Positions 1 to 64,000 of a stretch of DNA of 64,000 nucleotides are shown piece after piece. How positions within the stretch are numbered: the first letter of the stretch is position 1; every line of letters begins with the position of its first letter. Under the pieces are notes generated by a model. That model made no database searches, was not told where the DNA came from, and saw only the letters and a program-made list of their open reading frames with translations. Made by a program: the position numbers and the translations under genes. Source of the stretch: Thermoproteota archaeon (GTDB lineage: Archaea > Korarchaeota > JAOZGF01 > JAOZFZ01); assembly GCA_027492035.1 (NCBI GenBank), contig JAOZFT010000020.1, positions 32,001-96,000 of the forward strand. Reading direction: 5' to 3'.

Positions 1-197
1 GCCAAGTCTAAAGAGGTCAGGGAATATGTTCCTGGAAGATCCACTATTTCAAAAATTTCCCCTACGAAATTCACTTTTCCCTTCAAGTATTTAACGGTTG
101 TGCCTGGGAAATTAGAAGTGACAGCTTTGTACCCTGCTACTTGGTTAAAAATTGTGCTTTTACCAGAATTAGGCTGTCCTACCAAAACAATTCTCAT
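1..197 (-). CDS. feoB: FeoB ferrous iron transporter, N-terminal GTPase (runs off left edge)
   Basis: Not in the ORF track. Manual translation MRIVLVGQPNSGKSTIFNQVAGYKAVTSNFPGTTV...IVDLPGTYSL has G1 (GxxxxGKS), G2 (NFPGTT) and G3 (DLPG). Start overlaps the feoA stop (ATGA). Confidence 0.9.
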   Translation of the reverse strand, partial: MRIVLVGQPNSGKSTIFNQVAGYKAVTSNFPGTTVKYLKGKVNFVGEIFEIVDLPGTYSLTSLDL

Positions 198-424
198 TTA
201 TACACCTCAACAATAATCTTTTTAGCCACCCCCCTGCTCAAAGCAACATTTCTTCCACCAACTGAAACAAGTAAAGGTCCTCTCAATATGCCTGACTGTA
301 AAACAGTGACGCAGGTTCCAGGAAAAATACCTAACTCATTTAAACGCTGAATTATTCCTTTACCACCTAAAATATCAACAACTTTAACTTTAACGCCTAA
401 AGGAGCCTTATCTAAAGAAACCAT
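194..424 (-). CDS. feoA: FeoA family protein
   Basis: 76 aa, RLNELGIFPG...GPLLVSVGGRNVALSRGVAKKI signature; directly upstream of feoB. Confidence 0.9.
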   Translation of the reverse strand: MVSLDKAPLGVKVKVVDILGGKGIIQRLNELGIFPGTCVTVLQSGILRGPLLVSVGGRNVALSRGVAKKIIVEVYK

Positions 425-551
425 TTTGTACTCCTCTTTACTTTAAGGTGGAGATAAATTCAATAAAACAAGTTTTTGCCTTTAAAAGAATCTTTTAAGG
501 AGAGATAACCTACTACTTCCAACAAAGTAAATAAAGCATTTAGGAAAAGAG

Positions 552-636
552 TATGCGTAGGTTGAGGAGTTTAATGACGCAATTATGACGCAATTAATTT
601 TTCATTACTTTAACCCCTCTTCAACCTACAGTACAT
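552..636. repeat. Imperfect inverted repeat enclosing an 11-bp tandem duplication
   Basis: GTAGGTTGA (557-565) pairs with TCAACCTAC (621-629), with further partial pairing inward. ATGACGCAATT occurs twice at 574-595. Confidence 0.6.
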
Positions 637-688
637 AAATCCTTTTCTGTGCTTTAATTAGCTTTCGAAAATTTTTTAAAGTTTATTC

Positions 689-1192
689 TCAAGCTTTTCC
701 AGGTAACAGTTCTTTTAAGAGGTCTTTAACTGACCAATACATCGGTGAAGCTATTACCCCTATTATAAAGTGAGGGGCTATCCCCCAAGTGTCACCAGCT
801 AATGACCAACTCTTCTCTATACTTCCACCCCAAAGTAGGGGGTAATATGTATCTAAAATATCTGCAAATAAGACGGTGAGGTTTAATAGTAACATCAGCA
901 TTGAAAGCAACCACCCTACAAAAAGGAATCCTCTATATTCTCTCTCTCCTTTAGAGTATAGGTAAAGTGCTTTTGTGAATACTGCGCCAATTATTATCAA
1001 GAATACTCCAGAGAAAGCTTCTGGAAAAGTGTTAGGTATGTATGTGCCGGCAAATTTGAAGCCTAACTGTATAATTGACAAACCTGTCCAGCTGAACCAC
1101 CATTCAATTAATCCATTGTAGAACTGTATTGAACCGTAAAGAAAATAAAGAATACTCACCACCAACGTGAGTAAATATGTTTTATCTTTCAT
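689..1192 (-). CDS. Hypothetical multi-pass membrane protein in feo operon
   Basis: 167 aa, about 4 hydrophobic segments; starts 6 nt after the feoB-C stop. Confidence 0.75.
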   Translation of the reverse strand: MKDKTYLLTLVVSILYFLYGSIQFYNGLIEWWFSWTGLSIIQLGFKFAGTYIPNTFPEAFSGVFLIIIGAVFTKALYLYSKGEREYRGFLFVGWLLSMLMLLLNLTVLFADILDTYYPLLWGGSIEKSWSLAGDTWGIAPHFIIGVIASPMYWSVKDLLKELLPGKA

Positions 1193-1198
1193 GTTTCA

Positions 1199-2695
1199 TC
1201 ACCTCACTAATACATGTCCCATAACCAAGATTAACCAGTTAACTAAATATGCTAAAATTATTCCGTAGATTACCGCGAACCCTGTCCATTTCCATGAGCC
1301 AGTCTCTTGCTTTATTGCCCCAATAGTAACAATGCATGGAATGTATATTTGTATGAACGCCATGTAACCATACATATCTACTGGGTTGTAAAGAGAGGCC
1401 ATTTTTCCAGCTATTTCCTCCTCCCCTACGCCATAAAGCATTGCAGAAGCTCCTAATACTATTTCTTTAGCTACAAACCCAAATATTGCGGCGACTACGA
1501 GCCTCCAATCCCAGTTAAGTGGTGAAAAAACAGGTTGAAAGAATTTTCCGATGGCACAAATAATTGCGTTTTGAGGTTCCGGTGTAAAAGTGAATGTAGT
1601 GGCGTCCGTAATAGTAAGAACCCCTATTATTATAAGGCCTGCAAGTATTATTGTCCCAGCTTTTTTGAAGAACAATGAACCTCTATCCCACATACGTACC
1701 ACGGCAACCCGGAGAGAAGGTTTCTGGTAAACTGGGAACTCTATCATGAAGGGGGAAACTCTTCCTCTAAACAATGTTTTTCTTAACATTATCGCAACTA
1801 TGAAGACAAGTACAATCCCTAAGATGTACAGTGACAGAATTACGTCTCCTGCATAGGCTCCAAAGAAAGCAGCAGCAATTGCTGAAAAGAAAACAAGCCT
1901 AGCCCCACACATTATTAAGGGGTTTGTTAAAATGGCAATCATTCTATCATTTTCGTCAGGTATTATCCTGGTCGCATACTCTGCTGGGACGTTGCAACCT
2001 ACGCCCATTATTAAGGGCAATATAGTGCGCCCAGATAACCCGACTTTCCTCATTACTCTATCCATTACAAATGCCGCCCTAGCCATGTACCCACTGTCCT
2101 CAAAAAGAGATAAAGCAAAGTATAAAGCCATTATTAGTGGGACAAAACTTAAAATAACCCCAACACCTTGTATAACCCCATATTCCCCAAACAAAAGGTA
2201 ATCGATGAATGGCTGGCCTGTAACGCCTGTCAATTTTTCTCCAAGATAAGCGAATAAGTCCCCAAGGAAGTTGCAGAATGGTGTGGAAATTGTGAACGCA
2301 AACTGGAGAAGCCACCAAAGCAAAGTCAAAAAAACTGGGATGCCCAAAAACTTGTCAAGTAAAACTTTATCAAGTAAGTCAGAGGCAGTTAGTCTTCCTA
2401 TTCCTTTGACTGTCTTCGAAACTATCTCCTTTATTAAAGCATATCTAGCATTGGCTATTGCAACTTCAGGATCACCTAACTCCTTTTCCATTCTCTTTTT
2501 TATTTCTGAAGCTTTTTCAAGAATTCTCTTCCCTTCATTACCCATCATAAATACTTTATTCACCACATCACTGTCACTTTCAAGGAGTTTTATAGCTACC
2601 CACCTTGGTCTGAAAACATTTTTTATTAAACTAGCGGAGTGTATAACTTTCTCCAATTCTTCAATATATTTTTCAACTTTTAATGAATACTTCAT
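1199..2695 (-). CDS. feoB: FeoB helical + membrane (Gate) portion
   Basis: Motifs LFEDSGYMARAAFVMDR, GVGCNVPA, GFVAKEIV, YIPCIVT; no GTPase domain. Confidence 0.92.
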   Translation of the reverse strand: MKYSLKVEKYIEELEKVIHSASLIKNVFRPRWVAIKLLESDSDVVNKVFMMGNEGKRILEKASEIKKRMEKELGDPEVAIANARYALIKEIVSKTVKGIGRLTASDLLDKVLLDKFLGIPVFLTLLWWLLQFAFTISTPFCNFLGDLFAYLGEKLTGVTGQPFIDYLLFGEYGVIQGVGVILSFVPLIMALYFALSLFEDSGYMARAAFVMDRVMRKVGLSGRTILPLIMGVGCNVPAEYATRIIPDENDRMIAILTNPLIMCGARLVFFSAIAAAFFGAYAGDVILSLYILGIVLVFIVAIMLRKTLFRGRVSPFMIEFPVYQKPSLRVAVVRMWDRGSLFFKKAGTIILAGLIIIGVLTITDATTFTFTPEPQNAIICAIGKFFQPVFSPLNWDWRLVVAAIFGFVAKEIVLGASAMLYGVGEEEIAGKMASLYNPVDMYGYMAFIQIYIPCIVTIGAIKQETGSWKWTGFAVIYGIILAYLVNWLILVMGHVLVR

Positions 2696-3218
2696 ATCTC
2701 CCCCTCTTATCCGTGGCTTCTACCACTGCTCTAATAAGTTCTTTCATACCTTCCTTCTTAGGAGCCACTGTGGGAATGACAGGGACTCCTAACTCCTCCT
2801 GCAATCTCTTTACATTTATCTCTATTCCCTCTTTCTTTCCCAAATCCATTTTGTTCAATGCGATAACTACGTTTGCGTCAAGTTCTAGCAGTTGAAGAGT
2901 AAGGTAAAGATTCCTCTCAAGATTTGAAGCATCGACTATGTTAACCACTACGTCTGGTTTCTCATATATAATGAAGTCCCTGGCAATTTTTTCTTCGATA
3001 GAAAGGGCGCTTAAACTGTAAGTTCCAGGTAAATCAACTACATGTAGCTCCTTGTTACCATACCTAAGGAAGCCTTCCTTCTTATCAACTGTTTTACCTG
3101 GCCAATTCCCCACATGCTGCCTTGAACCTGTTAAATTATTGAAAATAACAGATTTTCCTACATTTGGGTTACCTACCAAGGCAACAAGTATCAAGTTTCT
3201 TGAAGAAGCAAAACCCAT
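2673..3218 (-). CDS. feoB: FeoB GTPase domain (separate ORF)
   Basis: GNPNVGKS, GNWPGKTV, DLPGTYSL, DASNLERNLYL, NKMD. Overlaps the membrane ORF by 23 nt in another frame. Confidence 0.92.
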   Translation of the reverse strand: MGFASSRNLILVALVGNPNVGKSVIFNNLTGSRQHVGNWPGKTVDKKEGFLRYGNKELHVVDLPGTYSLSALSIEEKIARDFIIYEKPDVVVNIVDASNLERNLYLTLQLLELDANVVIALNKMDLGKKEGIEINVKRLQEELGVPVIPTVAPKKEGMKELIRAVVEATDKRGRYEVFIKS

Positions 3219-3221
3219 GCT

Positions 3222-3458
3222 CTAACTACCTCCATTATCCACGTCAACAAAAATTTTGGCCGCCACTCCTCTACCTATTGCTAACCTGCTCCCCCTTACT
3301 TCAATAAGCATTGGCCCATATCCTGTTTCTTTTAAAACCTTTATTCTAGTGCCTTGAGTTAAACCCAGCTCTGCAAGCCTCCTAACAAGGCCTCTTCCAC
3401 CCTTCACATGTATAATAATTCCTGAACTTCCTTCAGGTTGAAAAATCAACGGTATCAA
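3222..3458 (-). CDS. feoA: FeoA family protein
   Basis: RRLAELGLTQG...GPMLIEVRGSRLAIGRGVAAKI. Confidence 0.9.
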   Translation of the reverse strand: MIPLIFQPEGSSGIIIHVKGGRGLVRRLAELGLTQGTRIKVLKETGYGPMLIEVRGSRLAIGRGVAAKIFVDVDNGGS

Positions 3459-3742
3459 CTCTCCTTCTCCACCCTCACTACCACATACCTTGCTTCATCT
3501 TTCCTTAAACAAAGATCATACCCTAACGCTCGGAACTCTACAGGGTCTCCTAAGGGTGCATTTCTAATGACTTCTATTTCCGTGTTTCTAACTAAACCCA
3601 TATCTAATATCCTTTTCTTTAATGAAGGTGGACCCCCTACCACAGTTACTATTATTCCCTTCTCTCTAGGTTTCATTTCACTTAATCTTTTCTCAACCAC
3701 TCTCCACACCTTTTTTTCTGGCCAGAAGTAACAAAACAGCAA
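3455..3742 (-). CDS. feoA: FeoA family protein (true start probably a GTG near 3700)
   Basis: RILDMGLVRNTEIEVIRNAPLGDPVEFRALGYDLCLRKDEA signature. Confidence 0.9.
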   Translation of the reverse strand: MLFCYFWPEKKVWRVVEKRLSEMKPREKGIIVTVVGGPPSLKKRILDMGLVRNTEIEVIRNAPLGDPVEFRALGYDLCLRKDEARYVVVRVEKES

Positions 3743-3801
3743 ATACCACTTCCTACAAAATACTTCACGCAGATGGAAAACAAATGGAAAATTTTCTAAA
3801 A

Positions 3802-3821
3802 AAATACGACAAGTCGTATTT
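3802..3821. promoter_or_regulatory. Perfect palindromic operator candidate upstream of feo operon
   Basis: AAATACGAC-AA-GTCGTATTT, overlapping a minus-strand TATA-like TTTTAAATA. An extra half-site GTCGTATTT lies at 4049-4057. Confidence 0.55.
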
Positions 3822-4302
3822 AAAAATTTTACTATTCGTATTTATTGCCCAACAAAAAGAGAAGATGTTCCCTTATCTCCTAAAGACTTGATTAAACATT
3901 AACTTTTGAATTCAATATTGCATTACTATGTTTTAGCCTTAAATAAGCAAAGTTTAACCCTTAACAAGCACGTTAAAAGCTTTGAATGTCTGAGAGACGT
4001 TTAAGGTAAAATTTTAGGGTTACTTGTCTTTACCTCAATTTTTCCTATGTCGTATTTTTGGTTGCATTTTGCCGAAAAATTTAAATATACCTCAATGAAG
4101 AGTAAAACTTTTCAAAAAAAAGTAAGGTTTTAGGAAATAGTTGAAATTTTCCCCCCTTTACAGCAGCTAATGCATTCCTCACAAAACGAAACCTTTTCTA
4201 GAAAAAATTTTCACTATAAGGACTCGCAAAACAGGGAAAGAAAGGGGGAGGCTCGTTTAAAGAAAAAAATCAATCAGACCCTAAGATTTTTGGTGGAATG
4301 AA

Positions 4303-5892
4303 ATGAGTAAAGTTTTTGCGAGGAAAGTAAGTGGACTTGTAAGAGAAGCCAACTTGTTTGACACCTTTGCTACAGGTTTCATGAATAACGGAGTCGGTGT
4401 AGGCCTCTGGTCCATGACAGGATGGGGTCTCTCGCTTTTTCCTAGTGGAGACATGGTAATAGCTTCAGTTCTGACCTTAATTCTAACAACTTTCGGAGTG
4501 GGATTAACTTGGGGAATACTTGGAGGGTCAATGCCTAGAAGTGGCGGGAGCTACGTTTACAACTCAAGAATTATTCACCCAGCCATAGGCACTGCTGTAA
4601 GTATGGCAAATGCAGGTTTCGTTATGACAGCTTGGATTTACCTTTTAGCTCCTTGGATTTCCGACCCGGGAATGACTTTTCTGCTTGGAACAATGAGATC
4701 CGAAGCTGCTGCTTGGTTCGCTACCCCTGCAGCTTTATTCATTATAGGTACTATTGCGAGTTTCATAGGGTTCCTAATATTATTGTTTGGTTTAAGAAGT
4801 TATTTCACAATTCAAAGGATTTTCTTCACACTGGGAATAATAGGAGTACTCATAGCAGGAATATTCTTCACGTTTAATGGCCAACAACAATTCATAAATG
4901 CTTGGAACGCTATTTCCGCAAGATACAACTCCTTAGATTATCAAGGTTTCATTAACGCAGTGAAGGCTCAAGGCGTTGAAATACCTCAAACCACTGATTG
5001 GGTTTCAACACTTGGACTTATGCCTGAAGTAGCCTGGGCTGCAGCCTATGGGTACCTAATAACTTTCATTTGCGGCGAAGTTAAAAGACCTGAAAAGAAC
5101 ATAATTTTAGGTCAAGCATTAGCTAACTTTATTCCATCCCTAATTTGTATATGGTTCGCTTGGGCTCTGCCTCATGCTGTGGGTCACGACTTCTCTATAG
5201 CTGCTGCAATGTATGAAGAAGGAGTGGTGGATGTACAAGGGTATAATTTACCTTTCGCGCCTCATTACGTAGGTATGGCTTCCGTATTTACTGAAAACCC
5301 TGTCTTATTGTTCTTAATGGGTTTCAACTTTATAGCTTTCGACTTTATTTGGGTACCTATCTCTTACTTAGCTTTCAGCAGAGCAGCTTTTGCCTGGGGC
5401 ATGGACAGGTTAGGCCCTGACTGGTTCACAGACATAAACCCAAGATTCGCTTCACCAGTCAAAGATTTAGTTGTAGAATTCATACTTGGAGAAATAGGTA
5501 TTGCTTTGTACGCTGCTTGGCCAGAGGTACTTGGCGGTTTAGCTGTTACAGGGTTGCAAGCTATTTCTGTTTGGGGAATCACCGGTATAAGCTGTTTAAT
5601 ACTCCCATTTGTTAAGAAAGCTAAACATATATGGGAAGCTTCACCTTACAAATGGAAAATTATAGGGATTCCGTTAGCTACCCTTGCAGGTGTATTGAAC
5701 ACCATCTACATGATACTGATACTGTACGGACTATACGCCTCAGAAGGACTCACTTTCCTAATGAACATTTGGACACCTATTTACATAGCTGTTTGGATCT
5801 TCGGTTTACTTTGGTACTTCATTTGGAGGGCTTATAGAGCTAGACAGGGAATAGATGTAACTTTAGCCTTTAAAGAACTGCCCCCAGAGTAA
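4303..5892 (+). CDS. APC family amino acid/polyamine permease
   Basis: VFARKVSGLVRE N-terminus, MPRSGGSYVYNSR, GEVKRP, SRAAFAWGMDRLGP, about 12 TM, C-terminal FKELPPE. Confidence 0.9.
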   Translation: MSKVFARKVSGLVREANLFDTFATGFMNNGVGVGLWSMTGWGLSLFPSGDMVIASVLTLILTTFGVGLTWGILGGSMPRSGGSYVYNSRIIHPAIGTAVSMANAGFVMTAWIYLLAPWISDPGMTFLLGTMRSEAAAWFATPAALFIIGTIASFIGFLILLFGLRSYFTIQRIFFTLGIIGVLIAGIFFTFNGQQQFINAWNAISARYNSLDYQGFINAVKAQGVEIPQTTDWVSTLGLMPEVAWAAAYGYLITFICGEVKRPEKNIILGQALANFIPSLICIWFAWALPHAVGHDFSIAAAMYEEGVVDVQGYNLPFAPHYVGMASVFTENPVLLFLMGFNFIAFDFIWVPISYLAFSRAAFAWGMDRLGPDWFTDINPRFASPVKDLVVEFILGEIGIALYAAWPEVLGGLAVTGLQAISVWGITGISCLILPFVKKAKHIWEASPYKWKIIGIPLATLAGVLNTIYMILILYGLYASEGLTFLMNIWTPIYIAVWIFGLLWYFIWRAYRARQGIDVTLAFKELPPE

Positions 5893-5907
5893 AAACTTCA
5901 CCCTTCC

Positions 5908-5922
5908 ATTTTTCTTTTTTTT
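5908..5922 (+). terminator. Oligo-T archaeal terminator candidate
   Basis: T-tract shortly after the permease stop. Confidence 0.4.
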
Positions 5923-6015
5923 GAAATCTTTTTCGGGGAAACTTTAAATTCACCCTTTCCCTCTTCTTCTCTCAGTTTTATGAATATTTTAAATTTTTAA
6001 GAGGTCTAGAAAGGA

Positions 6016-6954
6016 ATGAAAAGGATAAAAATTTTTTTTGTAACCGATATTCACGGCTCAGAAACCTGTTTTAAAAAATTCTTGAATGCATTAAAAATCT
6101 ACAACGTAGACGTGGGGATACTACTTGGTGACTTAAGCGGAAAATATGTTATACCCATCGTTAAACAAAAGAATGAAACTTATGAATCTGAGTTTCTAGG
6201 CCAAAAATTAATTCTTAAAACAAAAAAGGAAGTTGAAGACTTGCAAAGGAAAATAAAAGCAATTGGGTACTACCCCTACTTTTTAACACCTGAAGAAATG
6301 CAGGAACTAAATGAAAAGAAAGAAAAAGCTGATCAAGTTTTTTTGAACTTGATCCTAGAAAGATGGAGGGAATGGATTAAATTACTAGATGAAAGATTAA
6401 AAAACAGCAAAGTAAAGGTATTTATAGCTCCAGGCAATGACGATCCCTTAGATTTAGATGAAATACTTGACTCTTCAAAGGTGGCAGTTAATGTGGATAA
6501 CAAAAAAGTTTTTGTTGATGAACATGAAATGATAACACTTTCTTACTCTAACCCCACCCCATGGAATACTGCAAGGGAATGCAGTGAGAAGGAACTTGCC
6601 CAGAAAATAGATACTTTAGTTTCTCAAATTGAGGACATGAAGAGCGCCATCTTCAATTTTCATGTGCCACCTTATGGCACAATGCTTGACCAAGCCCCTA
6701 AAATTTCCAGCGACCTTGTTCAATCTGCAGGTGTAATGGTTAGCGTAGGGAGTAAAGCTGTCTTGGAAGCGATAAAGAAGTATCAACCCCTTCTAGGTTT
6801 ACACGGCCACATACATGAATCGAGGGGAGTTCAAAAAATTGGAAGAACTGTTTGTGTTAACCCTGGAAGTGAATATTCAGAAGGAATATTGAGAGGAGTA
6901 ATTCTTACACTGGAAAAATATAAAGTCAAAAGTTATATGTTTACTTCAGGTTAA
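6016..6954 (+). CDS. Calcineurin-like metallophosphoesterase (Icc-related)
   Basis: DIHG, GDL, GNDD (variant of GNH[DE]), HVPP, HGHIHE metal motifs. Confidence 0.88.
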   Translation: MKRIKIFFVTDIHGSETCFKKFLNALKIYNVDVGILLGDLSGKYVIPIVKQKNETYESEFLGQKLILKTKKEVEDLQRKIKAIGYYPYFLTPEEMQELNEKKEKADQVFLNLILERWREWIKLLDERLKNSKVKVFIAPGNDDPLDLDEILDSSKVAVNVDNKKVFVDEHEMITLSYSNPTPWNTARECSEKELAQKIDTLVSQIEDMKSAIFNFHVPPYGTMLDQAPKISSDLVQSAGVMVSVGSKAVLEAIKKYQPLLGLHGHIHESRGVQKIGRTVCVNPGSEYSEGILRGVILTLEKYKVKSYMFTSG

Positions 6955-6987
6955 GTCTCTGCATTTTTAGACTTTATAAATTAAGAG

Positions 6988-7830
6988 GTGATATTTCGTT
7001 TGAAGTACAGGTTACCAAGTGAAATTCCTCTAGAGGAATACCCTAAACCTGAGGAATTCATTGAAGAAGCTAAGAAATTAGTAGAAGACGCTGAAAAGGA
7101 CGGAATAATATTAAGAGTGATGGGGGGTTTAGGCATATATCTCCACCTTGAAGAGGAGGAACATAAAAAACTATGGAAGAAACTAGGTAGATTAGGAGGT
7201 AAATTCTTTACAGACATAGATTTAGCAAGTTATAGTAAATACAGAGAAAAAATGATTCAGTTCTTAACCAGAAAAGGATACGGTTTTGACCCCCGCCTCC
7301 TTTATAGATATGGGAAAAAGAGGCAAATATTTTTCGGAACCAAAATTCCAATGGTTGAAGTGTTTTTTGATAAACTTGAAATGTGTCACACTATTAGCTT
7401 CAAAGGTAGGTTAGAAGCTGAAAAAATAACTTTACCTTTAGCTGAACTGCTCCTTGAAAAACTTCAAATAGTTAAAATTAATGAAAAAGATATTAAAGAC
7501 ATAATCGTTCTTTTACGTTCCCATGAAATTGGAGAAACCGACAAAGAAACAGTAAACCTAAAAATTTTTGAACGTGCAGGCTTAAATAAGGATTGGGGTT
7601 TCTACTATACAGTAACTACCAACTTTGGGAAAATAAAGAGTTTACTTGACAAATACAGTGTATTATCCGATGAAGATAGGGGAGTGGTGAGTGAAAGAAT
7701 AGATAAAATCCTTAACTACTTGGAAAAACTGCCTAAAACTTCCGGTTGGAAATTCAGGGCAAAAATAGGGACAAAGAAGAAGTGGTATAACGACGTAGAG
7801 GATTGGACATACCTCAAGGCAGAGGAGTAG
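6988..7830 (+). CDS. Hypothetical protein, probable Pol-beta-superfamily nucleotidyltransferase
   Basis: LRVMGGLGIYLH...TDIDL fits hG[GS]..DxD; third acidic residue in VEVFFD; KL...KDIKD helix. Confidence 0.6.
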   Translation: MIFRLKYRLPSEIPLEEYPKPEEFIEEAKKLVEDAEKDGIILRVMGGLGIYLHLEEEEHKKLWKKLGRLGGKFFTDIDLASYSKYREKMIQFLTRKGYGFDPRLLYRYGKKRQIFFGTKIPMVEVFFDKLEMCHTISFKGRLEAEKITLPLAELLLEKLQIVKINEKDIKDIIVLLRSHEIGETDKETVNLKIFERAGLNKDWGFYYTVTTNFGKIKSLLDKYSVLSDEDRGVVSERIDKILNYLEKLPKTSGWKFRAKIGTKKKWYNDVEDWTYLKAEE

Positions 7831-7837
7831 CTAAGGA

Positions 7838-8554
7838 ATGGGAAAAAAATTTAGTAAGGCTGTTGAGGAAAAAACAAAGAAGAAGGTAGGTGAAGAAAGA
7901 TTTGAAGACCTTGTTCAAATAATCTCCTTACTTGATGGTATAAGAGCTTTTAGGAGAACAGATCCTGAAAAAATAGAGCAGCATTTCAAAAACTTAAAAT
8001 CTAAGGAGTTATCTAAGGAATGGGGGAAAATAAAAAGAGATGTTGAAAAAATAGTTTACTTGCCTCAAAAAATCCCTGGAGCCATAAAATACATGCAAAC
8101 CACTGCTGTTTTGAAAATGGTGTATCCACTAATTGTAGGTTTACTGCTTGTTGCGATAGGTGCATCTTTAAGGCGCAGTTTCTTTAAAAGCGAAATTCTG
8201 AAGTTTTTAAGCAGCTTCCCTTTTGTAACTACAATGGTTATTTTATCAGTAGCTTTAGCTAATATTTACGTCTTTTTTGACTATCGTTTAAGGAAAAAAA
8301 TAGTTAGGTATGAGGAATCACATAAAGAAAAGTTTGCGATGGGGAGAAGAAGAATAAAAACAGTTATTCAGAAAACAATCAACATTTTAAACCGTGAACT
8401 TATGAAAACAGATTATCCACGGGAAAACTATAAAATAACGCTTTTCTTTTCAGATTATGAGGGGTTAGAAATTAAACCCAAAAAGAAAGGGCTATTCTCG
8501 AAAAGAAAGTATGAATTATTTGAAGGTATACCTTCAGTTGAGGCTCCGCAATGA
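7838..8554 (+). CDS. Hypothetical protein with two central TM helices
   Basis: 238 aa, two hydrophobic segments flanked by Lys-rich regions; 7 nt after the previous gene. Confidence 0.75.
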   Translation: MGKKFSKAVEEKTKKKVGEERFEDLVQIISLLDGIRAFRRTDPEKIEQHFKNLKSKELSKEWGKIKRDVEKIVYLPQKIPGAIKYMQTTAVLKMVYPLIVGLLLVAIGASLRRSFFKSEILKFLSSFPFVTTMVILSVALANIYVFFDYRLRKKIVRYEESHKEKFAMGRRRIKTVIQKTINILNRELMKTDYPRENYKITLFFSDYEGLEIKPKKKGLFSKRKYELFEGIPSVEAPQ

Positions 8555-9049
8555 AAAAAAGGGAAACAGAGACATTGACTTGTTTTTATTCCTTGAGAAA
8601 TGTGATTTGGATTTAATTTCTTTTCATGGCCTGAAAAGCCCAGCCCAATTCCTATCCATTCTGTAAATGTACCCAAAGCCCTTTTAACTGGCCAGCTTTA
8701 AATTCAGCTTTAAGAGATTCGTGATAAATTTCTCTTCATTTTCCTCAATAGGATCTTGTCCCCGTGGATCCAGCCTCACTGCACTCATTACAATCAGCTC
8801 CTTTTTAAAACTGTGCTTTCACGTAAGAAGGGTTTCTTATTTTTCTTAGGAAAGCTGTTTTCAAATATCCTATAAATGCTGCTTTTCGGGGAAACATAGG
8901 TAAAAGGATTGTTTAGTTTTCTCAGGCTTTAGCTGCTGCACTAAATTTCCCTCTACTTAACCTAGACATTATATGCCAAAAAGGATTTAAAAGGTGCATA
9001 CACAAGTTTTTTAAGTAAGAACTACTTAATATCTTCAGAAAATGTTTTC

Positions 9050-9433
9050 TTGGGTTTTTTGCTTAAATTGCTTGGAGGGAAATCTCCCTTGAAAATTGAA
9101 GAATATAGTTTCGGAGAAATTGTGGTTAATGGTAAAAAGTACACAAGTGACTTAATAATTCTCCCAAACAAAGTAGTTGAAAACTGGTGGAGGAAAGAGG
9201 GGCATAAACTGCGCATTGAAGACTTGAAAGAAGTCTTGGAGGAGAAAGGAATTGAAACATTAATTGTTGGAACAGGTTACTCAGGCTATATGGAAATCCT
9301 GCCTGAAACAAGAAATTACTTAGAAAAGAAGGGAGTAAAAGTTGTTTCAGCTAAAACAGGTGAAGCAGTTAAGTTTTTCAATAAGCTTTCAAAGAAAGGG
9401 AAAACAGCAGCAGCTTTACACTTGACTTGTTGA
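9050..9433 (+). CDS. Mth938-like (DUF498) protein
   Basis: IEEYSFGEIVVNGKKYTSDLII, WWRKEGH, LIVGTG, C-terminal LHLTC. True start probably somewhat downstream. Confidence 0.85.
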   Translation: MGFLLKLLGGKSPLKIEEYSFGEIVVNGKKYTSDLIILPNKVVENWWRKEGHKLRIEDLKEVLEEKGIETLIVGTGYSGYMEILPETRNYLEKKGVKVVSAKTGEAVKFFNKLSKKGKTAAALHLTC

Positions 9434-9446
9434 AAGGCTTTAACAC

Positions 9447-10592
9447 ATGTATGAAGAAATAATTACTTACTTCTTCCTCCTTTGGATTTTGTTGACAGCT
9501 TTAGCTTATTTCCTACATAAAAAGGGTAAAAAAGTAGAGGTAGGTTTCTTCATTTTCATTTGGCGAATAAAGGAAGCCTCAGCCTTCAAGGTTCCGGAAA
9601 AAATAAAAAATAAATTATCGAAAGGAGCAACTGCTTTAATCCCTGTCGGGATAGGAGCGTCTATTTTCTCTTGTTACTTCATTTCCATGAACATAGTGAA
9701 TTTTTTCGTTTCAAGGAAGGAAATACCTGTAGCTGTACCTTTTCTAGGTGTCACTTTACCTTTTTTCCATGGTTTACTTGCTATAATCACAGCTTTAGTT
9801 ATTCATGAACTAATGCATGGCCTGCTTTGCAGCGTCGAAGGAATAAAGATGAAGTCTATAGGATTCATCCTTTTCTTTTTCTTCCCTGCAGCCTTTGTTG
9901 AAATAGATCCAGAAAGTTTCGAAAAAGCTGATCCGGTTAAAAAACTCAAAGTTCTTTCAGCCGGGTCTGCAGGAAACATAGCCTTAGCCCTAATCACTTT
10001 ATTGATTGGGTTCATTCTCTTCACAGGTTACTTATCAAACCCTGCAGGAGTTATTATAGTTTCTATAACAAAAGGAACTCCAGCCTCTGCAGCAGGAATA
10101 AAACCGTATTGCGTAATTAAAGAAATAAACGGGACAAAAATAAACACGATATATGATTTCTTCAATTACATGAACAACACAAAACCCCACCAAAAAATCA
10201 ACATTTCAACAGATAAAGGAAATTACGTTCTTGTTTTAGTTGCTCACCCTAAAAAATCAAGCAAAGGATTCATAGGAGTTATGGTTGACACCTTCCCTTA
10301 CTTTAACCCTAGAATACCGCTGTCAACGCATCTCTCACTAGAAATAAACAAACTCATTTTCTGGGTCTTCAACATAAACTTAGTAGGAACGCTGAATATG
10401 ATGCCTGCCCCCTTCCTTGACGGTGAAAAATTCTTTAACGAACTTTATAATCTTTTATCTGTAAAGTTGAAATCTGAAAGCGGAAAAGAAAAATTGAAAA
10501 TTGCTTTTTCAGTTTGGGGGGCATTCAACAAAGTAATTTTAGCTTTTATATTGGCTTTTGCAGTGGCTAACTTTGTTAAATTCCTAATTTGA
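9447..10592 (+). CDS. Site-2 (M50) membrane metalloprotease with PDZ domain
   Basis: HELMH zinc motif, AGSAGN, NMMPAPFLDG, PDZ-like insert. Confidence 0.9.
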   Translation: MYEEIITYFFLLWILLTALAYFLHKKGKKVEVGFFIFIWRIKEASAFKVPEKIKNKLSKGATALIPVGIGASIFSCYFISMNIVNFFVSRKEIPVAVPFLGVTLPFFHGLLAIITALVIHELMHGLLCSVEGIKMKSIGFILFFFFPAAFVEIDPESFEKADPVKKLKVLSAGSAGNIALALITLLIGFILFTGYLSNPAGVIIVSITKGTPASAAGIKPYCVIKEINGTKINTIYDFFNYMNNTKPHQKINISTDKGNYVLVLVAHPKKSSKGFIGVMVDTFPYFNPRIPLSTHLSLEINKLIFWVFNINLVGTLNMMPAPFLDGEKFFNELYNLLSVKLKSESGKEKLKIAFSVWGAFNKVILAFILAFAVANFVKFLI

Positions 10593-10595
10593 GGC

Positions 10596-11144
10596 TTATG
10601 TTCCCTGTTTCATTGTTGAAACAATTTGGTTAGGTTTTAAAACAGATAAACCTGTTTTTTCACCAACTACTTCCACAAGCAAAACTTTATCAGGTTTCTT
10701 TAAATCCACCTTCCTCGGTATAAGTTCAGCCAGTGAAAGAATAATTTCTCTACTGTGTAAATTGGTTCTTCTCTTTTCAACTGTGACACGGAAAGTTTCG
10801 TTTTCAAGGAACTGAATAGATAACTTTTTCACTGCCTCCTTCATGGCTTCCAAATTTGTAGGAACAACTTTCTGAATAGGTATATACCTTAAAGTGAAAA
10901 CAAAAGGAAGCTTCCCTTCCTTAACTAAGTCACTTATTTTTTCTGCAGCGTTTAACGGGTTCAGTTTCGTTTTAACTTTCAATAACCCCCTAACACTAGC
11001 CCTTTTAACCTTAACTTCATCATCTCCTAACGCATGAAATACATTACGCACCTCTAGTGCTGCTTGAAACTCTTCCCCCCTTCTAGAAGTCACTAAAAAA
11101 TTGAAGTCACTTCTTACTTTTTTTATTTCATTCTCTCTTGACAT
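10596..11144 (-). CDS. THUMP-domain RNA-binding protein
   Basis: ETFRVTVEKRRT...KVDLKKPDKVLLVEVVG. Confidence 0.85.
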   Translation of the reverse strand: MSRENEIKKVRSDFNFLVTSRRGEEFQAALEVRNVFHALGDDEVKVKRASVRGLLKVKTKLNPLNAAEKISDLVKEGKLPFVFTLRYIPIQKVVPTNLEAMKEAVKKLSIQFLENETFRVTVEKRRTNLHSREIILSLAELIPRKVDLKKPDKVLLVEVVGEKTGLSVLKPNQIVSTMKQGT

Positions 11145-11362
11145 GTTTTTCCACTTCCAAACCTGTGCAAGTGCTTAAAAAGGATATTTAAACTTAAGTT
11201 GGCCCTATTATCTCCTCAATTAAATCTATTCCGGGAAAACTGGGGATTTCTTTTTGGAAATTTATGTTCCTTTATTTTTACTAAAACTTATTCTTTTAGA
11301 GAAACAATATTTAATTACTAAATTTTTCTTATTTTTTTAAAAGAAAAGGGGAGGATTTAGAG

Positions 11363-12742
11363 GTGGCTGAAATAAGTCCTGTAGTTTTAACTAAGGAAGA
11401 AATTTACTCCTTATTAAATATACTGGAAGATAGGGAAGTAACGGAGGCTAAAGCGAAGTCGTTAACTCCGTTGAAGGAAACAATTCTTTTTGAGGGAAAA
11501 CCTATGACAGCCATAGTGAAAGATGTAAATGGGAAGGAGTACATAGACATGACAGCTCAAGCTTGGACCCTTAACTTAGGTTATGTACATCCAGACATCC
11601 TTTACAGTGTGTATTTACAGATGCAGAAGCTTACACATGTAAGGTACGGCTTCCCCACAATCCCAAGAATAAAATTAATAAATAAATTGACTCAGTTAGC
11701 TCCTGGAAAACTGAAAAGGGTTTCTTTCAACAATGAAGGAGGAGGTTTAGCAGTTGAAGCCTCCATTAAACTTGCACTAGTGAATAAACCGGAAGGAAGA
11801 ACCTTCATAACTTTCTGGAGAGGGTACCACGGAAGTACTTTAACCACTATTTCAGCAAGCAATTATTTACCCTTTATAATAAGGTTTTCCGGCTTCGGTT
11901 TAGACAGATTTGTAAAGGTTCCTTTCCCTTACTGTTACAGGTGTCCCTTCAATTTCGAGTACCCTAACTGTAACTTGGAATGTTTGAATGTCCTTGAATC
12001 AACTTTAAAAAGGGGGGTGAATGAACCTGTAGCTGGAGTAATTATGGAACCTATACAGGGGCCTGGTGGACAAATACCTGCTCCAAAAGAATACATTAAG
12101 GGTGTAAGGCAAGTTTGTGATGAAAACAATGTTTACTTGATCTGGGATGAATCTCAAACCGCCTTTGGTAGAGTTGGCGAAATGTTCGCCGCTGACCTTT
12201 ACAGTACAACACCTGACATCATGGCTTTAACCAAAGCTTTAGGCGGAGGGTTCCCAATTGGTGCCTTGCTTGCTAGGGAGGATTTGAAAGGGTTTAGTGA
12301 AGGGGAGGAGCACACAACTTTCGGAAGCAACCCGGTAATGTTTGCAGCTGCTTTAGTGAATTTAGAAGTGATTCAAAGGCTTAATTTGGCGAAAAAGGCC
12401 AAGGAGACAGGTAAATACATAACTAAAAGACTTGAAGAAATGAAGGAAGATTATGAGTTAATTGGCGACGTAAGGGGGCCAGGGTTATTTATAGGGGTTG
12501 AGCTTGTGAAGGATAAGGAAACAAAGGAGCCTGCCACAGAAGAAGCTGACAATTTAGTTGCAGAGGCAATGAAGAGGGGAGTTATTTTTGATTTAAGCAT
12601 GCCTGAAATAACTTTTACAAACGAATTTATTCGAAACGTGATCAAATTTAAGCCTCCCTTGACAATAACACAGGAGGAAGTTGATAAGGCGCTGAATGTT
12701 TTTGAGGAAAGTTTAAAAGAAACTATTGAAGAGTATCTTTAA
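11363..12742 (+). CDS. Class III PLP aminotransferase (GabT/ArgD-like; substrate unknown)
   Basis: GYHGST, EPIQGPGG, DESQTAFGR, TKALGGG (PLP Lys), HTTFGSNP. Confidence 0.9.
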   Translation: MAEISPVVLTKEEIYSLLNILEDREVTEAKAKSLTPLKETILFEGKPMTAIVKDVNGKEYIDMTAQAWTLNLGYVHPDILYSVYLQMQKLTHVRYGFPTIPRIKLINKLTQLAPGKLKRVSFNNEGGGLAVEASIKLALVNKPEGRTFITFWRGYHGSTLTTISASNYLPFIIRFSGFGLDRFVKVPFPYCYRCPFNFEYPNCNLECLNVLESTLKRGVNEPVAGVIMEPIQGPGGQIPAPKEYIKGVRQVCDENNVYLIWDESQTAFGRVGEMFAADLYSTTPDIMALTKALGGGFPIGALLAREDLKGFSEGEEHTTFGSNPVMFAAALVNLEVIQRLNLAKKAKETGKYITKRLEEMKEDYELIGDVRGPGLFIGVELVKDKETKEPATEEADNLVAEAMKRGVIFDLSMPEITFTNEFIRNVIKFKPPLTITQEEVDKALNVFEESLKETIEEYL

Positions 12743-12792
12743 GTAGTGACTCCATAAGTTAATGACCTTTTCTTAACAACTTTGGTGGGTGT

Positions 12793-13968
12793 TTGTTTAT
12801 GGAGAACTGGAGATTAATAGATTTAGGTTACGCTGAACCCTACATGGCTCAAACTTTTTATGAAGCCGTTGCAGAAGCTTTAAATAGAGGTTTTTCCATG
12901 AATACATTGATTCTTGTCCAGCCTTCCAGTCCGTACGTCTGTCTCGGCTACCACCAAGTGTTAGAGAAAGAAATAGATGTCAACTACTGTAAAGAAAGGG
13001 GGTTACCAATAATTAGGAGAACACAGGGTGGAGGAGCAACTTACCTTGACTCAAACCAAATCTTTTACCAAGTAATTGTTGATGAAAAAAGTGAAACTGT
13101 ACCTAAAACTGTTAATGATTTTTTCAAAAAGCTTCTTGAAGTGACAGTGTATGTTTATAGGAAACTTGGCTTAAATGCTGAGTTTAAACCAATAAACGAT
13201 GTCATGGTGCAAGGTAGGAAAATATCAGGTAATGGAGCAAGTAAGACAGGTAAAGCAATGATTCTTGTCGGAAACATAATTTTAGATCTCGACTACGGTT
13301 CAATGGCTAAAGTGTTAAAGGTTCCCAGTGAAAAATTCAGAGATAAAATGGCTAAAAGCATTAAGCAATGGGTTACTTCTTTAAAAAGGGAATTAGGGTA
13401 TGTTCCATCAGTTAAAGAAATAAAGAAACATATAGTGGAGGGTTACGAAAAAATCCTCAATATAAAACTTAACCCTTCAAAGCCTTCAGGGGAAGAACTT
13501 AAAATTTGGAGGGAAGAAATAAAGCCGAGACATATGTCGGAAGAATGGCTCCACTTACCTTTGTTTACTCACAAAAAAATCCTTAGTGACAGGGCTGTTA
13601 AAATAGCTGACGGAGTGAAGGTTGTAGAGGTTGATTACAAAGCAAAGAAACTGATAAGGGTCACAGCCGAAGTTATTGGTGATAAAATAATTGATTTAAT
13701 GATCACCGGTGACTTCTTCATGATGTCTCCTAATGGCGTTGAAAAACTTGAGAAATCCCTTAAGGGAGCATCGTTGAAGGAGGGGGAGTTGAGGAAAAAA
13801 ATAACAGAAACTTTCAGAAAAGAAACAATTCAAGCCCCGGGTTTAGAGCCTGAAGACCTGGTAAATGCAATAATGAAAATCAAAAAATATACAGTAAAGT
13901 ATCCACCTGACATTTACCCCTTTACACACCCGGAAAGAAGTAATTCCAATAACGAAAGAACACGTTAA
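12793..13968 (+). CDS. lplA: Lipoate-protein ligase (LplA catalytic + LplB-like C-terminal domain)
   Basis: RRTQGGGATYLD, NDV...RKISGNG, C-terminal ITGDFF. Confidence 0.85.
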   Translation: MFMENWRLIDLGYAEPYMAQTFYEAVAEALNRGFSMNTLILVQPSSPYVCLGYHQVLEKEIDVNYCKERGLPIIRRTQGGGATYLDSNQIFYQVIVDEKSETVPKTVNDFFKKLLEVTVYVYRKLGLNAEFKPINDVMVQGRKISGNGASKTGKAMILVGNIILDLDYGSMAKVLKVPSEKFRDKMAKSIKQWVTSLKRELGYVPSVKEIKKHIVEGYEKILNIKLNPSKPSGEELKIWREEIKPRHMSEEWLHLPLFTHKKILSDRAVKIADGVKVVEVDYKAKKLIRVTAEVIGDKIIDLMITGDFFMMSPNGVEKLEKSLKGASLKEGELRKKITETFRKETIQAPGLEPEDLVNAIMKIKKYTVKYPPDIYPFTHPERSNSNNERTR

Positions 13969-14084
13969 TACGCAAATCCATCTATAAACTTTAACCTCAC
14001 CACTTTCATTTTTTAAAAAAGAAAGTATGGATATTATACTTAACGAACGACATAATTAACAAAAAGGAAAGGGTTTCTCTGATC

Positions 14085-15560
14085 ATGGCTACATTATTGG
14101 CTAGAATGGATGAAATAATCCTCAAAAAAAAGAATACAAGAAAATTTTTCGTAAGAAAATTAATAAGGAATGTTAAGAAGGCATTAGAAACTTGTAGCTT
14201 GACAGAGGGTTCAGTTTCTCAAGATCAAGGTAGGTTACTCATTAGTGTACCTGAAGAAAAGGTTTCTGAAACAGTGAACGTTTTGAAAAGAGTATTTGGC
14301 ATTGTTTCAATTTCTCAAGTTGAAACAGCAACGTTTTCAACATTTAATGAGATAATTTCAAAAGCTGAAGCTCTTTTCAAAAACAAAATAGAGGGCAAAA
14401 CATTTTCAGTTAAAGTTAAAAGAGTTGGGAAACATGACTTCACTTCATTGTCCCTCACAAAAAGTATAGGAGCTGCACTTAGTAAATATGGTAAGGTAAA
14501 TCTGAAAAAACCACAAGTTACAGTTTACGTTGAAGTTAGAGATAAAACCCTCCTCTTCTATGGTGAAAAAATAAAGGGGAGTGGAGGGTTACCCATCGGA
14601 ACCAATGGAAAAGTTGTGGCATTAATTTCAGGCGGGTTCGATTCAACTGTTGCAGCATGGTACCTGTTAAAAAGAGGGGCTGAAGTTTATTATGTATTCT
14701 GCAACCTGGGAGGAGAAATCCATAAAGAAAAAACGTTAAAGGTTGTGAATGTTTTAGTTAAAAACTGGAGTTATGGTTACAAACCGAAGATGTACATTTT
14801 CAATTTTCAACCCCTTTTAGAGGAAATAAGGAGAAACTGCCTCCAAAATTACTGGAACATAGTTTTAAAAAGGTTTATGTACAGGGCAGCTGAAAAAGTA
14901 GCCTTGGAAATAAAAGCTGAAGGGATAGTTACCGGTGAATCCTTGGGACAGGTTTCTTCCCAAACATTAACTAACCTTTATGTTTCATCAGAAGCGGTAA
15001 ACACCCAAATCTTGAGGCCCTTAATAGGGTTTGATAAAAAAGAAATAATTGAGAAAACACGTCTCATAGGTTCCTATGAGAAATCCAGTCAAGTTAAAGA
15101 ATATTGTAGAATGGTTCCTAGGCACCCTAAAACAAAAGCGAAACTTGAGCAGGTTAAAAAGGAGGAAGCGAAAATTAATAAAAAAATAATTCATGAAATA
15201 TTTTCTCAAGTAGAAGTTGTAGAGCTTAGAAAGGAAAAAGAAGGGGTTACTGAGGCTGAATACGGAGTCGAGGTCAGTGAAATACCTGAAAATGCAGTGT
15301 TAATCGATTTAAGGAATAAAGAGGAATTCAATCAATGGAGCTACCCTGGTTCATTAAATATTCCTCTGGAAAACTTCTTACAAGGGAGAGTTAACTTGGA
15401 GAAAAACAAAACTTACCTCCTTTTATGTAAAGAGGGGGTTGTAAGCAAGGAAATTGCTTTTAATCTTAAACTTGAAGGGTTCAAAGTTTATAGCTTAAGA
15501 GGAGGAATAGAGAAACTAAGGAATAAAGGGAAAAGACCAGTTTGTTCAAAAAAATTGTGA
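14085..15560 (+). CDS. thiI: tRNA 4-thiouridine synthase with C-terminal rhodanese domain
   Basis: THUMP domain, SGGFDS PP-loop, TGESLGQVSSQT, RPLIG, rhodanese IDLR...LLLCKEG. Confidence 0.92.
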   Translation: MATLLARMDEIILKKKNTRKFFVRKLIRNVKKALETCSLTEGSVSQDQGRLLISVPEEKVSETVNVLKRVFGIVSISQVETATFSTFNEIISKAEALFKNKIEGKTFSVKVKRVGKHDFTSLSLTKSIGAALSKYGKVNLKKPQVTVYVEVRDKTLLFYGEKIKGSGGLPIGTNGKVVALISGGFDSTVAAWYLLKRGAEVYYVFCNLGGEIHKEKTLKVVNVLVKNWSYGYKPKMYIFNFQPLLEEIRRNCLQNYWNIVLKRFMYRAAEKVALEIKAEGIVTGESLGQVSSQTLTNLYVSSEAVNTQILRPLIGFDKKEIIEKTRLIGSYEKSSQVKEYCRMVPRHPKTKAKLEQVKKEEAKINKKIIHEIFSQVEVVELRKEKEGVTEAEYGVEVSEIPENAVLIDLRNKEEFNQWSYPGSLNIPLENFLQGRVNLEKNKTYLLLCKEGVVSKEIAFNLKLEGFKVYSLRGGIEKLRNKGKRPVCSKKL

Positions 15561-15728
15561 GAATCGCCTTCCATCTTTCAAAATATTCTTAACAACCCTT
15601 TAATTTCTTAGCCATCCCTGAACCTTCCGATTCAATTAGTTTCTGTAAAGTGGGAAGGGAAGAATTTTTAACTGGGTTTATCCTTTTAAATGAAGAGAAA
15701 ATCTTTTTTTAACTTTTGGTGAAGAAAC

Positions 15729-17054
15729 ATGAGTAAACTGCAGGAGACGGGTTTGGAATCAGAACCTGAAGCCTTACTTGATGGAATAGATGAAGAGAAA
15801 TACATTGTTGCAACTTACTACATGGCCATGAAAAAGGACTGGAATGCTCATAAGGTTGCCAGGGCAGCAGCAATTGAGCAAAGTACAGGTACCTGGGTCC
15901 CTGTACCGGGGGAAACACCAGAAGTTAGGAGGGAGCATGTGGCAAAAGCAGTTGGGGTTTATGAAGTACCTAATTTTGAATTTGAAATCCCTGAAGAAAC
16001 TAAGGAAAGACACTACATTATCCAAATTGCTTATCCTTTCATTAACTTCGGTTTTCAGTTCCCTATGTTGTTCAGCACAATTGTAGGGAACCTTTCATTG
16101 GGAGGAAAAGTTAAGCTTTTGGATTTGAAGTTTCCAAAAGACTTCCTTAAAGAGTTTAAAGGCCCAAAGTTTGGTGTGAAAGGGGTTAGGGAAATACTTA
16201 AGGTGTCTGAGAGGCCTCTTGTCAATAACATGATAAAGCCTTGCACAGGTTTTCCGCCTGATGTAGGGGCTAAACTTGTTTATGCTGTAAGTAAAGGGGG
16301 AGTTGACCTTATAAAAGATGATGAACTCCTTGCAGACGCCCCATTTAATAAATTAGAGGAAAGAGTAACCAAGTACATGGAAGCTATCAACAAAGCAGAA
16401 GAAGAAACAGGAGAAAAAACAATCTACACAATAAACGTTACTGATAAACCTTCGAAAGTGTTAGAGAACGCTGAAAAAGTAATTGAGTTAGGGGCTAATG
16501 GGCTAATGATTAATTACTTAGCGGTGGGTTTGCCTATTTTAAGGGAGTTAACTGAAGACCCGTCTGTAAAAGTTCCAGTTCTAGGCCACATGGATGTATC
16601 AGGTGCAATGTATGAGTCTCATTTCTCAGGGGTTTCTTCAATTCTTTTACTTGGTAAATTACCTAGGTTGGCGGGTGCAGACATAATAGTTTACCCTGCC
16701 CCTTACGGAAAAGCCCCTATTTTGAAAGAGAAGTATATCCAAATAGCTAAAGCTCATTTGCTACCTTTTCAACACATTAAACAAACTTTTCCCATGCCTA
16801 GCGGAGGCTTAACTGTGACTCATTTACCGGAACTAATCAAGGATTTAGGTTACGAATTCATTGTAGGAGTAGGGGGGGCTATTCATGCCCATCCAATGGG
16901 GCCTGAAGCAGGGGCTAAAGCTTTCAGGCAAGCTTTAGATGTTTTAATGCAAGGTAAAAGCTTAGATGATGCATTAGATGAATATAAGGAATTAAGTGCA
17001 GCGGTTGAAGCTGCATTTAAAGCAATTAAGGAATGGAAAGAAATTGTTTCATAA
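15729..17054 (+). CDS. RuBisCO-like protein (form IV)
   Basis: EQSTGTW, GPKFG, IKP, KDDE, SGG, GGAIHAHP retained. Equivalents of K177 (C), R295 (M) and H327 are lost, so not a bona fide carboxylase. Confidence 0.88.
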   Translation: MSKLQETGLESEPEALLDGIDEEKYIVATYYMAMKKDWNAHKVARAAAIEQSTGTWVPVPGETPEVRREHVAKAVGVYEVPNFEFEIPEETKERHYIIQIAYPFINFGFQFPMLFSTIVGNLSLGGKVKLLDLKFPKDFLKEFKGPKFGVKGVREILKVSERPLVNNMIKPCTGFPPDVGAKLVYAVSKGGVDLIKDDELLADAPFNKLEERVTKYMEAINKAEEETGEKTIYTINVTDKPSKVLENAEKVIELGANGLMINYLAVGLPILRELTEDPSVKVPVLGHMDVSGAMYESHFSGVSSILLLGKLPRLAGADIIVYPAPYGKAPILKEKYIQIAKAHLLPFQHIKQTFPMPSGGLTVTHLPELIKDLGYEFIVGVGGAIHAHPMGPEAGAKAFRQALDVLMQGKSLDDALDEYKELSAAVEAAFKAIKEWKEIVS

Positions 17055-17101
17055 ACTTTTTTAAACTTTTAATGGAGAAAGAAGAAGGAGGTGTTGTTTA
17101 A

Positions 17102-17464
17102 ATGCCTAAGGTTCCGTCCTTTATTTTAAAGAAGTTATATGTAAAAAACTCTCTTAAGAACTTGGAGGATGGCTTCCAATTTGAAATAAAAAACGTTTTA
17201 GCGGATGCTACAATAAACGCACCTATCGAATTAACTGTAGACAATAAACCTGTGGAAAAGGAGAAAGTGACTTTAGTTATAGGGGGTAAGGAAATACCTT
17301 CTGGACAGGTTTCTTCCTCTAGTCCTTTAAAGTTCCCTGTTCAAACTTTAGTGCAAGTAAAAATCGAGGATAAACCTCTAAGTTCAGGAAAACATAAAAT
17401 TGAAATAAAGACGAATTCTCAAGAGTACGGGGAAATTTCTTTCTCGGTAAAGGGAGAAATCTAA
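17102..17464 (+). CDS. Hypothetical beta-rich protein
   Basis: 120 aa, strong SD GGAGGTG. The VPSFILKKLYVKNSLKN..GFQFEIKN start looks like a conserved archaeal domain of unknown function. Confidence 0.75.
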   Translation: MPKVPSFILKKLYVKNSLKNLEDGFQFEIKNVLADATINAPIELTVDNKPVEKEKVTLVIGGKEIPSGQVSSSSPLKFPVQTLVQVKIEDKPLSSGKHKIEIKTNSQEYGEISFSVKGEI

Positions 17465-17575
17465 AGTTTAACTTTAGCAAAATCTCCCTCTTTTTTTTCA
17501 ATTGCACTCTCTAAAACTGTTAAACCATTAAAAGTTGAATTTTTCCAGAAAAGTACTTGAATAATTTAAGGTGTT

Positions 17576-18331
17576 TTAAATTAACCCTATTCTTTTACAG
17601 ATTTCTTTCACTGACACAAAGGCAGGGGAGTCGCTGGGCAAATCCAGTAATGATTTACCTTCCATTAAATAAGTCATTACGTTTTCATCTACAGGCACTA
17701 TACCCGCCACTTTTAAACCTATTTTTTCAGCCTCTCTCTTCAACATATCCTCAACTTCTGGAGGGAATTTGTTCCCTATCAAAAGAATTTTTCCAACTTT
17801 TATGTGCACCTCTTTAGTTAACTCCTTTATTCTTCTAGCTGTTTCTAACCCTGTTTTTGAAGTATCTGTTATAACTAGTAAGAGATCTACATCATGATCT
17901 GTTCTTCTGCTTAAGTGCTCAAGTCCTGCTTCCATATCTAACAAAACTATGTCGTAGTTTTTCTCTATTTTATCTATAATGGAGGCTAGGACAGAATTAA
18001 CGTAACAGTAGCACCCTTCACCCTCTGTCCTCCCCATCGCTAATACATCAAACCTCGTTGTTTCTTTAAGTGTTTCATAGATCCATCCTTCCAACAAGCT
18101 GTCCTTTGCTACGTACGCTAAGGACCCGTCTTCCAAGCCTTTACGGAATTTGTTAACTACCTCACCTACTGTTTTTTCCAGGTTTAGGCCTAGTACGAGT
18201 GGTACATTTGTTGACGGGTCTGCATCTATTAAAAGGATTGCTTTATCTGTGTTTTCAACAAGCGCTTTCAAAATGAGGCTTGTTACTGTGGTTTTTCCTG
18301 TTCCTCCTTTACCTGAAACCGAAATAATCAT
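17576..18331 (-). CDS. cooC: CooC/AcsF-type nickel-insertion ATPase
   Basis: GKGGTGKT, DADP, GCYC, DMEAGLEHLSR. Confidence 0.88.
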   Translation of the reverse strand: MIISVSGKGGTGKTTVTSLILKALVENTDKAILLIDADPSTNVPLVLGLNLEKTVGEVVNKFRKGLEDGSLAYVAKDSLLEGWIYETLKETTRFDVLAMGRTEGEGCYCYVNSVLASIIDKIEKNYDIVLLDMEAGLEHLSRRTDHDVDLLLVITDTSKTGLETARRIKELTKEVHIKVGKILLIGNKFPPEVEDMLKREAEKIGLKVAGIVPVDENVMTYLMEGKSLLDLPSDSPAFVSVKEICKRIGLI

Positions 18332-18500
18332 TTCTCCGTCACTTCCTTTAGTTTTTAACTGAAACCTTACTCTTTAAGAGCTTCGTGGGGAAGGGCACTT
18401 TAAAGAGGTAGGTTTATTTCTAATTTTATGTTTTGTTACATAAAGTTAAAAATTTTATGTTTTTGGTTACATTTTTTAAAAAGAACTTGAACATCACCAT

Positions 18501-20444
18501 TTAAACAACTACTTCCATTTCATCTTGTTTATTTTTTAATGCATTCTCTAAATCTTCAGCAGCAAAGTCTAAACCTAATTTTCTCAATGTTTCTGGTTTA
18601 GGTATACCTTCTAACGTCCAACCGTGGATTTTATAGTTTCTGTCAAGCATCTGATCAAACTTGTCCCTGTGAAGTTTTTCTCCCTTATAAGGACCTGATT
18701 TGATAGGTTCATTGAAGAACCTTTCTGGTGGATAATCATCCTTCCTTGTAAAACCCGCATGCAAGAAATTATAGGTTCTTTCAAGGTTGTGAATTCTCTC
18801 CCCTATCTGCATCAATTCTTCTGAACTTATATCCCAATTTAACGCAGCTGAAACTAGGTCTGCGAGGTCTTGGGGAGTAAGGAGGTCAACGTCATACCAT
18901 ACAGTTGAAAAGAAACAAATTCCCAAACTGTTCAGTACCGCATGTAATTTTTCATGATAAGCAACCAATTCAGCCTTTCCCTTATAAGTGCTTGGGTTAG
19001 TGGCTGTTGCAACTCCATATATTTTTAAAGCAGTCTCAGGAGATATTTTTTCATAAGTGTGCTCCACTATAGGTGAACCGCTGCAGTGTCCTCCTCCTCT
19101 AGTAGATAAGGCAGCTCCTAAAGCCCATCCTTTAGGCATACGCATTGTTTCGTAAAGGTCTTGTTTTTTCATGGCAATAGCGTATTTCTGTGACTTTCTC
19201 CCTACCTTTTCAGCTGCTCTCTTCACCCCTTCAGCCAAAACGTTTCCGAACCCTTCCCTGAAAGCAATCTTCCTTATAAGCTCCATTAATGTTTCATGAT
19301 TTCCCCAAACAAGTTTTAACCCATCTGTATCCTTTTCTGTCAGTATTCCTTTTTCATAGCATTCGTAAGCCCAGGCAATTGACTCCGCAGCTGTATCTAT
19401 ATCTATTCCGTACTGGTTGCAGAGGATGTGGGCTTTTATTACAGCTGGTACATAGTAAATTTCAAGTTTACTTGCGAAGTCAGCTACAGAATTTGCTTCA
19501 ACAGCTTCTCCTTCTGTACCTGTATACGGTCCCTCATTTATTTTGTAATAGGCTCTGCACCCTATAGGGCAGGAGCTACAGCTTAATTTTTTCACTTCAT
19601 ACTTTCTGAATTCTTCAGGGCTGACTTTTTCCAGTTTTTCAGGTTCTACGTATCCATTTTGGAAATGCTTTACTGGGTTGCTGCAAAGTTCATTCTTTCT
19701 TTTCATGGCGGAAATCGTGCGAAGTTCGTGGAGTCTCTTGGTTGTCCGTGACTTTTCAACCTTTTTCCATGCTTTTTTAACTAGTTTGTTGAATTTCTCC
19801 GGGTTTGCAACCTCCACTTCACCTGTGCCTTTGACAGCTACTGCTTTCAAGTTTTTAGACCCCATAATTGAACCTAGTCCGCATTTGGCTGCTGCTCTAG
19901 CTTTATTGACTATTACAGCAGCTCCTCTTACCAGTTTTTCCCCAGCAGGGCCTATTGAAGCAACTTGTACATTTCTGCCCAGTTTCTTGCGTAAAGTATC
20001 AACTGTTTTCCATGTTGTTTTGCCCCATAGTTTCGTTGCATCTCTTATTTCCACTTGTTCGTTTTCAATCCATAGAAAGACGGGTTTGTTTGCTCTACCT
20101 TTAATTATAATGTTTCCAAAGCCTGCTGCTTTCAGTGCTGGCGCAAATTCCCCTGCAGCGTTTGCTGATCCAACTCCGTTGTTGAAATAATTTTTTGAGT
20201 CAACATTGAGCCTTACAGCTCCTGGAGCCCTTGTACCCACTAAGGTTCCTGCACCTAAAAGCAACGGGTTTTTAGGATCTAAAGGATTTGTTTGGGGTGT
20301 TGTTTCTCTGTAAAGGAAATACTGATTTAAGCCCCTTCCTCCAAGGAATTTTCTGTAATATTTAACTGTTTCATTGGTTACATAAACTTTTTCTTTTCCA
20401 AGATCCACCCTCAAAACTTTCCCAAGTACATTTTCTAGGCTCAA
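18501..20444 (-). CDS. aor: Tungsten aldehyde:ferredoxin oxidoreductase family
   Basis: GGRG, IGPAGE, GSKNLKAV, CSSCPIGC, GIDID, STRGGGH, SLGIC. Confidence 0.9.
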   Translation of the reverse strand: MSLENVLGKVLRVDLGKEKVYVTNETVKYYRKFLGGRGLNQYFLYRETTPQTNPLDPKNPLLLGAGTLVGTRAPGAVRLNVDSKNYFNNGVGSANAAGEFAPALKAAGFGNIIIKGRANKPVFLWIENEQVEIRDATKLWGKTTWKTVDTLRKKLGRNVQVASIGPAGEKLVRGAAVIVNKARAAAKCGLGSIMGSKNLKAVAVKGTGEVEVANPEKFNKLVKKAWKKVEKSRTTKRLHELRTISAMKRKNELCSNPVKHFQNGYVEPEKLEKVSPEEFRKYEVKKLSCSSCPIGCRAYYKINEGPYTGTEGEAVEANSVADFASKLEIYYVPAVIKAHILCNQYGIDIDTAAESIAWAYECYEKGILTEKDTDGLKLVWGNHETLMELIRKIAFREGFGNVLAEGVKRAAEKVGRKSQKYAIAMKKQDLYETMRMPKGWALGAALSTRGGGHCSGSPIVEHTYEKISPETALKIYGVATATNPSTYKGKAELVAYHEKLHAVLNSLGICFFSTVWYDVDLLTPQDLADLVSAALNWDISSEELMQIGERIHNLERTYNFLHAGFTRKDDYPPERFFNEPIKSGPYKGEKLHRDKFDQMLDRNYKIHGWTLEGIPKPETLRKLGLDFAAEDLENALKNKQDEMEVVV

Positions 20445-20549
20445 TAAAGTTTCATCTCCGGAAAAATTTCTGAGAAAACCTGTAGATTTATGGACTCGTT
20501 AAAAAGCCTTTGTTAGGATTTTAGATAATCCCCTTGTTAAACTTGATTT

Positions 20550-21092
20550 TCACCACTGGTTTAAATGCAGAATTTCATTTAGCGGCTTTCTTTCATTTAC
20601 TTCTCCCTTTTTCTCAGCTGGGTAACCTATGGGTAACATTGCAAGTACCCTTATATGTTTCGGAATCCCTAAAGCCTTTTTGATTTTTTCTTCATTAAAT
20701 GAGCAAACCCAGCAAGATGCTAACCCTTCATTAGCAGCTGCTAATACAATATGTTCAGTTATTATTGCTCCATCGACTTTCCAGAAAGATTCACCGTCGC
20801 TTCTTGTCCAGCTTTTTGAAGGGTCGACGCAAACAACAATTATTACAGGAACCTTTTTTAACCATTCATTTGCGTAGATATCTCCCAACTGAGTAATTTT
20901 CTCCTTATCTTTAACAACTATTAAATGCCATGGTTGGTAATTGTAAGCTGAAGGAGCCAAACGCCCCGCTTCAAGAATCCTTTTTAACTTGTCTTCCTTG
21001 ACATCCTTTTTTTCATAACTTCTTATGCTTCTCCTTTTCCTTATTACTTCATAAAAATCCATTTCGCAAAACCTCCCGGAATAAAGGGGCAT
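20550..21092 (-). CDS. Nitroreductase family protein
   Basis: RRSIRSY, APSAYNYQPW, GLASCWV, IGYP. Start probably at MDFYE. Confidence 0.9.
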   Translation of the reverse strand: MPLYSGRFCEMDFYEVIRKRRSIRSYEKKDVKEDKLKRILEAGRLAPSAYNYQPWHLIVVKDKEKITQLGDIYANEWLKKVPVIIVVCVDPSKSWTRSDGESFWKVDGAIITEHIVLAAANEGLASCWVCSFNEEKIKKALGIPKHIRVLAMLPIGYPAEKKGEVNERKPLNEILHLNQW

Positions 21093-21165
21093 ATTCCCTA
21101 AAAAATCTTTCTTTTCTTAAGAAAGGTTTCTACTTCAAATTTATTTGTGTGTTCCATTAAAGGAT

Positions 21166-24078
21166 TTACTCAAGGTAAAGAGCAGGTTTTCCAGGCAGGG
21201 CTCTGCTGCTTTTTTTTGCAGGGTCATAAATTGGTTGTTCAGCTTTCTGGATATTAAGCCTTAGATTAGTTTGTTTTTCAATGTAGCTCTTTGTTTCTTT
21301 CAAGGTTTTGACTTCTTTTTCTTGTGTAGATAGCCAAATCCACTGCCCAGTTTTTGCTATTGTTTGAATTATTTTCACAACTTCTTTTCCATGCTTTTTT
21401 ATTTCTTCCTTCTTCATAAGTTCCTTAGTTAAGGTTTTGGGGTCAAGTTTCCTGGTTTCCATATAGATCTTCTTTATTTCATTCATTAACTTAAACTTCC
21501 AAGACTCTGCCACGTAGACATAAACATTGTTTGGTTTCTTCCCTAGAAGCTTGCTTATGGCATTGATGTCATCAATTAAGCTGTCAACGAACCCCATAGA
21601 CTCTTCCACTTCTTCATTAATGAATTCTTTTTTTGCCTCAGGCCAAGAGGAAACTGAAACAAGTTCTTTATGTCCAAGTTTCTCCCAAATTTCTTCAGCC
21701 ATGTGTGGAGCAAATGGAGCCAAAAGTTTAGCCCAAACATTTAGTACATTCCACATTACGGGATTGGTTGCTTCTTCGTTTTTCCTTTCCGAAACAGCTG
21801 CAAGGTATTTAGAGACTTCAAGGTCGAAAAGGTAAAAAACGTGATGAAGAGCTTCTCTCACTCTACACTCTTCCAAAGCTTTTGTTGACGCTTCTATATG
21901 TTTTTGAACCCTTGAAAGCAACCATTTGTCCCACATGGCTAAGTTACTAGGTATTTCTTTATTTTTAACCTTTGAAAACTTCTTTGTTAATTCATAAATT
22001 TTTTTAAGTCTTGAAATAGTTGATTTAGCTACTGTTTCGCTGAAGTCAGCGTCTGATAAGAGTTCAGCTGAACCTAGGATTGATAATCTTAAAGTATCTG
22101 CACCATAAGTTTTAATTGCTTCCTTTATCGGGATTATGTTGCCTAAAGTTTTGCTCATTTTCTTCCCGTTCATAGTAACTGAACCATTAACCACTATTTG
22201 TTTAGGCCAGTGTTCCCGTTTGAAAATTGCTAAATGGTTGAAAATGAAAAATGTTAAATGGTTCCAGATGAGATCTCTTCCGCTATTTCTTGAATCTAAA
22301 GGGTACCAGTACTCGAATTCTTTCCTCATTCCAGAAAGAATCTCTTGTGGAATCCCTGTTTCTTCAGAAATCTTTTCAGGGTTACCTTTTCCAAGGAAAA
22401 CATAATCAAATACTTTGTTATTGAAGAGTTTCCCTTCCAGCTTGAACTTGTTTATGTATTTAGCTATAGTGTAATAAGCCATGTAAATTGTTGAATCGCT
22501 TAAACTTTCAATTATCCAATCTGGATCCCAGGGGAAACGTGTACCTAAACCGCTCCTTCTTGCGCAAGCTCTTTCCTTAAGCCAATCAACGCAATCATAG
22601 AATTCACGCTTCACTTCATTAGGGATAATTCTCAATTCACCTAAGTAATCCTTTACCATTTTTTTCCATTCAAGGTTTCCGTAATCTATAAACCATTGAT
22701 CCTCCACCACTTTTACAATTACTTCTGTTCCGCATCTACAGTAAACAGGTGCATTCGTCAATTCATAAAACTTTATAGCTTCTTTCTTTTTTTCAAGATC
22801 TTCTTTAATTTTCTCCTTTGCTTCTTGAACCTTTAACCCTGCGTATTTACCGGTGTTGCTTTTCATCACTCCAGCATGGAATTCTTTACTGTAAATTAAT
22901 TTAGTGGCTTCCTCCAGTTTAGGGTCGCCTTGATCCTTTATTTTAAATTTTTCAACTGCATCACGGGCTGGAAACTCAGAAAATCCTTCAATTTTAATCA
23001 GTGAGATAGGTTTTATGGCTTGCACTTCATCCATGTTCAAGTTAAACTTTTTCATTTCCTTTATTTTTTTCTTTAAATCTTCCAAGGCTACGTAGTCGTA
23101 AGGGGCATGGCCGGGTACAGACATAACTAATCCTGAGCCGTAGTTGGGATCAACAAACGAAGCTGGCAAAACTAAAACTTTATCTCTAGTTAAGGGGTTA
23201 ATAACTTTCTTTCCTACAAGTTCATTGCCTTGAACATCAGAAATCGGTTTTACTTGGTGAGTTTGAGACTTAAGCTTTAAAACAGCCCTTTCAGAAGTTA
23301 TCCACTTTTCACCGTCAACTTCAACTAGTTTATAAGTAACTTCTGGATTAACCCAAATGTTAGTGACTCCTAAAGTTGTTTCAGGCCGGTAAGTAACCAC
23401 TGGAATGAAAACATTCTCGTTTTCAATTTTAAATTTTATAAGTGTGGTTTCCTCTATTTCAGGCTCCACATCCCCTATTGTGTCGTGCTGCCCCACAGCG
23501 TTTAAGCAAGAGGGACACCACCCTACAGGGTGCTTTCCTTTAACAATGTATCCTTTCTCTTTCAACTTATGAAATTGCCAAGTAATGAATTTACTGTAGA
23601 CGGAATCGATTGTTGTGAACTCCCTTCTCCAATCAATGGAGAAACCCATTAGTTTCATTCCTTCCTTTATTTCGTCCCTGAAATAATTTGCCACGTTCAA
23701 TGGTTCAGTGAAAGTTTTTATTTTGTCCTCAGGCACATGGTAAAGTTCACGGAAAGTCTTTATCAGTTCTTTATCCCCTTTCCTTACTCTTTTAGCCATT
23801 GCTAAAACAGGGGTTCCTGTAAAATGGAAAGCCATAGGCAGCAAAACATTAAACCCTTCCATTCTCTTAAATCTGGCATATACGTCCGTTAAAGAATAAG
23901 TTCTGCCATGTCCTATATGTTGAGGGCTGTTAGGGTAAGGATAAGCTACAGTGATGAAAAACTTAGGTTTATTTGACACCGGGTCTGCCTCAAAAATTTT
24001 TTTCTCAACCCAAACCCTCTGCCACTTAGTTTCAATTTCCCTCATTAACTTAACAAAATCTTTACTCAAAAGGAACAC
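21166..24078 (-). CDS. leuS: Leucine--tRNA ligase (archaeal type)
   Basis: AYPYPNSPQHIGH, KMSKT, ESLSDSTIYMAYY. Confidence 0.97.
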   Translation of the reverse strand: MFLLSKDFVKLMREIETKWQRVWVEKKIFEADPVSNKPKFFITVAYPYPNSPQHIGHGRTYSLTDVYARFKRMEGFNVLLPMAFHFTGTPVLAMAKRVRKGDKELIKTFRELYHVPEDKIKTFTEPLNVANYFRDEIKEGMKLMGFSIDWRREFTTIDSVYSKFITWQFHKLKEKGYIVKGKHPVGWCPSCLNAVGQHDTIGDVEPEIEETTLIKFKIENENVFIPVVTYRPETTLGVTNIWVNPEVTYKLVEVDGEKWITSERAVLKLKSQTHQVKPISDVQGNELVGKKVINPLTRDKVLVLPASFVDPNYGSGLVMSVPGHAPYDYVALEDLKKKIKEMKKFNLNMDEVQAIKPISLIKIEGFSEFPARDAVEKFKIKDQGDPKLEEATKLIYSKEFHAGVMKSNTGKYAGLKVQEAKEKIKEDLEKKKEAIKFYELTNAPVYCRCGTEVIVKVVEDQWFIDYGNLEWKKMVKDYLGELRIIPNEVKREFYDCVDWLKERACARRSGLGTRFPWDPDWIIESLSDSTIYMAYYTIAKYINKFKLEGKLFNNKVFDYVFLGKGNPEKISEETGIPQEILSGMRKEFEYWYPLDSRNSGRDLIWNHLTFFIFNHLAIFKREHWPKQIVVNGSVTMNGKKMSKTLGNIIPIKEAIKTYGADTLRLSILGSAELLSDADFSETVAKSTISRLKKIYELTKKFSKVKNKEIPSNLAMWDKWLLSRVQKHIEASTKALEECRVREALHHVFYLFDLEVSKYLAAVSERKNEEATNPVMWNVLNVWAKLLAPFAPHMAEEIWEKLGHKELVSVSSWPEAKKEFINEEVEESMGFVDSLIDDINAISKLLGKKPNNVYVYVAESWKFKLMNEIKKIYMETRKLDPKTLTKELMKKEEIKKHGKEVVKIIQTIAKTGQWIWLSTQEKEVKTLKETKSYIEKQTNLRLNIQKAEQPIYDPAKKSSRALPGKPALYLE

Positions 24079-24348
24079 CTAAAAGAGAGGAATAGGGATG
24101 TATTTCATTAAAAACAGAAGGAGAATGTATAGTTTAAATATATGAAAGGGAAAATTAAAAGGTTCCTTGTTTAAAACAATTCCGGCAAGTCAAGCCCCTC
24201 CTTTAAAAAGTTAAGGAGGTAAGGTTCCCATCAATGCTTATTTAAATTTTTTGTTTCCTATACAGTTATTAATTAGGAAAAATTTCAGCAGAGGAGGACA
24301 GAGTAGCTAGGAGAGAAGGAAAATTGATGATTAAGGAAAAAGAGGAAC

Positions 24349-25149
24349 TTATTGCAGAGAAAAATGTTTTAATTTTTCGTTTAAGTAATCAACTAAACTG
24401 TTTGTTTTTTTCACTGCGTGAAAGTTCAAATCTAAACCTGTCACAGCTATCTTCCCCTCCCTTTTTATGACATATACATCTGTGCCAGGTTCACCTTCAT
24501 AGAAATCCATTCTCCAACTCTTTAGAGTGTAAATGTTCTCCCATGCCTCCCTAAAAATGTCTTTGTAAACAGTATCAGCTATTTCAGCAAATACGGCCTC
24601 TGCTTTCTTCAATTTTGAGGGTACATTGATAGAAATAATTTTAACCTTAGGAGGCATTCCATTCCTAAAGACATAATTAACGGTATGTTCCAAAACAAAG
24701 GATGCAGCTTTGAACGCAACTTTGCTCCTAACCTTTACGTCACAATACGAAACAGCTATTGAAGGTATTTCGTGAAGAGCAGCTTCCAAGGCAGCGCCTA
24801 TAGTGCCTGAATTCAAGTAGTCCTCCAATCCAAGATTAGGGCCCAAATTAATGCCTGAAACTACCAAGTCAGGCCTAAATTTAAGTAATTTATAAAGGGC
24901 AAGTAATACGCAGTCGGCAGGTGTTCCATCAACACAAAAACCGTCGTTTATTTTCACTACTTTAATTGGTTTTGTAAGGGTTAAGGCTTTACCCATTCCA
25001 CTTTTAGGGTTGAAAGGAGCAACCCAAGCAAGTTTAACTAATTTTTTAAGGGTTTCCTTAGCTAACTCTAAACCTACAGATCCTACACCGTCATCGTTAA
25101 CCAACAAAACCTTTCTCAAACTCATCAACTCTTCAACAGACAGAAACAA
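24349..25149 (-). CDS. surE: 5'/3'-nucleotidase SurE
   Basis: LVNDDG, GTPADC, SGINLGPN, SGTIGAA. Confidence 0.92.
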   Translation of the reverse strand: MFLSVEELMSLRKVLLVNDDGVGSVGLELAKETLKKLVKLAWVAPFNPKSGMGKALTLTKPIKVVKINDGFCVDGTPADCVLLALYKLLKFRPDLVVSGINLGPNLGLEDYLNSGTIGAALEAALHEIPSIAVSYCDVKVRSKVAFKAASFVLEHTVNYVFRNGMPPKVKIISINVPSKLKKAEAVFAEIADTVYKDIFREAWENIYTLKSWRMDFYEGEPGTDVYVIKREGKIAVTGLDLNFHAVKKTNSLVDYLNEKLKHFSLQ

Positions 25150-25337
25150 CGTGTCTTTTTACTTCAGCGTCTTCAAAAACCAGAAAAGCAACTCTCTTTT
25201 TCATGGAACCGGTTCTGTTAACTTATTGTTGGTGAAGTGAAAGAATAAAAAAATTATTGAATTTCTCCCCTACTTCATTGGAAATAAACTTTGATAAACT
25301 TAATTTGATAACACATTGGTTCTCTTATTAAATCCCT

Positions 25338-25523
25338 TTACCATTTTCCAATCTCAAATTGATTCCGCAAGCTTCGGCAGGTGTTTTTACAAGATTTCAG
25401 AAATCTCTTCGCAACAGAAATGTAAGCCTTAACCATTTGGTAGAAATACTTTCTCAGTTTAATTTCTTTGATGAACTTGCCTATTAACTCACAGCGTCCT
25501 TGCGGCGTAAGCTTCTTTAATAT
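25338..25523 (-). pseudogene. Truncated tyrosine-recombinase (integron-type integrase) N-terminal domain
   Basis: Manual translation ILKKLTPQGRCELIGKFIKEIKLRKYFYQMVKAYISVAKRFLKS... resembles the phage-integrase N-terminal SAM-like motif (E.I.LR.YS..T.K.Y...V..FL). No start codon, no catalytic domain; divergent from the cassette array. Confidence 0.55.
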
Positions 25524-25530
25524 TCAGGCC

Positions 25531-25646
25531 AATAACTGATTATGTGAGTATTAAAAAATTTTATAAGAAGAACTTTATAAAAGTTCGTTTTAACCTCTAA
25601 ATTTAGAAGATTATGTGAATAAAGGTTTGTGAAATAATTGTTGTCC
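25531..25646 (+). other. attI-like recombination site
   Basis: Direct repeat GATTATGTGA (25538, 25609) and palindrome GAACTTT-ATA-AAAGTTC (25570-25586). Ends in GTTGTCC (25640-25646), whose complement GGACAA[C/T] opens attC1. Confidence 0.5.
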
Positions 25647-25710
25647 GAAATTGCGGCGACGGGAGAAAAAATTAAAAATAGATTACATACATTAAGTGAG
25701 GTGATCAGGG

Positions 25711-25941
25711 ATGGTCATATTAACGGCGATAATTCACAAAGAAGAAGATATGTATGTTGCTGAGTGCCCAGAAGTTGGAACTGTAAGTCAGGGTAAAACT
25801 ATAGAAGAGGCAATTTACAACCTGAAAGAAGCAACAGAATTGTATCTTGAAGAATTCCCCCTGGAAGAGAAAGAACATCCGATTCTTACGACTTTTGAGG
25901 TATCTAAAGTTATGGGAGCAGAGAAAATTGCCAAAGCTTAG
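25711..25941 (+). CDS. hicB: HicB family antitoxin
   Basis: YVAECPEVGTVSQGKTIEEAIYNLKEATELYLE; SD GAGGTGA. Confidence 0.9.
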   Translation: MVILTAIIHKEEDMYVAECPEVGTVSQGKTIEEAIYNLKEATELYLEEFPLEEKEHPILTTFEVSKVMGAEKIAKA

Positions 25942-26158
25942 AAAGATTTCTGGGGAAGACGTAGTTAAGATATTACATAACAAATTTGGCTTTCAAATAA
26001 CAGGGAGAAAAGGTAGTCATGTTAGATTATCCAAAATGACGCCTAGTGGAAAAGTTGGGACTGTGGTTCCAATGCATAAAGAACTAAAGATAGGAACCCT
26101 CAGGGGTATCTTGAAGCTTGCAAAGGTAGATATTGATGAATTCTCTAAGTATCTATAA
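25928..26158 (+). CDS. hicA: HicA family mRNase toxin (TTG start, overlapping hicB)
   Basis: LPKLRKISGEDVVKIL..FGF....KGSHVRL...VVPMHKELKIGTLRGIL. Confidence 0.9.
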   Translation: MPKLRKISGEDVVKILHNKFGFQITGRKGSHVRLSKMTPSGKVGTVVPMHKELKIGTLRGILKLAKVDIDEFSKYL

Positions 26159-26209
26159 GATTATGTCGTCACCCGCAAATTTCAGCTCCGCTCCGGTGCT
26201 AGCGCACTA

Positions 26210-26303
26210 GGACAATAGGGAGATATGTGGCTTCGCCTTCGACTATGCCCCAATCTGCTCCATTACTGTCCCGCAAACTTCACATATCCTCAAAACGTTA
26301 GGC
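26210..26303 (+). repeat. attC-like site 1
   Basis: Inverse core GGACAAT, inner inverted repeat GATATGTG/CACATATC, core GTTAGGC (26297-26303). Confidence 0.7.
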
Positions 26304-26365
26304 GTAATTCCTGCGCGCCTCAAAGATCGAAAGCTTTATAAATATTTTTTAGATTGGCAAATATT

Positions 26366-26590
26366 ATGATAGTAGAAATTGTATTAAAAAACGAACCAAG
26401 TTTGGAACTTGAAGGCTATGAAAAAATAGAGCTTCCGAACGGAGCAATTTTTGCAAACCCAGTAGAAAAGAGGGTAGAGATAGTTGTGAAGAAACATCCA
26501 GATGGTAGAGTTAGTATATTTACAGACAAATCAGAAGTGATAAAATCAGTAGTGCAACTTGGAGAAGTTGTTGATATTCACGCAAAATAG
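26366..26590 (+). CDS. Orphan cassette protein (about 74 aa)
   Basis: Intact ORF between attC1 and attC2. BRE/TATA GAAAGCTTTATAAATA at 26329-26344 favours ATG 26366 over the track start at 26354. Confidence 0.7.
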   Translation: MIVEIVLKNEPSLELEGYEKIELPNGAIFANPVEKRVEIVVKKHPDGRVSIFTDKSEVIKSVVQLGEVVDIHAK

Positions 26591-26644
26591 GTCGGCGCGC
26601 TCGGAACTTCTCCGTTCGCTTTGCTCACTCCAATTCTTTGGGAT

Positions 26645-26739
26645 GCCTAACAGCGGTTACGAGGAAAATCTGTACTTCGTTTGATTTTTTCCCAAATCGC
26701 TCTTACGAGCAACTTCTCGTAACCACAATAATGTTCAGC
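26645..26739 (+). repeat. attC-like site 2
   Basis: Inverse core GCCTAAC (exact complement of GTTAGGC opening this cassette), inverted repeat GGTTACGAG/CTCGTAACC, core GTTCAGC (26733-26739). Confidence 0.75.
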
Positions 26740-26859
26740 GGCAAGAATACCCAAATTTCGCCTTGCAGAATATAAAACTCCAAAATAATAACAACCCTCT
26801 AGAGCCCACGACACCCTTAAAATTTGTGCTTGGCGAAACTTCGCGCAACAGGAAATTAA

Positions 26860-27332
26860 GCGGTTTAACTTTGCTTCCAATTGTTGTTGGAATTTTGACA
26901 TTTGGAATAAAGCTTATTAGTAGTTCTAATTCAGAAATCTCAAGAGCGGGCTTCTGGTTGTTGCGATTTATAGTTGGTGGTATCTCATTTGCGGTTGCTA
27001 TGTAACTTTTCGAATTGACTGTGTTATACGCGACGATTTGCTATCTTAAATACTTTAGAACGAGAGATGGGGATGTTGAATGACGTATCACCGAAAAATC
27101 GCGTCAATTTACCTTTCTGAGGGGTTATCTTAGATTTAATTGGACATTAATAAAAAGCATTAGATTTCCGCCCGCTATCTTCTATTCTATCCTTGGAGGA
27201 TGTAGCATTATCCTGTTTACAGGAAATATTGCCTTTAAATCAATCATAATTGGCTTGTTGCTGGCATTATTTATTTTGCCTATTGTAATGCTGTTACCTA
27301 TCTCCCTTACAAAAGGGGTTTGGTTCAAATGA
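26860..27332 (+). pseudogene. Degraded multi-pass membrane protein cassette gene
   Basis: One reading frame with hydrophobic segments, interrupted by TAA (27003) and TGA (27081), ending ...LPISLTKGVWFK* 18 nt before attC3. 5' end lost; start approximate. Confidence 0.5.
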
Positions 27333-27350
27333 ACACGAATAACAAACGGC

Positions 27351-27438
27351 GTATAACAGAGTGTATCTGGCTCCATGCTTTAGAAACTTCGCCCAAACCC
27401 TGCTTCGCAGGACTTCAGATATGCTTGAAACATTAAGT
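27351..27438 (+). repeat. attC-like site 3 (core mutated)
   Basis: Inverse core GTATAAC, inverted repeat GTATCTG/CAGATAT, internal hairpin CCTGC-TTC-GCAGG, core ATTAAGT (G to A). Confidence 0.6.
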
Positions 27439-27503
27439 GAGATGCCCTTCGTCTTTGAAAAGATTTAAAACTTAGAGTAGAATAGAACAATAAGTGCAAA
27501 AAA

Positions 27504-27822
27504 ATGAAAAAAATCACTGGGTGAGATAAGAACAATTATCAAAAACATAAAAAAGAACTTAAAGGAAAGCATGGAGTTAAAGAAATAGGAATCTTTTTTG
27601 GGGTGAGGGGAGAAGCAAAGAAAAATAGCGATATTGACATACTGGTTGAATTCGAAAAGTCTACGGGATTCTTTAAATTTCTCAAACTGAAGAGATATCT
27701 GGGTAATTTAATAGGTGGAAAAGTGGATCTTGTACCTAAAAAAGGCGCTTAAACCACATATTGGAAAAATATATTCTTGAGGAAGTTGTAACAGTGTGGA
27801 GAAAATATACAGGGATTACATA
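27504..27822 (+). pseudogene. Frameshifted MNT minimal nucleotidyltransferase plus first codons of a HEPN partner
   Basis: Fragments HKKELKGKHGVKEIGIF / VRGEAKKNSDIDILVEFEKSTGFFKFLKLKRYLGNLIGGKVDLV / ALKPHIG / ILEEVV in shifting frames, then YRDYI. Confidence 0.8.
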
Positions 27823-27856
27823 CTGTTTTAGATCATCCTGTTCTGTAAAAAAGTTC

Positions 27857-28387
27857 TTAACCCTTTTTAACTTTCCACTTTCTAATTAATTTATTAGCTA
27901 AGAAAGAAATTATTAACATCACAACTAAAGAAAGGACCACTACAAAGTAAAGGTTTGAAGTGAAACGAAGGAAACCTAAAATAGAACTTGCTATTATGAA
28001 ATAGAAAAGACAATTCCCAACAACACCTGCAGCGTACACTTTCCGTCTTTTAACCCCCATCAAGGCCATTAAAGGAACTGATAAATAAACCCAAAGTGTG
28101 AAGCAAAGTAAGACTAAGCCTGTAAAAGACGCAGCTGAACCGTACTTCTCCTCAAAATCAATTCTCTTCCTTTTAAAATATTCACTAAACCTCATGCTTA
28201 CCTTACTAATTTCTAAACCAGCGAAGTAAGCAATAGTGATCGCTAAAATGAGGGATATAAACCAAAGGATTGTTCCCCCTGCTAAACCAATTTCTGAACT
28301 ATAAAGCACAGTTAATGCCGGAATAATGACAGCCGAAAACTGCACAAGAAGTAAAAGAAATAACAGAAATAAAGTAAGTAATTCCAT
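27857..28387 (-). CDS. Hypothetical membrane protein (possibly DedA/VTT-like)
   Basis: 176 aa, about 5 TM, EKYG motif. Confidence 0.65.
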   Translation of the reverse strand: MELLTLFLLFLLLLVQFSAVIIPALTVLYSSEIGLAGGTILWFISLILAITIAYFAGLEISKVSMRFSEYFKRKRIDFEEKYGSAASFTGLVLLCFTLWVYLSVPLMALMGVKRRKVYAAGVVGNCLFYFIIASSILGFLRFTSNLYFVVVLSLVVMLIISFLANKLIRKWKVKKG

Positions 28388-28496
28388 TCTTCACCAACTC
28401 CCGTAAGAAGGTAAAAGGAGTCAAATTTTAAATTTAAATCTTCTCTTTTAATTTTTTTAAACCAAGTGAAGGAAAGGGTGAGAAAGGTAAGGGTAA

Positions 28497-29798
28497 ATGG
28501 GTGAAAAGGAAGTTTCTGAAATAGTTGATGAAGCAAAGGGGGAAATAATCTCTTTCTGCCGAGAATTAATTAAAACTGAGAGCTATAACCCTCCAGGTGG
28601 GGAAGAAAAGGTGGTGCAGGTAATAGCAAAGAAACTTGAGGAGGAAGAAGTACGGTATGAAATAATAAGTTCAGGAAATAAGAGAACCAATATATTAGCG
28701 GGGATAAAGAAAGGGAATGGGAGGAAACTTCTTTTCTGTGGACACATGGACACGGTTCCGCCAGGGGAGCTAGAAACTTGGAAGTTCCATCCCTTAAGTG
28801 CAGCGGTTGAGGATGGCAAAATCTACGGTAGAGGAGCATGTGATATGAAAAGTGGCTTAGCTTCGATGGTAATGGCTGCCATCCTATGTAAAAGACATGA
28901 GGAATGCATGAACAAAATCAATGGGGAAGTAATCTTGGCTATAGTTGCTGACGAAGAAATGGGAAGCGACTACGGCATGAAATTTTTAGTGAATAATTAT
29001 AGAGAAAAGTTAGGGGCTGATTACGCAGTTGTCTGTGAACCTTCAGGTTCGTCAACAACCGGGAAAGCTATTGTGATCGGTGAGAAAGGGGATTATGAAT
29101 TAAAGGTTACCTTCTTTGGAAAGAAAGGGCATTCAAGTGTCCCTTATCTAGCTGATAACGCGGTTGAAAAAGCCTGTAGATTCATTGCAAACCTTAACAA
29201 AATGAAAATTAGGAGAGTGAAACCTCCAATAACAAAGCTTCAATACCTTAAAATGTTTGTTGAAAAATATGGATGGGGAGAAATATTAAAGGGTTTGTTT
29301 TCAAAGCAGAAAAGTGCAGGAACAGCTGTGTTGAAGGCTTTAGTGAGCTGTGTATATTCTACAACAATTATAAATGGTGGATTCAAGTCCAACGTAATCC
29401 CTGACAAATGTGAAGCTACAATTGATTTCAGGGTGTTGCCTGGACAAACAGTTCAGGATGTGGAAGAAGCTGTTGAAAACTTAGCTGCAAAACTAGGGAT
29501 AAAGGTTTCAGTGGAAGTGCCTTTAGTAATTGAACCCTCGGTTCTCACTGATGGAGAAGAGTTGACAGGGACATTGGAGAAACTTGTGAATAAATTTTAT
29601 GGTGAAAAACCCTTAAAGATAATGATGCCAGGAGCTTCAGATGCTAGGTTCCTCAGAAACATATTAAAAATACCTACTGTTCAATTTGGTCCTGGAGAGG
29701 GAGAAACAGCTCATGCCAGTAACGAATACGTGGAAATAAATGATTTAATAAAGGCAACAAAAGTTTACATGTCTTTAATCGAGGAAATCTTCAAATAA
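28497..29798 (+). CDS. M20 metallopeptidase/deacylase (ArgE/DapE family)
   Basis: GHMDTV, GRGACDMK, DEE, CEP, GHSS, AHASNE. Confidence 0.9.
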   Translation: MGEKEVSEIVDEAKGEIISFCRELIKTESYNPPGGEEKVVQVIAKKLEEEEVRYEIISSGNKRTNILAGIKKGNGRKLLFCGHMDTVPPGELETWKFHPLSAAVEDGKIYGRGACDMKSGLASMVMAAILCKRHEECMNKINGEVILAIVADEEMGSDYGMKFLVNNYREKLGADYAVVCEPSGSSTTGKAIVIGEKGDYELKVTFFGKKGHSSVPYLADNAVEKACRFIANLNKMKIRRVKPPITKLQYLKMFVEKYGWGEILKGLFSKQKSAGTAVLKALVSCVYSTTIINGGFKSNVIPDKCEATIDFRVLPGQTVQDVEEAVENLAAKLGIKVSVEVPLVIEPSVLTDGEELTGTLEKLVNKFYGEKPLKIMMPGASDARFLRNILKIPTVQFGPGEGETAHASNEYVEINDLIKATKVYMSLIEEIFK

Positions 29799-29963
29799 AA
29801 AGTTTTGAAGATAGAGAAATTGTTTTTAAACGGTTTCTTCCTAGTTTATAGCTTCAAATCTCTCAGCCACTTGATTCAACTTGAAAACTAAGAATAAAGG
29901 CAGTAAGATTTACATGTTCCTTAACTGATGAAATTAATTGGTGAAGCCCTTGAATAAAAACAG

Positions 29964-30962
29964 TTAAGTTTTAAAGTTTACTTCCTTCCTTTTTGAGACA
30001 AGGAAGCTTACAGAAAAAAATATTAAGCTGATAACTACAAGTGGAAACCCTATTACAAAAGCGTCTCGACTTAAAAATTCCTTTATTTCTGTAGAAGTAA
30101 CTACATTGATTGTGTGGTTCAAAGTGTTTTTAATCCTGAACAGGTATTGGGTGTTAGGTTGCAAATTTAAGGAGAAATTTATTTTGTTTGAGGTTAAATT
30201 GATTAAAGGCTCCTCAGCATTTTGTGTAAACACGAGAAAAGTAATTTCCTTCAAGGAAGGAGTGTAAATAAACCCTTTAAGGCTGCAGCGGCACCAAGGT
30301 TTGAAAACAAAATCAACGTAGAGAGGCAAAACTTTACTTTTCCCTTCTGCAGTTACAAAACGGTAAACTGGAGGAGCATTTATCTTTCTACTCATAAAAA
30401 GGGAATAAGTCCTCACGTAACTAAAACATGCAGAACCTAAAAGTATAAACGATAAACCTACAAAGAAAGTGACGCCACCAGCCACAACATACTTTCGTGG
30501 AAGCCTTACACCTCCCTTCCCAATGAATTTAAAAGTACGGGTTTTAAGCAGTAAACCTGAGAAGAAAAGAATAACTCCTGCTGCCGTCAACGGAAGCGAA
30601 AAACCTGCGTAAGGATGAATCATACCCCATCTAACTGTAGGAATCAAGCGAAAAGAACCCCCAAAAACTTGAGGCAAAACATCATAACGTAACATGCCAA
30701 TTTCTCCATACAACGAACACAGAGCAGCTGCTGTGAAACACATCACCGAAGTAAGAATCGCAAAAACACCGATTTTACCCAAGAAAGGTACATTAACCAA
30801 TTGATTTGTCCCAATAACCCAACTTAGAACCAAAAATAGTGGAACTAACATGAAAATCAGAGATGAAACAAGTTGACGCTCCTTGGTCCAAGTAAGCAAA
30901 CCAACAAAGAAGAGAACAACACTAACAACACCCAGCAATTTACTGGAATCAACCCTCAACAA
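29964..30962 (-). CDS. Hypothetical membrane protein
   Basis: 332 aa, several N-terminal TM, a soluble beta-rich segment and a C-terminal TM. Confidence 0.65.
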   Translation of the reverse strand: MLRVDSSKLLGVVSVVLFFVGLLTWTKERQLVSSLIFMLVPLFLVLSWVIGTNQLVNVPFLGKIGVFAILTSVMCFTAAALCSLYGEIGMLRYDVLPQVFGGSFRLIPTVRWGMIHPYAGFSLPLTAAGVILFFSGLLLKTRTFKFIGKGGVRLPRKYVVAGGVTFFVGLSFILLGSACFSYVRTYSLFMSRKINAPPVYRFVTAEGKSKVLPLYVDFVFKPWCRCSLKGFIYTPSLKEITFLVFTQNAEEPLINLTSNKINFSLNLQPNTQYLFRIKNTLNHTINVVTSTEIKEFLSRDAFVIGFPLVVISLIFFSVSFLVSKRKEVNFKT

Positions 30963-31350
30963 AGTCGAGACAACCCTCCTAAACCCTTTATCTCAAAAAA
31001 AATTAAATTCATGTTTTTCCGTTTTTCATTTTTAAAGGCATTTAACTCCCTGAAACTCTTTAAAAAATTTCCTACCTAAACTTCAGGAGTTAAATAAACT
31101 TAATATTTTGTCAAATAAAGGGTTTCTGAGTTAACTCCGTTGAGGAGAAAGAGAAAGCGTGGACAATAAAACTTTACCTACGTTGCAACTTTTTCTGAAG
31201 CTTTAGAAAACCAGTAAATGATTAAGTGAACAAGTAAAAATTAGTTAAAGGAAGAAAGACTTAAACAATATGGAAACAAGTAAAGTACAGGGTTCCAATG
31301 GCTTCTTCCATAAGGGACTGAAGATCAGCTTTAGTAAAATTTTTAAAAAT

Positions 31351-31378
31351 ATCGATATGTACATTGTGTAATATCGAG
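31351..31378. promoter_or_regulatory. ModE-box-like palindrome upstream of wtpA
   Basis: ATCGATATGTA-N6-GTAATATCGAG versus ModE consensus ATCGnTATATA-N6-TATATAnCGAT; directly after a TATA-like TTTTTAAAA. Confidence 0.55.
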
Positions 31379-31400
31379 AATTTTAAGGAGGCACTGAAGG

Positions 31401-32417
31401 ATGGAGAAGGGTACAGTTTTCCTAATAGTCTTGATTTGTGTTGGTACAATGGCAGGGTTTGCTGTTTGGGAAGTAATGATTCCTTCTAAACAGGTTTTAA
31501 CTGTTTACCATGCAGGAAGTCTTTCAATCCCCTTTGAAGAAGTCAGGGTAGAGTTTGAAAAACAACACCCTACTGTGGATATCCAGTTATTTTCTATGGG
31601 TAGTGTTAAATTGGTTAGGCAAATAACTGATCTGGGAAAGAGCGTGGATGTGGCTGCAGTGGCGGATTACCGTCTAATCCCGGAAATGATGTATCCAAAA
31701 TTTGCAGATTGGGTTGTTAGGTTTGCAAGGAACGAAATGGTTCTGGTTTACACAAACAAAAGTAAATATTCCAAAGAGATCAACCCTGAAAATTGGTACA
31801 ACGTATTAAAGAGGAAAAGTGTAACTTTTGGTTTCGCAAACCCAAACATGGACCCCTGTGGTTACAGAGCGGTTATGGTGGTTCAGTTAGCTGAACTTTA
31901 CTACAACGACCCTGAAATATTTGATAACTTAATCTTAAACAACACGAACATTAGAGTAAGTGAGGAAGGAGGGACATATCTAATTACCGTGCCTGAAAAC
32001 TTGGAACCAGTCACTGGAAAGGTTGTAATTAGACCGAAATCTGTTGAACTTGTGGCTTTAATTGAGGAAGGTGGCCTTGATTATGCTTTTGAGTACAGAA
32101 GCGTAGCCATTCAACACAAGTTAATGTTTGTGGATTTACCTGATAAAATAGACTTAAGTCAACCAAGCTACACGAATTTTTACGGGAAGGTTAGCCTTAT
32201 AAGAGCTGACGGAAAAAAATGTACAGGAAAACCTGTTGTGTATGGGTTAACTGTTCCAAAAAATTCTTTAAGGCCTAGTCTTGGGTTAAAACTTGTAAAA
32301 TTTATTTTAAGTAATAAAGGAAGGAAGATACTTGATGACTGCGGCCAACCACCTATTGTTCCTCCAGTTGGGACTGGAAACATACCTGAAGAGTTAAAAC
32401 CCTCCTTACAGAAATAA
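31401..32417 (+). CDS. wtpA: Tungstate ABC transporter substrate-binding protein
   Basis: HAGSL, GSV, ADY, NPNMDPCGYR, RPKSVEL, YAFEYRSVA. Confidence 0.92.
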   Translation: MEKGTVFLIVLICVGTMAGFAVWEVMIPSKQVLTVYHAGSLSIPFEEVRVEFEKQHPTVDIQLFSMGSVKLVRQITDLGKSVDVAAVADYRLIPEMMYPKFADWVVRFARNEMVLVYTNKSKYSKEINPENWYNVLKRKSVTFGFANPNMDPCGYRAVMVVQLAELYYNDPEIFDNLILNNTNIRVSEEGGTYLITVPENLEPVTGKVVIRPKSVELVALIEEGGLDYAFEYRSVAIQHKLMFVDLPDKIDLSQPSYTNFYGKVSLIRADGKKCTGKPVVYGLTVPKNSLRPSLGLKLVKFILSNKGRKILDDCGQPPIVPPVGTGNIPEELKPSLQK

Positions 32418-32447
32418 ATAACAGGAAAACGTGAATTTTTTAAGTTT

Positions 32448-33290
32448 TTGGAGGGAGGTTTTCTTATGCGTTTTCCAACTAATGGTTCTTTAAACAGACA
32501 AATTAAGAAGTCAAAAATTGAAGCTCTTTTTCTTTTCTTCCTTTCCATAGGTTCTCTTCTTTTATTGTTTGTCTGTGCCACCCTTGGAAACATGTTTTAT
32601 GAACAATTAAATGATTTACCGGGCTTAATTAACACTTTAAAAGACCCTGCTGTCTTGCACTCTATTTGGGTCAGCGTATCTGCAACTACAGTATCTACTC
32701 TCACAGCTTTCCTTTTCGGTGTCCCTTTAGCTTATTTCTTAGCTAGAAAAGATTTCTTAGGTAAAGGTTTTATTGAAGGGGTTTTAGATGTTCCCTTAAT
32801 GATCCCTCACATTGTAGCTGGAATTGCTTTGTACGGAGTTTTTGCACAGTCAGGGTTAATAGGGTCTCCCTTCAGAAAAATAGGAATTATTTTCCAAGAT
32901 GCTTTCCCAGGAATAGTTGTTGCCATGCTCTTCATGAGTTTCCCTTACTTAGTTGACAGTGCAAAAGAAGGCTTTAAAACAGTTGATCCAAGGCTTGAAA
33001 ATGTTGCTCGTTCACTGGGGGTTTCTCAGTGGAAAGCATTCACAAAAGTTACTTTCCCGCTTGCGTTCCCATCTATTTTCAACGGTGTACTCCTATGTTG
33101 GGCTAGGGGAATAAGTGAGTTTTCAGCAGTGTTAATCCTTGCTTACTTCCCGAAATCAGCACCTATCCTCATTTATGAAAAATTCACATCTTTCGGTTTA
33201 GCTGTTTCAAGACCAATCTCTGTCTTACTTATTTTGATCTGTCTTTTAATTTTTGTGTTTTTAAGAACATGTAAACGGAGGAAACAATGA
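32448..33290 (+). CDS. wtpB: Tungstate/molybdate ABC permease
   Basis: DVPLMIPHIVAGIAL, EAA-like loop ENVARSLG, WARGISEF. Start probably ATG 32466. Confidence 0.9.
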   Translation: MEGGFLMRFPTNGSLNRQIKKSKIEALFLFFLSIGSLLLLFVCATLGNMFYEQLNDLPGLINTLKDPAVLHSIWVSVSATTVSTLTAFLFGVPLAYFLARKDFLGKGFIEGVLDVPLMIPHIVAGIALYGVFAQSGLIGSPFRKIGIIFQDAFPGIVVAMLFMSFPYLVDSAKEGFKTVDPRLENVARSLGVSQWKAFTKVTFPLAFPSIFNGVLLCWARGISEFSAVLILAYFPKSAPILIYEKFTSFGLAVSRPISVLLILICLLIFVFLRTCKRRKQ

Positions 33291-34321
33291 TAAAAATTAA
33301 GAATTTATACAAGAGTTGGGAAGGGTTCTCCCTTAAAAACATAAATTTAGAAGTTGAAAGAAGGGAGTATTTAGTTATTTTAGGCCCAACAGGAGCCGGA
33401 AAAACACTACTTCTCGAAACAATGGCAGGTTTCCATTTTCCCGACAAAGGAGAAATATGGATAAATAGCAAAAACGTAACCTACACCCCCCCAGAAAAAA
33501 GGGGGATAGGGTTCGTTTACCAAGACTACTTGCTTTTTCCCCACCTTACTGTAGAGGAAAATATTAGGTTTGGACTGGAAAAAAGTGAGGAAAGAGGTAA
33601 AATAAGGGAAGTAATGGAATGGCTTGGGATACTTCATCTTGCTAAAAAATACCCAGAAAAATTAAGTGGCGGTGAACAACAGAAAGTAGCTTTAGCTAGG
33701 GCTTTAGTGAGAAAACCAGGTGTTCTTCTTTTAGATGAACCTTTAGCAGCTGTAGACCAAAAAACAAAGGAGTATTTACGAGAGGAGCTGAAAAGAGTTC
33801 ATAAAGAGGCGGAGATTACAACTGTACATGTAACTCACGATAGAACAGAGGCTATAGTGTTAGCTGACAGAGTAGCTGTGATGATGAATGGGGAAATTAA
33901 GCAAGTAGACAAAACTTCCGATGTCTTCAGTAAACCTTCAAATGAGGAAATAGCAGCCTTTGTTGGGGTGGAGAACATCTTAAAAGGGGAGATATCAAGA
34001 TACAAGGAAGGAGTTGCCCTAATAAACACGGAAGAAATGGAAATTTACGCTGCATCAAAATATCAGGATGGAAAAGTTACTGTGCTTATAAGGCCTGAGG
34101 ACATTCTCCTCTCCAGAAACCGACCAGAAACCAGTGCAAGAAATAACATAAGGGGGACAATTAGTGAAGTAACTTATTTGGGTGCAATTTACCGCATAAA
34201 AATTGATAAAGGGTTAGTTGCATTCATAACAAAAAAATCATGGGAGGAATTAAAGCTCAAAACTGGTGACCAAGTCTATTTCTCCTTTAAAGCCACGGCT
34301 GTCCATACCTTAAAATCTTGA
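33287..34321 (+). CDS. wtpC: Tungstate ABC ATPase with TOBE domains
   Basis: GPTGAGKT, LSGGEQQ, LLDEP, TSARN, C-terminal FKATAV. Confidence 0.92.
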   Translation: MIKIKNLYKSWEGFSLKNINLEVERREYLVILGPTGAGKTLLLETMAGFHFPDKGEIWINSKNVTYTPPEKRGIGFVYQDYLLFPHLTVEENIRFGLEKSEERGKIREVMEWLGILHLAKKYPEKLSGGEQQKVALARALVRKPGVLLLDEPLAAVDQKTKEYLREELKRVHKEAEITTVHVTHDRTEAIVLADRVAVMMNGEIKQVDKTSDVFSKPSNEEIAAFVGVENILKGEISRYKEGVALINTEEMEIYAASKYQDGKVTVLIRPEDILLSRNRPETSARNNIRGTISEVTYLGAIYRIKIDKGLVAFITKKSWEELKLKTGDQVYFSFKATAVHTLKS

Positions 34322-34618
34322 ACAATTGGTAAAAATGTCTTTATTTTAGTTTTTAAAAGTAAGGAAAAGGGTTCATGGTTCAATGAAAATTTTTACTTTC
34401 TTTTTGAAAAAGGTTTGTTTTTAGATTTCGGGGACAAATGCTTTAGCAGCTACCGGCAAAAATTCTTCTTTTAAAAGGGAAACCAAAGAAGTGAATGTTT
34501 TCACATTTAATTTGGTTATTTTTAAAAAAAATTATAATATTAAAGAAATATCGAAATTTTTTTAAATAAATTTATCCTATTTAAAACAGAAAATTTCTGG
34601 AAGTGGTGAACTTTACAA

Positions 34619-35239
34619 ATGAAAACGGTTTTCATACGTCCAGAGAGATGTATAGGCTGTAAACATTGCGAAATTGCTTGTGCTATCGAACATTCCAAGT
34701 CCAAGGAACTCTTCACTGCAATTTTGGAGGAACCCACGCCAGCCCCAAGGATACATGTGTTACCAACTATTGGCATAATGACTTTCCCGGATAAATGCCG
34801 ACACTGCAACCCTGCCCCTTGTATGCAGGTCTGTCCAACAGGTGCAATAACTAGAAATAAAGAAATTGACACAGTGTTAATTAATGGAAACAGGTGTATA
34901 GCTTGTGGAATGTGTGGAATCGTTTGTCCCTTTGATGCTATATCCTATAAAAGAAGCTGGGAAATCTCTATCGAACGGGAAGTAGCATTGAAATGTGACA
35001 ACTGTGTGGACAGATTAATGAAAGGCTTTGAACCAGCCTGTGTTGAAGCATGCAAAACAAATGCTTTATCATGGGGTGAAATTGAAGAGGTAATGAGGGA
35101 GGAAAGGAAGAAAATTGCAGAAAAAATCGCGATTGCAACAACATCTGCTGAGGAACTTCTAGAGAAACCTGTGCCTGAAAATATTAAGTTGTGGCGTGAT
35201 TTGGGGCTGGTGATAAAGAAGTTAGGTGAGAAAGGATGA
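34619..35239 (+). CDS. cooF: CooF-type 4x[4Fe-4S] electron-transfer protein
   Basis: Four Cys clusters (CIGCKHCEIAC, CRHCNPAPCMQVCP, CIACGMCGIVCP, KCDNC...PACVEAC); ATGA overlap with cooS. Confidence 0.9.
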   Translation: MKTVFIRPERCIGCKHCEIACAIEHSKSKELFTAILEEPTPAPRIHVLPTIGIMTFPDKCRHCNPAPCMQVCPTGAITRNKEIDTVLINGNRCIACGMCGIVCPFDAISYKRSWEISIEREVALKCDNCVDRLMKGFEPACVEACKTNALSWGEIEEVMREERKKIAEKIAIATTSAEELLEKPVPENIKLWRDLGLVIKKLGEKG

Positions 35240-37116
35240 AGGAGTTAAATGTCATTAAAAAAAGGTCAAATGACCCTGCAGCGCAAAAAATGCTCGAAGT
35301 AACTGCGGAAGAGCATATCCAAACTGCCTGGGACAGGTTAGAACTGCAACAGCCTCAATGCGGTTATGGTCAACTGGGAATCTGTTGCAGAAACTGTGGA
35401 ATGGGACCGTGTAGGATTAACCCCTTCGGGGAAGAGCCTCAGAGAGGTGTTTGCGGCGCTACAGCTGATACAATAGTTGCACGTAACTTAGCAAGGATGA
35501 TTGCTGGTGGAGCTGCAGCCCACTCAGACCATGGCAGGGATATAGTTGAAGTACTTCATCTCACAGCCCTTGGGAAAGCTCAAGGGTACAAAATAACTGA
35601 TGTCGAAAAATTGAAAAGAGTAGCTAAGGAGTACGGAGTAGCTGTTGATGGGAGAAAACCTGAAGAAATAGCGAAAGAGTTAGCGGAAGAAGTAATGAAA
35701 GAGTTTGGTATGGTAAAGGGAAGAATCCAATTCGTTGAAAGGGCGCCTGAGAAAAGGAAAGAGGTTTGGAAGAAGCTCGGTGTCTTGCCTAGAGGGGTTG
35801 ATAGGGAAATTGTGGAAATTATGCACAGGACACATATCGGCGTTGACGCTGACTATGTGAATATTCTGCTCCACGGCTTAAGAGCATCTATTTCTGACGG
35901 GTGGGGTGGTTCAATGATTGCTACTGAACTTAGCGACATTCTTTTCGGCACCCCTAAACCAATAGAAAGTGTAATGAATCTAGGGGTTCTGAAAAAAGAT
36001 ATGGTCAACGTCATCGTTCATGGACACAATCCTGTATTGTCTGAAATGGTTGTAAAGGCTTCTAGCGACCCGGAATTAGTTGAATTAGCTAAGAAAAAAG
36101 GTGCAAAGGGAATTAATGTTGTCGGTATATGTTGCACAGCAAATGAGTTGTTGATGCGTCAAGGGATTCCGATTGCGGGTAACTTCTTACATCAAGAACT
36201 AGCAATAGCAACAGGGGCTGTTGAAGCGATAGTGGTTGATTACCAATGCATCATGCCTATACTTCCCCACATTGCTAAGTGTTATCACACTAAAGTTATA
36301 ACAACTGCAGCGAAAGCTAAGATACCGGGTGCTCTGCACATAGAATTTGAACCTGAACACGCATATGAGGTTGCTAAAAAAATCGTTAAAGAAGCTGTTG
36401 AAGCATATGGATCAAGAAACCCAGACAGAGTCAGAATTCCAGATGTTACAATGAAGGTGATGGCTGGTTTTTCAGCTGAAGCTATATTGCAAGCTTTGGG
36501 TGGAACGCCGAAGCCGTTAATTGATGCAATAAAAACTGGTAAAATAAGAGGTATAGCAGCTATTGTGGGCTGTAATAACCCAAAAATTAAACAGGACTAT
36601 AACCACGTAACATTAACAAAACTCCTTATCAAAAACAACATTCTTGTAGTTGAAACAGGGTGTGCAGCCATTGCCAACGGCAAAGCTGGTTTACTCGTTC
36701 CTGAAGCAGCAGATCAAGCTGGAGAAGGACTTAAGGAAGTATGTAAATCATTAGGTATACCTCCAGTACTGCACATGGGTTCATGTGTAGACATTAGCAG
36801 AATCCTTGTTTTAGCTGCAGCTGTTGCAAAAGAGTTAAATGTAGACATCAGCGACTTACCTGTGGCAGGTGCAGCACCTGAATGGATGTCGGAGAAAGCA
36901 GTCAGTATTGGTGCGTACGTTGTTTCTTCCGGTATTTTCACAGTGCTAGGGCCCATTCCTCCAGTGCTTGGAAGCATGAAAGTGGCAACCCTCCTCACTA
37001 AAGATTTAGAGAAAGTAATTGGAGCAGTTTTTGCAGTTGATCCTGACCCTGAAAAAGAGGCTCGACTAATAATAAACCATATAGAAAAGAAAAGGAAAGC
37101 GTTGGGGTTATCTTAA
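35236..37116 (+). CDS. cooS: Anaerobic Ni-CO dehydrogenase catalytic subunit
   Basis: QCGYGQLGICCRNCGMGPC, HSDH, HGHNP, GICCT, DYQC, GCNN, TGC, GSCVD, EKA; all cluster ligands present. Confidence 0.96.
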   Translation: MKELNVIKKRSNDPAAQKMLEVTAEEHIQTAWDRLELQQPQCGYGQLGICCRNCGMGPCRINPFGEEPQRGVCGATADTIVARNLARMIAGGAAAHSDHGRDIVEVLHLTALGKAQGYKITDVEKLKRVAKEYGVAVDGRKPEEIAKELAEEVMKEFGMVKGRIQFVERAPEKRKEVWKKLGVLPRGVDREIVEIMHRTHIGVDADYVNILLHGLRASISDGWGGSMIATELSDILFGTPKPIESVMNLGVLKKDMVNVIVHGHNPVLSEMVVKASSDPELVELAKKKGAKGINVVGICCTANELLMRQGIPIAGNFLHQELAIATGAVEAIVVDYQCIMPILPHIAKCYHTKVITTAAKAKIPGALHIEFEPEHAYEVAKKIVKEAVEAYGSRNPDRVRIPDVTMKVMAGFSAEAILQALGGTPKPLIDAIKTGKIRGIAAIVGCNNPKIKQDYNHVTLTKLLIKNNILVVETGCAAIANGKAGLLVPEAADQAGEGLKEVCKSLGIPPVLHMGSCVDISRILVLAAAVAKELNVDISDLPVAGAAPEWMSEKAVSIGAYVVSSGIFTVLGPIPPVLGSMKVATLLTKDLEKVIGAVFAVDPDPEKEARLIINHIEKKRKALGLS

Positions 37117-37163
37117 CCCCTAAACTCCTTTTTTTTATTTTTTTTTGAGAAGGAAGATGGGAA

Positions 37164-38414
37164 ATGAGAATTGTTGTTATAGGAACTGGAGGAGCTGGAG
37201 TCAGTGCAGTTGAGGCAATAAGGGAGTATGATAAAGACTCAGAAATATTTATGATATCACGTGAAAACACTCCTCCCTATTCTCCATGTGTTCTTGTAGA
37301 TTACTTTCAGCGAAAAGAAGAAATAGATAAGTTGTTTTGGAAGGGTGAAGATTTCTACAAAAAAATGGATGTTACCCCCCTCTTGGGTAAAGTAGTTAAC
37401 AAAATCAATACAAAAAATAAAAAGATTTCCTTTAACGAAGAAACCCTTGACTACGACAAACTGCTTATTGCTGCAGGAGGTAAAGTAACTCTTCCACCCT
37501 TAAAAGGACTGAACAAAAAAGGGGTCTTCACTTTTAAAACACTTGAAGATGCTGACAAAATCCGGGAATGGATTAAAAAAGGTAAAGTTGAGAAAGGTGT
37601 TGTGATAGGTGGAGGGTTTATAGGTTTAGATGCAGCCATGTGCCTTACAAGTTACGGGGTAAAAGTGACTGTGGTTGAAGCTCTTAACAGGTTGTTACCA
37701 AGGATGCTTGATTACGAAATGGGTACACTCGTGAAAGAAATAGTGGAAAGGAATGGAGTGGCAGTAGTTGTTAATGGCAGAGTTAATGAAATAGTTGGCG
37801 AGGAAAAGGTTGAGAAAGTAAAGTTTGAAAAGGGAGAAGTCTTAGATGCAGAAATAGTAGTAATGGCTACAGGTGTAAAACCAAACACAGAAGTAGTTGA
37901 AGGAACTGATATAAAATTTAATGGCAGGAGGGGAGTGGTTGTAAATGAATACATGGAAACAAGTGTTAAAGACGTTTATGCAGCAGGAGACATTGTTGAA
38001 TCAATTGACATCGTTACAGGGGAGAAAAAACCTATTCTGCTTTGGTCAAACGCTTTGTTGCAGGGTGCAATTGCCGGATATAACCTGATAGGAAGGAAAG
38101 TGAAGTATTTAGGGTCAACAAACCAAACCATAATTAAAGTTTTCAACGTACCCGTTGTTTCAGATGGCAATTATATAGGTGAGGAAATAAAACTTTTCAG
38201 CAGGGACGTGTACAAGAAAATGTACATTAAAAATAACAGGATTTACGGTTACATGTTAATAAACACTAAAAAGAATGCTGGACTTTATAACTCTTTAATG
38301 GTCAGCAAAAAAGACATTTCAGAGTTTAAAGATTTCCTTTTAACTGACGAATTCAATTACGGTAAACTTGTAACTAAAGCAATTACTTTAGAGAAAGAGA
38401 CTTACCAATATTGA
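37164..38414 (+). CDS. FAD/NAD(P)-dependent oxidoreductase (FNOR)
   Basis: IGTGGAG, YSPC, GGGFIG, TSVKDVYAAGD. Confidence 0.88.
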   Translation: MRIVVIGTGGAGVSAVEAIREYDKDSEIFMISRENTPPYSPCVLVDYFQRKEEIDKLFWKGEDFYKKMDVTPLLGKVVNKINTKNKKISFNEETLDYDKLLIAAGGKVTLPPLKGLNKKGVFTFKTLEDADKIREWIKKGKVEKGVVIGGGFIGLDAAMCLTSYGVKVTVVEALNRLLPRMLDYEMGTLVKEIVERNGVAVVVNGRVNEIVGEEKVEKVKFEKGEVLDAEIVVMATGVKPNTEVVEGTDIKFNGRRGVVVNEYMETSVKDVYAAGDIVESIDIVTGEKKPILLWSNALLQGAIAGYNLIGRKVKYLGSTNQTIIKVFNVPVVSDGNYIGEEIKLFSRDVYKKMYIKNNRIYGYMLINTKKNAGLYNSLMVSKKDISEFKDFLLTDEFNYGKLVTKAITLEKETYQY

Positions 38415-38479
38415 TAGGTTTCCTTCTTCACATTAAAACCACTTAAAAAAGAGCCGGTAAAGTTTCAGAAGGGTAAAGC

Positions 38480-39409
38480 ATGAACAAAAATAGCATCTCA
38501 ACCAAGAAAATTCAAAGCTTAAGAAAAGAAACTAAGAAGGTAGTTGAAGCAATAAAGAAAATGGGTGGACAGGGTGCAAAAAAGGATGAAGGGTTTAAAG
38601 TGGTTATAACAGGGAAAGGGGGAGCTGGTAAAACCACAATCACCGCTTTCTTAGCTAGGTTGTTTGCCAAGAAAGGGTATAAAGTGTTAGCTGTAGATGA
38701 AGACCCGCAAATGAACCTACCATTTGCTATAGGCATTTCTCCAGATGAAGCAGCGTCAATAACCCCACTCAGCAGAAACTTGGATTATATAGAAGAGAAA
38801 ACAGGCGCTAAACCAGGTTCAGGCTGGGGACTGCTGTTAAGGCTGAACCCTGACGTGGAAGACGTAGTTGACAGATTCGGAGTTACAGGTCCAGACAATG
38901 TTAATTTACTTGTTATGGGCACTGTGGTGCAAGCCGCAACAGGTTGCCTGTGTCCAGAAAACGCTTTACTTGAAGCTGTAATGAATTATATAGTGCTAAG
39001 GGAGAAAGAAATTGTTTTAATGGATACTCAAGCTGGAATGGAACATTTCGGCAGAGCAATAGCTCGAGGCTTCTCTCAAGCCTTAATAGTCACAGATCCC
39101 TCCTTTAATTCTGTTCAAGTATCTCTAAACCTTGCCAAACTAGCTAAACAACTCAACATAAAAAATATACATTTGGTGATAAATAAGGTAAGGAACCGGA
39201 AAGAGGAGATAAAGGTAAATAAATACTTAAAAACAATGTCTAACATAAGGTTTGATACAGTAACTGTTATACCCTTCGACCCTGTATTGTTGGAGGTAGA
39301 GCCCAGCGTAGAACCCTTTATTACAGAAAAGGAATATTCTTTGGTAACATGGAAAATGATTGATTTAATGGAAACATTAGAGAAATATGCCTTTAAAAAA
39401 GGTAGATAA
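38480..39409 (+). CDS. cooC: CooC nickel-insertion ATPase
   Basis: GKGGAGKT, DEDP, GCLCPEN, DTQAGMEHFGR; within the coo operon. Confidence 0.9.
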   Translation: MNKNSISTKKIQSLRKETKKVVEAIKKMGGQGAKKDEGFKVVITGKGGAGKTTITAFLARLFAKKGYKVLAVDEDPQMNLPFAIGISPDEAASITPLSRNLDYIEEKTGAKPGSGWGLLLRLNPDVEDVVDRFGVTGPDNVNLLVMGTVVQAATGCLCPENALLEAVMNYIVLREKEIVLMDTQAGMEHFGRAIARGFSQALIVTDPSFNSVQVSLNLAKLAKQLNIKNIHLVINKVRNRKEEIKVNKYLKTMSNIRFDTVTVIPFDPVLLEVEPSVEPFITEKEYSLVTWKMIDLMETLEKYAFKKGR

Positions 39410-39414
39410 AAACG

Positions 39415-40485
39415 TTGGAAAGAACAGGTGTAGCTGATTTACCTCTCCATTGGGGGAAAGCCCCTAAATGGTTATTTGAAAGAATGGTTAAGTTAGGAAA
39501 AGGAATAAGTGAAGCAATTATTTTAGAGTATGGGGTAGATGAATTTCTGAAAAGGCTTTCAGACCCTTTCTGGTTTCAGGCATTAGCTTGTGTTTTAGGT
39601 TGGGATTTTCACTCCAGCGGCGCCACAACAGTAACTTGTGCAGCTTTAAAAGAGGCTGTTTCACCTCATGATTTGGGTGTGGCGGTTTTAGGTGGGAAGG
39701 GAAAAACTAGCAGAAGAACACCTGAAGAAATAGAGGAAGTTTCAAAAATATTTTCTTTTTCAACAAATCAAATCAAGGAGTTAAAGTACGCAAGTAAAAT
39801 TTGCTCAAAAATCGACAGCGCAGCTATACAAGACGGTTTCTTTCTTTATCATCACACATTTGTTTTGAACGAAAAAGGAAAATGGGTTGTTATCCAGCAG
39901 GGAATGAGCAGCAAGGCAAGGTTTGCTCGACGTTACCATTGGTTGTCTGAAAAAATAGAATCTTTTGTTGAGGAACCTCATACAGCAATAATTAGTGACT
40001 TAAAGAAGAAACAGGTGTTAAATATGGTGGCTAAAGAAAGCAGAGAAGCTAGAGCTGCATGTGTAGATTTAGTGAAAGAAAAACCTACAAGTTTAAGGGA
40101 ATTCTTTGCTTCTCCATCCAGTTTAGTTAAGTATTTAAAAATGACTCCTAGGCATTGTTTCAATGTTGAAATCTACAAAAAAATTTTGAAACTGCACGAT
40201 TTCCAACCCAGAAACTTTGAAGAATTACTGGCTACAAAAGGGATAGGTCCCTTAACAATTAGGGCCTTAACCTTAATTAGCAAGGTAATTTACGGTGTTG
40301 AACCAAGTTGGAGGGATCCTGTAATGTTTAGTTTTGCGCATGGAGGTAAGGACGGTGTCCCCTACCCTGTTAACCGTGAACTTTATGACAGAAGTACCCA
40401 AATTTTGCAAGAAGCAATTGAAAAAGCTAAAATTGGAGAAAGGGAAAAGCTAAATGCTTTAAAGAAACTAGAAAAATACATGTAA
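39415..40485 (+). CDS. DUF763 family protein
   Basis: ADLPLHWGKAPKWL, WDFHSSG, QDGF.LYHH, ARRYHW, FSFAHGGKDGVPYP. Confidence 0.88.
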   Translation: MERTGVADLPLHWGKAPKWLFERMVKLGKGISEAIILEYGVDEFLKRLSDPFWFQALACVLGWDFHSSGATTVTCAALKEAVSPHDLGVAVLGGKGKTSRRTPEEIEEVSKIFSFSTNQIKELKYASKICSKIDSAAIQDGFFLYHHTFVLNEKGKWVVIQQGMSSKARFARRYHWLSEKIESFVEEPHTAIISDLKKKQVLNMVAKESREARAACVDLVKEKPTSLREFFASPSSLVKYLKMTPRHCFNVEIYKKILKLHDFQPRNFEELLATKGIGPLTIRALTLISKVIYGVEPSWRDPVMFSFAHGGKDGVPYPVNRELYDRSTQILQEAIEKAKIGEREKLNALKKLEKYM

Positions 40486-40499
40486 AAAAATACATGTAA
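40472..40499 (+). repeat. 14-bp tandem duplication at the DUF763 stop
   Basis: AAAAATACATGTAA twice. Confidence 0.7.
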
Positions 40500-40875
40500 A
40501 AAATAACGGGCATGCACAGGTCAGTCAAAGAACTAAGAAGCATAGGGTCTGTATCAGTAGAAATCTTAACGATTACTTTCTTCTCTATAGCCAGTAACTA
40601 CTAAACCAACATTTTTTTCTAGAAGCTCCACTGCATAGGATCTGTGGCTACTTGCGTAAGAAACTATCTAAAAACATTTGTCTCAGCTTCTTAACTAAAT
40701 TGACACTTTAATCAACAAAAATATAAAAAACAACCGTCCAAAATTAAAGAACCCCCTGCCTACTGTTTACTGCTAAGAAGCTGTCTATATTCTCCTTACC
40801 CCACTTTTTAATAAAACACCTGCATCCATCATTGTTTCTATCATTTACCTAGACCCTACACTATGCTTTCTAGGG

Positions 40876-41649
40876 TCATTCATTTATTATTCTTTTTACT
40901 TTTTCTATTTCCTTCTTGAATTCAGCTATTCTTTTTAACTCAACATTTGGTTTAAGTTCTATTGTTAAAGGGCCTTCATATCTTTTTTCTGATAAATATC
41001 TAAGGAAAGATTCAATTTCTTCAGGAATTGGGGTGAGTGGTTCATGGAATTTGGAGCTTACATGTATGTTCTTCACTTCAAAATTTTCAATGTACCGGTA
41101 TGCCTCATTTATTTCTGAAAGATGGGACATGTCAAGTGTTAAACTTAATCTCTTGTTTGTTATTTCCTTCAAGATTTGAGAAACTTCAGTTACTTCTTTT
41201 AAGTTTCTTCCGTAACCTTTAGATCTAGGTGAAAGGTTTTCCAAAGTTAATTCAACACCAGCCTCCTTGCTTGATTTATATAGCTTAGAAAAGATAAAAG
41301 AAACGATCTTTTTCCTCAGTTCCTTATTTGCTTCTTTTGAAACATATGAGTGAACAACTAGGATTGGTGAATCTAGTATGGAGGCTAATTTAATTGATGC
41401 TTCACCATAATAAACTGCTTTCTCAACTTCACTTAATTTCTTAACGTAAAAACCTGCACTGTGAACAGAAGAACAAACCAAATCATTCTTTAAAAGAAGC
41501 CTTCTAAGTTTATGCAGAGATTCATCGGCTTCATTCTCCACACAGAGGGGATTAAATTCAATATGTTTAAAACCTAGTTTTTTTGGTAGGGAGAAATTTT
41601 CTTCTAAGGAATAATTTGAGAAAACCCATGTTGAAATAGAAAGGAACAT
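40876..41649 (-). CDS. Sugar-phosphate isomerase/epimerase (AP endonuclease 2 TIM barrel)
   Basis: SVHS, VVHS, LENL, LDMSH, NIHVS, H.P, TIE motifs. Confidence 0.8.
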   Translation of the reverse strand: MFLSISTWVFSNYSLEENFSLPKKLGFKHIEFNPLCVENEADESLHKLRRLLLKNDLVCSSVHSAGFYVKKLSEVEKAVYYGEASIKLASILDSPILVVHSYVSKEANKELRKKIVSFIFSKLYKSSKEAGVELTLENLSPRSKGYGRNLKEVTEVSQILKEITNKRLSLTLDMSHLSEINEAYRYIENFEVKNIHVSSKFHEPLTPIPEEIESFLRYLSEKRYEGPLTIELKPNVELKRIAEFKKEIEKVKRIINE

Positions 41650-41815
41650 TTCATCACTTCACAATTTTTCAGGAGCAGTTAATCACCCTCTTACTTACCT
41701 CTCTTGCCCCGAAATTTAAGACAACATTTCCCGGAACAGCTTTGCAAAACAAGTAAATAAATATTTTTTCAATTTTTCTGGTAAGGGACTGAACATGAAC
41801 CGGCGAAAAAAGGCT

Positions 41816-42205
41816 TCATAAGTTTTTTAGTATCCCTAGTAACTCTTTTATTTCATCTTTATCTATTTTTGCAATGAAGCAGGTGCCTAAACTAAAAACA
41901 TCTTTGCCGCCAACATTAAATTCTTGGCTGCACAGGCGCCGCCGTAAAGGTATCTCTTTGATTTTCCCGGGTAGACAACTGTAGCTACTGTTAAAGGAGC
42001 TAAACCTATTTGGGAAAGCCAAAACTTTGTTTCAGAAATTTTCTTTTAATGCTTCTCATCCTTTATTACTATAAACTCCCAAGACCGAGTTTTTTGAACT
42101 TGAGGCTAGTTTTACAGCGTTTAAAATTTCAATTAACATTTCCTCCGGCACATCCTTCATCTAAATACTCCTACATTTTTTTCTAAATCGTTTCGCAACC
42201 TTCAT
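41816..42205 (-). pseudogene. Nitroreductase pseudogene
   Basis: Fragments KDVPEEMLIEILNAVKLASSSKN / WEFIVIKD / LAPLTVATVV / AAKNLMLAA / LGTCFIAKIDKDEIKELLGI across frameshifts and stops. Confidence 0.7.
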
Positions 42206-42231
42206 CTCTTCCCCCTCTAGAAAAAGGGAAA

Positions 42232-42525
42232 GTGGCAACATTTATAAAAAATTTTTCGGAAAGTTTTTTGTTTATTGACAAACAGAGGCGTTCTCCTTTG
42301 TATAGGGTTGTAATTGACTATGACAAGTGTATAGGCTGCGGTAACTGTGTTAAAGCTTGCGCAATGGGAGTTTTAGAAATGATAGATGACGAACCTTACC
42401 CTGTAAACCCGAAAGATTGCCATGGATGTCAGGAATGTGAAAAAAGCTGTGAGCAAGGAGCAATTAAAGTTATTTATTTAGGCAATAAAAATAATTCATT
42501 TCTTCGGGAAACAGAGAAAGGTTAA
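42232..42525 (+). CDS. 2x[4Fe-4S] ferredoxin (true start probably TTG at about 42298)
   Basis: CIGCGNCVKAC and CHGCQECEKSC. Confidence 0.85.
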   Translation: MATFIKNFSESFLFIDKQRRSPLYRVVIDYDKCIGCGNCVKACAMGVLEMIDDEPYPVNPKDCHGCQECEKSCEQGAIKVIYLGNKNNSFLRETEKG

Positions 42526-42894
42526 AACCTTTAGAGAGAAACATAAGAGCTTCTTTCCCATTCTTTCACGCAGCAGCCTTTATTGAAAGATTAAAAGTAG
42601 TAAGGAGGCTCTTTTAAGTTTTAAACGCTTAAACTAAAAATACAAGTTAAAAACAGAACAGAGACCTTACGGTACCTGAAACATTAGGTAAGAGAATTAG
42701 GAAAGGTAAAAATGTGGTTAGTTCCGTTCCCATGTCAAAAAGTTTCTCAATTAAACCAAGGGGAGAAGACCTACGTCACCAATTGCTATCAAATCCCAAA
42801 AAGGTTAGCAAAGTCAAAATACTGAGGGAAGTACTTTAAAGAAAGGAAAAAATTAAATTCTTTTTTTGCCTACACTTCTGAGGGAGGTGTTTTT

Positions 42895-44385
42895 ATGGGT
42901 TTTAAACTTGGAGGTGTAAACCCTGCTTTGGTGACTCCTTTCACTAAAGAAGGGGAACTTGATTTAAAAGCTATGGAGAAACTTTTAAAGTTTGTTATAT
43001 CACAGGGCGTAAACGGGGTTGTTCCATGTGGCTCCACGGGGGAATTTACTTACCTCTCTGTTGAGGAAAGGAAGAAATTATTAGAGTTTGTAATAGAGGA
43101 AACTAAAAAAATTGATTCAAAGGTTAAAGTTATAGCTGGTACAGGAGGAAGCAGTACAAAAGAAGCTTTAGAAATGACTAAATTCGCCGAAAAAAGGGGG
43201 GCTGACGCTGTATTGGTTTGCTCCCCCTACTATTTCAAAGTTTCAAATAGGAACCTGTATAACCACTACTACTGCATAGCCCAAGAAACAAGTATCCCAA
43301 TCATAATTTATAACATTCCTCAACTTACAGGTAACAGCATAGACTGGAGAATAATTGAAGACTTAGCTCAACTAGACAATATTGTGGGTTTAAAGGACAG
43401 CAGTGGGAACATGTCTTACTTAATGACTTGTTTAGAAAAGGCAGGTGACAAAATAAATATTGTATGTGGCTGGGATGAAATAGTTTTCCCAGCCTTAGCT
43501 GCAGGCGCAAGTGGAATGATACTTGCAAGTGCAAACATTCTGCCAGATATTTGGGTTGAAATCTATAACAAAATGAAACAAAGCAAGTTAGAGGAAGCTA
43601 GAAAGCTTCAATTCAAAATACAAAAAATTCTGAGGTTAATTGTTAAAAGCGGTGCAGTTGGGGTTAAATCTGCTTTAAAAATGATGGGTTTAAATGTTGG
43701 AAAAAGCCGCAACCCCTTAGCACTCGGTGGAGAACTGAGTTATGAAGACAAGGAAGAATTAAGGATTGAACTGGAGAAACTTGGAAAAATTGAAAAAGAA
43801 AAAGTTGAAATGGAAATTAAGCCAGGGGCTCCATTGGAAAAAAGGTTTGGTGCAATTGGTATTACTCCGAAAAAAATTAAAGATTTCAGTTTAAAAATAG
43901 GTGAAGCCTTATCAGGTTCAGAACCTGAAGTAGCTCACATAGAGGTTTTAATAGGTGAAAAAAATGGTCCAGTAGGAGAAGCATTCGCTAAGGCGAAAGC
44001 AGCCCCCTCCCCTGGACATGAGCCACTGATAGCTATTCTTGAGCCTAATTTGCCGGTTAAGCCAGCAACCTTAATAATACCCACCGTTAAAATTAAGAAT
44101 TTAAGGTCTGCATCTCTTATTTACGGTGCAGCCCAGGCAGCTGTTGCTAAAGCTGTAGCAGACACTGTTAAAGAAGGTTACATACCTGAAGAAGAAGCAG
44201 ATAATTTACTAATTCTGGCAAGTGTTTTCATTCATCCAGCAGCCGTTAACAGGCAGAGAATATACATTAATAACTACAAAGCAATGAGACATGCGTTGAG
44301 ACGCGCTATAGAAAACAGGCCAAACATAAGCGAAATACTAAATGACAAAGAAAAAGCCAAGCATCCCCTCAAGTATGAACCCTAA
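42895..44385 (+). CDS. Fusion: DHDPS/NAL-family class I aldolase + formaldehyde-activating enzyme (Fae) domain
   Basis: N-terminal GSTGE, PYY, YNIP, GLKDSSG. C-terminal (from about 43890) IGEAL.GSEPEVAHIE.LIG.K.GPVGEAF, PGH.PL.A.L.PNL.VKP.TL, QAAVAKAVAD, VFIHP.A, NNY.A, KHP. Confidence 0.9.
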   Translation: MGFKLGGVNPALVTPFTKEGELDLKAMEKLLKFVISQGVNGVVPCGSTGEFTYLSVEERKKLLEFVIEETKKIDSKVKVIAGTGGSSTKEALEMTKFAEKRGADAVLVCSPYYFKVSNRNLYNHYYCIAQETSIPIIIYNIPQLTGNSIDWRIIEDLAQLDNIVGLKDSSGNMSYLMTCLEKAGDKINIVCGWDEIVFPALAAGASGMILASANILPDIWVEIYNKMKQSKLEEARKLQFKIQKILRLIVKSGAVGVKSALKMMGLNVGKSRNPLALGGELSYEDKEELRIELEKLGKIEKEKVEMEIKPGAPLEKRFGAIGITPKKIKDFSLKIGEALSGSEPEVAHIEVLIGEKNGPVGEAFAKAKAAPSPGHEPLIAILEPNLPVKPATLIIPTVKIKNLRSASLIYGAAQAAVAKAVADTVKEGYIPEEEADNLLILASVFIHPAAVNRQRIYINNYKAMRHALRRAIENRPNISEILNDKEKAKHPLKYEP

Positions 44386-44759
44386 AACCTTCTTTCTTTT
44401 TTTATTCCTGGTTTCTGTGTTGAAAAGTTTTAACTCACTTACTAAACTGTTCAGCGTCATCCTTAACATTCTAAAACAGAGTAAATACTTCGTGATTTAT
44501 CGAAGAAATCAAAAAACTGTTTTGGTGAGGAAGTGAAGCTTTAAAACTATGATTTTGCGCCTTTTTTGGCAGTTAAGCCTTTGCTTGAAATTCTGGTTCT
44601 TCGCCCTCACTTGTTTTCTTATAAAGATACAAACTTCATCTCCACTTTTCATGTCAACAGAAAGGTGCGCAAGCTTGTCTTTATACTGTTACTAAATAAG
44701 GCCCCTGTATTTGTCAATTATACTTGTGTAGGTTTTGCCTATTCTGTTCTTTAATTGAA

Positions 44760-46298
44760 TTAACTTCTTTTGTTTTGGGCGAGGTGCTTTATTGTTTCAT
44801 AAGTTTGGAATTCTGGCGCGAGTGAGTCGTAAATTTTAAATTTATCGAACGAAAGAATTTTTGCATCTACACCCATTGTGCCTCCGTGGATAGGGTAAAC
44901 AAATGTAACTTCCTTACGTGTAAAGAAATTGTCAGCTAACGTTAAAAACATCCTTTGCTCCTCCTTACTTAAGTTTTGGCTAAATACTCCCAAGGGAGTT
45001 TTTGTTGTTGCAGCCCAATCTATAAACGCAAACACCGGAACGTTGCCTAACTTTTGTTTAACAATATCTAATCTTTTGCTCCATTTCTCTTCATCAAGCT
45101 CCATTTTCTTTACTTCCTTAACTGAAGGGCTTAATGTGACAAAGTCAAGGTTTGGGGGAGAGTAAGGGTACATTGCTGCACTTAACCAACTGCCAACATA
45201 AACATACTTACCTTTTAATTTTCCATAATCGTGGATTTCGTCCACAATTTTACAAGCTGCTTCGTAACTTTCCTTTACTGCAGAGTGGTTAATGTTTTTT
45301 GTGATCTTAAGAAGCAGATTTGCCTGAGCAAAAAGCATGTCAACCCATATAGCATCTGCACCTGCATCAATTTGTTTCTCTGCCCAGCTTATGAGAAGCC
45401 TTTGAAACCTTGGGTTTGTTATGTCTGGAAAATACGCTGCAGCCTCTTCCGGGCTGTAAAGGCTGCAATCTAAATCTTTAGAAACCCATAATTGTTTTTT
45501 GCCGAATTCACATTGAAATTCCTCCTTTGATACATTAACTCCCCATTTTTGAGGGTCTAGAGCAAGATCCCATGTTTGGGGATACCCTATAATTTCTCCT
45601 GTTTCCGGGTTCCAAACAGCCCCTCTATGGATTATTTGCGCTGGAACTGCTCCGCAAATAATCACGTCAGGCATCTCCGCCTTTATTTCAGAAATTGTTT
45701 TTTCAAGTTTTTCGTAGCTGTAACCGCTGAATTCACATCTCCATCTTGCTTTCTGTGAAGAAAGTTCATTACATTTATTTGGGCAGGGGTTCCACCTCCA
45801 AAAAGCCCTGAAAATAAAGTCCGTCCTTGTCTCTTTGAACAAGCTTATCATTTCCTCTGTGCTTCTGTCTACAACTGCACCGTCAGTTATTCTCTCATAC
45901 AGAGAAGCAACCCTAACTCTTCTTAATTTCTCCTTCGCTTTAACTTCTAATTCTTTGTAGCTTTGGTTTTGTTGAGTTTGAGGTAGTTTTTCAATTTTCA
46001 AAATCTCAACAGGTACCCACATTTGAATAGTGACTACGTCTTTCCTCACTTTTGCTTTGAAATTTATTCTTAAACCGTCTTCTCTAAATTCATCTGGTAA
46101 ATTTAAGGGGTAATATTTTTCACCCTTATCTGTTACAACTCCGTAGAATCCTCCCTCTAAAGGAACATATTTTACTGTACCAGTTAATTCAATGATTCCT
46201 TGCCCTCCCTGAAACGTGCAGCCCAGCAACAGTATCGTCAATAGAAAACCTATGGTAGCCAAAGCTCTGTTTTTTATTCCCCTCTCCTCCAAATTCAT
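44760..46298 (-). CDS. Secreted/lipoprotein hypothetical with small beta domain and TIM-barrel-like region
   Basis: Signal with lipobox-like LLGC; GTVKYVPLEGGFYG domain; YFPDITNP..Q...GADAIWVD resembles glycoside-hydrolase barrels. Confidence 0.65.
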   Translation of the reverse strand: MNLEERGIKNRALATIGFLLTILLLGCTFQGGQGIIELTGTVKYVPLEGGFYGVVTDKGEKYYPLNLPDEFREDGLRINFKAKVRKDVVTIQMWVPVEILKIEKLPQTQQNQSYKELEVKAKEKLRRVRVASLYERITDGAVVDRSTEEMISLFKETRTDFIFRAFWRWNPCPNKCNELSSQKARWRCEFSGYSYEKLEKTISEIKAEMPDVIICGAVPAQIIHRGAVWNPETGEIIGYPQTWDLALDPQKWGVNVSKEEFQCEFGKKQLWVSKDLDCSLYSPEEAAAYFPDITNPRFQRLLISWAEKQIDAGADAIWVDMLFAQANLLLKITKNINHSAVKESYEAACKIVDEIHDYGKLKGKYVYVGSWLSAAMYPYSPPNLDFVTLSPSVKEVKKMELDEEKWSKRLDIVKQKLGNVPVFAFIDWAATTKTPLGVFSQNLSKEEQRMFLTLADNFFTRKEVTFVYPIHGGTMGVDAKILSFDKFKIYDSLAPEFQTYETIKHLAQNKRS

Positions 46299-46518
46299 TT
46301 AATGTTCTAGTGCTACGCCTTTAATCTCCCTCTTAAACCGCTAGCGGTTTTAAAGTTTTATGGATGAATCATTCATTTAAGAAGAATCTTCTCAGAAAAT
46401 AAACTTTCTCTCTTGAGGAAAATTTCCAAGCTTTGACGCGGGAAAAGGACTACAAAATTAGTAAAGCCTAAAAATTAGCTAGTTCTGGATTAACGACCTC
46501 AACTTGAAACCTTGTTTT

Positions 46519-47778
46519 TTAGTCTGTATTCACTCCCGTAGCATTTTTTAAGTTTTCTTTCAACTTAAAGGGGACCATACCCTTTCCCACTATTTCTTCC
46601 CTTAGTTTAAGCATCATTTCAGGCACATCTATTTCCATTGGGCAATGTTTCTTGCATCTTCCACATAATGTACATGTATACGCTATTGGAGCTGCTTTTT
46701 CCAGTCCTCCCAGTAAGAATCTGGTAAGAATAGCCCCTATGCCTCCCATGTAAACGTGGCCAAAATACCCTGAAACTAATGAATAAACTGGGCATTCATA
46801 CAGGCATCCTCCACATCTGAGGCAGTAAAGTGCCTGTCTGTAGACGGGGTCTTTAGCCATTTCCTTTCTTCCATTATCGAGAAGCACTAGATGAAATTCT
46901 TTTGGCCCATGTGCACCGTAAACAATTTTTTTCTCTATGTCTCCTGTTTTGCTTGGGCCTGAGACAATGCTAACATAAGTTGGTGCTTTATAGTTTGCGT
47001 ATCTTGTCACTACTTCAACAAGTAACATGGCGTCTGAAAGAGTTGGAATGACCTTCTCTATTCCTGCAACCACGATGTGTTTTTCAGGTAAACCTGAGAC
47101 AAGCCTTGCATTCCCTTCGTTTTCGATTATGAAGACAGACCCTGTTTCAGCTACAACTGCGTTAGCTCCTGTTAATCCCACATCTGCCTCTACAAATTTT
47201 TGTCTAAGGTAATTCCTTACTTCCTTAACAAGTATAGGGATTTCTGCCGGTAACTTTTTTCCTGTGATTTTTGAAAGCAGTTTTGCCACTTTCTCCCTTG
47301 GAATGTGGATGGCTGGTGAAAGTAAGTGCATAGGTTTACTTTTCAGCTGTTGAATTATGAACTCACCAAGATCTGTTTCAAAAACTTTGCAACCTATTCT
47401 CTCTAGTTCACTGTTAATGTTTAGTTCCTCCATGGTTAAGCTTTTAGACTTAACAACAGTTTCAGCCCCTTTAACTACGCTTTTAACATATTCTAAAGCC
47501 TTATAAGCATTTTCAGCCATGTAAAAGTTTCCCTTAAGATCTTCAACAACGTCTCTCGTTTGCTTAATTAATTCCTCAATTCTTAGAAGCGAATTCTTTT
47601 TTATTTTTCTGAGTTTAGAGGCTTTCCTTTCTACGTAAGGGTAAAGTTTGAAGGCTTCGTCTCTGTTTCTTCTATATGACTCAATAGCTCTTTCAAGAGC
47701 TGTTCTAAGTGAACTGTTGCGGGCGGCAGAGCCAAGCTTTCTTAAGTAGGAATTATAAATTTCATCGTTAACAGACAA
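46519..47778 (-). CDS. lutB: LutB/LldF-like LUD-domain Fe-S protein
   Basis: VKSKS, ETDLGEFI, ENEGNARL, SGPSKTGDIE, CLRCGGCLYECP, CTLCGRCKKHCP. Confidence 0.88.
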   Translation of the reverse strand: MSVNDEIYNSYLRKLGSAARNSSLRTALERAIESYRRNRDEAFKLYPYVERKASKLRKIKKNSLLRIEELIKQTRDVVEDLKGNFYMAENAYKALEYVKSVVKGAETVVKSKSLTMEELNINSELERIGCKVFETDLGEFIIQQLKSKPMHLLSPAIHIPREKVAKLLSKITGKKLPAEIPILVKEVRNYLRQKFVEADVGLTGANAVVAETGSVFIIENEGNARLVSGLPEKHIVVAGIEKVIPTLSDAMLLVEVVTRYANYKAPTYVSIVSGPSKTGDIEKKIVYGAHGPKEFHLVLLDNGRKEMAKDPVYRQALYCLRCGGCLYECPVYSLVSGYFGHVYMGGIGAILTRFLLGGLEKAAPIAYTCTLCGRCKKHCPMEIDVPEMMLKLREEIVGKGMVPFKLKENLKNATGVNTD

Positions 47779-47805
47779 AAATGGGCACCTCTTAATTAGA
47801 AAAAA

Positions 47806-48540
47806 TTAGGTGAGGAACCTAATTAAGAGACCGGAAACATTGGTTACTTTCATTTCCCTGTTCAAGAAGATGTCGACAGCCCTCCTAATTGTTAAGATAC
47901 ATTGGGGACAAGCAGTAACAATAAGTTTCAGGTCTTTAGGGATTTCATCCTCAATTATAAGTTTCCTTGCGGCTATTTTAACTGAAAGAGTAGGGAAAAA
48001 AGAAGCTAGAAGTCCTCCTCCACCGCAACAAATAGATTTTTCCTTTGTATATTTAGGTTTGTAAAGCTTTACATTTGGAATTAAAGAAATTATTTTTCTA
48101 GGTTCCTCGTAAACCTCCATGTGTCTACCAAGTTCGCAAGGGTCGTGGTACATTACTTTCTCTTCCTCTAAGTGTTTAAATTTAGGTTTAATTTTCCCCT
48201 TCTTAATCAGCCCCCAAAGAAACTGTGTAACATGAACTACACCAGGTTTAATTTTCAAACCTAACTTTGACATGTAGAATTCTTTAAAGGCTCTTTGACA
48301 GGCGGGGCAAGGAGTAACAACTAAATTAAACCTATTCAGTGTTTCAATAATTTCTTTAGCGTTTTTCTTTGCTTTATTTCTGAAGCCACCTATTATTAAA
48401 GGGAATCCACAGCATAATTCCTCTTCCAAAGTGGTAACTTCAATATTTAGTTTGTTGAAGAGGGTAAAAATGTTATTAAGGTCATTAGGCAAATTTTTTC
48501 TATAATTGCAGCCCTGCCATAAAAGAACCTTTTTAACCAA
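47806..48540 (-). CDS. CCG-domain (Fe-S)-binding protein (LutA/GlcF/HdrB-like)
   Basis: CCG, CPAC, YHDPCELGR, CCGGGG, ACPQC. Confidence 0.88.
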   Translation of the reverse strand: MVKKVLLWQGCNYRKNLPNDLNNIFTLFNKLNIEVTTLEEELCCGFPLIIGGFRNKAKKNAKEIIETLNRFNLVVTPCPACQRAFKEFYMSKLGLKIKPGVVHVTQFLWGLIKKGKIKPKFKHLEEEKVMYHDPCELGRHMEVYEEPRKIISLIPNVKLYKPKYTKEKSICCGGGGLLASFFPTLSVKIAARKLIIEDEIPKDLKLIVTACPQCILTIRRAVDIFLNREMKVTNVSGLLIRFLT

Positions 48541-48815
48541 GTTTTTTCAACCTTAAAGAAAATTATCTAGACAACTTTGCTAAATTTTTCTTTCTGTTTA
48601 AAAATGTTAACAGTTCTAAAAAAGGAATCCTAAACTTAACACTGGACTCCTTTTAACTTCCTTTAGTTTCCTATATCTCCTCTACATTACTGTAAAATTG
48701 TTGAAAAGAAAGACACAGGTTGAAAAGGAGAAAAAAATAAAAAAATTGTTAGTTGCTGCAGTTTCCTTTGAAACCTTCGAAACTTCCCAGTACTTGAGAA
48801 GAGGGGGGTTCAAAG

Positions 48816-50186
48816 GTGACTGGCACTTTGTCACTGAAGGAAAAAATTCAACGGAAAAAAGCAGTGGTAGCTGTTTATGGATTAGGCTATGTTGGTTTGC
48901 CTCTACTTCTTCAAACAGCAAGTAAAGGGTTTAAAACTGTTGGAGTGGACATAAACAATAAGAAAGTGTTAAAACTTAAGAAAGGCGAAACTGAAGTTTT
49001 AACAAGCCAAGAAAAAAATGTTTTTAAGAAACTAATAGAGGAAGGATTGGTTGAGCTTACGAGTGACGGCAACTATGCTTCAGACAAAGCTGAAGTGCAT
49101 ATTATTTGCGTCCCTACACCTGTGGACGAAGTAGGAATCCCTGACTTAAAATTTGTTGTTGAAGCAGCTGAAACCATAAGCAAGGGTTTAAGGGAGGGTG
49201 AAATTGTTGTTTCTGAAAGTACAAGCTACCCTGGAACTGTAGACTATGTTATTCGCCCTGTACTTGAAAAAACAGGTTTAAAAGCAGGTGAAGATTTCTA
49301 TTTAGCTTTTTCACCGGAAAGGATTTCTCCAGGCGACCCTTACAAGATATCTGAAATCCCCAAAGTTGTCGGTGGAGTGAACAAGGAAAGCACAGACCTA
49401 TCCGCCCTCTTCTACCAGCAAATACTGGATGCCCCAGTGATTCCTGTTTCAGACGCTAAAACAGCTGAAATGACTAAAATGCTGGAAAACATTTACAGAG
49501 TGGTTAACATTGCGTTAATCAATGAGCTTGCAGTGTTTGCAGAGAAACTAGGAATCGACATATGGGAGGTTATAAGGGCAGCTTCAACAAAACCTTTCGG
49601 TTTCCAGTCTTTTCATCCAGGCCCAGGAGTTGGAGGTCACTGCGTACCAGTTGATCCTTTATACTTCTCCTTCCTTGTAAGGAAGATGGGTAAAATTTCC
49701 CATTTCATAGAGTTAGCTACAGAAATAAACAACAAAATGCCTGAGCATGTGGTTGAACTGGTTGAGGCAGCTTTAAACAGCGTCAAAAAAAGCGTTAAAG
49801 GGTCTACCTTATCAATTTACGGTTTAACTTACAAAAAAGATGTCCCAGACCTAAGGAACACTCCTTCAAAAAAAATAATTAAGTTTTTGTTGGAATTAGG
49901 CGCAAAAATAAAGGTTTACGACCCTTACGTAAAAAAAGTAACATTGGGCAATGAAACATTTAAATCAGAAAAGAATGTTTTTGAATGTGCAAAAGGAAGC
50001 GACTGCCTAATTTTCTTAACCGACCACAAAATGTTTAAGTCAATTAACATCGAAGAATTAATTGAAAAAATGAAGGAGAAAATAATTGTAGATGGAAGAA
50101 ACATTTTCGACAGAGAAACATGTGAAAGAAAGGGAATACATTATTTCGCAATCGGGAAACCCATTAAAAAAAGGGGTAGGGTTTGA
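48816..50186 (+). CDS. UDP-N-acetylhexosamine dehydrogenase (WecC/TviB family)
   Basis: GLGYVG, CVPTP, ESTSYPG, SPER, GPGVGGHC, YKKDVPDLR. Confidence 0.9.
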   Translation: MTGTLSLKEKIQRKKAVVAVYGLGYVGLPLLLQTASKGFKTVGVDINNKKVLKLKKGETEVLTSQEKNVFKKLIEEGLVELTSDGNYASDKAEVHIICVPTPVDEVGIPDLKFVVEAAETISKGLREGEIVVSESTSYPGTVDYVIRPVLEKTGLKAGEDFYLAFSPERISPGDPYKISEIPKVVGGVNKESTDLSALFYQQILDAPVIPVSDAKTAEMTKMLENIYRVVNIALINELAVFAEKLGIDIWEVIRAASTKPFGFQSFHPGPGVGGHCVPVDPLYFSFLVRKMGKISHFIELATEINNKMPEHVVELVEAALNSVKKSVKGSTLSIYGLTYKKDVPDLRNTPSKKIIKFLLELGAKIKVYDPYVKKVTLGNETFKSEKNVFECAKGSDCLIFLTDHKMFKSINIEELIEKMKEKIIVDGRNIFDRETCERKGIHYFAIGKPIKKRGRV

Positions 50187-50192
50187 TTCTGG

Positions 50193-50606
50193 TTAAACGT
50201 GCCATGTTTTAAAAACTCCTTCACCTTTCAGACAAACCCATCCTGTACCGTAGGCTAAAACTTTCGAAACAGTGTGCGTAGTTTTTATGTGTACAATCAA
50301 GTTTTCACCTGTAACCTGTGCCATCCCTTCACCTTCATAAACCCAGAAGTTCCCTCTCTGAAAAACATTCCCTGAACCCTTTGTCACAATTTGAGGTTGA
50401 TGCCCACCATAGTTTTCCACTTCAAGAATTCCTCCTCCCTGAATAAAAACAGTTCCTGAACCCTGTATCACTGCTGTACCTATTCCTTTAGCTGCTAAAA
50501 CTCCTTTCCCGCCAGTAAATAAAGCATTGACAGAACTCGTGGATAGCATCAAGGAAACAAGTAGGGCGATAGCTGTTACACTTAAAAAAATTTTTCCTTT
50601 ATTCAT
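50193..50606 (-). CDS. Secreted Gly-rich beta protein, hypothetical
   Basis: Signal peptide followed by repeated GxG-strand units. Confidence 0.7.
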   Translation of the reverse strand: MNKGKIFLSVTAIALLVSLMLSTSSVNALFTGGKGVLAAKGIGTAVIQGSGTVFIQGGGILEVENYGGHQPQIVTKGSGNVFQRGNFWVYEGEGMAQVTGENLIVHIKTTHTVSKVLAYGTGWVCLKGEGVFKTWHV

Positions 50607-50776
50607 TCCTTTACATCCCTCACTAAAAGTTTTATTTTTTATGAAGGAAGCTGGTAAACCTTAAATAAACTTTATGAAAGAAGAATATAGATGATTCATT
50701 CATTTCTTTACTTTTTCCCTTCCTCAACCATAATTTTATTCTCTTCTTTTAGTTTCTTTGCTGAGGGGGTTTAAAG

Positions 50777-51373
50777 TTGTTTGAAATATTCGGTTCAGGG
50801 AAACCTAAGAGACTATTTGTTGGTGGTTTACATGGAAAAGAGGGTTTAGTGACTCAAAAAGTTTTTTCAGAGTTGGTTAAGTCAAACTTCACCGTTAAGG
50901 AAGGGTGCTTAATTATACGTAACTTTTCATTAAAAACAAGGTATGTAAGCACTTTAGAAAGAGAGTTTTACAATACTGAAACAGGGAAGAAGCTTCTTAA
51001 ATTAATAAGAAGCATTAAACCAGAAATATATGTTGAATTCCATTCTTACCCATCGAAAAGTTACCCAAGTTTAACAAGTGAGGAAAGGAGGAAAACTAAG
51101 GGGGTTCCGCCCTTAATAGATTTAAGCAAAGGCTTATTGTTCGGTTCAGTTTCTCCGCTTATACGCAAAACGGAATTTAAGAAAAGAGACTTTTGTGCAT
51201 TACTGGAAATACCTAAAAAGTTCACTGGTTACAATGAAGTGATAAACCTTTGCAAAATATTCATTAAAGCTAGAAATAGAGAAGAAATAGTGGAGGAAAT
51301 GGAGAAAATTTATCCGGAGCAAATGAAACAAGTTCAGAGAAATTACCTTGAATTCTACTCATTAAAAATTTAA
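50777..51373 (+). CDS. DUF2119 family (M14-like zinc hydrolase fold)
   Basis: LFVGGLHGKEG, YVSTL, YVEFHSY, GVPPLIDL, GSVSP. Confidence 0.75.
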   Translation: MFEIFGSGKPKRLFVGGLHGKEGLVTQKVFSELVKSNFTVKEGCLIIRNFSLKTRYVSTLEREFYNTETGKKLLKLIRSIKPEIYVEFHSYPSKSYPSLTSEERRKTKGVPPLIDLSKGLLFGSVSPLIRKTEFKKRDFCALLEIPKKFTGYNEVINLCKIFIKARNREEIVEEMEKIYPEQMKQVQRNYLEFYSLKI

Positions 51374-51701
51374 ATTTTTTATTAAAGCAAGAAAAAGGAA
51401 TTTCAGGATTTCTGATACAAGGAATCTGTCAAGATGAAACAGTTAAATTTTTTAATTTTAAGAAATAATTTATATATCGAAAGTGTAATATCAACTTTAT
51501 TTGGGAATTGATTAAATAAGACAAAAATTAAAAAAGTATTTTTTTTCCTTGGTTGAAACATTTCTTCTTTAAGACTCTTTTTTTAGCTAAAAAAGCATTC
51601 TTCATTTAAAGACTCTTTTATTGACAGAATCCCTCCCAAATCTTTCGGAAACCTGATTTATGAAAACTATTTAATTAAGTTCAAGTTTTTCCACATTTTT
51701 A

Positions 51702-53645
51702 GTGGGGGATGTTAGGTGGGTGAGTAGGTTGAAAGCTTTGATACTGGCTGCAGGTAAAGGGACAAGGCTTAGACCATACAGTGAAACCACACCTAAATCC
51801 CTGATGGAGCTTGTTCCTGGTTTAACCATTATTGAATTCATTATAGGTCAGTTAAGGAAAGTAGGTGTCACAGATATAGTGGTAGTTACCAGAAGTGAAC
51901 TTGTTGAAAAGTTCAGAAATAAGTTGGGGGACGAAGTAAGTTATGTTTCAGTGGATGGGGGAAAGGATTTCGGGAACTTGTACACTGTTGAAGAGGCTCT
52001 TAGAAAAGTTGAAGACGACCATGTTTTGCTTGTCATGTCGGATCACATATTTGAAAGGGAGCTTTTGAACAAATTAGTTAATTGTGGAGACAGTAAACCA
52101 GTTATTCTTTGTTTAGACAGGAACCCTAAATGGATGGTTATTAATGAAGGACTTAGAGTAAAAATTAACGGTTCAGGAGTTGAAAAAGTTGGGAAAGATT
52201 TGCCGCCTTACCATGGAGTAGATACCGGTTTATTTCTATTAAGTAATGAAGCCTTCAATTTAGTTTTTGAAACAGTGAAAAAGCTTGGGTGCAGTTCTAA
52301 AATAGCGGATTTAGTTAACGCAGCTGCAGAAAACAGTAAAGTGGGTTATGTTGATGTAACAGGCCATTTATGGATGGACATAGACACACCTAAAGACCTT
52401 TTAAAGGCACGGAAACTTTATTGGAAAATAAAAGGGAAGGATTTGGTTAAACCCAGCGATGGCCCTGTTTCTAAACGTTTAAACAGGCCTATTTCCACCA
52501 AAATTTCTCTTTTCCTGTACCAGAGGAACAGAGTTACTTCAAATCAAGTTTCCTTTTTAGCTTTTCTTCTGGGTTTAGCTTCAGCTTCTCTTTTTCTTTT
52601 GAACAACCTAGTGCTCGGCGGAATACTAACTTACATATCTTCAGTTTTTGATGGGGTGGATGGTGAACTTGCAAGGTTAAGGAGCGAAGAATCTTTTTTT
52701 GGAGGAGTCCTTGACAGTCTGCTTGACAGATTCGTTGATTTATCCTTGATATTATCGATAGGTATAAATTACTTTAGAAACCCTTACCTAAGTCCTTCTT
52801 GGGTTGTTTTCCTGGTTTCCTTAGCATCGTTTGGTGTCATCCTGGTAAGTTACGTTTCAAAACTTTTTGGTTCGAAAGCTGCAAAATTAAGAAGTGGATT
52901 CCCTTGGGCTACAAGAGATGTTAGACTTTTTACTTTCACTATTGGGGGGCTAACCATGTTTCCCTTAATTCCTTTAGTTTTCTGTGCGTTTGCTCCTTTA
53001 ATTTTCTCCGGTAAAGCCTTACTGACCCTCAGCAGAAAATCCAGCCCCGTTAAAGTAAAAAAGGGGAAAGTTGAAACTTTGAGACCTCCCCAGCCTCAAA
53101 TCAAAGTAGTTGAAAACAAGGCTCCTAAGGAGTCACGGCGTCATTTAACAGATTTGTTTTCAAACATCGTTAAACTCACAGTTTCCTTAGCAGTGATCCG
53201 GATACTGCTCTACTCCTTTGGGGGAGTACCTATGATTAACATTTCTTTACTGGAAATAAAGGCTAGTCACGTGTTAAACTTGATAAACCTTGTGGTGATT
53301 GTTTATTTTGGGTATGGGATACTTACCTCCCTGAAATTCTTTCTAGACATTGCTTCAGATATAGTAGTGAGTAAGTTAGAGGTGACCAAAACAGCTTACT
53401 CAAGGGCCACATTAGACATTCTTTACTTAATAGGTTTAGCGCTGATCTGGTTCGCTGTAAGTCCGTTACTGGAGAACGTTCCAGAAATAGGGGAATGGCT
53501 TAGAATGCCTTTAGGACTACTTATTTTGGCTGTCTTCACCTTAATACTTTATGATTTATCAAGAATATTTTACAGAAGCCTTAAAGGAGCTTTAAACAAG
53601 GTTATAGATGCAGTAACAGAAGCAATAGAAAAATGCACTAAATGA
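51702..53645 (+). CDS. Bifunctional IPCT/DIPPS (di-myo-inositol-phosphate synthesis) with extra C-terminal membrane domain
   Basis: LAAGKGTRL..PK, MSDH, VDTGLF, WMDIDT; then DGPVSKRLNRPIS and DGVDGELAR...G..LD..LDR, RDVR; then about 170 aa with 4 more TM. Confidence 0.85.
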   Translation: MGDVRWVSRLKALILAAGKGTRLRPYSETTPKSLMELVPGLTIIEFIIGQLRKVGVTDIVVVTRSELVEKFRNKLGDEVSYVSVDGGKDFGNLYTVEEALRKVEDDHVLLVMSDHIFERELLNKLVNCGDSKPVILCLDRNPKWMVINEGLRVKINGSGVEKVGKDLPPYHGVDTGLFLLSNEAFNLVFETVKKLGCSSKIADLVNAAAENSKVGYVDVTGHLWMDIDTPKDLLKARKLYWKIKGKDLVKPSDGPVSKRLNRPISTKISLFLYQRNRVTSNQVSFLAFLLGLASASLFLLNNLVLGGILTYISSVFDGVDGELARLRSEESFFGGVLDSLLDRFVDLSLILSIGINYFRNPYLSPSWVVFLVSLASFGVILVSYVSKLFGSKAAKLRSGFPWATRDVRLFTFTIGGLTMFPLIPLVFCAFAPLIFSGKALLTLSRKSSPVKVKKGKVETLRPPQPQIKVVENKAPKESRRHLTDLFSNIVKLTVSLAVIRILLYSFGGVPMINISLLEIKASHVLNLINLVVIVYFGYGILTSLKFFLDIASDIVVSKLEVTKTAYSRATLDILYLIGLALIWFAVSPLLENVPEIGEWLRMPLGLLILAVFTLILYDLSRIFYRSLKGALNKVIDAVTEAIEKCTK

Positions 53646-53789
53646 GTAAAGGATAACTCTTTACCAGTTTAATTATTCCATATTTTCATCCTGTCTCAAG
53701 AAGAAAATTCAATATTTTTAAATCAAAAACCAACAAAAAGATTAAATTTAAACTTATTTTCAAAAAAATGTTAAAAAAGGTGGTAAGTA

Positions 53790-54734
53790 TTGATTTCTAA
53801 GCTAAGGTTTAAAGGAAAAGATTTTCTCACTTTGATGGATTTTAGCAAAGAGGAAATTGATTTTGTGCTCAAAGTTTCAGAGGAACTGAAAAGTAAATAT
53901 TTGAGAGGAGAAAAACATAACTATCTTGAGGGAAAAACCATTGCAATGATTTTTGAAAAACCTTCTACAAGGACAAGGTTTAGTTTCCAAGCTGCAATTG
54001 CCCATTTAGGTGCTCAAAGCTTTTATGCTATGCGTTCACAGATGCAACTTGCTAGAGGAGAACCTATAAAGGACACCGCGAGAGTTTTAGACAGGTACTG
54101 TGATGGTTTGGTGATAAGAACCTTTGGTCAAGAAGTAGTAGAGGAATATGCTGCATACATGAGCCACCCAGTAGTTAATGCTTTAACTGATTTAACGCAC
54201 CCTTGTCAGGGACTGGCTGATCTTTTAACTATCAAAGAGAAAAAGGGTGATTTCAGCAAGTTAAAATTAGCTTATACCGGGGACATTTGGAATGTTGCAC
54301 AAACTTTAATGGTTGCTGCTGCGATTTATGGGATGAAGGCATACTTTGCAAGACCTAAAGGCTATAACCCGGATAAAAGGATTTGGAAGTTTGTGCAGGA
54401 GAAAATGGAGGAAACTGAAGCTGAAGTAGTTTTAACCAGTGACTTAAGCGAAGCTGTCCAAGGAGCTGACGTGGTTTATGCCAACACTTGGCACAGTATG
54501 GGAGGCCCCGAGAAAGAAAAAGAGAAAAGAATTAAGGACTTTAAACCTTACCAAATAAACAATGAAGTCTTAAAGGAAGCAAAGAAAGATGCAATATTTA
54601 TGCATTGTTTACCGGGTTACAGAGGAGAGGAAATGACTGATGAAGTCATTGAAGGCCCCCACAGTGTAGTTTTCGACCAAGCAGAAAATAGAATGCATAC
54701 AGAAAAGGCAGTCTTATCACTTTTTATCCCCTAA
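53790..54734 (+). CDS. argF: Ornithine carbamoyltransferase family (atypical substrate loop)
   Basis: STRT, HPCQ, HCLP, QAENR present; the DxxxSMG loop reads NTWHSMG. Confidence 0.75.
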   Translation: MISKLRFKGKDFLTLMDFSKEEIDFVLKVSEELKSKYLRGEKHNYLEGKTIAMIFEKPSTRTRFSFQAAIAHLGAQSFYAMRSQMQLARGEPIKDTARVLDRYCDGLVIRTFGQEVVEEYAAYMSHPVVNALTDLTHPCQGLADLLTIKEKKGDFSKLKLAYTGDIWNVAQTLMVAAAIYGMKAYFARPKGYNPDKRIWKFVQEKMEETEAEVVLTSDLSEAVQGADVVYANTWHSMGGPEKEKEKRIKDFKPYQINNEVLKEAKKDAIFMHCLPGYRGEEMTDEVIEGPHSVVFDQAENRMHTEKAVLSLFIP

Positions 54735-54876
54735 AATTCTTCGAAATTTTTCTGTTTTTCCGTGATAAAAATAGAATTTTCCTTGATTCTTCCACCCCTC
54801 TTCTTTCTTCAACCTGAATCTCTCTAAACTTTTTAGTAAAGTTCTCAGTCTTTGCTAAGAACTAAATTAAAAGTTT

Positions 54877-56457
54877 TTAAAACAAGTCATAATCTTGCAA
54901 GTAGCTCCTACCTGTTTTTAAAGCTATTTCGGCTTTGTTAAGTTCCTTTCCAAGGTATGCAGCATGAGGAAGGAGGGTAACTAACCCTCTTTTAATTGCT
55001 TCCATATACACATCTACAGACTTTTCTCCCCTGATTATAACATCAGGTTTCTCCCTGTTCCGGAAACTGTAATGTTGCAAAACTATTTCCCTCCTTTCCC
55101 TGTCAACATTTATTTTAAAGAAACCTTTTGGGTCTATGGGTGTCTTATATTGTTTTTCAGCCTTTACAACCTTAACTTCATTCTCTATTGCAGGGTTATA
55201 CAGAAGTTCTTTACTTCTCTTTTCTTTAAAGAAAAGGAGATTTATGGCTAAGTCTTTAGGAAAGGTTCCCCTCTTTCTTGAAATATAAATCATTTTGGAA
55301 GCTTTAATTAATTCCTTCACTGCTCCTTTACATTTATTGCTTTGTTCAGTAGTTAAAACCAAGTTTATACTTAATTCATTCATTATTGCTGCGAGGATAG
55401 CGTTTACACCTATTGAGTCAGCATCTATTGTTTCTGTTATGTTTCCAACTCCGCAAAAGAGCATTTTTTCCGGATGCTTCCTGTGAAAAGTTTTGAATGT
55501 GATTAATGAATCTGTTAAATTCGGCATGTTGACAGGGTTTAAGATTAAGTCGCAAAGGAAATTTTTCACTCCTTCCTCCCTTGCTTTTTCAATGTTTTCC
55601 TCCATAACTTCTATTTTTTCATTTATCTCCACAGGAAAAATCCCTTTTTTGTAATTATACGGTATTATTACAGCAGGTGTTTCCCCTAAGTAACTGGCAA
55701 CCTCTTCTATGTTTCCCCCTTCCAAACTCACCACTAAATCTATACCCTCCTCTACTGCAGCCTTTATTTCCTTAGAAGAAACTGTGTCAATACTTAAGGG
55801 TGCATTACAAACTTTTCTTAAAAAATTAATCAGCTCCTTTACTTTTTCAGGTTTCTCCATGCCTGAAACCATGCCTATATCTATTATGTGGGATCCAGAG
55901 TTTAAGTAATGTTTAACTTTTCTAATTAACTCTTCCTTAGACAATAAGGGGGCGTCAACTATTTCTGCTGCCACCTTAAATGGAAGTCTTTGATCAATGA
56001 CAACTTTACCCCCAATAACAAATGCTTTTTCCTTGTTCAGTAACTCTTTTTCAAGTTTCTTTATTTCATAAAGTTCAGAGGAGGCTTCTTCCTTCCTCTT
56101 TAAATGTAAAATTTCACAGGCTGGAGTTACAGTTGAAAACTTGATTTTCCCCTGTTTAAAAAGGTTAAGAATTTCTCCTAAATCTGTTGATAATTTAGGT
56201 CCCTTAAAAACAGGTAAACCTAGTTTTTCCCCTATCTCCTTTGTGTCTCCCTTAATTAATCCTGGGACCAAAATTAAATCAAAACCACGCCCTCTTAAGT
56301 CCTCCTTCTCCAGTTGTTTAATAATGTTTTTTATGGGAATTAATGAAGCTACGTCAAAAGGCAGAGTTTTAATTTCATAATCTACCTCGCTCCTCTTTAC
56401 ACTTTCATGAACAGACTTCTCGGCCAGTTTACCTGTTACAAGCAACACCTTCAACAT
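54877..56457 (-). CDS. Archaeal dihydropteroate synthase-like protein with C-terminal DUF4346-like domain
   Basis: VLLVTGKLAE, AEIVDAP, IIDIG, SIDT, GVGNITETIDADSIGVN, DPKGFFKI, HAAYLGKEL.KAE. Confidence 0.85.
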   Translation of the reverse strand: MLKVLLVTGKLAEKSVHESVKRSEVDYEIKTLPFDVASLIPIKNIIKQLEKEDLRGRGFDLILVPGLIKGDTKEIGEKLGLPVFKGPKLSTDLGEILNLFKQGKIKFSTVTPACEILHLKRKEEASSELYEIKKLEKELLNKEKAFVIGGKVVIDQRLPFKVAAEIVDAPLLSKEELIRKVKHYLNSGSHIIDIGMVSGMEKPEKVKELINFLRKVCNAPLSIDTVSSKEIKAAVEEGIDLVVSLEGGNIEEVASYLGETPAVIIPYNYKKGIFPVEINEKIEVMEENIEKAREEGVKNFLCDLILNPVNMPNLTDSLITFKTFHRKHPEKMLFCGVGNITETIDADSIGVNAILAAIMNELSINLVLTTEQSNKCKGAVKELIKASKMIYISRKRGTFPKDLAINLLFFKEKRSKELLYNPAIENEVKVVKAEKQYKTPIDPKGFFKINVDRERREIVLQHYSFRNREKPDVIIRGEKSVDVYMEAIKRGLVTLLPHAAYLGKELNKAEIALKTGRSYLQDYDLF

Positions 56458-56513
56458 TTTCTACCTCTTATTGTTTGTTCTTTACCAATGCTTTCTAAAC
56501 CTTGCCTAAGCCT

Positions 56514-57269
56514 TTACGTCTCCAGTATTTCATTGATTTTAGTTAGCAACCTGGTAGGTTCTTCAACAACCACTACTCCCTTCATTTTTCTTAGTTTATT
56601 AACGTTTTCAACATCTACTTCTCTAGTTTCTATTTTTGCTTTCTCCCAACAAGCTACTGCTTGGAAGGGACATGCTGAAACACATTTTTCGCAGCCTATA
56701 CATTTCAAAAGATTTATTTTTGGGCCTTCCTTGGTTGATTCTATAGCCTCAACCGGACAGTTTGTTAAGGCCGTGCATTCCTTACAGTTTAAACATTTTT
56801 CGCGTTTGATTATGCAAGGAAGCGTAATTTCTGTTTCTCCCAGCTTTGAATCCACAGGTAAAACAATCACTGGAACTTTGCCTTTCAAAGCTTGGGCGAA
56901 AGCATTTGTAACACATGTGTCAGCCACTCCATTAACCATTTTAGCGACGGAGTTTGCTGTAACAGGTGAAACAGCAAAAACTTTGTATTTTCTTAGATTG
57001 AAACGGCCTGAAAAAACTCCACTAGCCCCATCTGTTTCTCTGCTTACCAATTCTTCGTAATAAAGGCCTGGGGAAATTTTCTTAATTTTATCTCTTAAAC
57101 CGTACATTCTGAGAATCTCTAACCCTGCTTCACTAACGAAGGTAGTTACTTTTACACCGTACTTTTGTTTAATCCCCAACATTATTTGGTAGGTTTCGAA
57201 AAGAAAAGTTCCTGAACCTGTAACTCCCCAGGCAAGCTTCAATTCTTCCCTCAATACTTCACCCCTCAA
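56514..57269 (-). CDS. dmrX: Dihydromethanopterin reductase (flavoprotein + 2x[4Fe-4S])
   Basis: AWGVTGSG, SPVTANSVAKMVNGVADT, PVD, CLNCKEC...CP, CIGCEKCVSACP. Confidence 0.8.
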   Translation of the reverse strand: MRGEVLREELKLAWGVTGSGTFLFETYQIMLGIKQKYGVKVTTFVSEAGLEILRMYGLRDKIKKISPGLYYEELVSRETDGASGVFSGRFNLRKYKVFAVSPVTANSVAKMVNGVADTCVTNAFAQALKGKVPVIVLPVDSKLGETEITLPCIIKREKCLNCKECTALTNCPVEAIESTKEGPKINLLKCIGCEKCVSACPFQAVACWEKAKIETREVDVENVNKLRKMKGVVVVEEPTRLLTKINEILET

Positions 57270-57420
57270 ATTTTAAACCAACAAATGCTTTTAAGACCAT
57301 TTTTAAATCCTTAAATGCTTCAATTGTTCTTCTAAAGGAATAAATAAGGGAGTTAAAAGTCATTACGGAAGTAGCTTATTTCAGGTTTTTAATGGTTTGA
57401 GAGATCACTTCCGAAAAAAA

Positions 57421-58359
57421 TTATTTTAACTCAAATTCCTTTCTCAACTGTTCTAAAGTAGCATGGTACTCAGCCACTAAGTTATGTTCATGAATGCTCT
57501 CTAAGTCTTCTTGAATAAGGGAAACTTCTGTTTCATCAGGTAAATTCGGGAATTTATCAATTACTCCCTTCGCCATGTACCTTATCACATCCTCAGCAAA
57601 CCTTGCTTTCTTCACAGCTTGCTTAACAACTTCAATTTCATCTTTCTTCTTCAATAATTCAAAAGTTGGGGCACTCATTGCATTCCTTGCTATCTCGATC
57701 AGTGTGTAAGCATTAACAGAATAATTCCCTGGAACCTCAACCACTAACGTAGCGTAGCTTCGCTGCATGTGGGTTGCAATAAACAGTTTTTCAACAAGCT
57801 TCTTCACTTTTTCTTCATTCCCTATATCCCTCTTTAAAGAATCCATTGTCTCCAAGAGAATGCTTTTCTGGGCGCTGGGGCAAGCAGTTATCCCGCTTAC
57901 TTTAACCCCTACAGCCTTCTTTATTTTTATTTTCTTTTTTATCCTTTCAGCTTTAGCAGATCCTAGAAGTACAGCTCTTTCAAATGTCTCCTTCCCTGTT
58001 ACAGGTGTTTCAGTAGGATAAACCACATCACCTTGTAAAATAACTTCCGCCTTTCTACAGTAAGGATGCTTCTGCAAAAGCTCCTTTGCCACTCTGCTGC
58101 AGAAAACTTCAATTTTCAATTTTTTCTTTGCATACCTTGAAAGAACCTCAACTATGGCTTCATAATTCCTTGAAGCATGGATTCCGCGGTAGTCAGGAAC
58201 TAAGTCAATGAAAGCAGAGACAGAAGGGACAAAAGCTGCTGTTTTATGGTTTATGTCGATAGAAAAAACAGGCACTCTAATATTTTCAACACCAACCCTT
58301 TTAAGATAAATACGAAACAAAGGTTTCTCAACATTTACGTCTGAAATGAGGGAAGGCAA
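57421..58359 (-). CDS. mptA: GTP cyclohydrolase MptA/FolE2 family
   Basis: LKRVGV, RGIHASR, TACP, THMQR, LKKKDE, FAEDVIR, ESIHEH. Confidence 0.88.
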   Translation of the reverse strand: MPSLISDVNVEKPLFRIYLKRVGVENIRVPVFSIDINHKTAAFVPSVSAFIDLVPDYRGIHASRNYEAIVEVLSRYAKKKLKIEVFCSRVAKELLQKHPYCRKAEVILQGDVVYPTETPVTGKETFERAVLLGSAKAERIKKKIKIKKAVGVKVSGITACPSAQKSILLETMDSLKRDIGNEEKVKKLVEKLFIATHMQRSYATLVVEVPGNYSVNAYTLIEIARNAMSAPTFELLKKKDEIEVVKQAVKKARFAEDVIRYMAKGVIDKFPNLPDETEVSLIQEDLESIHEHNLVAEYHATLEQLRKEFELK

Positions 58360-58551
58360 CTTTAATCAACTCTAATTTTTAAAAAGGATAAATAGTTCGG
58401 GAATTGAACCTTGAATCCAGTATGAATTCAATCTAAAACCCAAACCCTTCAAGCATCAAATTTAAATTTTTCCAAAAATGAACCGGAACTTCTTCAACAT
58501 TTTTCAGTTAGGATAGAACTAGATACTAAAGGTAAAGAAATTTTTTAGGTT

Positions 58552-59688
58552 TTGACTGTAGATTTTTTTGGGGGGTTACTTATGGAAAATGAAGCCGTAA
58601 AGTTTTTGATGGAAATCACCCGAGTTAAAAGTTTCTCTGGTGAAGAAGAGGAAGTGGCAGGTATTATCAGGGAGGAAATGGATGAATTAGGGTTTGAAAA
58701 AACAGGTGTGGATGAAGTAGGAAATGTTTGGGGCTTGATAAGGGGTAAAAGTGACAGTTACTTAATGTTTGAAGGACACATGGACACTGTTAAACCAGGT
58801 AGAGTTGAAAACTGGGTTTTTCCACCCTTCTCCGGAAAAGTGGTTGATGGAGAAATTTATGGAAGAGGGGCAGCTGATATGAAGGGATCAATTGCAGCCA
58901 TGATTTATTCTGCTTCTGAAATAAAGGAACCGGAAAAAGGGTTGATCTGTGCTTTCGTGGTGCATGAGGAAGATCAGGAAGGCTTCGGCATCAGGCATTT
59001 TCTCAAAAATACAGGCATTAAACCTGAAATTGTGGTGTTAGGAGAACCGACAAACTTAAATATTGCGATAGGCCACAGGGGAAGAGCGGAAATTGTTGTG
59101 AAAATTAGAGGCAGGACCGGGCACTCAAGCATGCCCCATCTAGGTGAGAATGCCCTCTTAAAAACTTGTTCAAAGATTTTGAAACTTAAAAATATTCCTT
59201 TGCCTGAAAATAAGGAGTTAGGTTCTGCTTCAATAACTCCTGTCTCGGTTAATTGTTCACCCGGTGAAATTCCAATAACTCCAGACTATTGCGAAATTTT
59301 ACTTGATAGAAGAATAGTTCCAGGGGAAAGTAAACAATCCATTATAGATGAACTTGAAAACTTTCTCCAGGTAAAGGCTGAGGTAAGGAAGAAGATCATT
59401 AAATGTTACACAGGCTTCAAAGAAAAAGTTGACTGTTACTTTCCAGCTTTTTATATCCGGAGAAACGAAATAAAAATGTTATCGAAAAAACTGGGTGCTA
59501 AACTAATTACTTGGAAATTTGGAACAGATGGTTCCTACACCGCAGGAGTTAAGGAAATTTTAACCTTTGGATACGGACCAGGCGAAGAAGAAATGGCTCA
59601 CGTCCCAAACGAAAAATTAAACCTTAAAAAATTCATGAAAAGTATTTCAGGGTACAAAAAAATTTTCTCTTTTCTTTCTACCCATTAG
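58552..59688 (+). CDS. M20 metallopeptidase (ArgE/YgeY-like); start probably ATG 58582
   Basis: EGHMDTV, GRGAADMK, HEED, GEPT, GHRGR, GTDG, AHVPNE. Confidence 0.88.
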   Translation: MTVDFFGGLLMENEAVKFLMEITRVKSFSGEEEEVAGIIREEMDELGFEKTGVDEVGNVWGLIRGKSDSYLMFEGHMDTVKPGRVENWVFPPFSGKVVDGEIYGRGAADMKGSIAAMIYSASEIKEPEKGLICAFVVHEEDQEGFGIRHFLKNTGIKPEIVVLGEPTNLNIAIGHRGRAEIVVKIRGRTGHSSMPHLGENALLKTCSKILKLKNIPLPENKELGSASITPVSVNCSPGEIPITPDYCEILLDRRIVPGESKQSIIDELENFLQVKAEVRKKIIKCYTGFKEKVDCYFPAFYIRRNEIKMLSKKLGAKLITWKFGTDGSYTAGVKEILTFGYGPGEEEMAHVPNEKLNLKKFMKSISGYKKIFSFLSTH

Positions 59689-59742
59689 CAAAACTAAAAA
59701 ATTAAAATAATAGGGGGAGGAAATGTAAAGGAAGGTGTTTTT

Positions 59743-60687
59743 ATGGCTCAAAACATAGACTGGGCAGGAGACGTCTTTATTTCTCATGCCGACGTAAAGA
59801 AAGGGATGTCTGTTTCAAGTTTTGTTAAAGAGTTGGGGAAATGTGGTTTCCAAGCTAGAAAAATAGCTATGGCTGTTAAAGTACTTTCAGATATGGTGTC
59901 AGATAAGGAATGCACTAAGTTTTTAGCTTTAGCAGGAACAATGGTGCCTGGGGGAATGAGGAAAGTCATTTGTGAATTCTTAAGGGAGAAGTTTTTTGAC
60001 GTAGTGGTTTCTACAGGTGCAAACCTTACACATGACCTTATTGAAGCTTTTGGTGAAAAACATAAATTCATGGATTCTGAAGAAACAGATGTTGAACTCC
60101 AAGTGAAAGGAATCAACAGGATCTATAACGTGCTTTTACCTAACAGAGGATATGTTGCGTTAGAGAATGGGCTGCGTAAATTATTTCCTAAGCTTCCTCA
60201 AAAGGAAATGAGTTCTAGAGAATTCCTTTACGAGCTTGGGTTAAAAATAAGAGATAAAAACTCCATACTTAAAGTTGCAGCTGAAAAAAAAATCCCTGTT
60301 TTTGCACCTTCGCTTCCAGATTCAGTTCTAGGTTTCCAGGTTTGGATGTATTCACAGAACCATGACTTAACAGTGAACACAACCATCGACCAAGGTGAAG
60401 TTCTAGACATTGTTTTTGAATCAGAGAAAACTGGTGCATTAGTAGTTGGGGGAGGTGTTCCAAAGCATTACGTGGCAATGGCCGCCCAAATAGCTGACAA
60501 ACCTTTAAAATATGCTGTACAAATTACTTTAGATAGACCTGAAGGTGGAGGTGTTTCAGGCGCTAAATTAGAGGAAGCTAAATCATGGAGAAAAGTTCAT
60601 CCTAAAGCTGAAACTGTTGATTTAGTTTGCGACGCAACTATAGCCTTACCTTTAATTTTAGCAGCTCTAAAAGACAGGTTAAGGTAG
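59743..60687 (+). CDS. dys: Deoxyhypusine synthase
   Basis: GFQA, STGANLTHD, GINRIYN, GGGVPKH, EAKSWRK (catalytic Lys), CDATI. Confidence 0.9.
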   Translation: MAQNIDWAGDVFISHADVKKGMSVSSFVKELGKCGFQARKIAMAVKVLSDMVSDKECTKFLALAGTMVPGGMRKVICEFLREKFFDVVVSTGANLTHDLIEAFGEKHKFMDSEETDVELQVKGINRIYNVLLPNRGYVALENGLRKLFPKLPQKEMSSREFLYELGLKIRDKNSILKVAAEKKIPVFAPSLPDSVLGFQVWMYSQNHDLTVNTTIDQGEVLDIVFESEKTGALVVGGGVPKHYVAMAAQIADKPLKYAVQITLDRPEGGGVSGAKLEEAKSWRKVHPKAETVDLVCDATIALPLILAALKDRLR

Positions 60688-60745
60688 ACCCCTTTCTGGT
60701 TAAGGGATATGTTTCAGGTATTAGGGAAAACATGGAGATAATAAA

Positions 60746-61520
60746 ATGGATTTATTATTTATCGCACCTATGTTGCTCTTTTTCATAGCGTTTATTTTTT
60801 CTATGTTGGGCATGAGCGGATCTCAACTTTCTACTCCTATCCTGTTTTGGTTGGGAACGGATTTTAAAACACAAGTAATTCCGCTTGGGATGCTTTTAAA
60901 TGTTGTTAACAGTGCATCTGCTGCTGGTAGATATGGGAAAAAGAAACTAATTGACTGGAAAGTTGCAGCGCTTTTTAGTTTCGTTATGATGCTGTTTGCT
61001 CCTCTCGATACATGGTTAAATATAAGTTTACCAACAAAACCAGTGATTTTAACCTTCGCAATATTCACTGCTGCAGCTGCGTTGTTAATGCTTAATAATT
61101 TGGAAACCGAGAAAAGAAAGGTCTTGGGAGTTTCTAGTAGTTCAATCCTTGGTTTCTTTGCTGGATTAATAGGAAGAGGCGGAGGTAGCTTTGTTGTGCC
61201 TTTGTTATATATGGTAGGTTTAGGAGTGAAAACAGCAGCACTTCCGCCTTTGTAGTGACATGTTCAGGTGTTTTAAGTTTCGTTTCTCATATTTTCACTG
61301 CTGCACAGCCTAATTGGATTATATGGATCCTTTGCGCGTTTTCAGTTTTAATGGAGGGCAAGTAGGTTCCTATGTAATGGCTACAAAATTAAAACCGAAA
61401 TATACGAAAAAAGTATTTGGAGCAGTGTTGCTTGGAGATGCAGCGATTCTTATTAATCCAAAATTTCTTAATAAATTAGGCAACCAAGGTTTCCCTTTTA
61501 AGAAAATAATTCTTTTATAA
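60746..61520 (+). pseudogene. Frameshifted TauE/SafE sulfite-exporter family gene
   Basis: AGLIGRGGGSFVVP in the first frame; continuation TSAFVVTCSG...WILCAFSV and GGQVGS...KKVFGAVLL in other frames. Confidence 0.75.
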
Positions 61521-61932
61521 TGTTAAAAGCATATTTTTACAAAACATTTAGGGACTTCTAATGTTTTAGCTTCACTGCCCAATTTAACTTTTACTTAAGA
61601 AACGCAGCAACAAATAAATGAACTTTTTAAGCTTGTACTGCACACTTAAATCAAGTCTCCGCTTACTTTGTTTATTTTTGATACTTTGAAAAACAACAAA
61701 GTTTAACAAAATTTTTAAAGAAGAACATTTCTAAATTATTTTTTCTACTTAGAACACTTCCTAACTTTTTTCTGGCTTAAAAAATCTTTCACTTGAACCT
61801 TTAACCATTGGAAAAATTCATTTAAACTGAAGTTAACAACAGAAAACAATTCTCTTCGCAGCTGGAAAATATAGGAAGAGAAACTGTGAAACAAGTAAAA
61901 TGTAAATAAATTAGAAGAGGTGATTTTTCACT

Positions 61933-62703
61933 GTGTTTAAGGTACCTATTAAAGAAAACGAGAAATTAAAAACTGTTGTTGACAGAATTAACAGCAACTC
62001 GAAAATTCAAACTCTCTGGAAAAGCGCAAACATTACAGCTATTGATAGACTTAACTTTACAGACCATGGGCCTACACATGCAAAGATTGTTTCAAACATT
62101 GCTTTAAGAATTTTTAGGATATTAAGCAAATACGGAATTGTTTCAAATATTGAAAAAGATTACGAATTAGCGAAGGAAGATGCTGAAATCGTCATTGTAT
62201 TAGCTTCTGCTCTTCATGATATTGGAATGGCTGTACACAGAGTTAAACATTACTTTTTCAGTGTAGTTTTAGCTACTGACCTATTAAATGAAGTTCTTGA
62301 AGGAATTTACAGTGAAGAAGTGAAAACAATAATTTCGACAGAGGTTTTGCACGCAATTGTTTCTCATCACCACGACATTCATCCTCTGACTTTGGAAGCG
62401 GGGATAGTGAGGGTTGCAGATGCTTTAGACATGGCTAAAGGAAGGGCAAGAATCCCTTTTGAAATAGGAAAAATAAGTATACATTCAGTTTCAGCATTAT
62501 CTATTGAAGAAATAAAAATAGAAGAAGGTAAAGAGAAACCTGTAGAAATAAAAATTAAAATGAGCAATTCAAGCGGGATTTTTCAAGTGGATGAATTGTT
62601 AAAAAATAAAATCAGGAATTCAGGGCTTGAAAAATACTTACAAGTAAAGGCTGAAATAACAGCTGAAAAAGAAAAGAAAATAATTGATAAATTCACTCTT
62701 TAA
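61933..62703 (+). CDS. HD-domain phosphohydrolase (archaeal family)
   Basis: DHGPTH, LHDIG, H...H, ADALDMAKGRAR, IHSVSA. Confidence 0.85.
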   Translation: MFKVPIKENEKLKTVVDRINSNSKIQTLWKSANITAIDRLNFTDHGPTHAKIVSNIALRIFRILSKYGIVSNIEKDYELAKEDAEIVIVLASALHDIGMAVHRVKHYFFSVVLATDLLNEVLEGIYSEEVKTIISTEVLHAIVSHHHDIHPLTLEAGIVRVADALDMAKGRARIPFEIGKISIHSVSALSIEEIKIEEGKEKPVEIKIKMSNSSGIFQVDELLKNKIRNSGLEKYLQVKAEITAEKEKKIIDKFTL

Positions 62704-62963
62704 CCATGTACAACCAAATAAATTTTTGGAAGAAGGTTTGTGGAAAGTTTAAGTAATAACAGGAATATCTGCTTCCCTCATTGTTTCCCTATTTCAAAAA
62801 AGGCCTTTTTTGGGGAAGGTTAGTTATAGGACTTATGTTTGTGTTAAAAGTTCTTTGTCAAAGAAATGGGATGTTTCTTGACACTTTTTCAAGTTTTGCC
62901 TCCCTTTATACCTTTTCTCACATGGATTAAGGAATGGTTAATGAAGGGGGATATTTTGCTGAG

Positions 62964-64000
62964 CTACTTGCTAATAGCCTCTTTCAGCGATTCAGGAAAA
63001 GGTTTTTTCAGAATTCCTTTTTCAGTAATTATCCCGGTCAATAGAGATGGGGGAGTAATGTCGAAAGCGTAATAAATAGCTTCAACTTTTTCGGGAGTTA
63101 TTCTTTTCCCAAAAATTTCAGTTACTTCTTCGCTTGGCCTCTTTTCTATTTCCACATCCTTTATTTCCGAGCTTAGGTCTATAGTGCTTGTTGGAGCTAC
63201 AGAATAGAAAGGTTTCTTGTTTTCTCTGCAGACTAAAGCTAAAGGGTAAGTTCCTATTTTATTTACAACGTATCCCTCCTTGGTTATTCTGTCAGCACCC
63301 ACTAAAGCTAAATCAACTTTCTCTTTTTCTAAAATTATACCTATTGAGTTGTCAGTTATTACTTTAACGTTTATCCCCGCTTTTTGAAGCTCCCAAGCTG
63401 TTAACCTTGCTCCTTGAAGATACGGCCTTGTTTCCATAACTATAACATTTATTTCCTTTCCTTCTGACTTGGCAGTGTATATAGGTGATAAAACTGTACC
63501 GTAGTAGCTTGTGGCTAATGAACCTGCGTTACATACTGTTATTACTGTGTCTCCATCCCTAAGAATTTTGTTTCCATGTACACCAATCAATTTATTTGTT
63601 TCCTCATCTTCTAAAGTGATTTTTTTAGCCTCTTCAACAATTTTTTGCTTCATTTCCTCAACAGAAGAACAATTTAAGGCTTGGTTATAGATCCTGTTTA
63701 AAGCCCAGAAAAGGTTTACGGCTGTGGGCCTTGTCTTCTCCAAAAACTTTTTGGCATTCTCCAATTCTTTCAAAGCATTTTTTAATTCATCTTCCTTGAT
63801 TTGTAAAGCAGCTAAAGCTAAACCGTAAGCAGCAGCTACACCAAGTGCAGGGGCGCCTCTTATCTCCATTCTTTTTATAGCTTCACCCAACCTCCTATAA
63901 TCTCTAGTTTCTATAAACTCAAGCTTCCAAGGCAGTTTTAACTGGTTAATCAATTTAACTTTACCGTCCAACCACTCAATGGTTCTAGGAATTCCTAAAT
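62964..64000 (-). CDS. mtnA: Methylthioribose-1-phosphate isomerase (start beyond right edge)
   Basis: MEIRGAPA, TRPTAVNL, CNAGSLAT, ETRPYLQGARLT, GADRI, NKIGTY, FDITP. Frame stays open to the edge (LGIPRTIEWLDGK). Confidence 0.9.
   Translation of the reverse strand, partial: LGIPRTIEWLDGKVKLINQLKLPWKLEFIETRDYRRLGEAIKRMEIRGAPALGVAAAYGLALAALQIKEDELKNALKELENAKKFLEKTRPTAVNLFWALNRIYNQALNCSSVEEMKQKIVEEAKKITLEDEETNKLIGVHGNKILRDGDTVITVCNAGSLATSYYGTVLSPIYTAKSEGKEINVIVMETRPYLQGARLTAWELQKAGINVKVITDNSIGIILEKEKVDLALVGADRITKEGYVVNKIGTYPLALVCRENKKPFYSVAPTSTIDLSSEIKDVEIEKRPSEEVTEIFGKRITPEKVEAIYYAFDITPPSLLTGIITEKGILKKPFPESLKEAISK

Follow-up and report, generated by a model that had tools for sequence, protein, structure and literature searches.

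The locus described here raises the question of whether an archaeal genome harbors the remains of an integron-like system and, if so, which kind of site and which kind of recombinase that system would have used. The locus corresponds to 25.2-27.85 kb of a 64,000-nucleotide stretch of DNA (hereafter the window, to which all coordinates refer) from a Thermoproteota archaeon of hot-vent origin, whose assembly is 93% complete. An earlier interpretation made from the letters alone, referred to here as the sequence-only reading, had described this region as a decayed integron-like cassette platform in an archaeon. Our analysis confirmed this observation overall, as it is supported by a conserved site family, a rule governing cassette boundaries, and a recombinase stub, and we consider it probable that the region preserves, in frozen form, what is left of an integron-like gene-capture platform.

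The interpretation begins with three attC-like imperfect palindromes of 88-95 bp, each reported to lie behind a gene. All three were recovered by a site model (R3) with a training set of 80 sites taken from other genomes only; when run on the 64-kb window, this model returned exactly these three sites, the next match having an E-value of 0.39. Site 1 (GGACAAT ... GTTAGGC; 26210..26303, plus strand) was detected with E = 1.1e-15 and scored 84.2 bits with a further model (R2), site 2 (GCCTAAC ... GTTCAGC; 26645..26739, plus strand) was detected with E = 3.1e-7 and has a bottom-strand fold with z = -2.84, and site 3 (GTATAAC ... ATTAAGT; 27351..27438, plus strand) was detected with E = 1e-8 and has relatives on contigs C9 and C37. 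The sites measure 94, 95, and 88 nt, start 52, 55, and 18 nt behind a stop codon, respectively, and are spaced by 342 and 612 nt. Across the whole host genome R3 identified 10 sites at E <= 1, a count that may miss other site types, as both R2 and R3 trace back to sites initially recognized in this genome. Generic methods were less sensitive: sites 1 and 3 did not stand out from shuffled sequences in free-energy folding alone (z from -0.63 to +0.67), and a gapless inverted-repeat finder missed all three sites. Regarding other candidates, a model match in the window at 17417-17498 (E 0.02-1.4) was treated as noise, a candidate site on contig C19 (E 4.9) was dropped as it lies inside a coding region, and further decayed sites sought by eye at 26844-26930 and 27000-27029 were unsupported by any model.

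These sites belong to a family with a common layout, namely 5'-nnnnAAC, a 3-nt spacer, a stem, a loop in which GCCCAAA is often present, the returning stem, a 5-nt spacer, and GTTnnnn-3'. An exact 23-position pattern retrieved 53 stretches from archaeal and bacterial genome records, mostly of hydrothermal sediments; the model matched in 48 of these stretches and gave 80 matches overall. The bacterial hosts are those named in the record titles of metagenome bins, for which mis-binning is possible. Site ends are nearly identical between archaeal and bacterial records of the same vent sediments, which suggests a cassette pool shared across both domains. Array loci are scattered and small, with six in the host genome, and 33 matches are strung along one complete genome.

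The stem of this family co-varies. A set of 19 sites drawn from 8 genomes has 89.2% of its stem cells paired, versus 24-48% when the partner is slid, with double changes in 8 of the 13 stem pairs, and none of 500 shuffles reached the observed score; in a smaller set of 8 sites, 92.1% of cells pair, and across both sets compensatory changes affect 7-8 of the 13 pairs. The hairpin thus appears to be kept by structure and not by sequence, although the pairing of 89-92% was favored by alignments that follow the model structure (MAFFT aligned the 5' ends of the sites poorly, and a model-guided alignment was used in its place). The AAC/GTT pairs are preserved in 16-19 of the 19 sites. Stem sequences diverge even within one genome (ATATGTG, TTACGAG, ATAAAAG, and GTATCTG) while complementarity is kept, suggesting recognition of shape instead of a fixed arm sequence. 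This bears on the possibility that the elements are double-stranded sites of a Xer-type enzyme, as at dif or in plasmid dif modules, with the hairpin representing two inverted binding arms: such arms would not be expected to vary so widely within a genome, and those observed here lie 40-50 nt apart in sites that are direct and not alternating.

The same family can be compared with canonical attC sites, which would be expected if the region were an ordinary integron remnant of the CALIN type, derived from canonical attC sites and a canonical IntI with its IntI-specific domain, as known for Archaea. A CALIN is defined as in Ghaly et al. (2022; PMC9668308), namely as at least two attC sites less than 4 kb apart with no IntI, and the window would qualify if its sites count as attC, as it has three sites within 4 kb and a recombinase fragment only. 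Site ends match the classical core consensus RYYYAAC ... GTTRRRY (starts GCCTAAC, GTATAAC, and GCTTAAC; ends GTTAGGC and GTTAAGT; for instance the pair GCCTAAC / GTTAGGC), with GGACAAT and GTTGTCC as deviants, and the site lengths fall inside the 57-141 bp range of attC (PMC5027507; PMC9668308). However, according to PMC5027507, canonical attC sites have extrahelical bases on the top-strand AAC arm and a central spacer of 5-6 nt per arm, whereas the asymmetry of the present hairpins runs the opposite way: in 89 of 99 sites the GTT side is 3-4 nt longer than the AAC side, which puts the unpaired bases of the gene-sense strand on its GTT arm, and the spacers measure 3 nt in 81 and 5 nt in 94 of the 99 sites.

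The second line of evidence is the relation between neighboring sites. The heptamer GTTGTCC, which opens cassette 1 and closes the possible attI region, was confirmed at 25640..25646 (plus strand). As claimed in the sequence-only reading, it complements GGACAAT at 26210 in 6 of 7 bases, and GTTAGGC complements GCCTAAC in 7 of 7; we identified a third pair, GTTATAC (27023-27029) and GTATAAC (27351-27357), with complementarity in 7 of 7. When the four variable bases are considered, the junction at 25640 predicts the start of site 1, site 1 that of site 2, and GTTATAC that of site 3, each in 4/4 bases. The rule breaks between site 2 and site 3 (1/4), and is therefore obeyed at three of the four testable window junctions; the misfit can be attributed to decay between these two sites.

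We examined this rule in 33 consecutive site pairs of other genomes (32 of them unique, as L049 and L100 represent a single locus). The four variable nucleotides matched the complement of the next site's start with a mean of 3.24 of 4, perfectly in 16 of the 33 pairs, compared with a same-site mean of 1.83 and a mean of 2.03 +/- 0.16 for permuted partners; the observed mean was reached in 0 of 20000 permutations. In intact platforms elsewhere, the attI-junction heptamer complements the start of the first site exactly in 5/5 cases. In addition, the 16-mer GTTGTCCGAAATTGCG of the 25640 junction recurs on contigs C9 and C15 behind attC-like sites. Two paralogous cassettes on these contigs, preceded by sites of two different subtypes, share a sequence with GTT as its exact start. 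Integration of circular cassettes at G/TT, as originally proposed, is consistent with these data in the window and in the 33 pairs alike, as is the classical-integron feature of a site end that belongs to the next cassette. A crossover at the left AAC would place a site core right behind attI, which is true of 0/5 platforms, and this alternative was rejected.

The boundary rule also allows evaluation of the idea that the elements represent structured intergenic repeats that do not recombine (MITE-like repeats, terminators, or a family of small RNAs), with heptamer matches that would be a coincidence. Such repeats could account for elements right behind stop codons that contain a stem, and for a loop motif whose sequence is preserved as it would be in an RNA gene. 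They do not account for the complementarity of neighbors, the exact attI junctions, the dedicated recombinase adjoining the arrays (see below), or the C9/C15 cassettes that share sequence from GTT onward, and searching 24000-29000 against Rfam at E <= 10 yielded no match to the elements, only three chance matches to eukaryotic families. We regard this explanation as highly improbable. The related objection that similar hairpins elsewhere might not be tied to variable gene arrays is countered by the conservation of the site family and by the rule observed in 33 pairs.

The cargo had been interpreted as two toxin-antitoxin modules and an orphan gene in three cassettes. Cassette 1 carries a hicB-like antitoxin gene (25711..25941, plus strand; Pfam HicB_lk_antitox, 24.1 bits with E = 4.4e-5, short of the cut-off of 27) and a hicA toxin gene (25928..26158, plus strand; Pfam HicA_toxin, E = 2e-15, 57.1 bits, cut-off 27) with a putative TTG start at 25928, from which the two genes would overlap by 14 nt. 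Cassette 2 encodes an orphan protein of 74 aa (26366..26590, plus strand), predicted as an ORF, with no Pfam, NCBIfam, or PHROGs family. It is followed by a decayed zone (26740..27350, plus strand) with no R3 match at E < 0.39, which holds an ORF for an 80-aa two-helix protein (26763-27005), the orphan junction heptamer GTTATAC with no site ahead of it, and a membrane-protein frame that lacks a start codon and ends at 27333. Behind site 3, an MNT-type nucleotidyltransferase pseudogene (27505..27835, plus strand; Pfam NTP_transf_2, E = 3.6e-7, over the cut-off) shows at least three frameshifts in a three-frame reading, and the array is cut off there; about 11 codons behind it resemble what we take to be the start of a HEPN partner. 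Hence, HicA and the orphan gene stand as described, while HicB remains below its cut-off and the MNT module is frameshifted; likewise, the three sites stand and the count of three cassettes does not, as remnants of more than three are present. Two cassettes of the array are intact (the probable hicAB pair and the orphan gene), and at least two to three others have decayed. Homologues of the cargo occur in related arrays, with a HicB homologue between two sites in L090, a HicA homologue between two sites in L086, and MNT homologues within cassettes of L066 and L108. The cargo is typical of known integrons (PMC9668308), which agrees with a CALIN-type remnant.

Upstream of cassette 1, an AT-rich spacer (25524..25639, plus strand), comprising the 116 bases before GTTGTCC, may be an attI remnant, a function proposed from its sequence. 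It contains a 13-nt direct repeat, GATTATGTGA(G/A)TA, at 25538-25550 and 25609-25621, and a palindrome GAAC...GTTC at 25564-25592, identified through an inverted-repeat search. R3 found no match in 25524-25639, and the spacer has no detectable likeness to the attI of five related platforms, the adjoining stub being divergent. As this stub points away from the array, the attI label is tentative. On the far side of the stub lies a conserved 25-mer, ACCAACAATAAGTTAACAGAACCGG (25209..25233, minus strand), which elsewhere is located directly behind the last attC-like site. At up to 2 mismatches it occurs only in three array-linked loci of the genome and one unrelated place; it is also present in seven metagenome contigs, in one of which it again follows an attC-like site. 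It may correspond to an array terminus, a shared cassette start, or a secondary target.

The stub itself (25341..25523, minus strand) is an internal fragment of a tyrosine recombinase, covering part of the N-terminal SAM-like domain, in a 61-residue frame that lacks both a proper start codon and the catalytic domain. The match to Pfam PF13495 (Phage_int_SAM_4) is sub-threshold (E = 0.019, 15.8 bits, cut-off 27). With a profile of array-linked recombinases, built from 112 of 120 homologues among the matches listed (320-400 aa in length), the stub ranks first among all 34,932 ORFs in the six-frame translation of the genome (E = 0.0034), and it is again at the top with a 5-sequence recombinase profile (E = 0.024, same 34,932 ORFs); the match covers positions 73-112 of the 348 profile positions, with weak scores of 15-17.5 bits. 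The stub had no match in NCBIfam or PHROGs, and BLASTP against the XerA of the single same-family genome gave a spurious 8-residue match only. As the genome's best match to array-linked recombinases, it bears out the earlier description of a minus-strand stub resembling an integrase N-terminal domain, and the case in which it would have no tyrosine-recombinase match does not apply. The stub is thus a real, if weak, recombinase remnant.

It is oriented away from the cassettes, while integrase, attI, and cassettes are co-directional in 5/5 intact platforms, and a full-length gene placed in the register of the stub would run into both hicB and surE. Both features suggest that the stub may have been brought in by rearrangement and need not be the array's own integrase. 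The frozen array adjoins surE. In the only same-family genome the neighbors of surE differ and the gene order around it is not kept, so there is no empty site to compare; a look-up of public sequencing runs that contain the region listed none. In the host assembly (93% complete) we found no intact tyrosine recombinase, no match to PF00589, and no protein over the cut-off of TIGR02249 (integron integrase). With its recombinase reduced to a 61-residue fragment and no intact one found, the array can no longer rearrange by itself.

Related arrays elsewhere are linked to a recombinase. A phmmer search with one XerA query in 8-kb loci around the pattern matches detected no recombinase inside them, and the array-linked recombinases came to light only via whole-genome searches. 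Four of the five array-bearing genomes have a recombinase gene ahead of the array, 0.5-2.9 kb upstream of its first site and co-directional with it, and on one contig 14 sites follow such a gene. In 5/5 related platforms, attI is located directly after the recombinase stop codon and is co-directional with it, and these attI sites hold paired palindromes. Three of these proteins score 254.1, 239.2, and 242.1 bits with NF040815 (XerA, Archaea), over the cut-off of 220, which assigns them to the XerA class by sequence. With TIGR02249 the array-linked recombinases score 215-244 bits, under the cut-off of 265, which was reached in 0/41 relatives (host genome included) and 0/5 array-bearing genomes. 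Their homologues number at least 7,849 at E <= 1e-30.

The closest solved structure is that of Vibrio cholerae IntI4 (2A3V, E = 5.8e-52). Opposite IntI4 residues 182-238 (57 residues), where the IntI-specific domain near patch III of classical integrons would be expected, the array-linked recombinase has 15 residues; these enzymes also have an extra N-terminal domain of about 70 residues, with a helix-turn-helix in some members. Judged by sequence, the presumed cognate recombinase of the relatives is XerA-like and lacks the IntI-specific domain. Whether the enzyme was a true IntI, left open in the sequence-only reading, can thus be answered for the relatives. The lack of the 40-odd residue insertion in recombinases that head arrays, together with the TIGR02249 results and the inverted hairpin asymmetry, makes an ordinary CALIN quite unlikely. 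The IntI-specific domain is the part of IntI that contacts the extrahelical bases. Its absence, scores above the XerA cut-off, and attI palindromes that resemble Xer binding arms speak for double-stranded Xer recombination; given the divergent stems and the wide spacing and direct orientation of the sites, we consider this possibility unlikely.

We therefore favor an integron-like platform in which each cassette unit would comprise one or more cargo genes and an imperfect hairpin site of 85-95 nt. In the intact system, a XerA-like tyrosine recombinase would be encoded upstream of the array; cassettes would leave as circles through recombination between two hairpin sites, and these circles would enter attI directly behind the recombinase's own gene, with a crossover at or beside the conserved GTT. 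A crossover at this position would imply that the last four bases of a site belong to the next cassette and complement the start of that cassette's own site. The sites presumably act as folded single strands, of which one strand would be cut, with the XerA-like enzyme as the likely catalyst. On a broader scale, the family may constitute a second integron branch across Archaea and Bacteria of hot sediments, with a XerA-like integrase carrying an N-terminal addition and no IntI domain, inverted site asymmetry, and many small loci; it would represent either a state ancestral to the origin of IntI from Xer or an independent invention of hairpin-site capture. We see the case for such a branch as evenly balanced.

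Archaeal integrons have already been published, and the 539 sites of Ghaly et al. (2022; PMC9668308) may already include the present family; in the literature searched, we found no description of a non-IntI variant. Integrons are defined operationally via the IntI-specific domain and attC models trained on bacterial sites. The present family, a large one, follows the cassette rule although its arrays are headed by recombinases that lack this domain; if its apparent nature is confirmed, gene-capture systems are being under-counted in current surveys, notably in archaea and thermophiles. The family also offers a natural test case of how a Xer-type enzyme can recombine folded hairpins. For the host genome the consequence is modest, consisting of a dead array with a probable hicAB module retained beside surE.

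Compared with sedentary chromosomal integrons and CALINs, including the archaeal ones of PMC9668308, the present arrays likewise consist of tandem, mostly co-directional short ORFs between imperfect hairpins with AAC/GTT cores. They are also similar in the apparent crossover at GTT with cassettes that begin with their own site's tail, in the greater likeness of sites within a genome, in a cargo rich in toxin-antitoxin pairs and unknowns, in the absence of the integrase from most instances, and in spanning both domains. They differ in an enzyme that scores as XerA and lacks the IntI-specific domain, in a conserved loop motif, and in their many small loci. Similarly, most of the N-terminal SAM-like domain and of the catalytic domain can be aligned with V. 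cholerae IntIA (IntI4; VCR sites; 2A3V), but the array-linked recombinase has 15 residues opposite residues 182-238 and carries its additional N-terminal domain. XerA acts at a single 28-bp site, at which it resolves chromosome dimers. The array-linked enzymes resemble archaeal XerA (4A8E, 5HXY; NF040815) in a similar catalytic-core length with no IntI insertion, yet unlike XerA they head cassette arrays, have their own attI, and carry an N-terminal extension. Finally, the dif modules of Acinetobacter plasmids are discrete gene modules bounded by Xer-type sites and shuffled between replicons with no integrase of their own. They use short double-stranded XerC/D sites that alternate in orientation, whereas the sites described here are hairpins of 85-95 nt in direct orientation, each with a cassette-specific end.

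The array lies between surE (24349-25149, minus strand), its left neighbor, and an M20 peptidase gene (28497-29798, plus strand) in an assembly of 1.87 Mb and 42 contigs rated 93% complete. From left to right, this interval contains a short minus-strand frame of 61 residues (25341-25523; the stub), an AT-rich spacer reaching the first junction heptamer (25524-25639), hicB (25711-25941, plus strand) upstream of hicA (plus strand, ending at 26158; Pfam HicA, E = 2e-15), an orphan gene of 74 amino acids between sites 1 and 2 (26366-26590, plus strand) and, in its right part, a nucleotidyltransferase fragment (Pfam NTP_transf_2, E = 3.6e-7) whose reading needs at least three frame changes. The stretch between the orphan gene and this fragment holds no sound gene. 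Each intact cassette also carries an extra inverted repeat beyond the core heptamers, whose arms lie directly behind the opening heptamer and 26-40 nt ahead of the cassette's own site (25647-25662 with 26163-26180, and 26304-26320 with 26595-26610; for example, GAAATTGCGGCGACG / CGTCACCCGCAAATTTC); in a circular cassette, the hairpin would be extended by this outer stem.

Free-energy folding gave values better than shuffled sequences for site 2 only (z = -2.84) and no better for sites 1 and 3, and a gapless repeat finder recovered none of the three window sites. Relatives of the 3' halves of the sites were found on contigs C9, C10, C15, and C37 of the same genome by short-word BLAST and nhmmer searches of intergenic pieces against the whole genome. 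Three successive site models with stem structure were then used: R1, from three well-aligned copies with a structure set by hand (an AAC/GTT pair plus a 10-bp stem with one bulge); R2, from eight copies in this genome after realignment with R1; and R3, based exclusively on 80 sites from other genomes. With filters off, R3 found in the window exactly the three imperfect palindromes that the sequence-only reading had proposed as attC-like, all on the plus strand: site 1 (26210-26303, E = 1.1e-15), site 2 (26645-26739, E = 3.1e-7), and site 3 (27351-27438, E = 1e-8), the next match having an E-value of only 0.39. Across the whole genome, R3 identified 10 sites at E ≤ 1, on C9, C10, C15, C21 (the contig of the window), and C37. 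The hairpin stem co-varies. In alignments that are biased towards pairing by having been fitted to the model, 92.1% of cells paired in the eight own sites (28-50% with the partner slid) and 89.2% in 19 sites from eight genomes (24-48% when slid), with double changes in 7 and 8 of 13 pairs, respectively; 0 of 500 shuffles reached the observed stem score for either set.

In an integron array, crossover takes place between the G and the TT of the right-hand core, so that the last bases of a site derive from the next cassette and complement the start of that cassette's own site. The pairs noticed from sequence alone, GTTGTCC (25640) with GGACAAT (26210) for cassette 1 and GTTAGGC (26297) with GCCTAAC (26645) for cassette 2, were both recovered, and a third, absent from that first list, joins GTTATAC (27023) to GTATAAC (27351). 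The end of site 2 (GTTCAGC) is a misfit to the start of site 3 (1/4); the 610 bases separating these sites are decayed, and GTTATAC stands alone there with no site preceding it. Elsewhere in the genome, GTTAAGT with GCTTAAC (C15) and GTTGTCC with GTACAAC (C9) agree at three of four variable bases. An independent set of sites from other genomes was reached through the exact pattern CTTCACATATCCNCNRAACNTTA, which occurs in 53 stretches of a species-representative genome collection (about 2 by chance, by our own estimate under uniform base composition). The site models matched in 48 of these stretches, giving 80 sites in total; the remaining five (with titles such as Paludibacter, Clostridium, and Lachnospiraceae) are probably chance occurrences. 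Among 33 same-strand pairs of consecutive sites within 4 kb of each other (32 unique places), complementarity between the four variable bases ending one site and the start of the next averaged 3.24 of 4 (16 perfect, 11 with three, four with two, and two with one), compared with 1.83 for the two ends of one site and 2.03 ± 0.16 for permuted partners, and the observed mean was reached in 0 of 20,000 permutations. Such neighbor complementarity marks cassette integration rather than a plain palindromic repeat.

Since the neighbor rule is symmetric, it is silent on which end of the site bears the crossover. The crossover is at the GTT, as seen from two sources: C9 and C15 carry two paralogous genes with common sequence from exactly GTTGTCCGAAATTGC onward, behind two different site subtypes; and in intact platforms a conserved GTT with a variable tail lies directly behind attI, the first site core following 0.5-2.9 kb beyond. 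The paralogues are small membrane-protein cassettes (C9:219400-219660 and C15:7250-7415), the C9 copy of which appears split into two frames, and the hicAB cassette of the window shares their GTTGTCCGAAATTGC start. A 25-mer with variable flanks on both sides, ACCAAYAATAAGTTAAYANAACCGG, was also observed in the window (25209-25233, minus strand, between the stub and surE), at C9:218044-218061 and C10:4467-4484, and in seven metagenome contigs (L120-L126). On C9, C10, and the metagenome contig L125 it begins directly after the first five bases of the right core of an attC-like site, and six other metagenome contigs have no such site near it. It may be the common start of several cassettes, a secondary target, or the terminus of an array.

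Profiles of the recombinases linked to arrays in other genomes were run against the genome's complete set of 34,932 six-frame ORFs (length ≥ 25 residues). The stub ranked first, with E = 0.024 against a five-sequence profile and E = 0.0034 (17.5 bits) against a profile of 112 of the 120 listed homologues, aligning to profile positions 73-112 (...RKY....KAYI....FLK...). Because of this rank, the stub, which had been read as resembling an integrase N-terminal domain, is very probably a true recombinase remnant. Rank 2 (E = 0.06) was a fragment on C9 matching the catalytic box. The cassettes are encoded on the other strand from the stub, whereas integrase, attI, and cassettes all run in one direction in five intact platforms, and an intact gene in the stub's register would extend into hicB at one end and into surE at the other. 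The flanking sequence has been replaced on both sides of the stub, which may lie outside its original place. The spacer (25524-25639) contains a 13-nt direct repeat and a GAAC...GTTC palindrome, with no detected likeness to the attI sites of relatives.

The assembly yielded no intact tyrosine recombinase, XerA included: no PF00589 match had E ≤ 0.01, and tblastn with a relative's XerA gave a sole match of 24 residues (C9:323112-323183). The surrounding locus (C9:323106-323201) is a decayed tyrosine-recombinase fragment with the catalytic box LKHSLATHLLE..., stops around it, and no attC-like site near. Among 41 genomes (40 relatives and this one), none passed the integron-integrase cut-off, and Xer-like genes were never on the same contig as a site.

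Recombinase genes were found in five array-bearing genomes reached through the pattern (G041-G045). In G043, the gene (C2:133302-134108, minus strand) is followed by 14 minus-strand sites from 131690 down to 92056; in G042, the gene (C9:28666-29394, plus strand) is followed by plus-strand sites at 32280, 33608, and 34788; G041 has two genes on C1, followed by a site at 0.5 kb in one case and at 1.5 kb in the other; and G044 has one on C10, with a site 2.2 kb downstream. Site maps revealed no recombinase-site linkage in G045. At 5/5 platforms, the heptamer behind attI exactly complements the start of the first site (GTTGTGC/GCACAAC, GTTATAC/GTATAAC, and three times GTTAGGC/GCCTAAC). In four loci (L112, L113, L115, and L130), the attI region, 100-190 nt after the recombinase stop codon, contains two copies of a 20-25 nt palindrome (e.g., GTATATACGCAATGC... 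and ...CATATCCGAACAGTTCGGATATG), then GAAYGA and the GTT junction; the palindrome pairs look like paired recombinase-binding sites.

These recombinases combine Phage_int_SAM_4 and Phage_integrase domains with an extra N-terminal part (a helix-turn-helix in one case). They score 239-254 bits against NF040815 (XerA of Archaea; cut-off 220) and 215-244 bits against the integron-integrase model TIGR02249 (cut-off 265). The sub-threshold TIGR02249 matches, present in all five genomes, span model positions 2-179 and 231-315, two segments separated by only 10-14 residues. Among solved structures, the V. cholerae integron integrase IntI4 (2A3V, E = 5.8e-52) is closest, with XerA (4A8E) just behind; the alignment skips IntI4 residues 182-238, where the query has 15 residues, and the IntI-defining domain is therefore absent from the array-linked recombinases. 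The sequence-only reading had considered a true IntI undecidable, the catalytic domain being deleted; this stands for the window's own copy, which is only a stub, but not for its intact array-linked relatives. In a word-limited search with 8,000 scored, homologues numbered at least 7,849 proteins at E ≤ 1e-30, some of which, in archaea and bacteria, carry the NCBI name 'site-specific tyrosine recombinase/integron integrase'.

Sites at E ≤ 0.1 occurred in 8 of the 41 genomes of the phylum sample, this one included. By record titles only, archaeal hosts of the pattern include Archaeoglobus, ANME-1 / Alkanophaga, a GoM-Arc1 genome, Syntrophoarchaeum, Aenigmatarchaeota, Iainarchaeum, Thermoplasmata, and Bathyarchaeota, and bacterial hosts include Thermotogaceae, Aquificaceae, Desulfofervidaceae, Thermodesulfobacterium, WOR-3, and Aminicenantes; many matches are in bins from hydrothermal sediment. 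Homologues of HicA, HicB, and the nucleotidyltransferase were found between sites in other genomes. The complete 1.92-Mb genome G041 (LR991653.1) has 33 attC-like matches at E ≤ 0.001, scattered between 88 kb and 1.85 Mb as numerous small clusters rather than one array, and its only XerA-like matches are the array-linked genes. On C37 of the window's own genome (4742-6066), a CPBP-family membrane protease-like gene lies between two attC-like sites facing each other, near a PIN-domain gene, a split Cas4-like frame, and a large CRISPR-associated-looking gene, all named from our reading of ORF translations rather than from family searches.

The window feature is genuine: a cassette array that belongs to an integron-like system, has decayed, and lacks an integrase; the R3 sites, the neighbor rule, and the rank of the stub bear out its initial description as a decaying platform of this kind in an archaeon. 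As an archaeal CALIN (at least two attC less than 4 kb apart, without IntI), it is of a kind already known: integrons have been described in 75 archaeal MAGs from nine phyla, mostly as CALINs, in a survey of 539 sites that reports attC identity across domains and states that six archaeal IntIs have the IntI-specific domain (Ghaly et al., 2022, PMC9668308, in the part available). A review of archaeal tyrosine recombinases mentions integrons in passing only, in its accessible portion (PMC8371274). Full-text searches on archaeal and integron-like cassette arrays gave no account of arrays led by a recombinase that lacks the IntI domain.

The sites themselves also differ from classical attC, in which the extrahelical bases are on the AAC arm of the top strand and the central spacer is usually 5-6 bases per arm (Nivina et al., 2016, PMC5027507). 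Among 99 aligned sites of the window's family, the spacer is 3 nt after AAC in 81 and 5 nt before GTT in 94, and the stem arm is 11 nt on the GTT side in 96 and 9-10 nt on the AAC side; the loop frequently carries GCCCAAA with conserved flanking bases, across genomes and domains. Because the GTT side is the longer by 3-4 nt in 89/99 sites, the asymmetry is inverted relative to classical attC as described in the available part of that source. The parent system is best described as an integron variant whose integrase is XerA-like, whose sites have the inverted asymmetry, and whose site family spans both domains in hot sediments.

Follow-up and report, generated by a model that had tools for sequence, protein, structure and literature searches.

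A gene in the window, the whole stretch of 64,000 nucleotides analyzed here, joins an aldolase of the DHDPS family to a formaldehyde-activating enzyme (Fae) in one protein, and the question it raises is what reaction these two domains would carry out together. Annotation pipelines call the fusion DapA or Fae, and hundreds of such proteins bear the name 4-hydroxy-tetrahydrodipicolinate synthase. A literature search, with most subscription journals beyond its scope, turned up no publication that describes a DHDPS-Fae fusion.

An aldolase and a Fae domain share one open reading frame

The gene is a single ATG-initiated open reading frame, with coordinates exactly as a preliminary description of this DNA had given them (Table 1). 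That description had also proposed that a DHDPS-family aldolase and a full Fae domain share the frame, and this was borne out by Pfam, NCBIfam, AF2 modeling, and Foldseek. The aldolase domain is modeled with pLDDT values mostly above 90, and its top Foldseek match is the M. jannaschii DHDPS structure 2yxg (TMt 0.96). The linker is conserved in part of its sequence across fusions; residues 304–331 within it have pLDDT values below 50, so the juxtaposition of the aldolase and Fae sites cannot be read from the model. Enzymes of the DHDPS type form tetramers, and Fae forms pentamers. In every homologue among the matches listed, at least 120, the two Pfam domains sit in a single protein, and the fusion is therefore not an assembly artefact. 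It is widespread, occurring in metagenome-assembled genomes labelled Bathyarchaeia, Loki-/Thorarchaeota, and Anaerolineae, as well as in the window's own small phylum, where the fusion of one other genome (G001) is 68% identical to that of the window. From this domain content, we tentatively predict that the gene product is a bifunctional enzyme, both aldolase and Fae.

Table 1. Features of the fusion gene and of the H4MPT biosynthesis cluster, in window coordinates
Feature	Position	Strand	Basis
Whole fused ORF, 496 aa	42895..44385, stop included	+	ORF call, Pfam, NCBIfam
DHDPS-family (beta/alpha)8 class I aldolase domain, residues 5–291	42907..43767	+	PF00701, E 1e-79
Tyr139 codon (E. coli DapA Tyr133)	43309..43311	+	Alignment; Tyr in 80/80 genome loci
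Leu144 codon at the DapA Arg138 position	43324..43326	+	Alignment
Lys167 codon, Schiff-base Lys (DapA Lys161)	43393..43395	+	Alignment; Lys in 80/80 loci
Linker, residues 292–334	43768..43896	+	Helix 283–295, then low-confidence stretch (AF2)
Fae (formaldehyde-activating enzyme) domain, residues 335–492	43897..44370	+	PF08714, TIGR03126, 1Y5Y
His348 codon, AHI-motif His	43936..43938	+	Aligned to 1Y5Y His; His in 80/80 genome loci
H4MPT biosynthesis cluster: DHPS-like, DmrX-like flavoprotein/Fe-S, GTP cyclohydrolase MptA	54877..58359	-	NCBIfam scores

The aldolase site departs from that of DapA

With E. coli DapA as the numbering ruler, the sites T44, T45, Y107, Y133, R138, K161, G186, D187, D188, I203, and N248 correspond in the window protein to S, T, Y, Y, L, K, G, W, D, I, and G, respectively, and in the alignment to 2yxg the motif YNIPQLTG lies opposite YNVPSRTA. 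These two alignments establish what had been noticed in the sequence at the outset, namely that the Tyr and the Schiff-base Lys are retained and that Arg138 of DapA has been lost, here to Leu. The S/T-T carboxylate motif is kept along with Lys167 and Tyr139, and the Schiff-base Lys is present in 16 of the 18 sequences of alignment A1. Arg138 of DHDPS binds the carboxylate of aspartate semialdehyde. Arg occupies this column in none of the 22 fused domains used for the tree and in none of 80 genome loci, compared with 51 of 122 stand-alone representatives. Leu at this position is the state also found in E. coli NanA, YagE, and YjhH, whose states at T44/T45, Y133, and K161 the window protein likewise shares.

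In a phylogeny of 149 rows, built with FastTree only, all 22 fused domains fall on one side of a branch with SH-like support of 99, and E. coli DapA belongs to a 36-row clade, with Arg in the 35 other rows, that lies apart from the fused domains. Judged by these residues and this topology, the N-terminal domain is of the Schiff-base pyruvate-aldolase type and not DapA. We also entertained the idea that W193 fills the aldehyde pocket, which was dropped because this position is His in most fusions.

The Fae domain is complete and the genome encodes H4MPT functions

Fae carries the number EC 4.2.1.147. PF08714 matches the C-terminal domain over profile positions 1–158 of 159 (E 2.1e-60), the score against the NCBIfam equivalog TIGR03126 is 203.1 (cut-off 118.05), and the comparison with M. 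extorquens Fae (1Y5Y) gives 117.5 bits; the domain is, in addition, 54% identical to a stand-alone Fae of the same genome. The Pfam and NCBIfam matches and the 1Y5Y alignment confirm the early reading of a full Fae domain with its AHI-motif His, which we take to be the catalytic residue. Many genomes hold a second fused paralogue without the Fae His, and in a 'short' paralogue subfamily both the equivalent of His348 and the C-terminal part of Fae are gone, yet the subfamily is conserved. Tandem pairs of a His-less and a His-bearing copy occur in G004 and in loci of the Anaerolineae type. The Schiff-base Lys, for its part, is missing from two 50%-identity clusters. A model that couples aldolase to Fae leaves the His-less paralogue and the two Lys-less clusters unaccounted for.

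A pterin biosynthesis cluster had been reported 10 kb from the fusion. This cluster is real and lies downstream, at a distance of 10.5–14 kb (Table 1): the DHPS-like gene (TIGR00284, 379 against a cut-off of 256.65) and MptA (TIGR00294, 276.8 against 220) exceed their thresholds, and the DmrX-like gene (TIGR02700, 250.8) scores slightly below its own of 251.35. Mch and Mer (423.6 against 348.7) are encoded elsewhere in the window genome, and this gene complement supports the view that the organism makes and uses H4MPT. Mch occurs in all five fusion genomes of the phylum and in 12 of the 38 others, a count over related genomes that are not independent. The cluster 10 kb upstream of the fusion is not one for pterin synthesis; it encodes a Mo/W ABC transporter along with CooF, CooS, and CooC of a CO-dehydrogenase set. 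Besides its stand-alone Fae, the window genome encodes a stand-alone Hps elsewhere (202.3 against 200); formaldehyde capture therefore does not require the fusion.

A candidate hydroxymethyl transfer between pyruvate and H4MPT

In the mechanism we propose, the N-terminal domain would act as a class I pyruvate aldolase of the DHDPS/NAL superfamily, forming its Schiff base at Lys167 and having lost the aspartate-semialdehyde site of DapA, and the C-terminal domain would be a working Fae that joins formaldehyde to H4MPT. Acting together, the two would exchange a hydroxymethyl group between H4MPT and a 4-hydroxy-2-oxo acid by way of formaldehyde. The likeliest such reaction would be 4-hydroxy-2-oxobutanoate (HOB) + H4MPT ⇌ pyruvate + 5,10-methylene-H4MPT + H2O, with toxic free formaldehyde passed from domain to domain, paralleling what has been proposed for Fae-Hps. 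We put this conversion forward as the most economical reading of the fusion, though at somewhat less than even confidence. Family chemistry points to pyruvate as the donor and the fusion partner, Fae, points to formaldehyde as the aldehyde; channeling between the domains and the direction of flux are features that we infer. With formaldehyde as the intermediate, the fusion would probably connect the metabolism of pyruvate with that of one-carbon units. The preliminary description had proposed the same conversion and a homoserine-type C1 link; neither the gene neighborhoods nor the distribution of homoserine-pathway genes lends these any specific support.

A bolder version, which we consider unlikely, is that nature has evolved an enzyme devoted to pyruvate + CH2=H4MPT ⇌ 4-hydroxy-2-oxobutanoate, common to abundant anaerobic lineages of sediments and moving a C1 unit between methylene-H4MPT and C3 of pyruvate. 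This would constitute an unrecognised C1+C3->C4 branch of Wood-Ljungdahl/H4MPT metabolism and a natural counterpart of the engineered HOB-aldolase step in the homoserine cycle, and the recurrent His-less paralogue would hetero-oligomerise with the catalytic one.

The G-x-D-E signature that follows the Lys strand is also present in aldolases that bind polyhydroxylated aldehydes, which speaks against a formaldehyde-only reading, and a larger aldehyde is therefore possible. The aldolase might, in the manner of YagE/YjhH, KDG aldolase, or NAL, act on a larger 2-keto-3-deoxy (sugar) acid and release an aldehyde other than formaldehyde, leaving Fae as a separate activity that scavenges formaldehyde independently or as a module for oligomerisation or pterin binding. 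Across the active-site positions, the window protein (S T Y Y L K G W D I G) comes closest to NanA/YagE (S T/G Y Y L K G Y D I V/F), the YagE and NAL structures match strongly in sequence (149 and 145 bits), and conservation of the paralogue subfamily that lacks the Fae His and C-terminal Fae suggests that a non-catalytic role is possible for the Fae fold. We nonetheless rate this explanation as rather unlikely, as genes for a sugar-acid dehydratase, kinase, or transporter are not conserved beside the fusion, the Fae domain bears its His in all 80 genome loci, and Hps, the other common partner of Fae, is a formaldehyde enzyme.

Gene neighborhoods across three lineages

We compared the neighborhoods of the fusion in Bathyarchaeia, in the window's phylum, and in Anaerolineae-type metagenome loci. 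In none of the three is there a conserved aminotransferase, dehydrogenase, or homoserine gene beside the fusion, or a conserved neighbor that makes or uses HOB; the neighborhoods indicate no substrate for the fusion. Among the Bathyarchaeia loci (81, window included), the neighbors are TrmI and unknown proteins of 430, 248, and 84 aa, with Mdh as a neighbor in 13 of the 81. The most conserved of these is TrmI, a tRNA m1A methyltransferase: of the 71 loci that offer at least 800 nt of downstream sequence, 66 have it on that side, at a median distance of 9 nt. When TrmI and the three unknown proteins were compared with the window genome, only TrmI had a homologue there, on another contig. For a further conserved unknown neighbor in Bathyarchaeia, of 445 aa, ESM Atlas gave no usable match.

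Within the window's phylum, the neighbors of the fusion include a PfkB kinase gene in G001 and, in G004, a methyltransferase as well as a gene of the radical-SAM/SPASM type. The Anaerolineae-type loci contain a tandem copy of the fusion, TrmO (17/67), and AhcY, the S-adenosylhomocysteine hydrolase (15/67); in one locus (L132), TruD sits between two fusion copies. Genes for MttB-family, corrinoid, or pterin methyltransferases adjoin the fusion in four of these 67 loci, a C1 context. An Rfam scan of window positions 38000–50000 detected no credible riboswitch or other RNA, and in six bacterial-type loci no RNA adjoined the gene, the sole match being a PYLIS element 6 kb off (L101).

These neighbors raise the possibility of a role for the fusion in methionine/SAM or tRNA-modification metabolism, perhaps as a source or a sink of C1 or C4 units for the methyl cycle. 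The adjacency of TrmI across Bathyarchaeia and the occurrence of TrmO, S-adenosylhomocysteine hydrolase, and TruD in Anaerolineae-type loci are what favor it. Such neighbors are missing, however, at the window, G001, and G004 copies, the association was spotted post hoc, and synteny within a class may be mere inheritance. We judge this explanation improbable.

Distribution of homoserine, pantothenate, and lysine genes

Homoserine dehydrogenase (Hom-DH) is encoded in 32 of 43 genomes of the window's phylum. It is present in three of the five that carry the fusion and missing from nine that do not; there is therefore no complementary pattern, and we set aside the idea that the fusion replaces the aspartate-to-homoserine route. 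Hom-DH was not found in three complete, fusion-bearing Bathyarchaeia chromosomes. ThrC-like matches in these fall below cut-off, so auxotrophy is an equally good reading for them.

Another 2-oxo acid could in principle take the place of pyruvate: with 2-oxoisovalerate, for example, methylene-H4MPT would yield ketopantoate, making the fusion an H4MPT-dependent analogue of PanB. The Lys enamine of a 2-oxo acid with formaldehyde could, by our reasoning, chemically yield such products, and PanB (PF02548) was not found in the window genome or in four of the five other fusion genomes tested. The five genomes without PanB (G000, G003, G043, G044, and G045) also lack the archaeal phosphopantothenate synthetase (PPS, PF02006), however, so pantoate has no evident use in them, and G001 has the fusion together with both PanB and PPS. 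To our knowledge, DHDPS-family enzymes are, as a rule, specific for pyruvate, which further counts against this substrate. With PanB and PPS jointly missing from five genomes and jointly present in a fusion-bearing one, we regard the PanB analogue as very improbable.

The lysine genes bear on the name given by the pipelines. In the window genome, which is 93% complete, lysA was not found and the best dapB match reached 36.1 bits against a cut-off of 122, and LysX_arch occurs twice above its cut-off (327.3 and 298.3 against 275.6); lysine is therefore not produced via DAP. The preliminary description had suggested looking for a separate canonical dapA. A second DHDPS-family gene does exist in the genome, but it has Phe at the Arg138 position. 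The window protein scores above the cut-off of the dapA equivalog TIGR00674 (243.8 against 206.15), as does a stand-alone paralogue without the Arg (242.1), and this cut-off therefore cannot separate DapA from these aldolases. That the fusion is nonetheless the organism's real DapA, with Fae attached for an unrelated reason, agrees with DHDPS structures being the top PDB matches by sequence and by fold, but we reject it as extremely unlikely in view of the Leu at Arg138, the absence of Arg there from every fused domain and locus, the Arg138 clade that excludes the fused domains, the missing dapB and lysA, and the presence of LysX.

Implications and comparison with known systems

If the proposed reaction is true, it would be a new natural means of making or breaking a C–C bond that connects central metabolism with the C1 pool on H4MPT, at work in uncultured archaea that rank among the most abundant of anoxic sediments. 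Synthetic C1 assimilation would then also gain a formaldehyde-shielded aldolase that is ready for use. Whatever the reaction, Arg-less paralogues pass the curated dapA model and the pipelines misname the fusion, and reconstructions that infer lysine synthesis by the DAP pathway, or 'Fae', from such genes are therefore probably wrong.

Among known enzymes, DapA/DHDPS (TIGR00674) shares with the N-terminal domain its fold, the Lys/Tyr core, and the highest overall sequence similarity. The window domain differs from it in having Leu for Arg138 and Gly for Asn248, in belonging to a separate clade, and in residing in a genome without dapB and lysA. The 2-keto-3-deoxy-pentonate/gluconate aldolases YagE/YjhH and the N-acetylneuraminate lyase NanA belong to the same family and are likewise class I pyruvate aldolases. 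Like the window domain, they show Leu in place of Arg138, and their equivalent of Gly186 precedes an aromatic residue and then Asp; they occupy another clade of the tree, have no Fae fused to them, and use C2–C6 aldehydes as partners. PanB and GlyA, which are pterin-dependent hydroxymethyltransferases, resemble the predicted activity in the net transfer of a hydroxymethyl group between a methylene-pterin and a carbon acid, whereas their folds and mechanisms are unrelated, and the distribution of PanB and PPS speaks against replacement of PanB.

The only other well-represented Fae fusion is Fae-Hps (5,6,7,8-tetrahydromethanopterin hydro-lyase / 3-hexulose-6-phosphate synthase; NF009833), which accounts for 117 of the best 120 longer Fae proteins; Fae joined to a methylene-H4MPT dehydrogenase domain appears once among them. 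This agrees with the initial remark that the characterised fusion is Fae-Hps and not the one in the window. NF009833 matches the window protein over the Fae half only (positions 2–161 of 392; 187.9, below the cut-off of 274), and Pfam gave no PF00215 match in the protein, so that no Hps domain is joined to its Fae. Fae-Hps, too, combines Fae with an aldolase that makes or breaks a C–C bond to formaldehyde, in archaea that use H4MPT, and joining the two has been argued to 'immediately capture formaldehyde' (PMC5241800), a proposed logic of capturing formaldehyde on its release that would apply equally here. The partners differ, being a class I, Lys-Schiff-base barrel of the DHDPS family in the window fusion and a member of the OMP-decarboxylase family in the case of Hps, as does the order of the domains, with Fae C-terminal in the former and N-terminal in Fae-Hps.

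The chemistry proposed for the fusion has its closest parallel in the synthetic homoserine cycle, whose HOB aldolase step, pyruvate + formaldehyde ⇌ HOB, is described in a review as a promiscuous activity of E. coli RhmA, with HOB termed a non-native metabolite (PMC8879981). In that engineered pathway, a class II enzyme of unrelated origin performs the step as a side reaction; the fusion, by contrast, would imply a dedicated natural enzyme coupled to H4MPT.

A DHDPS-family aldolase is fused to a complete Fae domain

The preliminary description had read one gene in the window as an aldolase joined to a full formaldehyde-activating enzyme (Fae) domain with its AHI His, and the ORF, both Pfam matches and an alignment of the Fae part to M. 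extorquens Fae 1Y5Y (117.5 bits, AHI His aligned) all agree with this reading. The Fae part shares 54% identity with a stand-alone Fae encoded elsewhere in the window genome. In an AlphaFold2 model computed from an alignment of 18 fusions (mean pLDDT 83.7; barrel mostly >90, Fae about 80–88), both domains are well folded and a low-confidence linker (residues 304–331) lies between them; the top structural match in Foldseek is M. jannaschii DHDPS 2yxg (TMt 0.96).

Features of the window and of its genome discussed in the text
Feature	Position	Strand	Remarks
DHDPS-Fae fusion ORF	42895-44385	+	496 aa, ATG start
DHDPS-family domain	residues 5-291 of fusion		Pfam, E 1e-79
Fae domain, complete	residues 335-492 of fusion		Pfam profile positions 1-158 of 159, E 2.1e-60
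Mo/W-type ABC transporter and CO-dehydrogenase set	31401-39409
512-aa ORF	44760-46298	-	N-terminal hydrophobic/lipobox-like start
LutB/LldF-like LUD + 4Fe-4S protein and CCG-domain (LutA/HdrB-like) protein	46519-48540	-	both below equivalog cut-offs
Nucleotidyltransferase + CDP-alcohol phosphatidyltransferase fusion	51702-53645	+
H4MPT biosynthesis cluster (DHPS-like, DmrX-like, MptA)	54877-58359	-
Stand-alone DHDPS-family gene, 297 aa	G000 (window genome) contig C20:38752-39618 (L001:1492-2385)	+	39% identical to fused domain

DHDPS-Fae is a genuine, widespread fusion family and not an artefact. The domain-architecture search proposed in the preliminary description found both Pfam domains in all 120 best homologues from a 5.8-billion-protein collection (58–99% identity, mostly 492 aa), and a representative library contained roughly 13 clusters of full-length fusions at 50% identity, the most distant at 34% identity. 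Labeled archaeal members come from MAGs named Bathyarchaeota/Bathyarchaeia, Thermoproteota, “Atabeyarchaeum,” Lokiarchaeota/Promethearchaeota, and Thorarchaeota; Anaerolineae-named MAGs also contribute. Scanning one genome per GTDB species yielded 151 relatives, and the best 80 of these comprise 79 labeled Bathyarchaeia and one “Krumholzibacteriaceae” contig (L088). The latter carries the fusion beside Bathyarchaeia-type TrmI and 84-aa neighbors, a synteny shared with Bathyarchaeia, and is probably an archaeal contig mis-binned into a bacterial MAG. The window genome (1.87 Mb, 93% complete) is not from Bathyarchaeia; it belongs to a class with 3 species representatives, within a phylum with 43, of which five carry the fusion (0/38 in the remainder). 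The gene is full-length in the window genome and in G001, a fragment at a contig end in G002, and present as one tandem pair each in G003 and G004. A literature search, thin on subscription journals, found no paper on the family.

The fused gene is not dapA

We compared active sites using E. coli K-12 DapA, NanA, YagE, and YjhH as rulers. Across DapA positions T44, T45, Y107, Y133, R138, K161, G186, D187, D188, I203, and N248, DapA reads TTYYRKGDDIN, NanA STYYLKGYDIV, YagE SGYYLKGYDIF, and the window protein STYYLKGWDIG. The retention of Tyr (Tyr139) and the Schiff-base Lys (Lys167), and the loss of Arg138, thus stand as originally described. Arg138, which we take to be the DapA residue that binds aspartate semialdehyde, is replaced by Leu, as in NanA, YagE, and YjhH, three non-DapA pyruvate aldolases. 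Arg occupies this position in 0/22 fused domains and 0/80 genome loci (Cys in 69, Val in 9, Ala in 2); the Lys, the Tyr, and the Fae His are each kept in 80/80 of those loci. In a FastTree phylogeny of 149 DHDPS-family members, all 22 fused domains are set off by a branch (SH-like 99), together with 3 fusion fragments and one 296-aa protein. The E. coli DapA clade is separate, with Arg in 35/35 of its other rows.

The remainder of the window genome was searched for lysine biosynthesis genes. A separate canonical dapA, which the preliminary description had suggested looking for, did not emerge: the search returned only a second DHDPS-family gene, with Phe at the Arg site. By eye, the ORF next to that gene resembles a 2-oxoacid:ferredoxin oxidoreductase alpha subunit. 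The best dapB candidate scored 36 bits against a cut-off of 122, and lysA was not found in this 93% complete genome. Two LysX_arch genes score above cut-off, so lysine is evidently made via the LysW/aminoadipate route. The fusion (243.8) and the stand-alone paralogue (242.1) both pass the NCBIfam dapA equivalog cut-off (206.15), and this accounts for the systematic misnaming as DapA; source names for fusion proteins are “4-hydroxy-tetrahydrodipicolinate synthase” or “formaldehyde-activating enzyme.”

Gene neighborhoods and H4MPT context

Neighborhoods were compared in Bathyarchaeia, the window's phylum, and Anaerolineae-type metagenome loci, and no neighbor in these three lineages names a substrate. 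In Bathyarchaeia (loci L009–L088), TrmI, a tRNA m1A methyltransferase of the GCD14 family, is encoded 3′ of the fusion, at a median distance of 9 nt, in 66 of the 71 loci whose downstream sequence is long enough. Also conserved are three unknown proteins, one of which, 430–446 aa long and without a Pfam family, sits divergently upstream in 58/81 loci; a malate/lactate dehydrogenase occurs in 13/81. The fusion is preceded by a PfkB kinase in G001 and lies near a radical-SAM/SPASM gene and a methyltransferase in G004. The 67 Anaerolineae-type loci (63% GC) include TrmO in 17, SAH hydrolase in 15, an MttB-family methyltransferase in 4, a corrinoid protein in 2, and a pterin methyltransferase in 1. 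One of them, L101 (11659–19859), places an IclR regulator, a pterin-binding methyltransferase, a hydantoinase-like protein, a corrinoid protein, and an MttB-family methyltransferase beside the fusion; a PYLIS_3 Rfam match lies at 17634–17733. In another, L110 (2977–8401), a Liv-type ABC transporter, an MttB-family gene, and a corrinoid protein are directly upstream. The infrequent MttB/corrinoid neighbors are consistent with C1 metabolism, and the recurrence of SAM and tRNA-modification genes is a curious pattern.

Within the window, the fusion neighbors a ferredoxin, a xylose-isomerase-like TIM-barrel protein, the 512-aa ORF, for which Pfam and NCBIfam gave no match, and, 2 kb downstream on the opposite strand, the LutB/LutA-like pair, which may act in lactate or 2-hydroxyacid oxidation. 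The transporter set comprises SBP_bac_11, a permease, and an ATPase with a TOBE domain, followed by a CooF-like ferredoxin, a CooS-type CO dehydrogenase (Prismane family, 626 aa), an FAD/NAD oxidoreductase, and a CooC-like ATPase. The nucleotidyltransferase–phosphatidyltransferase architecture presumably resembles di-myo-inositol-phosphate synthesis enzymes of hyperthermophiles.

The pterin cluster said to lie 10 kb away is indeed present, on the downstream side. Its DHPS-like protein (TIGR00284, 379 > 256.65) and GTP cyclohydrolase MptA (276.8 > 220) exceed their cut-offs, and the DmrX-type flavoprotein/Fe-S protein, dihydromethanopterin reductase-like, falls 0.55 bits under its own (TIGR02700, 250.8 vs. 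251.35). The genome also encodes Mch, Mer, and a stand-alone Hps. Mch occurs in 5/5 fusion genomes of the phylum vs. 12/38 others, related genomes that are not independent observations.

Proposed function and its alternatives

DHDPS-family aldolases convert pyruvate to an enamine on Lys. The N-terminal domain would form this enamine on Lys167, and with formaldehyde as the aldehyde partner the product would be 4-hydroxy-2-oxobutanoate (HOB), giving a net reaction of HOB + H4MPT ⇌ pyruvate + methylene-H4MPT + H2O. This mechanism, already put forward in the preliminary description, is the most economical reading, and our leading if tentative hypothesis, because it joins the family's enamine chemistry to the precedent of Fae-Hps, a fusion argued in PMC5241800 to capture the formaldehyde that its aldolase releases. 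A review (PMC8879981) terms HOB a non-native metabolite and describes HOB-aldolase activity in the homoserine cycle as a reaction that RhmA catalyzes promiscuously, so a natural enzyme dedicated to this step would be new. Homoserine transamination could supply HOB; more speculatively, so might C4 sugar-acid dehydration, by analogy with the YagE/YjhH pentonate route. Homoserine dehydrogenase is found in 3/5 fusion genomes of the phylum and is absent from 9 non-fusion genomes; it is also missing from three fusion-bearing complete chromosomes of Bathyarchaeia, where ThrC-like genes are sub-threshold only. This distribution gives no visible sign that the fusion substitutes for homoserine synthesis from aspartate.

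That the Fae domain is not simply a formaldehyde trap is an alternative of substantial weight, and it draws on how the family divides. A “long” subfamily, including the window protein, retains the Fae His together with a conserved tail at the C terminus; in a “short” subfamily (429–480 aa) both the His and the terminal portion of Fae have been lost. The two are often in tandem with the His-less copy upstream, as in G003:C158, G004:C44 (L091:8002-10685), and metagenome loci L093–L159. A second copy is present in 38 of the 60 Anaerolineae-type loci with a recognized fusion; Gln replaces the His in 35/37 upstream copies, the His is present in 34/34 downstream copies, and the aldolase Lys and Tyr are kept in both. 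Two fused clusters at 50% identity lack the Schiff-base Lys (P0130 has Ala, P0135 Leu); in P0135 the Tyr is missing as well. The longest contig listed for P0135 has 79,585 bases, as has that of P0301, a member of the P0130 cluster, and the two may be neighbors. The subfamily split, the tandem pairs and the Lys-less clusters point to hetero-oligomers or to some copies having non-catalytic roles, and they are the main reason why we retain the non-trap alternative. A PanB-like role was also tested and is disfavored. M. jannaschii and M. acetivorans, both among the 14 control genomes, gave no match to the PanB Pfam model, a null that fits the gap in pantoate synthesis in methanogens.

Interconversion of HOB and pyruvate with methylene-H4MPT, our leading reading, would place the family beside Fae-Hps, which accounts for 117 of the 120 best longer Fae-containing proteins; of the other three, one has a methylene-H4MPT-dehydrogenase N-domain and two lack an informative partner. 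Fae fused to a formaldehyde aldolase is a kind of protein already known from Fae-Hps, and DHDPS-Fae would be a new form of it.
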